Part shown: positions 1 through 27,260 of the stretch, piece after piece | Numbering within the stretch: position 1 is the first letter of the stretch | Layout: every line of letters begins with the position of its first letter | Source of the DNA: Candidatus Methylomirabilia bacterium | GTDB lineage: Bacteria > Methylomirabilota > Methylomirabilia > Rokubacteriales > DASRDR01 | Direction of reading: 5' to 3' | Length of the DNA: 27,260 nt | Assembly: GCA_041497395.1 (NCBI GenBank) | Contig: JBGQGN010000001.1 | Span: 1-27,260 of the forward strand | Made by a program: the position numbers and the translations under genes | Notes under the pieces: generated by a model | Databases searched by the model: none | The model's input: only the letters and a program-made list of their open reading frames with translations | What the model was told of the DNA's origin: nothing

Positions 1-122
1 AGGAACACGGCCAGCGAGAAGATGGTGCCGGTGCCGACGGCGATGATGGCGACCGACGCCGCGAGGACGACCCAGCCGTAGAAGACGCGGGAGCCGGTCG
101 CGACTCGAGCCGGGGCGGCCAC
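1..122 (-). CDS. MFS transporter, N-terminal fragment (runs off left edge)
   Basis: Not in the ORF track. Manual translation from GTG at 122 gives MAAPARVATGSRVFYGWVVLAASVAIIAVGTGTIFSLAVF..., with the FYGWxV start plus hydrophobic TM1 typical of MFS permeases. TATAAT lies 8 nt upstream of the GTG. Confidence 0.75.
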   Translation of the reverse strand, partial: MAAPARVATGSRVFYGWVVLAASVAIIAVGTGTIFSLAVF

Positions 123-130
123 GACTCCGA

Positions 131-136
131 ATTATA
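131..136 (-). promoter_or_regulatory. -10 box TATAAT, probable leaderless promoter of the truncated MFS gene
   Basis: Minus strand reads TATAAT-TCGGAGTC-GTG. A perfect hexamer in a short intergenic gap of GC-rich DNA; no clear SD between the box and the GTG. Confidence 0.6.
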
Positions 137-157
137 CGCGTCCGGGGCGCGCTGGGC

Positions 158-1384
158 TCAGTGCCACGCCTCCCCGGTCGGCTCGCGGACGCCGAGAAGG
201 AGGAGCACGGCGACCGCCATCGCGCCGGCGAGCGCGATCCAGCCCGGCCCGTAGCTGCCGAGGCGGTCGGCGAGCGCCCCGACGAGCGGCGCTCCCGCGA
301 TCACACCGAGCGACGAGACGGCCAGACAGAGGCCGACGGCGGTCGCCGCGGACTCGCGGCCGGCGAGCTCGGCCACGAGCGTGTGGTGCACGCCGTTCCA
401 CCCGATCCCGGCCACGCCGAAGGCCAGCGCGACCAGGGCGAGCCACGTCGCCGGCGAGCCGGGCTCGAGCCCGCCGGTCGCGAGACAGAGGACGCCGCTG
501 GCGATCCCCGCCGCCAGCAGGACGATCAGCCGCCGCCCGCCGAGCACGCGGTCCGAGAGTACGCCGAAGCCCACGCGGCCGAGGATCCCGCCAGCCTGGG
601 CGAGCCCGAGCACCGCGCCGGCGCCGATGACCGAGAGCCCCACGACCTCGGAGAGGTAGAGCGGCGCGTAGCTGATCCACGACACCTGAACCGCCGCGTA
701 GAGGAAGGTCGCCCACGAGACGAGCCAGATGGGCCGGCTCGCGAGCACGACGCGCGGCCGCGGGCCCGGGCCGCCGCCGCCCGCGTGGGCGGATTCCCGC
801 GGCGGCTCGCGGTACCCGAGGCCCACCGCCGCGGCGGACAGGGCGATGATCCCGGCCGCGACCGCCAGCGCGCCGCGCCAGCCGAGGCTCGCCCGGATCG
901 CCAGCGTGGGGAGCGCCAGCGCGCCCAGCGCGCCGCCCAGGGGGAATCCCGCCTGCTTCACGCCGACGACCGTGGCGCGGCTCCGCGCCGGGAACCACAC
1001 GAGGACGCCCTTGGTGGAGGTGGGATTGACGGTGCCGAAGCCGACGCCCGCCAGCGTGACCAGCGCCAGGAGGCTCGGGTAGCCGGGCGCCAGGACCATC
1101 AGGGCGAAGCAGACCCCGACGAGGGCCTGGCCTGCCAGCAGCGTCCAGCGCACGCCGATGCGATCCGCGAGCCTGCCCGCGGGAAACGACGTCAGCGCCC
1201 CCCCGACGTAGAAGGCCGACAGGAACGAGCCCGCCTCCTGTCGGGTGAGGCCGAGGTCGTCCCGGAGCAAGGGAGCCAGCGCGGGCAGACCGAGCGCTCC
1301 GAGGTTGCTCGCGGTCTGCACGGCCATGATCAGCGCGAGGGCGACGAAGCGATACGACGGGAGCGCGGGCGAGAGTCCGGGCAC
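158..1384 (-). CDS. MFS transporter (MFS_1-like, about 408 aa)
   Basis: About 12 hydrophobic segments with motif A (AGRLADRIGVR) and its C-terminal repeat (FGVLSDRVLGGRR). I chose the in-frame GTG at 1384 because it sits 7 nt behind TGnTACGAT and puts TM1 near residue 12. The track start (1474) and the ATG at 1447 are alternatives. Confidence 0.85.
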   Translation of the reverse strand: MPGLSPALPSYRFVALALIMAVQTASNLGALGLPALAPLLRDDLGLTRQEAGSFLSAFYVGGALTSFPAGRLADRIGVRWTLLAGQALVGVCFALMVLAPGYPSLLALVTLAGVGFGTVNPTSTKGVLVWFPARSRATVVGVKQAGFPLGGALGALALPTLAIRASLGWRGALAVAAGIIALSAAAVGLGYREPPRESAHAGGGGPGPRPRVVLASRPIWLVSWATFLYAAVQVSWISYAPLYLSEVVGLSVIGAGAVLGLAQAGGILGRVGFGVLSDRVLGGRRLIVLLAAGIASGVLCLATGGLEPGSPATWLALVALAFGVAGIGWNGVHHTLVAELAGRESAATAVGLCLAVSSLGVIAGAPLVGALADRLGSYGPGWIALAGAMAVAVLLLLGVREPTGEAWH

Positions 1385-1391
1385 GGAGCCG

Positions 1392-1400
1392 ATCGTAGCA
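1392..1400 (-). promoter_or_regulatory. Extended -10 element TG-C-TACGAT
   Basis: Minus strand TGCTACGAT-CGGCTCC-GTG, which is leaderless geometry. Confidence 0.5.
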
Positions 1401-1448
1401 CCTGGGGTATGAAGGAATCCGAGCGGGCGCGGGGGCGCGAGCTCCATT

Positions 1449-1477
1449 TTGACGCACGCACACTCGCGTGACACGAT
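1449..1477 (+). promoter_or_regulatory. sigma70-like promoter for the selenoprotein gene
   Basis: TTGACG (1449-1454), 17 bp spacer, CACGAT (1472-1477) preceded by TG at -15/-14. SD GGAGGGAG lies before the ATG at 1559. Confidence 0.5.
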
Positions 1478-1558
1478 CGGACGGTGCCGCAGGGGCGCGC
1501 GGCGCCCCGAGTGCCAACATGAGGCCTGTGCGGAGCACGCCGATCAGCGGAGGGAGCG

Positions 1559-2662
1559 ATGGTCACGGTCATCCACGAGGAGCGGGAAACAGAGATCGCC
1601 GCGGCGCGCGTCGTCGGCGAGGGTCTCTGGCTGTCGAGCGCCGACGTTCACCGGGCGACGGGCTGGACGCTCACGCCCGAGGGACTCTGCCGTGAGGGAG
1701 CCTGCGTCCCGGTGCCACGCGGCCGCGAGGCCGACGTCATCCGAGGCGACGCGGTCGACCTCGCCGCCTTCTGGCGGCACGTCGGCCATCCGGTGGTGCG
1801 CGATGGCACAGGGCAGGTCTGGGTGCTGGGCACCGGGGCCGCCGAGCGGGCCCGCGCTCTCCGGTCGCTCCTGGCGCCGGACTTCGCGCTTCCCGATCTC
1901 GACGGGCGCATGCACGCCCTGTCGGATCATCGCGGGACGAAGGTGCTGCTGGTGACGTGGGCCTCCTGGTGAGGCTGCCGCAGTGACCTGCCGGTCTGGC
2001 AGGCCCTCTACGAAGACCTGAAGGCCCGCCGCTTCACGGTCGTGGCCGTGGCCATGGATCGAGCCTCCGACGCGGCCCGGCCCTGGATCGAGGCCGCGAA
2101 GCCGAGCTATCCGTGCGTCATCGACCACGATCACCGGGTGGCCGAGCTCTACAACATGGTCAACGTGCCGCAGGCGGTCTGGATCGACGAGACCGGGCAC
2201 ATCGTGCGACCGACCGAGAGCGCCGGCGCCTACGAGGGATTCCGGTCCATGGATCGCACGACCCGGAAGGTCCCCGATGAGGTGGCCGCGATGACCAGCC
2301 GAGCCAAGCGCACCTACGTCGACGCCGTCCGCGACTGGGTGATCCAGGGTCGGTCGAGCGTCCACGTGTTCGGTCCGGAGCAAGCGACCGCCCATCTGAC
2401 CCTGCCGGACGAGAGCGTCGCCCGAGCGCACGCGCATTTTCGTCTGGGACAGCACCTGCTGAGACGAGGCCAGGAGTCCGCGGCGCAAGCCGAGTTCGAG
2501 GAAGCCCGCCGCCTGCACCCGGACTCGTGGAACATCTGGCGTCAGACGGCGGCGGTCGATGCGCGCGGGCTGGCGGCGGGCCCGGAGTTCTGGTCGCGCG
2601 TCGAGGCGCTCGGCAGCCGCCGGTACTACGCGCCCGTCGACATGGCGGGCATGCCGGACTGA
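1559..2662 (+). CDS. Probable selenoprotein, TlpA/ResA-like redoxin (AhpC/TSA fold) with WASW-U-GC active site, 367 aa
   Basis: ORFs 1559-1972 and 2042-2662 are in the same frame. Reading through TGA 1970-1972 gives APDFALPDLDGRMHALSDHRGTKVLLVTWASW-U-GCRSDLPVWQALYEDLKARRFTVVAVAMD, a continuous redoxin fold with TGA exactly at the first-Cys position. It also has NVP at the cis-Pro position and a TPR-like C-terminal helix. Confidence 0.85.
1971..2008 (+). promoter_or_regulatory. Candidate bacterial SECIS hairpin
   Basis: Stem CCTGCC (1987-1992) / GGCAGG (1998-2003) with loop GGTCT starting 21 nt after the TGA and beginning with G. Possible lower stem GAGG/CCTC. Fits the general bacterial SECIS geometry. 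Confidence 0.65.
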
Positions 2663-2759
2663 CGCGGGCGCGTCCGGCTCCCGGGGCGCATTCCCCCGGG
2701 CCTCCAGTCGAGCGTGCTGCGGGAGCCGATCACCGGGCGGCCGGCCGGGGGCGCTCCGG

Positions 2760-4115
2760 CTAGAACGACCGGATCAGACGCTCCACCCGCTCGTCGTGAG
2801 CCTGGAACGGGTCCTTGCAGAGGATCGTCTCGCGCTCGGGATCGTTCAGCTTGAGGTAGACCCAGTCCACCCGGTAATCCTTGCCCTTGAGGTTCGCCCG
2901 GCGGATGAACTCGCCCCGGAGCCGGGCGCGCGTCGTCTGGGGAGGCGTGTGCTTGGCCACCTCCACCTGCTCGTCGCGCGCCAGCCGATCGACGCGGTCG
3001 TTCCGTGCCAGCAGGTAGTAGACGCCCTTGAAGGGCCGGATGTCGTGGTACTGGAGGTCGATGAGGGACACGCGGGGGTCCCGCCAGGACAGCCGGTGCC
3101 GGGTCATGTAGTCCTCGATCACCTGACGCTTGATGACCCAGTCGACCTCACGGTCGCACTGGTTGGGGTCCGTCTCGAGCCGGGTGAGCATGTCGGTCCA
3201 GCGATCCAGGACGTCGCGCGTCACCGGGTCGGCGTCGACGTGCTGCGCGTAGGCGCGGCAGGCCTCCAGGTACTCCTTCTGGATCTCGAGGGCGGTCATG
3301 GTGCGCCCGTCCTTGAGCTTCACCGGCTCCCGGAGCCCAGGGTCGTGGGAGATGTCCCGGATGGCCTGGACCGGCGACTGGAGGCTGTAGTCCCGGTCGA
3401 AATAGCCGTCCTCGATCATGTCGAGGACCACGGCGGTGGTGCCGACCTTGAGGTAGGTCGCGACTTCCGACATGTTCGAGTCGCCGACGATCACGTGGAG
3501 CCGCCGGTACTTCTCCGCGTCCGCGTGGGGCTCGTCGCGCGTGTTGATGATGGAGCGGGACGAGGTGGTGGCGCCGGAGATCTCCTGGCAGATGTGCTGG
3601 GCGCGCTGCGACAGGCAATAGTGGAAGCCCCGCGGCGTCTGGAGGACCTTGCCGGCGCCCGCGAAGATCTGGCGGGTCACGAAGAACGGGATCAGCGCCT
3701 CGGCGAGCCGCTGGAACGAGACGTCGCGCGACACCAGGTAGTTCTCGTGGCAGCCGTACGAGTTGCCCGCCGAGTCCGTGTTGTTCTTGAAGAGGAGGAT
3801 GTTCCCCGAGATCCCGTCCTCACGGAGCCGCTTCTCCGCCTGGTGCAGGAGGTCCTCGACGATGCGCTCGCCGGCCTTGTCGTAGACGACCAGGTCCATC
3901 ACGTCGTCGCACTCCGGCGTGGCGTACTCCGGGTGGAAGCCGGTGTCGAGATAGAGCCGCGCCCCGTTCTCCAGGAAGACGTTGGCGTTGCGGGCTCCCG
4001 GAATGACCTTCTCGAAGAGGTAGCGGGCGACGTTGTCCGGGGAGAGCCGGCGCTGACCGTTCAGCGTGCAGGTCAGCCCGTACTCGTTCTCGAGGCCGAA
4101 GATGCGTCGCTTCAT
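2760..4115 (-). CDS. pafA: Pup--protein ligase PafA family (451 aa)
   Basis: [11 protein letters not shown] start, [25 protein letters not shown] (catalytic Asp region), [51 protein letters not shown] and CKDPF. ATGA overlap with the prcA stop. Confidence 0.92.
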
Positions 4116-4837
4116 GAGGTCCCCATGGGCCGGCCCCCCTCTGGCGGGTCGGGACGCCCGAGGATCGCGCGGAGCTCACCGTTGGCGACGCGCCGGAACT
4201 TCCGGCGCTCGCGCTTCTGGTCGAGCACCGCGACCTCGAGGTCGCGGTCCGTCAGCGTCTTGTTCTGCGCGACCGTCAGCGCACGGATCCCCAGCCGCAC
4301 CGCCTCGGCGAGGGGGAGGCCCTCTCGGTAGTGCTCCTTGAGGAAGCGGCGGATCTCCTCCGCCTGGCCGCCCATTGCCGCGTAGTTGCGCTCATCCTCG
4401 ATCGAGCCGTCGTAGAGGACATGGTACATCTCGTTCTTCCCGTTGGCGCCGTCGGCCACCTCGACGACCAGCACCTCGACCTCGAACGGCTTGAGCCCTT
4501 CGGTGAAGATGTTCCCGAGCGCCTGGGAATAGGCGTTGGCGAGCGCCTTCGCGGTCACGTCCTCGCGGTGGTACGAGTAGCCGCGGAGGTCGGCGTGCCG
4601 CACCCCCGCGATCCTGAGATTCTCGAACTCGTTGTACTTGCCGACCCCGGCGAAGGCGATCCGGTCGTAGATCTCGGAGATCTTGTGGAGCAGGGTGGAG
4701 GGATTCTCGGCGACCAGGAGCACGCCATCCTGGTACTCGAGGGCGACGATGGACCGGCCGCGGGCGATGCCCTTGCGGGCATACTCGGCCTTGTCCTTCA
4801 TCATCTGCTCGGGCGAGACGTAGTAGGGAAGGGGCAT
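4112..4837 (-). CDS. prcA: 20S proteasome alpha subunit (241 aa)
   Basis: [52 protein letters not shown] and RRKFRR are the actinobacterial-type PrcA signature. Confidence 0.96.
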
Positions 4838-4840
4838 GGA

Positions 4841-5671
4841 TCAGCGTCCCTGGCGCCGCGCCGCCACCACGGCCTCGCACTGGGCTCGGACCTCGGCCTC
4901 GGCGACCTCCTCGAACCCGGCGCGGGTGATCACCTTCACGGTCGGAAAGATCCCGTAGGTGAAATCGGGGCCGCCCGTCCCCACGTCTTCCTCCGCCGCG
5001 TCGACGAGTGCCTCGGCCGCCCAGCGGATCCCGTCGACACGCGACGCGCCCGCCCGGTACAGCTTCTTGAGCGTGGTGCGCGCGTCCTTGCCGCCCGACC
5101 CGGTCGCCGCGTAGTCGGTCTCCTCGTACCGGCCTCCCGTGACGTCGTAGTTGAAGATCCGTCCCTCGGCGCGGCGCAGGTCGTAGCCGGCGAAGATGGG
5201 CACGACCACGAGGCCCTGCATCGCCATCGGGAGGTTCATCCGGATCATCTGGCCGAGCTTGTTCGCCTTGCCTTCGAGCGACAGGCCGTCGCCCTCCACC
5301 TTCTCGTAGTGCTCGAGCTCCGTCTGGAACAGGCGGGCCATCTCGATCGCCGGCCCGGCCGCGCCGGCGATCGCGACCGCGGAGTACTCATCGGTCTTGT
5401 AGACCTTCTCGATCCGCCGGTGGGCGACCTGGTAGCCCTCGGTGGCCTGCCGGTCGCCGGCGACGATGACGCCGTCGGCGTACCGTAGCGCGAGGATCGT
5501 CGTCCCGGTCGGGACGCCCGGCAGGCCGTGGGGATCTGCATGGGGAGCCGCCCCGCTCACGCCGGGGCGCGAGACGAGCAAGTCCGGTGCCTCCTGGCGC
5601 AGGAGATCCACGAAGCTCCGGTTCACGTAGCGCCCGAAGAGACCTTGCCAGGACTCGTGCATGGGGGCCAT
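4841..5671 (-). CDS. prcB: 20S proteasome beta subunit precursor (276 aa; 56-aa propeptide, catalytic Thr57)
   Basis: Propeptide SFVDLLRQEAPDLL, cleavage site G|TTILALRY, AGDRQAT, IEKVY, LSLEGKANKL and ATGSGG. Confidence 0.96.
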   Translation of the reverse strand: MAPMHESWQGLFGRYVNRSFVDLLRQEAPDLLVSRPGVSGAAPHADPHGLPGVPTGTTILALRYADGVIVAGDRQATEGYQVAHRRIEKVYKTDEYSAVAIAGAAGPAIEMARLFQTELEHYEKVEGDGLSLEGKANKLGQMIRMNLPMAMQGLVVVPIFAGYDLRRAEGRIFNYDVTGGRYEETDYAATGSGGKDARTTLKKLYRAGASRVDGIRWAAEALVDAAEEDVGTGGPDFTYGIFPTVKVITRAGFEEVAEAEVRAQCEAVVAARRQGR

Positions 5672-5682
5672 CTGTAGGGGGG

Positions 5683-5688
5683 ATTATA
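5683..5688 (-). promoter_or_regulatory. -10 box TATAAT in front of prcB (internal promoter)
   Basis: Minus strand TATAAT-CCCCCCTACAG-ATG within the 68-bp dop-prcB gap. No SD. Confidence 0.6.
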
Positions 5689-5739
5689 CAACCGGGCTTG
5701 GCCGGGAGCCGCGCCTTCCGACGCCCCTGGTGTCCGGCC

Positions 5740-7236
5740 CTAGACGATGGTCGGCTTCGAGATGTTCTTGAGGAGATCCCGCGCGGTCGGCGACTGGTCG
5801 AACAGCCGGCGCACGAGGGCCTCGGTGCCCCGCAGCGGCTCGAGCATGAAGATCTTCTTCAGCGGCCCCTCCTTGAGGTCGAAGAGGACCGAGTCCCACG
5901 AGGCCGAGACGATGTCCTCGGAGTAGCGCTGGAGGCACATCCCCCGGAAGTAGGCCCGCGTGTCGCGCGGGGGGTCGTTGACCGCTCGCGCGATCTCCTC
6001 GTCGCTCGCGATTCGCTCGACCGCCTCGGACTGCTCGAGCTTGTAGTAGAGGCCCTTGCTCGGCCGGATGTCGTGGTACTGGAGGTCGATCATCGCCACC
6101 CGGGAATCCGTCCAGCCCACTCCGTGCTTGGCGCGGTAGCTCTCGAGGAGATCGAGCTTGATCACCCAGTCGAGCTCGCGGCTGAGCGACATCGGATCCT
6201 GGGCGAGCCGGTCCAGCACGTGCTCCCACCGCACGAGGACGTCCTTCGTCACGGGATCGAGCTCCCGGTCCCGGTAGTAGCGGTGGGCCAGCTCCAGGAA
6301 CTCCCGCTGGAGGTCGATGGCCGTCACGGTCCGCCCGTCGCGGAGGCGAAGCGTCGACCGGCAGGCGAGGTCGCGTGAGACCTGGCGGAAGGCCTGGACC
6401 GGACTGTCCAGCGAGAGGTCCCGGTCGATGAAGTCGTCCTCGATCATGGACAGGACGATCGCCGTGGTCCCGACCTTCAGGTAGTTCGCCACCTCCGACA
6501 TGTTGGCGTCGCCCACGATCACGTGGAGCCGGCGGTACTTCTCGGGATCGGCGTGCGGCTCGTCCCGGGTGTTGATGATGGGGCGGGAATGCATCGTCTC
6601 GAGGCCGACCTCCGTCTCGAGGAAGTCGGCACGCTGGGAGACCTGGTACTCGGTGTACTCGAGGTTGTTCTCCGACCCGACCTTGCCCGCGCCGGTGAAG
6701 ATCTGGCGCGTGACCAGGAAGGGCATCATGTACTGGACGATTCGCGTGAAGGGGCAGCGCCGGTCCATGAGGTAGTTCTCGTGGGTGCCGTAGCTGTTGC
6801 CCTTGGAGTCGGTGTTGTTCTTGTAGATGAGGATGCGCTGCTCGGGCGGGGAGGCCGCTTCCGCGCGCCGGCGGGCCAGGTCGAGGATTCGCTCGCCCGC
6901 CCGGTCCCAGACCACGAGGTCCCGCGGGTTCGTGCACTCCGGGGTCGAGTACTCGGGGTGGGCGTGGTCGACGTAGAACCGGGCCCCGTTCGGGAGGATC
7001 AGGTTGATGAGGCGCGACTCCTCCTTGGACGGGAGCTCCTTTTCCTCGGCGTACTCGAACCCCCGGGCGTCCCTGAGCGGGCTCTCGGCCTCGTAATCCC
7101 AGCGGATGCGTGCGGTCCGGTAGGTCTCGTAGGAGTTGATGAGGAGGAGGGAGGACAGGATCGGGTTGAAGTCCGCCTGGTTGCGGACCGTGATCCCGTA
7201 CTCGGTCTCGATCCCCATCACCTTCAGGATGGCCAT
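5740..7236 (-). CDS. dop: Depupylase/deamidase Dop (498 aa)
   Basis: KVMGIETEYGI, long Dop-loop region, [41 protein letters not shown] and MLEPLRGT. The DHAHPEYS and EPLRGT motifs separate it from PafA. Confidence 0.92.
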   Translation of the reverse strand: MAILKVMGIETEYGITVRNQADFNPILSSLLLINSYETYRTARIRWDYEAESPLRDARGFEYAEEKELPSKEESRLINLILPNGARFYVDHAHPEYSTPECTNPRDLVVWDRAGERILDLARRRAEAASPPEQRILIYKNNTDSKGNSYGTHENYLMDRRCPFTRIVQYMMPFLVTRQIFTGAGKVGSENNLEYTEYQVSQRADFLETEVGLETMHSRPIINTRDEPHADPEKYRRLHVIVGDANMSEVANYLKVGTTAIVLSMIEDDFIDRDLSLDSPVQAFRQVSRDLACRSTLRLRDGRTVTAIDLQREFLELAHRYYRDRELDPVTKDVLVRWEHVLDRLAQDPMSLSRELDWVIKLDLLESYRAKHGVGWTDSRVAMIDLQYHDIRPSKGLYYKLEQSEAVERIASDEEIARAVNDPPRDTRAYFRGMCLQRYSEDIVSASWDSVLFDLKEGPLKKIFMLEPLRGTEALVRRLFDQSPTARDLLKNISKPTIV

Positions 7237-7310
7237 GCCGTCCTCGCGCCGGTCCGCGTCACCCGTGCCTACCGGCGCCCTCCGGCGCCCCGGTGGGGCC
7301 GCGGCCGACA

Positions 7311-7349
7311 GAAAAGGGGTGAGGGGGCGACCCGCGCTCCCTCACCCCT
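7311..7349 (-). terminator. Intrinsic terminator after arc
   Basis: Perfect 11-bp stem AGGGGTGAGGG/CCCTCACCCCT (7315-7325 with 7339-7349) 5 nt after the arc stop, followed on the minus strand by a T-run (TTTTCTGT, counting the last stem base). Confidence 0.8.
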
Positions 7350-7354
7350 GCCGC

Positions 7355-9178
7355 CTACAGGTACTGGCCGGCAGGCTGACGCTCCACGGGCCGGTGCTTG
7401 TCCTTGCTCTCGCCCGTGAGCGGCTTGACGTAGACGATCCGCTCGCCCTTCTTCCCCGCGATCTTCGCCCAGTCGTCGGGGTTGGTCGTGTTGGGCAGGT
7501 CCTCGTTCTCCTTGAACTCCTCGCGCACGGCCGCCAGCAGGTCGTCGACCTTGACGCCCTTCTCGGCGGTCGCGATGTACCGCTTGAGCGCAAGCTTCTT
7601 GGCGCGACGCACGACCGACTCCATCATCGCGCCCGAGGCGAAGTCCTTGAAGTACAGGATCTCCTTGTCCCCGTTCGCGTAGGTGACCTCGAGGAAACGG
7701 TTCTCGTCCGCGACGGTGTACATGGCGTCGACCGCCATCTCGATGAGCCGCGTGATGGCCGCCGAGATGTCATCGCCGTGGGGCCCGAGCTCCTGCTGGT
7801 GCATCGGGATGTCCGGCGTGAGGTACTTCGCCATGATGTCGGCCGCCGCCTGACGGTCCGGCCGGTCGATCTTGATCTTCACGTCGAGCCGCCCGGGCCG
7901 AAGGATGGCGGGATCGATCAGGTCCTGCCGGTTGGAGGCGCCGATCACGATGACGTTCTTGAGCCCCTCGACCCCGTCGATCTCGGCCAGGAGCTGCGGC
8001 ACGATGGTCGTCTCGACGTCGGAGGAGATCCCCGAGCCGCGCGTACGGAAGAGGGCGTCCATCTCGTCGAAGAAGACGACGACGGGCACGTCCTCGGCGG
8101 CCTTCTCCTTGGCCTTGACGAAGATCTCGCGGATCTTCCGCTCCGTCTCGCCCACGTACTTGTTGAGGAGCTCGGGGCCCTTGATGTTCATGAAGAAGCC
8201 CTTGATCTTCTCCCCGCGCTTCTCCGAGACCTTCTCCGCCAGGTTGTTCGCGACCGCCTTGGCGATCATCGTCTTGCCGCACCCCGGCGGCCCGTAGAGG
8301 AGGACGCCCTTGGGCGGCGCGAGCTTGTGCTCGCGGTAGTAGTCGGCGTAGAGGTACGGGAGCTCCACCGCGTCCCGGATCGCCTCGATCTGGGACGTGA
8401 GGCCGCCGATGTCCTCGTACTGGATGTCCGGGACCTCCTCGAGAGCCAGGTCCTCGACCTCGCTCTTCGGCAGCTTCTCCAGGAGGTAGCCCGACTTCGA
8501 GTCCATGAGGAGGTGATCGCCGACCTTGAGCTTTGCGGGACGGAGCGGCTCCGCGATGACCGCGACCTTCTCCTCGTCCGCCCGCACCGTGACGACCGCG
8601 CGCGCCTCGTCCAGGGTCTCCTTCATGATGACGACCTCGCCCTGGATCTCGTAGCCCGCCGCCTCGATGACGTTCAGCCCCTCGTTGAGGACGAGCTCCT
8701 GCCCCGGCTTGATCGATTCCCTGGCGATGGACGGGTGGAGGTTCACCTTGACCTTGCGCCCGCTCGACAGGATGTTCACCGTGCCGTCGTCGTTCAGCGA
8801 GAGGAACACGCCGTAGCTGGAGGGTGGCGCGCAGAGCTTGTCGACTTCCTCCTTCAGGGAGGAGATCTGCTCGCGCGCCTCGTAGAGCGTGTTCACGAGC
8901 TTCTCGTTCTGGTTGAAGGCCTGGACCAGCTGCCGGTTCGCTTCCCGCAGCTTGTTCTCCAGGACGACGAAGTCCTTGGGAATCTCCTCGAGCTTCTTCC
9001 GGAGATGCGCGACCTCCGTCTCCATGGCCCGGGCGTGGGCCTGGAGATCCTGGATCTGGATCTCGTACTCCGTCAGGCGACGGCGGTAGGCGGATTCCGT
9101 CATTGGCAGGAATTTTGACAGACCCTTGACACCCTCGGAGTCACGGGGAGGATTCGCCTTCTTTTCGAACTCTTTCAT
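7355..9178 (-). CDS. arc: Proteasome-associated AAA+ ATPase ARC/Mpa (607 aa)
   Basis: Coiled coil ([25 protein letters not shown]), tandem OB interdomains, Walker A GPPGCGKT, Walker B VFFDEMD, pore loop KYVGE, SRH ([16 protein letters not shown]), [13 protein letters not shown] and C-terminal GQYL. The start is set at ATG 9178 after GGGAGG rather than the track start at 9553; ATG 9103 is an alternative. Confidence 0.96.
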
Positions 9179-9265
9179 GGCCTCCCGTCCCTCTCGGCGA
9201 GGACCGCGACCGCGCCGCGTCGGCCGGGCCCGGCGCGGGCGACTCTGTCCCCGCCAGCTTGAGCA

Positions 9266-9295
9266 ACTATAGGCGGCGCCGGAAAAAAAAGTCAA
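9266..9295 (-). promoter_or_regulatory. sigma70-like promoter of arc
   Basis: TTGACT (9295-9290), 18-bp spacer containing a T-run, TATAGT (9271-9266). Confidence 0.7.
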
Positions 9296-9366
9296 GTTGT
9301 GGAGCCATTCCCGCCCCAGTTCGGTCGCGCGGCTGCCATCGCGCTGCCTCCCGACGCCCGAAACCG

Positions 9367-9382
9367 TGCAACGCCGGTGCCA
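9367..9382 (-). promoter_or_regulatory. sigma54 (RpoN) -24/-12 promoter candidate facing arc
   Basis: Minus strand TGGCAC-C-GGCG-TTGCA versus consensus TGGCACG-N4-TTGCW. Exact GG-N10-GC spacing, one mismatch, intergenic. Confidence 0.6.
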
Positions 9383-9447
9383 GCGACGAGTTGGGTGCCG
9401 GTCGAATGGCGCCCGTGCGAGACGGGTCTGCGGAGCGGAGACGTCTC

Positions 9448-9453
9448 TATAAT
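9448..9453 (+). promoter_or_regulatory. -10 box TATAAT, probable leaderless promoter of the SBP gene
   Basis: TATAAT-GGACGCCA-ATG(9462), abutted upstream by the perfect palindrome GAGACGTCTC (9438-9447). Confidence 0.6.
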
Positions 9454-9461
9454 GGACGCCA

Positions 9462-11081
9462 ATGCGCCCCAGGGCTGCTCGACGGCGTCGGTGTCCCCGG
9501 AGTCCGGCGCGTGCGGCATTCCTTGTCAGCTTCATCGTGCTGCTCGCCGTCACCCGCGTCGCCGGTGCGGCGCCGGCCGGCGAGCTTCACGTCGGCGTGC
9601 CGCGCGTTCCTGCGAGTCTGGATCCGGCGGAGGCCACGGCGTCGTCCCAGCTCCTGGCGATGCGCCTTCTCTACCAGGGATTGGTCGCATTCGGCGAGCG
9701 AGGCGACATCGAGCCCGCTCTTGCGACGGCGTGGACCGTCTCCCGCGACGGGCTGGTCTGGACCTTCCGGCTCCGCCAGGACGTCCAGCTTCACGACGGC
9801 ACCCCGCTCGGGCCCGATGAGGTCGTCGCGACCCTCGCCGAGCGGATCTCCGCCGACGAGCCCCCGGATGGCGCGCCCACCTGGGTCCGCCCCTTCCGCG
9901 GCGCGGGGCGGGTCGTCCGGGAGGTGCGACGCGGTGAGGGCGCGTCGGTCCAGATCGTCGTGGGGCAGCCGTACGCGCCGCTGCTCGCGCTCCTGGCCCA
10001 TCCCGGCCTCGCAATCGCCGTCGCGCGGCCCAGCGGCCCGCGGGTCGGGAGCGGGCCCTACCGGGCCGTCGAGCTCACACCCGATCGGCTCGCGCTGGAA
10101 GCGGCGCCGGTCTGGCGAGGGGACCCGCCCCAGAGCGCCCGCCTGATCCTGCACGCGGTCGCGGATGACGTGGCCGCCCTCGCCGGGCTCGCTCCCGGCG
10201 GTCCTCTCCATGCGGCGCTGCTCGCCGCCCCCCCGGCCTGGGCCGCGGTGGGCCTCCAGGTCATGTCCGGTCCGACCCGGCGGGTCGGGCTCCTGGCGCT
10301 TCGGACCGACCGGGGCCTCACCAGCCGCAAGACGGTGCGCCAGGCCGTGGCGCTCGCCCTCGATCCCGCGCTCCTCCGTCCGGCGCTCGGTCAGTGGGCG
10401 GTGCCGCACGCCGCCTGGCTGCCGCCCGGCGCGTGGGCAGCGCGCGACGCCAGCACCCTCCTCTTCGACCCCACGCGAGCGAGGCGCCTGCTGGCGCAGG
10501 TCGCTCCGGTCGACCCGACGCTGACCCTCCTCGCGTCGGACCAGGTCTCCGGGCCCGAGGCTGCGGGCATCGCCGACGCGATCCGGGTCTCGCTGGGCGC
10601 CGTGGGCTTCCGGGTACAGGTGCGGCTGGAGCCACCGGACGCGGCGGAGACCGCCGCGCGGCAGGGCGCGGCGGAGCTGACGCTCCACGAGGAGACGCTC
10701 GAGGTGAACGACCCCGACATCTTTTTCCGGCGGCTCCTGGCCACCGACGGAGCCACGCCCGGGAGCGCGACCAACGTCGCCTTCCTCCGGAGCCCGCTGG
10801 TCGATGGCATGCTCTCGCGCGCGGGCCAACTCGGGTTCCGGCCCGAACGCTTCCGGCTCTATCAGCGGCTCCAGGGGCTCCTCGGCGAGGAGCTGCCGTA
10901 CGTGCCGCTCTACGTCCGGCTCCAGTGGATGGTGGCTCGACCCGAAGTGCGGGGCCTGAACCTGGACTCTGGTGGGCTGCATCGCCTCGAGCGCATGGGG
11001 CTCGAACCTCCGCCCGTGCCCGCGCCGCCGCGAGCTCCACTGAACCCGCTCTCGGGGATGCCGCCGCCCGCACGTCCGTGA
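9462..11081 (+). CDS. ABC transporter substrate-binding protein, family 5 (DppA/OppA/NikA-like)
   Basis: Signal peptide (Arg-rich n-region, [14 protein letters not shown]|A), [59 protein letters not shown] and ELPYVPLY. Pro-rich C-terminal tail. Confidence 0.88.
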
Positions 11082-11222
11082 GATTGGCCACGGCTGACAG
11101 CAGTCCGCCAGTCCGGCGCAGGCCTCGTTGACGCCCCCGCCCCGGCGCGTCCCGCGGGCTCGGGTGTCGTCGCCGGCCCGGTCCCGGCGGAGCGCCCACG
11201 GACGAAGGGCTCGCGGCGTGGT

Positions 11223-11251
11223 TTGCCGGGGGCCAGAGCCGCGGCTACAAT
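11223..11251 (+). promoter_or_regulatory. sigma70-like promoter of thioesterase (possibly also the downstream yebC-ruv run)
   Basis: TTGCCG (11223-11228), 17 bp, TACAAT (11246-11251). Confidence 0.6.
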
Positions 11252-11306
11252 GAGTCGGCCTCCCACACGACGGGCCACGACGGGCCAAACCACGGAGGAG
11301 TCGCTG

Positions 11307-12287
11307 GTGCCCACGGTTCGTGAGACCGTCGCCGAGATGGTCCAGTACGTCTTCCCTCAGTACGCGGGCGCACCGGGCCAGATCTACGGCGGGCGGATGA
11401 TGGATTGGATCGCCACCGCGGGAACCCTGGCCGCGTCCCGCGTGGCTCGCGGTCCGGTGACGGTGGGCGCGATGGATGAGATCGACTTCCTTCACCCCGT
11501 GCGGGTGGGGGAGATCGCGATCCTCCGGGCCCGGGTGGAGTACGTGGGGCGCACGTCGCTCGAGGTCGGGGTCCGGGTCTATTCGGAGAACGCGGCGACC
11601 GGGGAGCGCCACGTGACGCTCTCGTCGCACATGGTGTTCGTCGCCATCGACGAGGCGGTTCAGCCGCGACCGGTCGCGGCGCGCATCGTTCCCGCCGACC
11701 CCGGGGAGGTCGGCGTCATCGAGGCCGCGCGGGCCCGGCGCGAGGCGCGTCGGGCGCGGCTCGCCTCGCGGGCCGAGCGGGCGCGCGAGGTGAAAGACGA
11801 GACGGAGGGCTTCCACTGGCGATTCGAGCAGCATCGGTTCGTGTTCCCGGAGGACGCGCTGCACGGGACACTGATGTTCGCGGGACGCCTGCTCCTCACG
11901 GTGGACGAGGTCGCCGCGATCCTCGCGGTGCGGTATGCGCGGGCTCCCCTCGCGACGGCGTCGATGGACGCGCTGGAGTTCTACGCGCCGATCCGGGTGG
12001 GCGACATGCTCACGCTCCGAGGCGCCCTGACGCGCGTGGGGACGCGGTCGATGGAAGTGGAGATCCAGGTGCTCGCCGAGGTGCCGTTCACGGGTGACAT
12101 CCGGCACACCTGCACGGCGTACCTGACGTTCGTCAAGCTGCGCGGGGCGGGCGGGCCGCTTCCACCGCTAGAGGCGGCGACCGCGGTCGAGCAGCAGGAG
12201 CGGGACGCGGCGGACAAGCGCCAGGCGGCGCGTGTGGAGCGCGTGCACGCGCTCAAGGAGAGCCTCGAGCGCGAGCCCGCCTGGTAA
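11307..12287 (+). CDS. Double-hotdog acyl-CoA thioesterase-like protein (326 aa)
   Basis: Two tandem hotdog repeats (VFP..G.IYGG.MMDW...DEIDFLHPVRVGE..GRTSLEVGV and VFPED..MFAG.LL..D...DALEFYAPIRVGD..GTRSMEVEI). GTG start at 11307 after SD GGAGGAG. Confidence 0.85.
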   Translation: MPTVRETVAEMVQYVFPQYAGAPGQIYGGRMMDWIATAGTLAASRVARGPVTVGAMDEIDFLHPVRVGEIAILRARVEYVGRTSLEVGVRVYSENAATGERHVTLSSHMVFVAIDEAVQPRPVAARIVPADPGEVGVIEAARARREARRARLASRAERAREVKDETEGFHWRFEQHRFVFPEDALHGTLMFAGRLLLTVDEVAAILAVRYARAPLATASMDALEFYAPIRVGDMLTLRGALTRVGTRSMEVEIQVLAEVPFTGDIRHTCTAYLTFVKLRGAGGPLPPLEAATAVEQQERDAADKRQAARVERVHALKESLEREPAW

Positions 12288-12370
12288 CGGGAAGCCAGCG
12301 AACCGATCGGCTGGCGGCACGCGGAGACGGGGGATGGTTTTCCCCCCGGGGAACGGAGAGGGGTGAGACG

Positions 12371-13120
12371 ATGTCCGGTCACTCGAAGTGGTCCCAGATC
12401 AAGCGCAAGAAGGCGAAGACGGACCAGCACCGGGGCAAGGTCTTTTCCAAGCTCGTCCGGGAGATCACGACCGCGGCGCGGGCCGGCGGGGATCCGAAGA
12501 TGAACATGCGACTCAAGACCGCGATCGAGGAGGCGAAGGCGGTCAACATGCCCGCCGACACCCTCAAGCGCGCCATCCAGAAGGGGACGGGCGAGCTGCC
12601 GGGCGAGACCTACGAGGAGATCACCTACGAGGGGTACGGGCCGGGCGGGGTCGCCGTCATGGTCAAGGTGCTGACCGACAACAAGAACCGCACCGCGCCG
12701 GAGATCCGGCACACGTTCACGAAGTTCAGCGGCAACCTCGGCGAGGTGGGCTCGGTCGGCTGGATGTTCGACCGCAAGGGGATCATCCAGGTCGAGGCCG
12801 CCCGCGTAGACGAGGACGAGCTCCTGGGGCTGGCTCTGGACGCCGGCGCGGCCGATCTCCGGCGCGCGGACTCGTTCTTCGAGATCACGGCGACGCCGCA
12901 CGATCTCGAGGAGGTCCGGCGGGCGCTGGAGGGGCGCGGGGTGCCGATCCAGTCCGCGGAGGTGACCTACGTGCCGCAGTCGACGGTCCGCCTCGAGGGC
13001 AAGGACGCGCAGCAGGTGCTGCGGCTCGTCGAGGGACTGGAGGAGCTCGACGACGTGCAACACGTGTACGCGAACTTCGACATCCCCGACGAGGTGCTGG
13101 AGGCGCAGGGAGCCGCTTGA
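12371..13120 (+). CDS. yebC: YebC/PmpR family protein
   Basis: MSGHSKWSQIK, YEGYGPGGVAV, TDNKNRT and LEELDDVQHVYAN. Confidence 0.95.
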   Translation: MSGHSKWSQIKRKKAKTDQHRGKVFSKLVREITTAARAGGDPKMNMRLKTAIEEAKAVNMPADTLKRAIQKGTGELPGETYEEITYEGYGPGGVAVMVKVLTDNKNRTAPEIRHTFTKFSGNLGEVGSVGWMFDRKGIIQVEAARVDEDELLGLALDAGAADLRRADSFFEITATPHDLEEVRRALEGRGVPIQSAEVTYVPQSTVRLEGKDAQQVLRLVEGLEELDDVQHVYANFDIPDEVLEAQGAA

Positions 13121-13125
13121 GGGGG

Positions 13126-13647
13126 ATGGACGACGCCTCCATCCCGCCGCGCCCCGCGCCGCGCGCCGTCGGGTTCGATCCGGGACTGGCCGAGACGGGC
13201 TACGCGGCGCTCGAGGGCGGGCGCCGGGTTCCCACCGTGCTCGGGACCGGGGTCATCCGGACGAGCGCCCGGGACCCGCTGGAGGTGCGGCTCGAGGCGC
13301 TGTTCGACGGAGCCCGGGACGTGCTCGAGCGGTTCGCGCCCGATCTCGTGGTCATCGAGGACATCTTCAGTGCGCCGTCGATTCCGCGCACCGCCATCCT
13401 GATGGGTCATGCGCGGGCCGTCGTTTGCCTCGCCGGCCGGCGGCAGCGGGTCCTGCTCGTCTCGGTGGCGCCGGCGGAGGTCAAGCGCGCGGTGACGGCC
13501 TCGGGGGCCGCGCCCAAGGCGCAGGTCGCGCGGGCCATGCAGGCCCTCCTGGCCCTGGCCGCCCCGCCGCGACCGAGCCACGTCGCCGACGCGCTCGCGC
13601 TCGCCTACACCGGCCTGTCGCGGGTTCGCGGGCTCGGCGGACGATGA
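13126..13647 (+). CDS. ruvC: Holliday junction resolvase RuvC (173 aa)
   Basis: 3' part of ORF 12388-13647 from ATG 13126: VGFDPGLAETGY, VVIEDIF, EVKRAVT, APKAQV and PSHVADALALA. Confidence 0.92.
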   Translation: MDDASIPPRPAPRAVGFDPGLAETGYAALEGGRRVPTVLGTGVIRTSARDPLEVRLEALFDGARDVLERFAPDLVVIEDIFSAPSIPRTAILMGHARAVVCLAGRRQRVLLVSVAPAEVKRAVTASGAAPKAQVARAMQALLALAAPPRPSHVADALALAYTGLSRVRGLGGR

Positions 13648-14288
13648 TTGCCTCGCTCCGCGGGCGGCTGCGCCGCCGATTGGAGGGCCGCGTGATCCTC
13701 GAGTCGGCCGGCGTGGGGTACGAGGTCGTGCTGCCGCCCGTCGTCGCCCGCGGACTCGAGGACCTGATGGCGGGCGACGGCGCCGACGCCGCCGAGCTCG
13801 AGCTCGTGATCTACTACCACGCCACGCGTGACCAGCCCCGGCCCGTCCTGATCGGGTTCGCCAAGGACGTGGAGCGCGAGTTCTTCGAGCGGCTCATCAC
13901 CGTCAAGGACGTGGGGCCCTTGGTCGCCGCGCGGGCGCTGGTCGAGCCGATCGCCGACATCGCGGACGCGATCGTCCGGAAGGACGAGCGCTTCCTCCGC
14001 CGGCTGCCCGGGATCGGGCCCCAGAAGTGCCGCAACATCGTCGCACAGCTGGAGGGCAAAGTGGCCAAGTACGCGCTTCTCCCGCGGGAGGAGGCGCCGC
14101 CGCTGCCGCCGCGCGAGGAGGGCGACGGGGTGCGCGTGCTGGTCCGCGACATCCTGGTCCGGCAGATGGGGCTCAGGCCGGGAGAGGCCGACCAGGCGAT
14201 CCGCGAGGCCCTGGCGCGGCGGCCGGACATCGACGCGCCCGAGGCGCTCTTCGAGGAGATCTACCGCGCCCGCCGGGGGTCGCCATGA
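13644..14288 (+). CDS. ruvA: Holliday junction branch migration protein RuvA (214 aa, divergent)
   Basis: MIASLRG, AGVGYEV, FERLITVKDVGP, LPGIGPQKC and a C-terminal helical domain. ATGA overlap with ruvC, and lies between ruvC and ruvB. Confidence 0.85.
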   Translation: MIASLRGRLRRRLEGRVILESAGVGYEVVLPPVVARGLEDLMAGDGADAAELELVIYYHATRDQPRPVLIGFAKDVEREFFERLITVKDVGPLVAARALVEPIADIADAIVRKDERFLRRLPGIGPQKCRNIVAQLEGKVAKYALLPREEAPPLPPREEGDGVRVLVRDILVRQMGLRPGEADQAIREALARRPDIDAPEALFEEIYRARRGSP

Positions 14289-14397
14289 CGCCGACGAGGG
14301 CGCCGCTGGGGCGAGCCCGCGACAGGACCCGTGTCGGCAGGATGGTCAGGGGGCGGCAGGATCCGTCGGGGTCGGACCGGGGCGGAGGAGGGGCGCG

Positions 14398-15420
14398 GTG
14401 AGCGAGAACCTGCTGAGCGGGACCCCGCTGGCCGACGAGGCGCCGTTCGAGCGCGCGCTGCGCCCGCAGCGCCTGGACGAGTACATCGGCCAGCGCGAGG
14501 CGGTGGAGAGCCTGCGCGTCTCGGTGGAGGCAGCGCGGCAGCGCGGAGAGTGCCTGGACCACGTGCTCCTCTACGGGCCGCCGGGTCTCGGCAAGACGAC
14601 GCTCGCCATCATCCTGGCCAACGAGATGGCGAGCGGGCTCAAGAGCACGTCGGGGCCGGCGCTCGAGCGCGGCGACGATCTGATGGGGGTTCTGACGAGC
14701 CTCGAGCCCCGCGACGTGCTTTTCGTGGATGAGATCCACCGGCTGCCGCGCGTGGTCGAGGAGCTCTTCTACCCGGCCATGGAGGATTTCGAGGTCAACT
14801 TCGTCATCGAGCGCGGGATGCACGCCCGGACCATGCGGATCCCGCTCAAGCCGTTCACCCTGGTCGGCGCCACGACGCGGCCTGGCATGCTGAGCGCGCC
14901 GTTGCGCGAGCGATTCGGGATCTTCCACCACCTGGACTTCTACGACGACGAGGAGCTGGCGCGGATCGTCGTCCGGTCGGCGGGCATCCTCGGTCTCTCC
15001 ATCGAGCCGGGGGGAGCCGCCGAGATCGCGCGGCGAGCCCGCGGCACCCCGCGCATCGCCAACCGCCTTCTCCGGCGCGTCCGGGACTACGCGCAGGTCA
15101 AGGGCGACGGCCGCATCAGCCCCGGCGTCGCCGACGCCTCCCTCACCATGGAAGGTGTCGACACGCGCGGCCTGGACCGGCTGGACCGGCGCTTTCTCCA
15201 GGCCATCGTCGAGCACTACGGGGGTGGCCCCGTGGGCCTCGAGGCCATCGCCGCGACGATCAACGACGACGCGGAGACGCTGGCGGAGCTGGTCGAGCCA
15301 TATCTCCTCAAGATCGGACTGGTGGTGCGGACCCCGAGCGGCCGGCGCGCGACGCCTGCCGCCTACCGGCACCTCGGCCACCAGGGGGGCGACGGCCCTC
15401 TCCAGCTCTCCCTCGAGTAG
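14398..15420 (+). CDS. ruvB: Holliday junction helicase RuvB (340 aa)
   Basis: [71 protein letters not shown] and RTPSGR. Confidence 0.97.
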   Translation: MSENLLSGTPLADEAPFERALRPQRLDEYIGQREAVESLRVSVEAARQRGECLDHVLLYGPPGLGKTTLAIILANEMASGLKSTSGPALERGDDLMGVLTSLEPRDVLFVDEIHRLPRVVEELFYPAMEDFEVNFVIERGMHARTMRIPLKPFTLVGATTRPGMLSAPLRERFGIFHHLDFYDDEELARIVVRSAGILGLSIEPGGAAEIARRARGTPRIANRLLRRVRDYAQVKGDGRISPGVADASLTMEGVDTRGLDRLDRRFLQAIVEHYGGGPVGLEAIAATINDDAETLAELVEPYLLKIGLVVRTPSGRRATPAAYRHLGHQGGDGPLQLSLE

Positions 15421-15429
15421 GCGGAGACG

Positions 15430-15657
15430 ATGGCGGGCGTCGGCCGGATGCTGGTGCTGCTCGGGGTCGTGCTGGTCGTCGCCGGCGGCGTGCTCTGGCT
15501 GGGTGGCGCCGCCGGCAGCAAGGTTCCCTTCCTCGGCCGGCTGCCGGGCGACATTCACTTCGCGCGAGGCAACTGGTCGTTCTACTTCCCGCTGACCACC
15601 TCGATCCTCCTGAGCATCGTGCTCACGCTGGTCCTGGCGCTTCTCTCCCGCCGATGA
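15430..15657 (+). CDS. Small membrane protein, DUF2905-like (75 aa)
   Basis: Two hydrophobic segments around LGRLPGDI and FYFPLTTSILLSIVL. Typical position after ruvB. SD GGAG. Confidence 0.8.
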   Translation: MAGVGRMLVLLGVVLVVAGGVLWLGGAAGSKVPFLGRLPGDIHFARGNWSFYFPLTTSILLSIVLTLVLALLSRR

Positions 15658-16826
15658 TCGAACGCGTGACCGGGACGGCTCGCCGCCCCTCCGCCGGGCG
15701 GGCGATCGCGGCTGTCGTCGTGGGGCTCGCGTGCGCGGCGGGGATGGCGAGCCCCGCGCGGGCGCTCGAGCCGATCCGGATCGCGCTCGCGGACGGTGCT
15801 CGTCATGTGGAGATCGGCGTGGCCGAGGCCGTGACGGTGCTCGACCCGGCCGCCGGGCGGGCGCTCTTCAGCCTGTCCGGTCCGCGCATCCTGCGCGTGG
15901 TGCCGTCGGGTCCGGGGCTGGACGTGGTCGGGGCCCGGCGGGTGGATCTGCCTCGCCTCCGCATCGAAGTGCGACGCGGCCCCCTCCGGGTGGGCACGCG
16001 AGACTACATCGGAGCGCTCGAGATATGGCGCCAGGCGGACGGGCTCCTCCTGGTGAACGAGCTGCCCATGGAGGAATACGTCGCCGGAACGGTGCGCGGT
16101 GAGGCCTCCGAGCGGTGGCCCGTGGAGGCCCTGCGGGCGCTGGCGGTGGTGGCGCGCACCTATGCCGTCTTCCAGCAGAGCCGCGCCGCGGGGAAGGCGT
16201 TCCACGTCGTCGCGAGCAACCAGGACCAGAACTTCGCCGGCTGGGCGGCGGAGGGGTCGCCCGCGCGGGAGGCCGCCCGGACGACGGCCGGCCAAGCGCT
16301 GACCTGGCAGGGTCGGGTGTTCCCGGCCTTCTACCACTCGGACTCCGGCGGTTTCACCGAGGCGGCGCAGAGCGTCTTCTCGGGGGACGGTGTCCCCCCG
16401 CTCGAGGGCGTCCGCGACGAGTTCTCCATGGAGTCGCCGAACTACACGTGGACCATGACCCTCCCGCTCACCGTGATCGGTGAGCGGCTCCGCCGGGGAG
16501 GGCTCGAAGTGGGGCAGGTGACCCGGCTCACGGTGCTCGAGCGCAGCCCCTCCTTCCGCGTCGCGCGGCTCGCCGTCGAGCACTCTCGTGGGACAGCCAC
16601 GCTCCGGGGGGCCGACTTCCGGCGGCTGATCGGGTACGATGCGTTGAAGAGCACGCTCTTCGTCCCGGTCGCCCAGGACGGTGTGGTGCGGTTCGAGGGG
16701 CGCGGCTGGGGGCATGGCGTGGGCCTGTCCCAGTTCGGCGCCAAGGGCATGGCCGACCGCGGATACGCGTATCCTCAGATCCTCGAGCACTACTATCCGG
16801 GCACCGCCTTGGCGACCCTGCGGTGA
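15654..16826 (+). CDS. SpoIID/LytB-domain protein (lytic transglycosylase-like)
   Basis: Signal peptide, NELPMEEYVAG..E, EALRALAVVARTYA, AFYHS.SGG.TE, LKSTLF and GRGWGHGVGLSQFGAKGMA..G...QILEHYYPG. Confidence 0.88.
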   Translation: MIERVTGTARRPSAGRAIAAVVVGLACAAGMASPARALEPIRIALADGARHVEIGVAEAVTVLDPAAGRALFSLSGPRILRVVPSGPGLDVVGARRVDLPRLRIEVRRGPLRVGTRDYIGALEIWRQADGLLLVNELPMEEYVAGTVRGEASERWPVEALRALAVVARTYAVFQQSRAAGKAFHVVASNQDQNFAGWAAEGSPAREAARTTAGQALTWQGRVFPAFYHSDSGGFTEAAQSVFSGDGVPPLEGVRDEFSMESPNYTWTMTLPLTVIGERLRRGGLEVGQVTRLTVLERSPSFRVARLAVEHSRGTATLRGADFRRLIGYDALKSTLFVPVAQDGVVRFEGRGWGHGVGLSQFGAKGMADRGYAYPQILEHYYPGTALATLR

Positions 16827-16863
16827 GAGGGGGCCGGAGGGCGACTGACAAGCCCCAGATCCC

Positions 16864-17199
16864 ATGAGCGAGATCACCTGGAGCGACTTCGAGCGAGTGG
16901 ACATGCGGGTTGGCACCGTCGTGCGGGCCGAGCCCTTCCCGGAGGCTCGGAAGCCGGCGTACAAGCTCTGGATCGATCTCGGCCCGCTCGGGGAGCGGCG
17001 GTCGAGCGCTCAGATCACCGACCGGTACCGGCCCGAGGACCTGCTCGGGCGCCAGGTTGTGTGCGTCGTCAACTTCCCGCCGAAGCGGATCGGGCCCTTC
17101 GTCTCCGAGGTGCTCGTGCTAGGGGCCTACGTCGACGGCCACACGGTCGTCCTCCTCCGTCCCGACCAGGACATGGAGCGGGGAAGCCGCATTGGCTAG
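16864..17199 (+). CDS. csaA: CsaA-type tRNA-binding / secretion chaperone (OB fold, 111 aa)
   Basis: ITWSDFERVDMRVGTV, FPEARKPAYKLWIDLG, SSAQIT..Y and VVNFPPKRIG.FVSEVLVLG. Confidence 0.87.
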   Translation: MSEITWSDFERVDMRVGTVVRAEPFPEARKPAYKLWIDLGPLGERRSSAQITDRYRPEDLLGRQVVCVVNFPPKRIGPFVSEVLVLGAYVDGHTVVLLRPDQDMERGSRIG

Positions 17200-18259
17200 C
17201 GCGGCCCCGGTCGCCGGCGACCTCGCCCAGTTCGACTACGCGCTCCCCCCGGACCGGATCGCCCAGGAGCCGGCGGAGCCGCGCGACGCGGCGCGCCTCC
17301 TCGTTCTCGACCAGCGGTCCGACGCGCTCGGGGATGCCCGGGTGAGCGACCTCCCGCGCTTCCTGCGGGCGGGGGACTGCCTCGTGGTGAACGACACGCG
17401 GGTCCTGCCCGCCCGGCTCCTCGGGCGAATCGAGGGTACCGAGCGCGACGTCGAGATGCTGCTGCTCCACCCGGTCGGTGACGCGTGGGCCGCGCTCCTC
17501 CGTCCGGCCCGGCGCTGTCCGGTCGGGACGACGGTTGTCCTGGCCGACGGGGCTGCCCGGGCGACCGTGACCGCCCGGGAGGAGCTGGGGCGGGCGCGCG
17601 TCCGGCTCGACGGGACCGGTCCGGTCGAGACGTTCCTCGAGGTCCATGGGCTGCCGCCGCTCCCGCCGTACATCCACCGGTACCGGAAGCCCGGCGGCGA
17701 GGACTGGGCGCGCTACCAGACCGTCTACGCGGCCCGGCCCGGCGCCGTGGCCGCGCCGACGGCAGGCCTTCACTTCACCCCGGCGCTGCTCGCCGCCCTC
17801 GGGGCGCGGGGCATCGAGCTCCACCGGGTGACGCTCCACGTCGGCCCGGGCACCTTCCGGCCCGTCCGTGCCGAGCGGGTTGCCGAGCATCGGGTGGAGG
17901 CGGAGCGGTTCGAGGTCTCCGAGGCCACGGCGACGGCGGTCGGCCGCGCCCGGCGCGAGGGCCGCCGCGTGGTGGCGGTGGGGACGACGACCGTCCGGGT
18001 GCTCGAGACCGTGGCTGCCCCGGATGGCTGCGTGGCCCCGGGAGCCGGCTGGACCGACCTCACCATCGTGCCCGGACACCGGTTCCGCGCGGTCGACGCT
18101 CTCCTCACGAACTTCCACCTGCCACGCTCGTCGCTGCTCCTCCTGGTTTCGGCCTTCGCCGGGCGCGAGCGGGTGCTCGACGCCTACGCTCACGCCATCG
18201 CCGCCGGCTACCGGTTCTACAGCTACGGCGACGCCATGCTGATCACGGATGGGGGCTAG
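17192..18259 (+). CDS. queA: S-adenosylmethionine:tRNA ribosyltransferase-isomerase
   Basis: FDYALPPDRIAQ, LVVNDTRVLPARL, PLPPYI, YQTVYA..GAVAAPTAGLHFT, TLHVGPGTF, AVGTT and TNFHLPRS...YRFYSYGDAM. TTG start overlaps the csaA stop. Confidence 0.95.
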   Translation: MASAAPVAGDLAQFDYALPPDRIAQEPAEPRDAARLLVLDQRSDALGDARVSDLPRFLRAGDCLVVNDTRVLPARLLGRIEGTERDVEMLLLHPVGDAWAALLRPARRCPVGTTVVLADGAARATVTAREELGRARVRLDGTGPVETFLEVHGLPPLPPYIHRYRKPGGEDWARYQTVYAARPGAVAAPTAGLHFTPALLAALGARGIELHRVTLHVGPGTFRPVRAERVAEHRVEAERFEVSEATATAVGRARREGRRVVAVGTTTVRVLETVAAPDGCVAPGAGWTDLTIVPGHRFRAVDALLTNFHLPRSSLLLLVSAFAGRERVLDAYAHAIAAGYRFYSYGDAMLITDGG

Positions 18260-18262
18260 CCC

Positions 18263-19438
18263 TTGACCCCATCCTTCGAGCTGCTGGCGCAGGATGGCGA
18301 GGCGCGACGGGGCCGACTCCACACCCCGCACGGCACCGTCGCCACGCCCGCCTTCATGCCGGTCGGGACGCTGGGAACGGTCAAGAGCCTCACCCCCGCG
18401 GATCTCCGGGAGATCGGGGCCGAGATCGTCCTCGCCAACACCTACCACCTGTTCCTGCGGCCCGGTCCCGCGCTGATCGCCGAGCTCGGGGGTCTCCACC
18501 GCTTCATGGCGTGGGATGGGCCCATCCTCACCGACTCGGGTGGGTTCCAGGTGTGGAGCCTCGCCGCGCTCCGGACCATCCGTGAGGAAGGGGTGCGCTT
18601 CCGCTCGCACCTCGACGGCGGCACGGAGCATCTGCTCACGCCCGAGCTGGTCGTCGAGGTACAACAGGCGCTCGGGGTCGACGTGCTGCATCCCCTCGAC
18701 GAGTGCCTGCCTTACCCGGCGTCGCGGGACGCGGCCGAAGCGTCCCTGGGGCGCACGCTCCGCTGGGCCCGACGGGCGCACGCGGCGCACGCGGCCGGGC
18801 GGCGTCCGGGCCAGGCGTGCTTCGGCATCGTCCAGGGCGGAATGTACCCGGATCTTCGGCGGGCGGCCGTGACGGAGACCTGCGCGCTCGGGTTCGACGG
18901 CTACGCGCTCGGAGGGTTCGCGGTCGGCGAGCCCCGGGGGCTCATGCGCGAGCTGGTCGGGCTCACGACCGCTGCCCTCCCCGCCGACCGGCCCCGGTAC
19001 CTGATGGGGGTCGGCCGTCCAGGGGACCTGGTGGACGCGGTGGCAGCCGGGGTGGACATGTTCGACTGCGTGCTGCCGACCCGGCACGCCCGGACTGGCC
19101 AGGCGTTCACCAGCCGGGGTCTGGTGGTCATCCGCCACGCCGCGCATGCCCGGGCCCCCGAGCCGCTCGACCCGTCATGCCCGTGCTACGCGTGCCGGCA
19201 CTTCTCGCGCGCCTACCTCCGGCACCTCTTCCTGGCGCGGGAGCTCACCGTGTACCGGCTCCTCACGCTCCACAACCTGACATACTATCTCGGCTTGATG
19301 GCCGGCCTGCGCGCCGCCATCTCGGCCGGCACCTTCGCCGCGCTCCGACAGGCCGTGCTCGAGGCCTATGGCTCGGACGACGCCGAGCCGGTGACCGCGC
19401 CGGGTGGCGAACCGCCCGGGCAAGAGGAGGCATCGTGA
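18263..19438 (+). CDS. tgt: Bacterial tRNA-guanine transglycosylase (preQ1 type)
   Basis: TPAFMPVGT, LANTYHLFLRPG, LTDSGGFQV, DEC, GIVQGG, GG.AVGE, YLMGVG, DMFDCVLPTR and Zn ligands CPCYAC...HN. Confidence 0.96.
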   Translation: MTPSFELLAQDGEARRGRLHTPHGTVATPAFMPVGTLGTVKSLTPADLREIGAEIVLANTYHLFLRPGPALIAELGGLHRFMAWDGPILTDSGGFQVWSLAALRTIREEGVRFRSHLDGGTEHLLTPELVVEVQQALGVDVLHPLDECLPYPASRDAAEASLGRTLRWARRAHAAHAAGRRPGQACFGIVQGGMYPDLRRAAVTETCALGFDGYALGGFAVGEPRGLMRELVGLTTAALPADRPRYLMGVGRPGDLVDAVAAGVDMFDCVLPTRHARTGQAFTSRGLVVIRHAAHARAPEPLDPSCPCYACRHFSRAYLRHLFLARELTVYRLLTLHNLTYYLGLMAGLRAAISAGTFAALRQAVLEAYGSDDAEPVTAPGGEPPGQEEAS

Positions 19439-19773
19439 TCGACCTCGCCTACGCCATGGGGCCGTCACCGCAGTCGGGTGGTGGCGCCGCGTCCATGCTG
19501 ATCCAGCTCGTGCCGATCGCGCTCGTGCTGGGCATCTTCTTCTTCCTCGTCATTCGCCCCCAGCAGCAGGAGCGTCGGAGGCGCGAGCAGATGCTCGCCA
19601 GCCTGAAGAAGGGTGACCGGGTGGTGACGTCCGGAGGCCTGATCGGCACGGTCGTCGGCGTGACGGACCGGAAGGTCAGCCTGAAGCTCGGGGACTCCAT
19701 CCGCGTGGAGTGTCTCAGGAGCGCGATCACGGGGTTCGAGTCCGACGGCAAGGCCGACGCGGACCCGGCCTGA
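19435..19773 (+). CDS. yajC: Preprotein translocase subunit YajC (112 aa)
   Basis: 3' part of ORF 18703-19773 from GTG 19435 (SD GAGGAGG, GTGA overlap with tgt): one TM, FLVIRPQQ and LKKGDRVVTSGGLIG. Confidence 0.93.
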   Translation: MIDLAYAMGPSPQSGGGAASMLIQLVPIALVLGIFFFLVIRPQQQERRRREQMLASLKKGDRVVTSGGLIGTVVGVTDRKVSLKLGDSIRVECLRSAITGFESDGKADADPA

Positions 19774-19784
19774 CGGGAGCGACC

Positions 19785-21353
19785 ATGCCTCGCTACCTCT
19801 GGCTTCGCATCGGCGTCGTGGCGGCCGTCATCGTGGGATCCCTGCTCCTGGTCGCACCCCGCGACTGGCGGGGCCAGCCCCGCAAGCCGATCAACCTCGG
19901 CCTGGACCTCCAGGGCGGGATCCATCTGGTCCTCGGCGTGGACCTCGAGAAGGGGATCGAGAACGTGCTCGACCGCATGGCGGGGGACCTGCGGGCGGCA
20001 CTTCAGAAGAAGGGCATCGGCGCCCAGGTCACCCGCCAGGGACGCACGGGGCTCGTGGTCCAGATCAGCTCCCCCCAGGCGTTCCAGGAGGCGCAGCAGG
20101 CCCTGGCCAGCTTCGTCGAGTTCGACACGCGGTCGCAGGACCCGGCGGCGGGCCGGATCGAGCTCGCCCTCAAGGAGAAGGTGATCACGGAGCGCCGCAA
20201 CTCCTTCGTGGATCAGGGACTCAAGGTCATCCGGAACCGCGTCGACCAGTTCGGCGTGGCGGAGCCGACCATCCAGAAGCAGGGCGAGAACCGCATCCTC
20301 GTCCAGCTGCCCGGCGTTCAGGATCCCGCCCGGGCGAAGGCGCTCATCGGGAAGACCGCGGTGCTGGAGTTCAAGCTGGTCGACGACCAGGTGGTGGACG
20401 TGGCCCGGGTCGTCCAGGAGGGGCCGCCCCCCGGCGACGAGGTTCTCTACGGACGGCGTGTGGACCGCACGACGAAGGCCGAGACGCGAGTCCCCTACGT
20501 GGTCAAGAAGGAGGTCCTGCTGACCGGCGATGTCATCTCGGACGCCACGGTCCGCGTCTCCGACGTGGGCGAGCCGTACGTCTCGGTGTCGTTCGACAGC
20601 GTCGGCGCGCGCCTCTTTGGCGAGGCGACCGAGAAGAACGTGGGCAAGGCGCTCGCGATCGTCCTCGACGGCAACGTCCACTCCGCGCCCGTGATCCGCG
20701 AGCGCATTCCCTCGGGGCAGGCTCAGATTTCCGGGGGTTTCACCTTCGAGGAGGCCACCGACCTCGCGATCGTGCTGCGGACGGGGGCGCTGCAGGCGCC
20801 GGTCCAGGTCCTCGAGGAGCGCACGGTCGGCCCGTCGCTCGGCGCGGACTCGATCCGCAAGGGCGTCATCTCGACGGCCGCCGGCGCTCTGGCCGTGTTC
20901 CTGTTCATGCTGATCTACTACCGGCTGTCGGGCGCGATCGCCGACCTGGCGCTCCTGCTCAACCTCGCCATCCTCCTTGGGGCGTTGGCCTGGTTCCAGG
21001 CGACGCTCACGTTGCCCGGCATCGCCGGCATCGTGCTGACGATCGGCATGGCGGTCGACACCAACATCCTCATCTTCGAGCGCATCCGAGAGGAGTTCCG
21101 GCTCGGAAAGACCGTCCGGGCGGCGATCGACGCGGGCTTCCGGCGGGCGTTCACGACGGTCATCGACACCCACGTGACGGTGGTCGTGTCGGGCATCATC
21201 CTCTACCAGTTCGGGACGGGACCGATCAAGGGCTTCGCCGTCACGCTCATGTTGGGTATCGTGGCCAGCCTGTTCACGGCGGTCTTCTTCACGCGCCTGA
21301 TCTTCGACTTGGTCTACATGGGCCGCCGGCGGCTCCAGACGCTGTCCATCTGA
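19785..21353 (+). CDS. secD: Protein translocase subunit SecD (522 aa)
   Basis: INLGLDLQGG, IRNRVDQFGVAEPTIQ, ILVQLPG, ERTVGPSLG, TLTLPGIAGIVLTIGMAVD.NILIFERIREE and GPIKGFA. ATG 19785 follows SD GGGAG. Confidence 0.95.
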   Translation: MPRYLWLRIGVVAAVIVGSLLLVAPRDWRGQPRKPINLGLDLQGGIHLVLGVDLEKGIENVLDRMAGDLRAALQKKGIGAQVTRQGRTGLVVQISSPQAFQEAQQALASFVEFDTRSQDPAAGRIELALKEKVITERRNSFVDQGLKVIRNRVDQFGVAEPTIQKQGENRILVQLPGVQDPARAKALIGKTAVLEFKLVDDQVVDVARVVQEGPPPGDEVLYGRRVDRTTKAETRVPYVVKKEVLLTGDVISDATVRVSDVGEPYVSVSFDSVGARLFGEATEKNVGKALAIVLDGNVHSAPVIRERIPSGQAQISGGFTFEEATDLAIVLRTGALQAPVQVLEERTVGPSLGADSIRKGVISTAAGALAVFLFMLIYYRLSGAIADLALLLNLAILLGALAWFQATLTLPGIAGIVLTIGMAVDTNILIFERIREEFRLGKTVRAAIDAGFRRAFTTVIDTHVTVVVSGIILYQFGTGPIKGFAVTLMLGIVASLFTAVFFTRLIFDLVYMGRRRLQTLSI

Positions 21354-21381
21354 GGCGGCGGGGACAAGAGGGCGGCACGCG

Positions 21382-22329
21382 ATGCTCCAGATCTTCGTCA
21401 ACGCGAAGTACGACTTCATCAGCAAGCGGCGCTGGGCCTATGCCATCTCCCTGATCGTGACCCTGGCCGGGCTGGCCCACATCGCCTGGCAGGGCGGGCT
21501 CCGGTATGGCATCGACTTCTCCGGCGGCACGCTGGTGCAGGTGCGCTTCCAGCAGGGCACGACGGTCGACGCCGTGCGGAGCGCGCTGGACCGGGTCCGC
21601 CTCGGGGAGAGCGTCATCCAGGAATTCGGCGACGCCCAGGAGTACCTGGTCCGGGTCCCCGCGTCGAGCGGGGCCCTCGAGGAGATCTCGAAGAAGGTCG
21701 AGCAGGGGGTCCGCGAGGCCGGGCTGCCCGCCTTCGAGGTGCGCCGGCTCGAGTTCGTCGGGCCCCAGGTTGGCCGAGACCTGCAGTTGCAGGCGGTCTA
21801 TGCGGTGCTCGCGGGCATGGCGGGGATCCTCGTCTACGTGGCGTTCCGCTTCGACTTCCGGGGCGGGGTCGCGGCGATCATCGCGCTCCTGCACGACATC
21901 CTCGTGGCCCTCGCCGCCCTGTCGATCGCCAACCGCGAGATGTCGCTCCCGGTGCTGGCGGCGCTTCTCACGATCGTGGGGTTCTCCATCAACGACACGA
22001 TCGTCGTTTTCGATCGCATCCGGGAGACCCGCGGCCGAGGGCTGCGGAAGGGCGAGACCCTGGCCAACGTCATCAACGTGGCCATCAACCAGACGCTGTC
22101 CCGGACGGTTCTCACCTCGCTGACGGTCTTCCTGGTCGTGGCCATCCTGTACGTGGCGGGGGGCGAGGTGCTGCGGGACTTCGCGTTCGCGCTGCTGGTG
22201 GGTGTGGTGACCGGGACCTACTCCTCGGTCTTCGTCGCCGCGCCGATCATCGTGGACTGGGAGAACTGGGGCCAGGCGCGCCAGCGGGGGGCCAAAAAGA
22301 CCGTGGTGAAGGCGAGCGCCGGGCGGTAA
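21382..22329 (+). CDS. secF: Protein translocase subunit SecF (315 aa)
   Basis: GIDFSGG, EFVGPQVG, HD, LTIVGFSINDTIVVFDRIRE, QTLSRT and GTYSSVFVA. Confidence 0.95.
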   Translation: MLQIFVNAKYDFISKRRWAYAISLIVTLAGLAHIAWQGGLRYGIDFSGGTLVQVRFQQGTTVDAVRSALDRVRLGESVIQEFGDAQEYLVRVPASSGALEEISKKVEQGVREAGLPAFEVRRLEFVGPQVGRDLQLQAVYAVLAGMAGILVYVAFRFDFRGGVAAIIALLHDILVALAALSIANREMSLPVLAALLTIVGFSINDTIVVFDRIRETRGRGLRKGETLANVINVAINQTLSRTVLTSLTVFLVVAILYVAGGEVLRDFAFALLVGVVTGTYSSVFVAAPIIVDWENWGQARQRGAKKTVVKASAGR

Positions 22330-22424
22330 ACTGCTGGGCTACCCGGCGGCCGTCGGGCCGCTTCCCGGGCCGGGGCGCGTAGCGCCCCAGCGAGTGCCCC
22401 GTGGGCGAGCCGGGACGCGCGCAC

Positions 22425-24578
22425 ATGCGGACGCTGAGCGACCTCCTGATCGAGATCCCCCGCTACCAGTCGGGCGGGGACGTTGACGTTGTCCGCCGGG
22501 CCTACGAGTTCACCCAGGAGGTCCATCGGGGCCAGCTCCGGGTGTCCGGCGAGCCCTACGACATCCACCCCTTGGCCGTCGCCGGCCTCCTCGTCGAGTT
22601 CAAGATGGACGCCACGACCGTGGCGGCCGGGCTTCTCCACGACGTCCTCGAGGACACGGCGACCAGCAAGGCCGTTCTCGTGGAGCGGTTCGGGGGCGAC
22701 ATCGCCGAGCTGGTCGACGGGGTCACCAAGATCGGGAAGCTCGCCTTCGCGAGCCGCGAGGAGCGGCAGGCGGAGAACTTCCGCAAGATGCTGGTCGCCA
22801 TGGCCCGGGATATCCGGGTCCTGATGATCAAGCTGGCCGACCGGCTCCACAACATGCGCACCCTCCACTACCTGCCTCCGGAGAAGCAGCGCGCGATCGG
22901 CCGGGAGACCCTGGACATCTACGCGCCGCTCGCTCACCGGCTGGGTATGGCGAAGGTCAAGGGCGAGCTGGAGGACCTGGCACTCAAGGCGCTCCATTCC
23001 GAGGTGTACGACGACCTCCAGCGTCGGGTGGCCAAGCGGCGCCTCGAGCGCGAGGCCGAGATCAACCAGGTCATCACGATCATCTCGGCGAAGCTGTCCG
23101 AGGTCGGGATCTCGGGGCAGATCACCGGGCGGCCGAAGCACTTCTACTCGATCTACAAGAAGATGCAGGCGGGGCGCGAGTTCGACGAGATCTACGATCT
23201 CACCGCCGTCCGGATCCTCACCCCGACTGTGCGCGAGTGCTACGGCGCGCTGGGCATGGTCCATTCGCTCTGGAAGCCCGTGCCCGGCCGCTTCAAGGAC
23301 TTCATCGCGATCCCGAAGTCGAACATGTACCAGTCCCTCCACACGACGGTCATCGGGCCGAAGGGCGATCCCGTGGAGATCCAGATCCGGACGCCCGACA
23401 TGCACCGGATCGCCGAGGAGGGAATCGCCGCGCACTGGCTCTACAAGGAGAAGAAGGACCGCACGGGGCTCGACCAGGCATTCGTCTGGCTGCGGCAGCT
23501 GCTCGAGTGGCAGAAGGAGATGAAGGACCCCCGGGAGTTCATGGAGACCGTCAAGGTCGACCTGTTCCCGGACGAGGTCTACGTGTTCACGCCGAAGGGC
23601 GACGTGAAGGCGCTCCCCGAGGGCTCGACGCCGATCGACTTCGCGTACGCGGTCCATACGGAGGTCGGCAACCACTGTGTCGGCGCCCGCGTCAACGGGA
23701 AGCTCGTGCCTCTTCGCCAGGTCCTCCGGCAGGGCGACATCGTCGAGGTCGTCACGTCGCCCACCCAGAAGCCGTCGCGCGACTGGCTCAAGACCATCAA
23801 GTCGACGCGGGCCCGGTCCAGGGTCAAGCAGTGGCTTCGGACCGAGGAGCGGGCCCGCTCGGTCTCGATCGGCCGAGAGCTTCTCGATCGCGAGGCGAAG
23901 AAGCACCGCGTGTCGCTCGCGACGATTCTCGAGTCAGAGGAGTTCCGGAAGCTCACGGTCGAGCACGGATACACGACGGCCGACGACCTCATCGCCGGAC
24001 TCGGGTACGGCAAGCTCGCCGCGTCCACCGTCCTGTCGCGGTTCCTCCCGCCGGATGCGCCGGATGCGCCGGACGAGCCCCGGACAGAGGCGAAGCCCCC
24101 GAAGCCCGTCCGCCCGCGGATGGAGACGGGCGGCGTCACGGTCAAGGGCGTGGACGACGTGCTCGTGCGGTTCGCGAAATGCTGCGGCCCGGTGCCGGGT
24201 GACCCGATCGTGGGCTTCATCACCCGGGGGCGCGGGATCACCGTGCACGCGCAGGACTGCCCCAACCTCGCCGCGGGCGCCATCGACAGTGAGCGAAAGG
24301 TGACGGTGGAGTGGGCGGTCGCCGACCAACAGGCGTTGCCCGTGAAGATCGCCGTGCACATCGGGCGGGACCGGCCCGGTCTGCTCGCCGACATCTCGAC
24401 GGCCATCTCCTCGCGCCAGGCCAACATCGTGAAGGCCGAGGTGACGGTCACCGAGGACCGCAAGGGGCTGAACCATTTCACCGTGGAGGTCAAGGATCTC
24501 GACCAGCTCCAGAGCGTCATGGCGGCGATCTCGGCCATCAAGGACGTCATCGACGTCGAGCGGGTCCGCGGGCTCTAG
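22425..24578 (+). CDS. rel: Bifunctional long RSH (p)ppGpp synthetase/hydrolase Rel (717 aa)
   Basis: Intact HD hydrolase (HPLAVA, LLHDVLED, KLADRLHN), synthetase (RPKH.YSI, RFKD, YQSLHTT, EIQIRT), TGS (FTPKG, DFAYAVHTEVG), CC/ZFD (KCC.P.PGD) and ACT (DRPGLL). ATG 22425 preferred over GTG 22401. Confidence 0.95.
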   Translation: MRTLSDLLIEIPRYQSGGDVDVVRRAYEFTQEVHRGQLRVSGEPYDIHPLAVAGLLVEFKMDATTVAAGLLHDVLEDTATSKAVLVERFGGDIAELVDGVTKIGKLAFASREERQAENFRKMLVAMARDIRVLMIKLADRLHNMRTLHYLPPEKQRAIGRETLDIYAPLAHRLGMAKVKGELEDLALKALHSEVYDDLQRRVAKRRLEREAEINQVITIISAKLSEVGISGQITGRPKHFYSIYKKMQAGREFDEIYDLTAVRILTPTVRECYGALGMVHSLWKPVPGRFKDFIAIPKSNMYQSLHTTVIGPKGDPVEIQIRTPDMHRIAEEGIAAHWLYKEKKDRTGLDQAFVWLRQLLEWQKEMKDPREFMETVKVDLFPDEVYVFTPKGDVKALPEGSTPIDFAYAVHTEVGNHCVGARVNGKLVPLRQVLRQGDIVEVVTSPTQKPSRDWLKTIKSTRARSRVKQWLRTEERARSVSIGRELLDREAKKHRVSLATILESEEFRKLTVEHGYTTADDLIAGLGYGKLAASTVLSRFLPPDAPDAPDEPRTEAKPPKPVRPRMETGGVTVKGVDDVLVRFAKCCGPVPGDPIVGFITRGRGITVHAQDCPNLAAGAIDSERKVTVEWAVADQQALPVKIAVHIGRDRPGLLADISTAISSRQANIVKAEVTVTEDRKGLNHFTVEVKDLDQLQSVMAAISAIKDVIDVERVRGL

Positions 24579-24607
24579 GGCGCGCCGGCCGCCCGGCCGT
24601 CCCTGCC

Positions 24608-24991
24608 ATGGTCGAGATCGGCCGTAAGGAGTTCGAGCAGCTCGTGGCGCGGGCCCTGCGGCGGCTGCCGCGGCGCTTCCGCGAGCGCCTCGAGAACATC
24701 GCCGTTGTCGTCGAGGACTGGGCCGACGACGACACTCTGGACGAGATGGACATCGAGCCGCCCGACACGCTCTACGGCCTCTATCGCGGGACCGACCTCA
24801 CGCGCCGGGACACGAACTACGGGAACGTCCTGCCGGACGTGATCACGATCTACCAAGGGCCGATCCAGGAGGACTGCGAGACGGTCGAGGAGATGGAGGA
24901 GCTGGTCCGGGACACGGTCGTCCACGAGGTCGGGCACTACTTCGGCCTGGACGACGACCGGCTGTCCGAGCTGGAGGACGGCTCGGTCTAG
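24608..24991 (+). CDS. Minimal zincin-like metallopeptidase (Zincin_1-like, 127 aa)
   Basis: 3' part of ORF 24311-24991 from ATG 24608: FEQLV..AL..LP.RF...LEN..VVVED, LYGLY.G, PDVITIYQGPI and TVVHEVGHYFG (HExxH). Confidence 0.85.
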   Translation: MVEIGRKEFEQLVARALRRLPRRFRERLENIAVVVEDWADDDTLDEMDIEPPDTLYGLYRGTDLTRRDTNYGNVLPDVITIYQGPIQEDCETVEEMEELVRDTVVHEVGHYFGLDDDRLSELEDGSV

Positions 24992-25150
24992 TGGTGGCCC
25001 CCGCACCGTCGAGGATGACGTGCAACGCCTGATTGTAATGGATTCGTGCCACGCGGCCATGGACGCACGGGACGTGGCCGAACGGCTGGACCGGGGCCTC
25101 CCTCGACCGGCGCCCGGCTGGGCGCCGCCTGTCACCGGCGGGCGGGCAGG

Positions 25151-27010
25151 ATGACCCGGTATCCCATCGCCGTCCGCCAGCGGGCCCTGCTCATGTTCGT
25201 GGCGTTGAACTTCCTCGCCGCCGGTCTGCATGCCCAGCGCTTCCTCTTCGCGGAGGACGCGCTGCCGTCCAGCCTGGGGCTCGCGTTCGCCGCGCTGGCG
25301 CTGCTGGCCCAGGTCGGCCTGGCGACGGTGGCCCTCCACGCCGTGCTCGGCGCAGTCGCGCTCGTCGACTCCTGGGCGCTCGCCACCCGCTGCCTGGGGG
25401 CGCTCGCCTTCACGCTGCTCCAGGCCTTCATTTATGTGGACGCGCGGATCTACGGCTTCTTCAGGTTCCACTTCAATGCCCTCGCGCTGAACGTCCTCCT
25501 GACGCCGGGCGGCTTCGAGTCGATGGAGCTCCCGAGCCGGGACGTCGTGATGGCGAGCGCCGGCATCGCGATCTTGCTCGGCCTAGAGCTCCTCGGCTAC
25601 ACGGCCCTGCTCGGGCGGGCCCGAGGGGCCGCGTGGCCGGTCCGGCGTCGCTGGCTCGCGCTCGTGGCCACGGTCCTGGGGCTCGTCGCGGCCGAGCGGC
25701 TGACGTACGCCGCAGGCGATCTCCTCGATATCCCCGGGGTTGTTCGCCAGACGCGGCTCATCCCGCTCTACGAGCCCCTCCGGCTCCGAGAGGTCCGCCA
25801 GCGGCTACGGATCCGGGGCGATGCCGGAGTTCTGACCTATGATCCGACCCGGAGCGCCCTGAACTACCCGCGTGTGCCTGTCGTCGGGACGGTCAGGGCG
25901 GACCACCGGTGGAACGTCGTGTGGATCCTGGTCGAATCCTGGCGCGCGGACACGTTCACCCCCGACAATACGCCGAACATCTGGCAGTTCTCCCGCCAGG
26001 CGCAGGTGTTTCGCCAGCACCTGAGCGGCGGCAATTCGACACGCTTCGGGATCTTCTCCATGATCTACGGTCTTCACGGCACCTACTGGTGGCCGTTCCT
26101 GGCCGAGGGTCGGGAGCCCGTTCTCATCGCGAAGCTCGCCGAGGCGGGTTACCGCTTCAGGATCTCGTCGAGCACCTCCCTCGGGTACCCAGAGCTACAT
26201 CGCACCGCGTTCGTCTCCGTGCGGCCCTTCCTCGTCGACCGCCTCCCGGGCGGGACCGTGGCCGAGCGGGACCTCCAGCAGGCGCGTGCGTTCAAGGCGT
26301 TCCTGGAGGAGACACCTCGAGAGGACGCCTTCTTTGGCTTCCTCTTCTTCGGCGCGCCCCACTTCCCGTTCCGGTTCCCGCCGGAGCACGCGAAGTTCCT
26401 GCCGGTCCTGGCGGATCCGACGATCGCGCAGGCCCAGACGCCAGAGGGGGCCCGGCGGATGTACAACGGCTACCGGAACTCGATCCACTACGTCGACTCG
26501 GTGGTCGGGCCGGTCCTGGCGGCCCTGGAGCGGCGCGGCTTGCTCGACCGAACGATCGTCGTCGTCACGGGGGACCACGGCCAGGAGTTCTACGAGCACG
26601 GGTTCTTCGGCCACGGCAGCGCGTTCACCCCCGAGCAGACCCGCGTCCCGCTCATCATGCACGTGCCCGGGCTGCCCTTCCGCGAGCACGATCACCTGAC
26701 GCAGCACCAGGACCTGCCGGCCACGATGCTGGCCCTCCTCGGAATCGACGACCCACCGGAGGGCTACAGCCTCGGCCGGAACATGCTGGAGGGGAGCGGG
26801 CGGCCGTACGCGGTCGTGTGCGGCTTCCGGGAGTGCGCGCTCCAGGACTCGGAGGGCTGGCTGGTCTTCGGGATGGAGGGCAAAACCTCGCTCTTGCTCG
26901 AAGCGCGCAACCGCGACTACGCGGAGATCGAGGATTCGGGCCCCGCCGTGAGCCGGCGCCTCAGCCACTTGACCGCGATCATGCGGGAGATGCGGCTCTT
27001 CGCGCGGTAG
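25151..27010 (+). CDS. YejM/PbgA (DUF3413)-like inner-membrane sulfatase-fold protein (619 aa)
   Basis: About five N-terminal TM segments including YVDARIYGFFRFHFN, linker LNYP, then an alkaline-phosphatase-superfamily domain: ILVESWRAD, HLSGGNSTRFGIFSMIYGL, PHFPF, Y.NSIHYVD, VTGDHGQEF and QTRVPL. ATG 25151 chosen. Confidence 0.72.
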   Translation: MTRYPIAVRQRALLMFVALNFLAAGLHAQRFLFAEDALPSSLGLAFAALALLAQVGLATVALHAVLGAVALVDSWALATRCLGALAFTLLQAFIYVDARIYGFFRFHFNALALNVLLTPGGFESMELPSRDVVMASAGIAILLGLELLGYTALLGRARGAAWPVRRRWLALVATVLGLVAAERLTYAAGDLLDIPGVVRQTRLIPLYEPLRLREVRQRLRIRGDAGVLTYDPTRSALNYPRVPVVGTVRADHRWNVVWILVESWRADTFTPDNTPNIWQFSRQAQVFRQHLSGGNSTRFGIFSMIYGLHGTYWWPFLAEGREPVLIAKLAEAGYRFRISSSTSLGYPELHRTAFVSVRPFLVDRLPGGTVAERDLQQARAFKAFLEETPREDAFFGFLFFGAPHFPFRFPPEHAKFLPVLADPTIAQAQTPEGARRMYNGYRNSIHYVDSVVGPVLAALERRGLLDRTIVVVTGDHGQEFYEHGFFGHGSAFTPEQTRVPLIMHVPGLPFREHDHLTQHQDLPATMLALLGIDDPPEGYSLGRNMLEGSGRPYAVVCGFRECALQDSEGWLVFGMEGKTSLLLEARNRDYAEIEDSGPAVSRRLSHLTAIMREMRLFAR

Positions 27011-27140
27011 GCCCGTAGCGAGGCGTCTCCGCCTCCCCGCGTGGCCCGTTGGGGCCCGCTCGAGGAATCGCGCGGATCGGCTCCTGACAGGCCGGGACCG
27101 CCAGCCGGTCGTTGGGACCGTCTACCACCCGTCGTCCCCC

Positions 27141-27156
27141 TGTCAACTGGATGACA
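27141..27156. promoter_or_regulatory. Palindrome TGTCA-N6-TGACA (CRP/FNR-family type site)
   Basis: Perfect 5+5 inverted repeat with the 6-bp spacer typical of CRP-family sites, centred about 62 bp upstream of the predicted TSS. Confidence 0.45.
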
Positions 27157-27174
27157 CCGCGGCCACATTTCCTC

Positions 27175-27204
27175 TTGACAGGTGCTTTCACTCGGAGATA
27201 GGCT
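27175..27204 (+). promoter_or_regulatory. sigma70-like promoter for a gene beyond the right edge
   Basis: TTGACA (27175-27180), 18 bp, TAGGCT (27199-27204), in a locally AT-richer stretch. Confidence 0.65.
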
Positions 27205-27240
27205 TTCAGCGCACGCTGAAAATGTTCGGACAAGTGAAAG
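27185..27240. repeat. Concentric inverted repeats overlapping the promoter
   Basis: CTTTCACT(27185-92)-N11-TTTCAGCG(27204-11)-CA-CGCTGAAA(27214-21)-N11-AGTGAAAG(27233-40). Both repeat pairs share the centre 27212.5. Confidence 0.75.
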
Positions 27241-27260
27241 TATGGTTCGGATCGTCGAAT

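Follow-up and report, generated by a model that had tools for sequence, protein, structure and literature searches.

Gene structure and reading frame

The window, that is, the whole stretch of DNA analysed (27,260 nt of contig JBGQGN010000001.1), contains a split selenoprotein gene on the forward strand at 1559–2662. When its internal TGA was translated as U, a single gene of 367 codons was obtained, followed by a TGA stop. The limits of the complete coding sequence were set by this read-through translation together with the match to the family model NF041054 and the GC3 values. Homologues begin at the equivalent Met, and a Shine-Dalgarno-like sequence, GGAGGGAG, could be read at 1549–1556 (+), 2–5 nt 5' of the ATG at 1559.

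Only one in-frame TGA occurs within the gene, at 1970–1972 (codon 138), in the context TWASW-U-GC-RSDLPVWQ. As the initial annotation had claimed for WASW-U-GC, the codon lies exactly at the catalytic position, where it aligns with the first Cys of the CxxC motif of related redoxins. The codon for Cys140, which would be the resolving Cys of U-G-C, follows at 1976–1978 (+); in ResA/TlpA-like structures its counterpart, with a one-residue gap, is the second Cys of CxxC. The open stretches before and after the TGA, each taken from stop to stop, share one frame and have GC3 values of 0.85 and 0.89, which are coding-type values for this 71% GC genome. The second TGA, at 2660–2662 (+), is the true stop: homologues terminate at the same place, and no SECIS-type hairpin follows it. 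TGA is the stop of 8 of the 17 coding-like frames in the window, this gene included, and the codon is therefore not reassigned genome-wide. Standard gene calling does split the gene as had been proposed, the window's own database entry being a 202-aa C-terminal piece only. The selenoprotein interpretation given earlier for this locus is thus supported.

Family assignment

With C standing in for U, the read-through protein matched the NCBIfam equivalog model NF041054 ('WAxxUGC_long') with 307.3 bits (E 1.5e-91, profile positions 8–353 of 354), and a six-frame search of the genome against the same model gave 300.9 bits; the curated cut-off is 300 bits, so the score is only just over it. The diagnostic motif is present as W134-A-S-W-U138-G-C140, with U provided by the in-frame TGA. 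The entry, described as 'ResA-like WAxxUGC motif-containing protein', shares with the window protein the motif, its U placed at the TGA, and the division into three parts, and nothing notable differs between the two. The family that the initial annotation had mentioned therefore exists and includes this gene.

A selenoprotein family named 'Prx-like (UGC-containing)', with the domain assignment pfam00578 and the motif UGC, was catalogued by Zhang & Gladyshev in 2008 (PMC2398784). In the GOS data it comprised 46 Sec sequences and 855 Cys homologues and was commoner in non-marine samples (PMC2398784). The UGC-containing family is also listed as a selenoprotein family in PMC13188914, where one Methylomirabilota metagenome-assembled genome is predicted to hold 63 selenoprotein genes. 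Common to the window gene and the published family are a UGC redox motif, a thioredoxin fold (pfam00578/cd02966) and many Cys homologues, and the source of the gene, a soil-type Rokubacteria genome, is in keeping with the non-marine preference. Identity between the two rests on motif, fold and name. The family is therefore already known, and the window gene is an ordinary mis-split member of it. A function for the family or a mention of the N-domain Cys pair is given neither in PMC2398784 nor in PMC13188914, and a literature search found no papers under the name 'WAxxUGC'.

In the clusters of AlphaFold DB and of the ESM Atlas, both public databases, the family was found mostly as separate N- and C-terminal 'hypothetical proteins' of about 110–156 aa and about 200–222 aa, respectively. 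Some of these fragments carry wrong names, such as 'PAS domain-containing protein' or 'tetratricopeptide repeat protein'. A divergent or paralogous form was also seen in related genomes, for example at locus L040 (G040:C164), which matches NF041054 over positions ~7–205 only. It retains the N-domain and redoxin with the same WASW-U-GC and C-x4-C motifs, followed by a different C-terminal helical region.

The value of the assignment is mainly an annotation fix, as the gene is stored as two fragments here and in most public records of its relatives. Such fragment annotation conceals a widespread soil selenoprotein, belonging to a large family that extends over many phyla and nearly always has Sec, not Cys, among the nearest relatives of this gene.

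Conservation of the TGA codon

The initial annotation had suggested looking for alternation of Cys and TGA codons at position 138 among homologues. In 40 related genomes, exactly one in-frame TGA was present in each of the 31 strong NF041054 matches. Twenty loci were fetched from related genomes; all 19 that bear the motif hold TGA within WASW*GC, and the twentieth (L039) fell outside the motif pattern. A species-level collection, one genome per species, yielded 550 relatives, the best 80 of which were examined. Among these 80 the codon was TGA in 78, TGC in one and TGT in one, and the groups represented were Methylomirabilota/Rokubacteria, Burkholderiales, Alphaproteobacteria, Binatia, Acidobacteriota, Verrucomicrobiia, Myxococcota and others. 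Altogether, codon 138 was TGA in 98 of the 100 related loci fetched from DNA.

Relatives with TGC or TGT at the aligned codon numbered eight overall. The full-length database proteins of 49–60% identity are such Cys forms. Six of them were traced to their DNA, and in each case the protein was an exact table 11 translation with TGC or TGT at this codon. Cys-form orthologues occur, for instance, in Myxococcus and Hyalangium, which can be cultured.

A hairpin downstream of the TGA

A hairpin had been noted downstream of the TGA in the initial annotation, and this was borne out. The SECIS core hairpin, CCUGCC-GGUCU-GGCAGG, lies at 1987–2003 (+) and consists of a 6-bp stem and a 5-nt loop (GGUCU, 1993–1997). 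Its folding energy is −10 to −11 kcal/mol, and the loop begins 20 nt past the UGA, with G at its first and second positions followed by U. The bSECIS rules quoted in PMC13188914 call for a loop of 3–9 nt, a G within its first two positions and a stem of 4–16 bp, at 16–37 nt from the UGA and with an MFE ≤ −7.5 kcal/mol. The 1987–2003 hairpin, at −10.0 kcal/mol, conforms to the rules quoted there on all four counts.

Pairing was then tabulated over 77 unique Sec-form sequences, which are related to one another. The five inner pairs were 100% paired. One of the varying pairs was C-G in 58 sequences, U-G in 14 and U-A in five, the U-A cases arising from two synonymous changes that occur together, CTG to TTG and CAG to CAA. 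A further pair was C-G in 53 and U-G in 24. At the outermost pair, C-G (46), U-G (8), U-A (8) and mismatches (15) were found. Loop position 2 was G in 77/77 and position 3 was U in 76/77. When the 3' arm was shifted by one base, the pairing was lost. The Cys forms, which use other synonymous codons in this region (CTC, CTA, TTA and others), fold worse than the Sec forms, with a mean of −4.4 compared to −8.9 kcal/mol, and in 5/8 of them the canonical hairpin was at ~0 kcal/mol or worse. The stem thus appears to be maintained in the TGA forms by wobble and compensatory changes. This covariation is supportive but not formal proof, because the nucleotides of the stem also encode a conserved peptide (DLPVWQ) and the sequences compared are relatives; part of the stem conservation is at the protein level, and the covarying sites are few.

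When longer stretches were folded with RNAfold, an alternative pairing was favoured over the simple hairpin in the window's own sequence. This alternative (1973–2005) contains a GACC/GGUC mini-stem that is enabled by the loop variant GGUCU. Relatives with the loop CGUGU cannot form the mini-stem, and the simple hairpin is therefore the conserved structure. An Rfam scan of the window returned no family at gathering score.

Selenocysteine machinery of the host genome

The assembly is that of an uncultured soil Rokubacterium, a metagenome-assembled genome that is 79.6% complete in 335 contigs. A cluster of selC and selA-selB was found at contig C8:8728–13343 (−) by profile scores and ARAGORN. The selA (580 bits) and selB (344.6 bits) genes are adjacent, and the tRNA-Sec gene (76.9 bits; ARAGORN: SeC, anticodon tca) lies ~1.2 kb upstream of them. 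For selD, no match above cut-off was found in the 79.6%-complete assembly, and nothing was found beside tRNA-Sec. Candidates on contigs C74, C197 and C96 were rejected, as these were thiL or other AIR-synthase-like proteins. The inference in the initial annotation that the host encodes selA, selB, selC and selD therefore stands for the first three genes and not, in this assembly, for selD, although selD is present in 13 of 14 same-genus genomes, with most copies carrying one in-frame TGA.

A second candidate selenoprotein was observed on contig C146:5390–5755 (−). This TlpA/ResA-like redoxin has a hydrophobic segment of the signal or anchor type, and its in-frame TGA lies in an ordinary UxxC motif (FFWATW-U-PDC-REELP), providing an internal contrast to the U-G-C form.

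Domains and predicted structure

The AlphaFold (AF2) model of the read-through protein, built with 69 homologues, was confident over all 367 residues (pLDDT 94.8, pTM 0.92). Since confidence was maintained throughout, the three parts of the protein are predicted to be packed in a defined way.

The first part is a family-specific alpha/beta domain of residues 1–103 (1559–1867, +; pLDDT 89–95), which retained a pLDDT of 89 when folded alone. It carries the Cys pair C44-x4-C49 (1688–1705, +; both TGC) on a beta-hairpin, with strands at residues 42–45 and 48–50 in the AF2 model. The initial annotation had pointed out this C-x4-C, and it is highly conserved, with C44 present in 104/105 and C49 in 105/105 family members. 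A Foldseek search of the domain against the PDB gave no match with E < 2. With VIA-align, the best match was a hypothetical protein (Z 5.5), followed by usher N-domains (Z 4–4.5), values that are under the tool's noise guide. In the ESM Atlas only the family's own fragments and then Cu_amine_oxidN1-containing proteins (TM 0.56–0.62) were matched. On these model-based searches of the PDB and ESM Atlas, the domain appears to have no convincing structural relative beyond the family's own fragments.

The second part, residues 106–216 (1874–2206, +), is a TlpA/ResA-like thioredoxin-fold (redoxin) domain, with Pfam matches to AhpC-TSA (66 bits) and Redoxin (46 bits). These matches span the TGA and the AF2 model is confident across it, in agreement with the earlier description of an uninterrupted redoxin fold. 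The best Foldseek match was Bacillus subtilis ResA (2f9s/1st9; E 6e-12, TM by target 0.77–0.79, rmsd 1.3–1.4 Å). ResA and other TlpA/DsbE-like structures matched with E ~1e-11 and rmsd 1.3–1.6 Å over the central domain only, and phmmer against ResA gave 1.4e-13. In HMMER alignments to ResA/TlpA-like chains, U138 and C140 corresponded respectively to the first and second Cys of CxxC, and the alignments contained a gap of one residue.

The third part, residues 226–367 (2234–2659, +), is a helical TPR-like domain, with AF2 helices at 240–266, 285–302, 306–319 and others. The initial annotation had described this region as TPR-like, and the helical model agrees with this, as does a marginal match to TPR_14 (residues 292–331, 23.7 bits against a cut-off of 23.5). 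The N-terminus of the protein, MVTVIHEERETEIAAARV..., is charged, lies inside the folded first domain (pLDDT 95) and has neither a signal peptide nor a hydrophobic stretch. The protein is therefore predicted to be cytoplasmic, unlike ResA and TlpA.

Genomic neighbourhood

The gene is flanked by a divergent MFS transporter gene (158–1474, −) and by a convergent pafA, with which an arc-dop-prcB-prcA-pafA cluster ends. Elsewhere the window carries genes of a housekeeping character (solute-binding protein, thioesterase, yebC, queA, tgt, secDF, relA/spoT and sulfatase). A functional link to pafA and the proteasome was considered and rejected: in tblastn searches with pafA, prcA, prcB and dop, these genes were beside the selenoprotein gene only in two loci, L041 and L042, and were absent beside it in L043–L046, which hold 77–93% identical orthologues, and in the other 74 loci. 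The upstream MFS transporter was likewise rejected as a functional clue, being present in only four close relatives. De novo clustering of neighbouring ORFs over 81 loci gave no cluster present in more than 16 loci and no conserved partner, and the largest clusters were artefacts, made up of antisense or alternative-frame readings of the gene itself. Given that pafA adjoins the gene only in its two nearest relatives and that no partner is conserved, the adjacency is incidental. The connection to redox protein quality control that had been floated, and called unsupported, in the initial annotation found no support.

The gene and pafA have convergent stops, and the 97 nt that separate these (2663–2759) form a GC-rich inverted repeat in which GGCUCCCG at 2676–2683 faces CGGGAGCC at 2720–2727, with inner CCCGGGG/CCCCGGG and no T-run. 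From its sequence, the repeat could be a shared terminator-like structure.

Proposed mechanism and alternative functions

The probability that 1559–2662 is one gene encoding a 367-residue cytoplasmic selenoprotein of the known UGC-containing family, with the recoding and redox mechanism proposed here, was put at about 0.93. For decoding, SelB carrying Sec-tRNA(Sec) would bind the hairpin at 1987–2003, whose loop exposes G-U. UGA-138 would then be decoded as selenocysteine, and the second UGA at 2660 would terminate translation. In the resulting protein, the N-domain with its C-x4-C, the ResA/TlpA-like thioredoxin fold and the helical TPR-like tail would form three tightly packed parts, and at the start of the active-site helix Sec138 would stand in for the attacking Cys of CxxC.

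The protein is probably a cytoplasmic selenol/thiol-disulfide oxidoreductase. Sec138 would attack an oxidised sulfur of the substrate, in a disulfide or possibly in a sulfenate or a peroxide. Cys140, two residues on, would resolve the adduct, giving an intramolecular selenenylsulfide across the single Gly. Either a cellular thiol system or the Cys pair of the N-domain may then reduce this bond again.

The same selenoprotein could instead be a peroxidase in which Sec138 reduces peroxides in the manner of a peroxiredoxin or glutathione peroxidase and does not engage in disulfide exchange. The best Pfam match is AhpC-TSA (66 bits), there is a weak match to GSHPx, the literature name of the family is 'Prx-like (UGC-containing)' (PMC2398784), and selenols are in general fast with peroxides. 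However, the peroxiredoxin signature P-x-x-x-T/S-x-x-C is absent, with Leu131 at −7 and Ala135 at −3 from U138, and the NCBIfam PrxQ and BCP equivalog models gave only 17–21 bits against cut-offs of 140–260. Both the best structural matches and the motif WA(S/T)W-C...C-R-x-(D/E)-x-P belong instead to the ResA/TlpA/CcmG type. As read from the sequence, the TlpA-type motif together with the missing PxxxTxxC argues for disulfide over peroxidase chemistry, and a peroxidase is considered unlikely.

Less probable still is that C44, C49, U138 and C140 form a metal or metalloid site and that the protein serves in binding or trafficking, not as a turnover oxidoreductase. These positions are indeed conserved at or near 100% (C140 in 105/105 members, U/C138 at or near 100%), compared to only 68/105 for the fifth Cys, C186, and the three domains pack confidently (pTM 0.92). 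Against this, no metal-related gene occurs among conserved neighbours, and a vicinal redox pair on a TlpA-like fold is normally the mark of an oxidoreductase. That the TGA is a true stop (by nonsense mutation, sequencing error or the presence of two genes), with no full-length protein made, is refuted for practical purposes: gene callers do give only fragments and the 79.6%-complete assembly yielded no selD, but in 98 loci, drawn from several phyla, this codon is likewise TGA, the in-frame coding signal continues past it, termination there would break the redoxin fold mid active site, a SECIS hairpin with covariation follows, and selA, selB and tRNA-Sec are in the genome.

For the cytoplasmic selenol/thiol-disulfide oxidoreductase, a further and rather speculative extension, for which we hold out only limited expectation, is that C44-x4-C49 is a second redox centre exchanging electrons with Sec138-Gly-Cys140. 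This would give a two-centre cytoplasmic selenoenzyme in which the TPR-like tail selects a protein substrate. If true, it would amount to a two-centre relay, and neither the N-domain nor such a relay has been previously described for the family. Two features, the conserved Cys pair of the N-domain and a U-G-C centre shorter by one residue, in any case offer concrete handles for a first biochemical study.

Comparison with known systems

At the RNA level, the closest parallel is the bacterial SECIS of the Escherichia coli fdhF type, which is also a hairpin inside the coding region directly 3' of the UGA. The two share a small apical loop with G followed by U, and the 20-nt spacing and an energy below −7.5 kcal/mol fit the bSECIS model as given in PMC13188914. 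The window hairpin differs from that of fdhF in its short 6-bp stem, in having no bulged U, in being unrelated in sequence outside the loop and in having no Rfam model.

At the protein level, the thioredoxin fold with a TlpA-type insertion is common to Bacillus subtilis ResA, Bradyrhizobium TlpA, CcmG and the window protein, as is the motif W-x-(S/T)-W-[C/U]...C-(R/K)-x-(D/E)-x-P. An acidic residue is also shared with ResA, D143 aligning with ResA Glu80, and an N-V-P motif is found where the cis-Pro loop of a thioredoxin fold is expected. The active site is where they part: the CxxC of the aligned structures (CPPC, CGPC, CPHC) is replaced by U-G-C, which is one residue shorter, and the earlier statement that the motif is UxC and not the usual CxxC or UxxC was thus correct. 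ResA, TlpA and CcmG are extracytoplasmic thiol-disulfide oxidoreductases of cytochrome c maturation, whereas the window protein is without a signal peptide or membrane anchor, has additional N- and C-terminal domains and has no ccm or res genes nearby. The proposed relay between C44/C49 and Sec138 can be likened to DsbD, in which two periplasmic domains pass electrons.

A further comparison is provided by the eukaryotic Sep15 and SelM, which are thioredoxin-like selenoproteins with CxU and CxxU motifs, respectively, and which use a eukaryotic 3'-UTR SECIS. We know of no sequence relationship between them and the UGC-containing family. In the C-G-U of Sep15, Sec and Cys are one Gly apart, as in U-G-C, with the order reversed; such spacing suggests that the selenenylsulfide would be strained in the U-G-C protein as well. 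CXC motifs are known as PDI mimics, and the ring formed by a short CXC-type or Sep15 (C-G-U) motif is strained, which suits it to exchange or isomerisation.

Follow-up and report, generated by a model that had tools for sequence, protein, structure and literature searches.

Published reviews place pup directly upstream of prcB in a rigidly conserved gene order (PMC3511204) and describe it as invariably adjacent to a gene of the PafA family (PMC2588565). A locus in a soil or sediment bacterium raises the question of what becomes of this rule when the enzymes and the protease of pupylation stand together without a gene for the tag. The window, that is the whole stretch of 27,260 nucleotides analysed, derives from a MAG of 2.94 Mb that is split into 335 contigs and is 79.6% complete, with an estimated contamination of 0.36%. 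The original prediction held arc, dop, prcB, prcA and pafA to be intact, ARC to keep a Pup-binding coiled-coil pattern, the 68-bp gap between dop and prcB to hold a TATAAT element and the locus to lack any tag ORF. It guessed at a non-actinobacterial lineage, correctly, as the host belongs to Candidatus Rokubacteria (Methylomirabilota), and it left three options: the tag has moved and come under its own regulation, the tag is divergent and undescribed, or the machinery is used without a tag. The evidence assembled below argues strongly for a canonical Pup-proteasome system whose tag is encoded elsewhere in the genome by two pup genes.

The five genes of the locus (Table 1) are intact and canonical. 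Identity was judged by NCBIfam equivalog cut-offs, which all five surpass, and the Pfam matches in the window comprise Pup_ligase twice, Proteasome twice, and AAA together with Prot_ATP_ID_OB_N/C. Dop matches Pup_ligase with an E-value of 7.6e-186. PafA and Dop are distinct paralogues, each falling below the cut-off on the other's NCBIfam model, and they are the only two Pup_ligase genes in the whole genome. The start of prcA lies 3 nt after prcB, and pafA begins within prcA, with a 4-nt overlap at the prcA stop. The alignment of ARC to M. tuberculosis Mpa (7px9; E 1.8e-204) covers the coiled coil and extends to the GQYL at the C-terminus, and a coiled-coil stretch of 14 residues is conserved against Mpa (NSKLMETLKEARQQ). 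The protein combines this coiled coil, predicted from its sequence to bind Pup, with two OB domains, an AAA module and a C-terminal GQYL docking motif. The arc ATG at 9178 has GGGAGG upstream; a longer ORF at 7355-9553 (732 aa, GTG at 9553) was rejected as arc, since the ATG at 9178 is the one furnished with a Shine-Dalgarno sequence. Elsewhere in the window three minus-strand ORFs (1544-2518, 132-1538 and 9447-12107) were discarded as non-coding: they have no Pfam match, and a GC3/GC2 coding-frame filter chose over them other frames, which gave Pfam matches.

Table 1. Genes and putative signals of the proteasome locus, with the two pup genes found on other contigs (C318 and C219) of the same genome
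Feature	Location	Strand	Details
arc/mpa, proteasomal AAA+ ATPase	7355..9178	(-)	607 aa; TIGR03689 748.8 bits, cut-off 504.75
dop, Pup deamidase/depupylase	5740..7236	(-)	498 aa; TIGR03688 636.1 bits, cut-off 492.3
prcB, 20S proteasome beta subunit with propeptide	4841..5671	(-)	276 aa; TIGR03690 301.7 bits, cut-off 191.9
prcA, 20S proteasome alpha subunit	4112..4837	(-)	241 aa; TIGR03691 333.2 bits, cut-off 139
pafA, Pup ligase	2760..4115	(-)	451 aa; TIGR03686 630.7 bits, cut-off 551.3
Sigma-70-like promoter candidate for arc	9266..9295	(-)	TTGACT-N18-TATAGT; consensus match at 10/12 positions
Intrinsic-terminator-like hairpin after arc	7308..7348	(-)	GGGGTGAGGG...CCCTCACCCC then TTTTCTGT
dop-prcB spacer without pup	5672..5739	(-)	68 bp; TATAAT at 5688-5683
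PupQ	G000:C318:1838-2038		66 aa, ends QRGGQ; packed between dcd and FmdB zinc-ribbon gene
PupE	G000:C219:4301-4507		68 aa, ends QRGGE; Pup HMM search of whole MAG

The absence of a tag gene from this cluster is genuine. A Pup HMM search admitting matches up to E<=10 returned none on the window's contig, no plausible frame ending GG[QE] or [RK][ST]G[QE] was found in the window during a whole-genome scan, and the spacer between dop and prcB contains no ORF. Neither of the reviewed arrangements, pup between dop and prcB or pup adjoining a PafA-family gene, is found here. When the dop-prcB junctions of relatives were compared, as the original prediction had advised, all 80 related dop loci, drawn from independent MAGs, proved pup-less, with no pup within 4 kb of dop. 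A few of these spacers are larger (∼297 bp in L017, ∼590 bp in L019 and L024), and they contain no Pup-like ORF and look like insertions. Might a misassembly or some other MAG artefact have removed pup from the junction? The draft state of the genome speaks for this and nothing more does. The same pup-less junction recurs in the 80 related loci, including some on contigs of 0.4-4 Mb, which shows that assembly did not create the gap; in many of these loci the prcB start follows immediately on the dop stop. Moreover, 14 sequencing runs of DNA from different samples contain 62-93% of the words sampled from 4800-6600, and an artefact of this kind is close to inconceivable.

The tag itself is encoded on other contigs. 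The genome-wide HMM and C-terminal pattern search proposed at the outset recovered two canonical pup genes: PF05639 gives two matches in the whole genome (80.6 and 77.3 bits, cut-off 27), and both proteins also exceed the TIGR03687 cut-off of 41.45, with 60.2 and 64.1 bits. PupQ matches the M. tuberculosis Pup of the solved Mpa-Pup structures with an E-value of 6e-14, and the half that binds PafA, Dop and Mpa is nearly identical in the two proteins (LLDEIDDILEENAEEFVKSYVQRGGQ in PupQ, LLDEIDDVLEENAEDFVRAYVQKGGQ in M. tuberculosis Pup). The PupE gene has as neighbours genes for a dynamin-like GTPase, an MFS transporter and a sigma-54 activator. In a six-frame scan of the whole genome for GG[QE] or [RK][ST]G[QE] ends, only the two Pups were plausible; the single match on the window's contig, a basic 41-aa product of a low-GC3 frame far from the cluster, is not a tag. 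The puzzle of a tagless proteasome dissolves: a canonical pup is present elsewhere in the genome, and the finding is therefore reduced to a rearrangement. The gene appears to be missing from the operon because this lineage keeps pup at other chromosomal sites, and the pup-less locus is a trait of gene order, not of system composition. Of the three options first put forward, the relocated, separately regulated tag is the one that agrees with the two canonical genes on other contigs, and the other two are neither needed nor supported.

Assignment of the two pup contigs and the operon to the same cell relies on binning, composition and synteny with relatives. The contigs are short (6.7 kb for C219, 4.4 kb for C318) and lie in a bin of 335, and it could be argued that both were mis-binned from another organism, with the host's own tag gene still unseen. 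Against this, their GC contents of 0.705 and 0.706 match the 0.704 of the window, their tetranucleotide distance is typical of the bin, and the estimated bin contamination is 0.36%. Genes neighbouring pup on the two contigs show 85-100% identity to their counterparts in same-genus genomes and conserve synteny with them; for C318 the identity to one of these, G012 (L110), reaches 97-100%. When relatives were searched with Pup_ligase, the Dop of G012 also scored among the highest, just under the Dop of the window. Mis-binning is very improbable, and the conclusion stands even if it had occurred, because every well-assembled relative has an unlinked pup.

The genome encodes all the protein components by which a Pup-proteasome system is recognized: Pup, a small disordered protein of about 60-70 aa whose conserved, helix-forming C-terminal half ends in GG[QE], the PafA and Dop paralogues, ARC/Mpa, and the 20S alpha and beta subunits. 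By homology, the biochemical steps are expected to run as follows. Dop would deamidate the C-terminal glutamine of PupQ, PupE would already be ready for ligation, and PafA would join the C-terminal glutamate of Pup to substrate lysines, giving covalent Pup~Lys conjugates. Pup would then be captured by the coiled coil of ARC, as the conservation of the binding stretch suggests, and ARC would dock through its GQYL tail and feed the substrate into the PrcAB 20S core for Pup-dependent degradation; removal of Pup would likewise be the task of Dop. A competing view is that the tag employed is divergent and undescribed, or that the machinery works with none, and that the canonical pup genes are irrelevant to it. 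It could draw on the operons without a tag gene, here and in the 80 relatives, and on two Rokubacteriales genomes, G029 (100% complete) and G031 (92%), in which pup-fmdB is present and PafA, Dop and 20S beta are not seen, a hint that Pup and the enzymes may be uncoupled. However, these missing enzymes may reflect assembly gaps, because in G027 and G007 fragments of PafA lie where contigs end. In addition, the host's canonical Pups carry an enzyme- and ARC-binding half nearly identical to that of M. tuberculosis Pup, PafA, Dop and ARC are equivalog-level orthologues, and the genome has no further small acidic ORF ending GG[QE] or [RK][ST]G[QE]. This view is very improbable, and the canonical Pup-proteasome reading is retained.

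The rearrangement is conserved across the class and is not peculiar to this genome. In a phylum-wide sample of 81 genomes, 72 have Pup, and it is encoded outside the operon in 40 of 41 relatives, most of which repeat the zf-dcd-pup-fmdB synteny. Where pup and the operon share a contig, they lie 1.2 Mb (G003), 300 kb (G036) or, in the single-contig G047, 48 kb apart. For most of the class Methylomirabilia this separation is the ancestral state. In a member of one sister family, G049, the order dop-pup-prcB-prcA-pafA is kept alongside a second, unlinked pup, suggesting that pup was probably duplicated and the operon copy then lost, a scenario built on this one draft genome of short contigs. The ending of the main Pup paralogue flips between Q and E among genomes of the same genus; the C-terminal half of this short protein is nearly invariant. 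Extra paralogues are also found: type 2 adjoins DUF6062 or dynamin-like genes, and type 3 lies, in relatives, near a third PafA paralogue. It is tempting, though rather doubtful, to suppose that in Methylomirabilia the supply of tag is controlled separately from the pupylation enzymes, that the class-wide, near-abutting pup-fmdB pair marks the FmdB zinc-ribbon protein as a new pupylation factor with an accessory or regulatory role, and that the extra Pup paralogues serve separate fates or orthogonal tagging branches.

Compared with the actinobacterial system of M. tuberculosis, the same six components occur at equivalog level, with Pup ending GGQ or GGE, and the enzymes and protease follow the order arc-dop-prcB-prcA-pafA, with arc presumably a separate unit. 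The differences reside in the host, here Rokubacteria/Methylomirabilota, and in the position of the tag: M. tuberculosis has mpa ... dop-pup-prcB-prcA ... pafA, whereas here pup is unlinked, in dcd-pup-fmdB and as a second paralogue. Barandun et al. 2012 (PMC3511204) noted organisms that possess both PupQ and PupE genes; the present genome likewise has a Pup with a GGQ end and another with a GGE end, but neither copy sits in the pupylation locus. Like the UBact systems of Nitrospirae, Verrucomicrobia and other Gram-negative phyla, this one is non-actinobacterial and joins a proteasome to PafA/Dop-family enzymes. Unlike them, it uses a bona fide Pup, above the PF05639 and TIGR03687 cut-offs, and the six-frame pattern scan of the whole genome yielded no plausible tag ending [RK][ST]G[QE]. 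The Rokubacteria/Methylomirabilota lineage is an exception to the reviewed rule for pup position, and in the literature no paper mentioning both Rokubacteria and pupylation was found. An apparently tagless proteasome is explained away as a complete and ordinary system, and an entire class of uncultured bacteria from soil and sediment departs from the textbook placement of pup in the pupylation locus: the gene resides in a conserved dcd-pup-fmdB cluster instead and is frequently accompanied by extra paralogues. For annotation, the lesson is that a pup missing from the operon is no evidence that Pup is absent, and the lineage is a natural setting in which to ask how the tag is supplied under a regulation separate from that of the enzymes.

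Transcription signals may divide the locus. The promoter candidate upstream of arc was the sole promoter-like match in a consensus scan of 2500-9700. The hairpin downstream of arc folds at -36.5 kcal/mol (z -3.5; 0/200 shuffles as stable) and, acting as a terminator, would set arc apart as its own transcription unit. Between the dop stop (5742-5740) and the prcB ATG (5671-5669), the predicted TATAAT is present, 11 nt upstream of the ATG, and the same promoter scan found no -35 box for it. As a candidate internal -10 box, it would yield a near-leaderless prcB-prcA-pafA transcript. The TATAAT is kept in the 15 closest related loci, and other related loci have TAGAAT, TACAAT or TAAAAT 8-9 nt before the prcB ATG.

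Five intact genes make up the proteasome cluster, as the original prediction had described it: arc (proteasomal AAA+ ATPase), dop (Pup deamidase/depupylase), prcB and prcA (20S beta and alpha) and pafA (Pup ligase). All five score above their NCBIfam cut-offs, and the paralogues dop and pafA are told apart at the equivalog level. The arc gene starts at the ATG at 9178, with the Shine-Dalgarno sequence GGGAGG upstream; a GTG further upstream in the open frame was rejected in favour of this start. ARC matches Mycobacterium tuberculosis Mpa with an E-value of 1.8e-204, and the alignment preserves both the terminal GQYL and the coiled-coil segment whose pattern had been pointed out before. Elsewhere in the window, the plus-strand genes at 12371-27010 are housekeeping and bear no relation to the Pup finding.

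Features of the window and the two pup genes of the same genome (G000, the window's own MAG; C, contig)
Feature	Position	Strand	Evidence or remark
MFS transporter	158-1474	minus	near cluster
pafA	2760-4115	minus	Pfam Pup_ligase; TIGR03686 630.7 bits (cut-off 551.3)
prcA (20S alpha)	4112-4837	minus	Pfam Proteasome; TIGR03691 333.2 bits (cut-off 139)
prcB (20S beta)	4841-5671	minus	Pfam Proteasome; TIGR03690 301.7 bits (cut-off 191.9)
dop	5740-7236	minus	Pfam Pup_ligase; TIGR03688 636.1 bits (cut-off 492.3)
Terminator-like hairpin and T run, 3' of arc	7308-7348	minus	-36.5 kcal/mol, z -3.5
arc	7355-9178	minus	Pfam AAA and two proteasomal-ATPase OB domains; TIGR03689 748.8 bits (cut-off 504.75)
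Sigma-70-like promoter match upstream of arc	9266-9295	minus	TTGACT-N18-TATAGT, consensus match
SBP_bac_5 solute-binding protein	9462-11081		near cluster
Double 4HBT thioesterase	11223-12287		near cluster
yebC/TACO1-family	12371-13120	plus	housekeeping
ruvB	14398-15420	plus	housekeeping
queA	17192-18259	plus	housekeeping
tgt	18263-19438	plus	housekeeping
secD	19710-21353	plus	housekeeping
PupE, 68 aa, C-terminus QRGGE	G000:C219:4301-4507		Pfam Pup; passes NCBIfam Pup equivalog-domain model
PupQ, 66 aa, C-terminus QRGGQ	G000:C318:1838-2038		Pfam Pup; passes NCBIfam Pup equivalog-domain model

The operon lacks a pup gene, as had been reported: the Pfam Pup model (E<=10) finds no match on the window's contig. 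Across the whole MAG (2.94 Mb, 335 contigs, 79.6% complete) the same search returns exactly two matches, both above cut-off, which correspond to a Pup ending in Gln (PupQ) and one ending in Glu (PupE). The two share 57% identity. Against the solved Mpa-Pup and PafA-Pup structures, PupQ aligns with the Pup chains (E 6e-14), and its binding half is nearly identical to M. tuberculosis Pup. Both contigs resemble the bin in GC content and tetranucleotide profile, and the genes flanking both pups are syntenic with same-genus genomes, with identity up to 97-100%; canonical pup genes therefore lie elsewhere in this genome, the outcome that the original prediction had named as its refutation, reducing it to a rearrangement. 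The missing tag had been ascribed to relocation, to a divergent undescribed tag or to tag-independent use of the machinery, and these data support relocation. A divergent tag finds no support, as the genome encodes canonical Pups and a pattern scan for frames ending in GG[QE] or [RK][ST]G[QE] yields no other plausible tag; the presence of these Pups also speaks against tag-independent use. The only Pup_ligase-family genes in the whole MAG are dop and pafA of the window.

The separation extends well beyond this genome. The best 80 Dop-related loci come almost entirely from Candidatus Rokubacteria / Rokuibacteriota / Methylomirabilota, the handful labelled otherwise being probably mis-binned, and none of the 80, inspected together with as much as 4 kb of flanking sequence, contains a Pup-like sequence. 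In a sample of 81 genomes spanning the phylum, 72 match the Pup model, as do 40 of 41 relatives. Comparison of Pup and Pup_ligase positions in these genomes never places pup at the operon in Rokubacteriales. On contigs that carry both, long distances separate pup from the Pup_ligase genes: 1.2 Mb (G003), 300 kb (G036) and 48 kb (G047, a single-contig genome of a sister order). The system is thus an ordinary Pup-proteasome, a known system in rearranged form whose pup is unlinked throughout the lineage. A draft genome of a sister family (G049) keeps the canonical dop-pup-prcB-prcA-pafA on a single contig and carries an additional pup on a separate one; on this one genome, the simplest reading is an early duplication of pup in the class, followed by loss of the operon copy in most lineages.

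Reviews place pup directly upstream of prcB in a rigidly conserved gene order (PMC3511204) and always next to a gene of the PafA family (PMC2588565), whereas the Rokubacteriales pup departs from this arrangement. Dop and PafA homologues of candidate division NC10 have been noted in passing only (PMC7947786). As the literature search found no paper mentioning both Rokubacteria and pupylation, the exception to the reviewed order appears undescribed in print; organisms encoding both PupQ and PupE have been described before (PMC3511204). All components of the pathway are present, and we infer its reactions by homology with the mycobacterial system (PMC3511204). Dop would deamidate PupQ, PupE being presumably ligation-ready, and PafA would couple the C-terminal glutamate to substrate lysines. 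The ARC coiled coil would bind Pup and ARC would dock on PrcAB via GQYL, with Dop also acting in depupylation.

The 68 bp between the dop stop and the prcB ATG contain, as predicted, a TATAAT box (5688-5683, 11 nt ahead of the ATG); a search for an accompanying -35 element found none. The box is common to the 15 closest loci, and elsewhere TAGAAT-like boxes lie 8-9 nt upstream of the ATG. This recurrence suggests an internal promoter and a near-leaderless prcB-prcA-pafA mRNA. The three genes lie 3 nt apart or overlap. The promoter match and strong terminator-like hairpin of arc indicate that it is probably monocistronic. Most of the best 80 loci have 0-100 nt between dop and prcB, which often abut; in a few, 0.2-0.6 kb of inserted sequence lies there, and it holds no ORF resembling Pup. 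Three near-identical relatives (Dop 95-100% identical) have insertions upstream of the conserved TATAAT, of ~226 bp in locus L017 (5498-5791 of that locus) and ~590 bp in L019 and L024 (~5498-6083); no Pup-like ORF is present in them, and small mobile elements or repeats are a possible source.

The main Pup paralogue (type 1, MAEQQKKK...) lies in the order treble-clef zinc-finger gene, dcd, pup, fmdB, putative OFOR-like gene, which is intact throughout the genus and family. In the window's genome gaps of 9 nt (dcd-pup) and 5 nt (pup-fmdB) separate these genes. The pup-fmdB pair occurs at all type-1 loci examined but L015, cut by a contig end, and reaches the sister order and other families. 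The C-terminal residue varies between Q and E among same-genus genomes. Within the family, 8 genomes carry a type-2 paralogue, represented here by the PupE of C219. Its neighbours are a dynamin-like GTPase and an MFS transporter in some cases and a DUF6062 protein, an Na/H exchanger and a Usp protein in the others. In five loci (L121:3995-7039, L118:2309-5474, L116, L124, L114) the gene 7-10 nt after pup encodes a DUF6062 protein whose tail is a coiled coil, and the exchanger and the universal stress protein come next; in the window's genome and G007, pup adjoins the dynamin-family GTPase and MFS transporter instead. Two relatives (G001:C17, L097; G005:C92, L102) encode a third PafA paralogue 6-10 kb from a type-3 Pup ending in GGE, frameshifted in G001. 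G016:C289 (L117) has a similar Pup, with no third PafA detected in that genome. The pair might form a second branch of tagging; searches of the window's own genome did not find it.

Two Rokubacteriales genomes, G029 (100% complete) and G031 (92%), contain pup (L010 and G031:C39:32254-32448, respectively), with fmdB beside it in G029. Neither gave a Pup_ligase-family match, a protein query found no PafA in them, and nothing scored above cut-off for 20S beta. Assembly gaps are possible, since PafA fragments lie at contig ends in G027 and G007; if the absence is real, Pup persists without its enzymes. G075 (L137:4001-4352, L138:3995-6323) belongs to a different family of the class. One of its pup genes is directly downstream of an arc-like gene, and 1.6 kb separate the pup-fmdB pair from another arc N-terminus downstream of it, so that pup is linked there to the ATPase gene, not to dop and prcB.

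Follow-up and report, generated by a model that had tools for sequence, protein, structure and literature searches.

In an uncultured soil Rokubacterium, the Pup-proteasome operon arc-dop-prcB-prcA-pafA probably has a true sigma54 promoter at 9382-9367 (minus strand), located distal to a basal promoter of the sigma70 type, as judged from the sequence of the element, its spacing and its conservation. In the model that we propose, two tandem promoters would serve the operon. The proximal sigma70-type promoter, with a +1 at about 9258, would provide basal transcription through an 80-nt leader, while the distal sigma54-type promoter, with a +1 at about 9356, would be bound by sigma54 holoenzyme in a closed complex that one of the ~14 AAA+ enhancer-binding proteins (bEBPs) of the genome would remodel to open the promoter. 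The resulting sigma54 transcript would run across the sigma70 promoter and into arc, with a ~178-nt leader, giving signal-dependent induction. We infer both the activity of the sigma54 site and the extension of its transcript into arc, and proteasome expression in this Rokubacterium is probably switchable by a signal.

The window, by which we mean the whole 27,260-nt stretch of DNA that was analysed, belongs to a metagenome-assembled genome (MAG) of Candidatus Rokubacteria (Methylomirabilota) with 71% GC (335 contigs, 2.94 Mb, completeness 79.6%), and every one of the nearest arc loci belongs to a MAG carrying the label Candidatus Rokubacteria, Rokuibacteriota or Methylomirabilota. To our knowledge, Actinobacteria lack sigma54; the paradox that an earlier note on this DNA saw in a proteasome host possessing sigma54 is inapplicable here, since the host is a Rokubacterium and not an actinobacterium. 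The proteasomal AAA+ ATPase gene, arc/mpa (7355..9178, minus strand), encodes a protein of 607 amino acids with an AAA domain and both OB domains (Prot_ATP_ID_OB_N/C). It starts at the ATG at 9178, preceded by the Shine-Dalgarno sequence GGGAGG (9186-9181, minus strand), and the N-terminus MKEFEKK is kept in 30 relatives. The arc reading frame is open as far as 9553 in this genome; in relatives, a stop interrupts it 3-90 codons (20-40 in most) 5' of the MKEFEKK start, and because this happens upstream of the conserved start we take the region 5' of the arc ATG to be non-coding. Four co-directional genes follow 3' of arc as a block (2760..7236, minus strand): dop (5740-7236), prcB (4841-5671), prcA (4112-4837) and pafA (2760-4115). 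On the other side, a 283-nt intergenic region separates arc from a divergent SBP_bac_5 gene on the plus strand, encoding a peptide/nickel ABC substrate-binding protein (9448..11081 including its TATAAT box; ATG at 9462).

Two promoter-like sequences lie inside the operon. The spacer between dop and prcB carries an extended -10 box, TGTATAAT (5683-5691, minus strand), ~20 nt before the prcB start, which is itself conserved as ATGCACGAG at 5662. The extended -10 box is kept in the window and in 10 of the 12 congeners fetched, with TATAAT variants in three of five sister genera; the box probably marks an internal sigma70 promoter, which may make prcBA-pafA partly independent of arc-dop. The part of prcB that encodes the propeptide holds a sigma54-like sequence, AGGCACCGGACTTGCT (5577-5592, minus strand), with matches at 10 of the 12 consensus positions; as 20 relatives do not conserve it and it is probably a chance match, we rejected it as a sigma54 promoter.

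The earlier note had described a -24/-12 element, a sigma70-type promoter and two palindromes upstream of arc, and reading the sequence at these positions locates all of them. Motifs, spacing and orientation likewise bear out its proposal that the sigma54-type promoter lies upstream of the sigma70-type promoter and that both are aimed at arc. The sigma54-type element (TGGCAC-CGGCG-TTGCA; 9367..9382, minus strand) reads TGGCACCGGCGTTGCA from 9382 to 9367 and points toward arc. Its -24 GG falls at 9381-9380 and its -12 GC at 9369-9368, which gives the canonical GG-N10-GC spacing, and the element agrees with the sigma54 consensus TGGCACG-N4-TTGCW at 11 of its 12 defined positions; the predicted +1 is at ~9356. 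This is the sole exact TGGCAC-N5-TTGCW in the 27 kb window, where 0.23 matches with at most one mismatch are expected. Across the genome, TGGCAC-Nx-TTGCW has 10 occurrences at x=5 and 0-1 at any other x between 1 and 10, and 18 sites with at least 11/12 matches, the arc site among them, are present at the correct spacing vs 3-8 at wrong spacings. Against the genome background, enrichment is thus confined to the correct spacing, which places the -24/-12 element far above chance. By the same numbers, ~30% of the 11/12 sites in one genome could be chance matches, so that the argument is carried by conservation and not by the single site.

The host possesses the machinery that such a promoter would need. 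A complete rpoN is present as one open reading frame of 487 amino acids (G000:C18) with AID, CBD and DBD domains, in the classical gene order lptB-rpoN-hpf-rapZ, and rpoN was found in relatives too. Approximately 14 bEBP genes are marked across the genome by PF00158 matches (E-values of at most 1e-41); the one bEBP that we examined in full has the architecture REC-AAA+-HTH_8, and none of the bEBP genes lies within the 27 kb window. The top remaining sites mostly sit 10-80 nt before start codons (~210 nt for glnA), and the genes behind them include glnA, hpf, usp, several single-domain response regulators, SBP_bac_5, SLT and lpxC, with annotations such as ribosome-hibernation/sigma54-modulation protein, lytic transglycosylase, LpxC and peptide-binding transporter protein. 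Because these top sites precede typical sigma54 targets, we consider the sigma54 consensus to be in use in this genome. At ~178 nt, the predicted arc leader is long among the sigma54 sites of this genome, with a similar length only at glnA. Apart from the rpoN-adjacent copy of hpf, the genome encodes a second hpf-like gene (Ribosomal_S30AE; G000:C197:1726-2218), which has an exact TGGCAC-N5-TTGCA before it.

Conservation of the element was followed in the arc upstream regions of 30 relatives and of a further 80 loci, which together yielded 86 distinct Rokubacteriales sequences. TGGCAC-N5-TTGCA is present in all 18 family genomes at ~204 nt (193-209) before the arc ATG; the 11 fixed bases are 100% identical in 18/18, against ~50% identity in the 30-nt flanks, and the 5-nt spacer is variable. 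Variants of the element extend across the order. A GG-N10-GC site facing arc scores at least 10/12 in 53 of the 86 regions and at least 9/12 in 80, vs none and two, respectively, in the reverse orientation of the same regions. One Rokubacterial clade carries the variant TGGCAC-CGAAC-KTGCY at -280 to -325 and another carries SGGTAC-RGAAC-TTGCT at about -160 to -245, both of which keep GG-N10-GC. As a control, the same procedure recovers the glnA sigma54 promoter in 17 family genomes. The sister order of Methylomirabilis-like genomes has no -24/-12 site within ~640 nt upstream of arc, where it retains a sigma70-type promoter ~115 nt upstream; since this order possesses rpoN but lacks the site, the sigma54 input appears to be a Rokubacteriales-wide trait. 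Two outcomes that the earlier note named as refuting its proposal, a genome without rpoN and a motif not kept in relatives, were thus checked and did not arise.

This pattern makes it very improbable that the conserved 16-mer is unrelated to sigma54, being instead bound by another DNA-binding protein or matching the consensus by chance. We found nothing that speaks positively for such an origin beyond the 3-8 sites of 11/12 that each genome holds at wrong spacings. Against it, the conserved positions are exactly the bases contacted by sigma54 while the spacer is free, the clade variants preserve GG-N10-GC, the same consensus stands before glnA and other typical targets, and the 16-mer is not palindromic, unlike the sites of most regulators.

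Downstream of the putative sigma54 promoter, the sigma70-type promoter TTGACT-N18-TATAGT (9266..9295, minus strand) has a T-rich spacer and 10/12 matches to consensus, with 0.1 occurrences expected in shuffled sequences. The whole order retains it in the form TTGAC-N18-CCTATA(G/C)T, roughly 90-135 nt before the ATG, and here it lies at -117; its predicted +1 at ~9257-9260 would leave arc a leader of ~80 nt. This 5' UTR (9179..9258, minus strand) is conserved, with the Shine-Dalgarno sequence and a 5'-proximal hairpin whose arms co-change in some genomes. The hairpin, GGCGGGG...CCCGCC, lies at the 5' end of the sigma70 transcript (9225-9256, minus strand), shows paired changes in some congeners, and may act as a 5' stem-loop that stabilises the mRNA.

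In the metatranscriptomes of four studies, contigs of congeners span arc and the 5' UTR as far as 9233-9239. One congener contig (~96.5% identical) extends 17 nt more and then runs into adapter, so that its end is equivalent to 9257, the 9th nucleotide after the -10 box (a single contig, depth ~5). This end fits a sigma70 start near 9258 and is suggestive of one. No RNA contig matched over 9260-9400, a stretch of low depth that is too diverged for the RNA of relatives to match. The contigs therefore point, weakly, to use of the sigma70 start and not to silence of the sigma54 promoter.

Whether a transcript from the distal site would reach arc depends on the interval between the two promoters (9296..9366, minus strand), which we examined by comparing lengths and open reading frames and by searching for terminators and Rfam families. 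No intrinsic terminator was found between the promoters, no Rfam family matches the leader or the interval, and RNAalifold gave no convincing consensus structure. A 15-codon leader peptide (ATG at 9339, stop inside the -35 box) was considered and rejected, since it is present in only 5 of the 18 family genomes and there with unrelated sequences. With no terminator, Rfam family or conserved small open reading frame in the way, a transcript from ~9356 should reach arc.

The geometry of this interval raises another possibility, namely that the element binds sigma54 holoenzyme without being an arc promoter. A stable closed complex would then modulate a neighbouring sigma70 promoter, either that of arc 72 nt downstream or that of the divergent transporter gene ~65 nt upstream, or the site would give rise to a short leader RNA only. 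The spacing of the -12 and -35 boxes would fit this idea, as it is held at 71-72 nt in 16 of the 18 family genomes (60 nt in the other two) despite divergence of the sequence between them, as would a conserved GGAGG-like block located ~15 nt past the -12 box (about +4 to +10 on the predicted sigma54 transcript) and the fact that no long-leader RNA is among the metatranscriptome contigs, in a stretch of low depth and high divergence. In other Rokubacterial clades, however, the element lies at a variable distance of 90-200 nt from the sigma70 promoter, showing that the fixed geometry is not general; no terminator follows the element, and its orientation is always toward arc. We therefore regard pure modulation, or a short RNA alone, as unlikely, and favour an arc promoter at 9382-9367.

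In another Rokubacterial clade, the interval between the two arc promoters is ~170 nt long and contains conserved blocks of its own: a GGAAC motif, which by eye sits in a small hairpin of variable stem, the block GGTGAG-GCGATAGG, and a third block, ATGAAWTCRA, ~40 nt before the -35 box. This ~170-nt interval gave no Rfam match and no alifold consensus.

A sigma54 promoter would usually be expected to answer to an activator bound upstream, and the earlier note had assigned this role to the two palindromes, AGACGGGTCT (9420-9429) and GAGACGTCTC (9438-9447). We do not find support for them as enhancer sites: they are retained only in the 2-3 nearest genomes and are not above chance, with perfect 10-bp palindromes expected ~0.6 times per 280 nt at this base composition by our own estimate. 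The second palindrome abuts the TATAAT (9448-9453) of the divergent gene and so is more likely part of the transporter gene's promoter. No conserved block that could serve as an upstream activator sequence (UAS) was found upstream of the -24 box within the genus, where the available space is only 25-80 nt; in one congener, only ~25 nt separate the -24 box from the TATAAT of the divergent gene. Since some bEBPs work without an enhancer site close by, the missing UAS lowers the claim of a sigma54 promoter without excluding it.

The promoter region of the divergent gene and the arc upstream regions of sister genera hold further elements. The TATAAT of SBP_bac_5 is conserved in the genus 8 nt before the ATG (9448-9464, plus strand), and its mRNA is therefore probably leaderless; a conserved block, GGCGTC-N9-GACGTC, flanks this TATAAT and may be an operator. 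Only three sister genera of the family carry an inverted repeat, CGGCA-NGAAT-TGCCG, ~75-87 nt ahead of the arc -24 box; it is absent from this genus. From its sequence and position, CGGCA-N5-TGCCG is a candidate enhancer in those three genera.

The earlier note had also tied the operon to nitrogen, and an NtrC-type activator acting on the two palindromes (9420-9447) would place the proteasome under nitrogen-starvation control. Several observations are in keeping with this: the genome encodes NtrC-family regulators, glnA appears from its promoter sequence to be sigma54-dependent here, and the divergent neighbour of arc is a peptide-binding transporter protein. In addition, the Pup-proteasome aids Mycobacterium smegmatis under nitrogen starvation, a phenotype cited by the earlier note and confirmed in a review (PMC8223512). 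The glnA locus provides the comparison that bears most directly on the idea. In 17 family genomes, glnA has a conserved sigma54 promoter, SGGCAYG-N4-TTGCT, and ~90-110 nt upstream of its -24 box lie an inverted repeat, TGCCCAC-N3-GTGGGCA (G000:C44:4932-4948), and a second, weaker and half-conserved copy. Because this is the position expected for NtrC sites, we consider TGCCCAC-N3-GTGGGCA a candidate for the NtrC box of Rokubacteria. The box is present upstream of glnA in 17/17 genomes vs none of 18 at arc, where it is absent from the 450 nt upstream even with up to three mismatches. The lack of the glnA box makes control of arc by the glnA-type activator unlikely and, with the palindromes not conserved either, leaves a nitrogen-starvation circuit at arc quite improbable.

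Unlike the actinobacterial loci, the Rokubacterial operon does not include pup. One pup gene, whose product ends in GGE, lies 385 nt 3' of a pair of genes encoding a histidine kinase and a REC-AAA+-HTH_8 bEBP (G000:C219:4304-6650), and a second pup copy is found at C318:1841-2032. We considered the NtrC-type bEBP beside pup as a candidate activator of arc and set it aside: the adjacency recurs at none of the pup loci of 29 relatives. The lead is further weakened by the lack of a sigma54 site at any pup gene, with no -24/-12 site in 30 of 30 pup upstream regions.

The promoter architecture that we describe has well-known counterparts. In E. coli, glnA is transcribed from the tandem promoters glnAp1 (sigma70) and glnAp2 (sigma54, activated by NtrC). 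The arc locus resembles this arrangement in that a housekeeping promoter and a -24/-12 promoter lie ~100 nt apart on one operon, with the prospect of basal and inducible expression; it differs in having the sigma54 promoter in the distal position, in yielding no enhancer site, and in serving the proteasome operon. Sigma54 promoters also drive stress and proteostasis genes in Proteobacteria, including pspA, ibpB, rpoH (P6) and rtcBA. Like these, the arc element would provide an extra inducible input to quality-control or stress genes that have other promoters, in this case in another phylum and for another target, and with no PspF- or RtcR-type activator beside the operon. Compared with the M. 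tuberculosis and M. smegmatis locus (mpa, dop-pup-prcBA, pafABC), the Rokubacterial system has the same enzymes, and pup is present in the genome; it differs in that pup is encoded elsewhere and no WYL/PafBC-type gene was seen. The novelty therefore lies in the target, a sigma54 input to a Pup-proteasome operon, since the promoter architecture itself is already known. Our text searches found no paper linking sigma54/RpoN to a Pup-proteasome system, and a review of pupylation in stress responses, which describes a physiological role of the actinobacterial Pup-proteasome in starvation and stress, does not mention sigma54 control (PMC8223512).

Taken to the level of the order, these data can be read more boldly: in Rokubacteriales, and not in the Methylomirabilis-like order, the proteasome would be under the sigma54 control of a dedicated bEBP, and within the family the 71-72 nt spacing would couple holoenzyme occupancy to the sigma70 promoter. 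We think this full version possible and rather unlikely, separately from our confidence in the sigma54 promoter itself; if true, it would be the first case known of a Pup-proteasome system switched transcriptionally by a signal. The promoter fragment and the ~14 candidate activators provide a handle for finding the signal, and the Rokubacterial sigma54 consensus, together with the glnA box as a putative NtrC site, should be usable for regulon prediction in the phylum. Little is understood of how bacterial proteasome systems are controlled at the level of transcription, and Actinobacteria are the only group in which this has been studied. A conserved sigma54 promoter ahead of the arc operon predicts that, in an abundant, uncultured soil phylum, a specific signal acting via an AAA+ activator turns on proteasome capacity.
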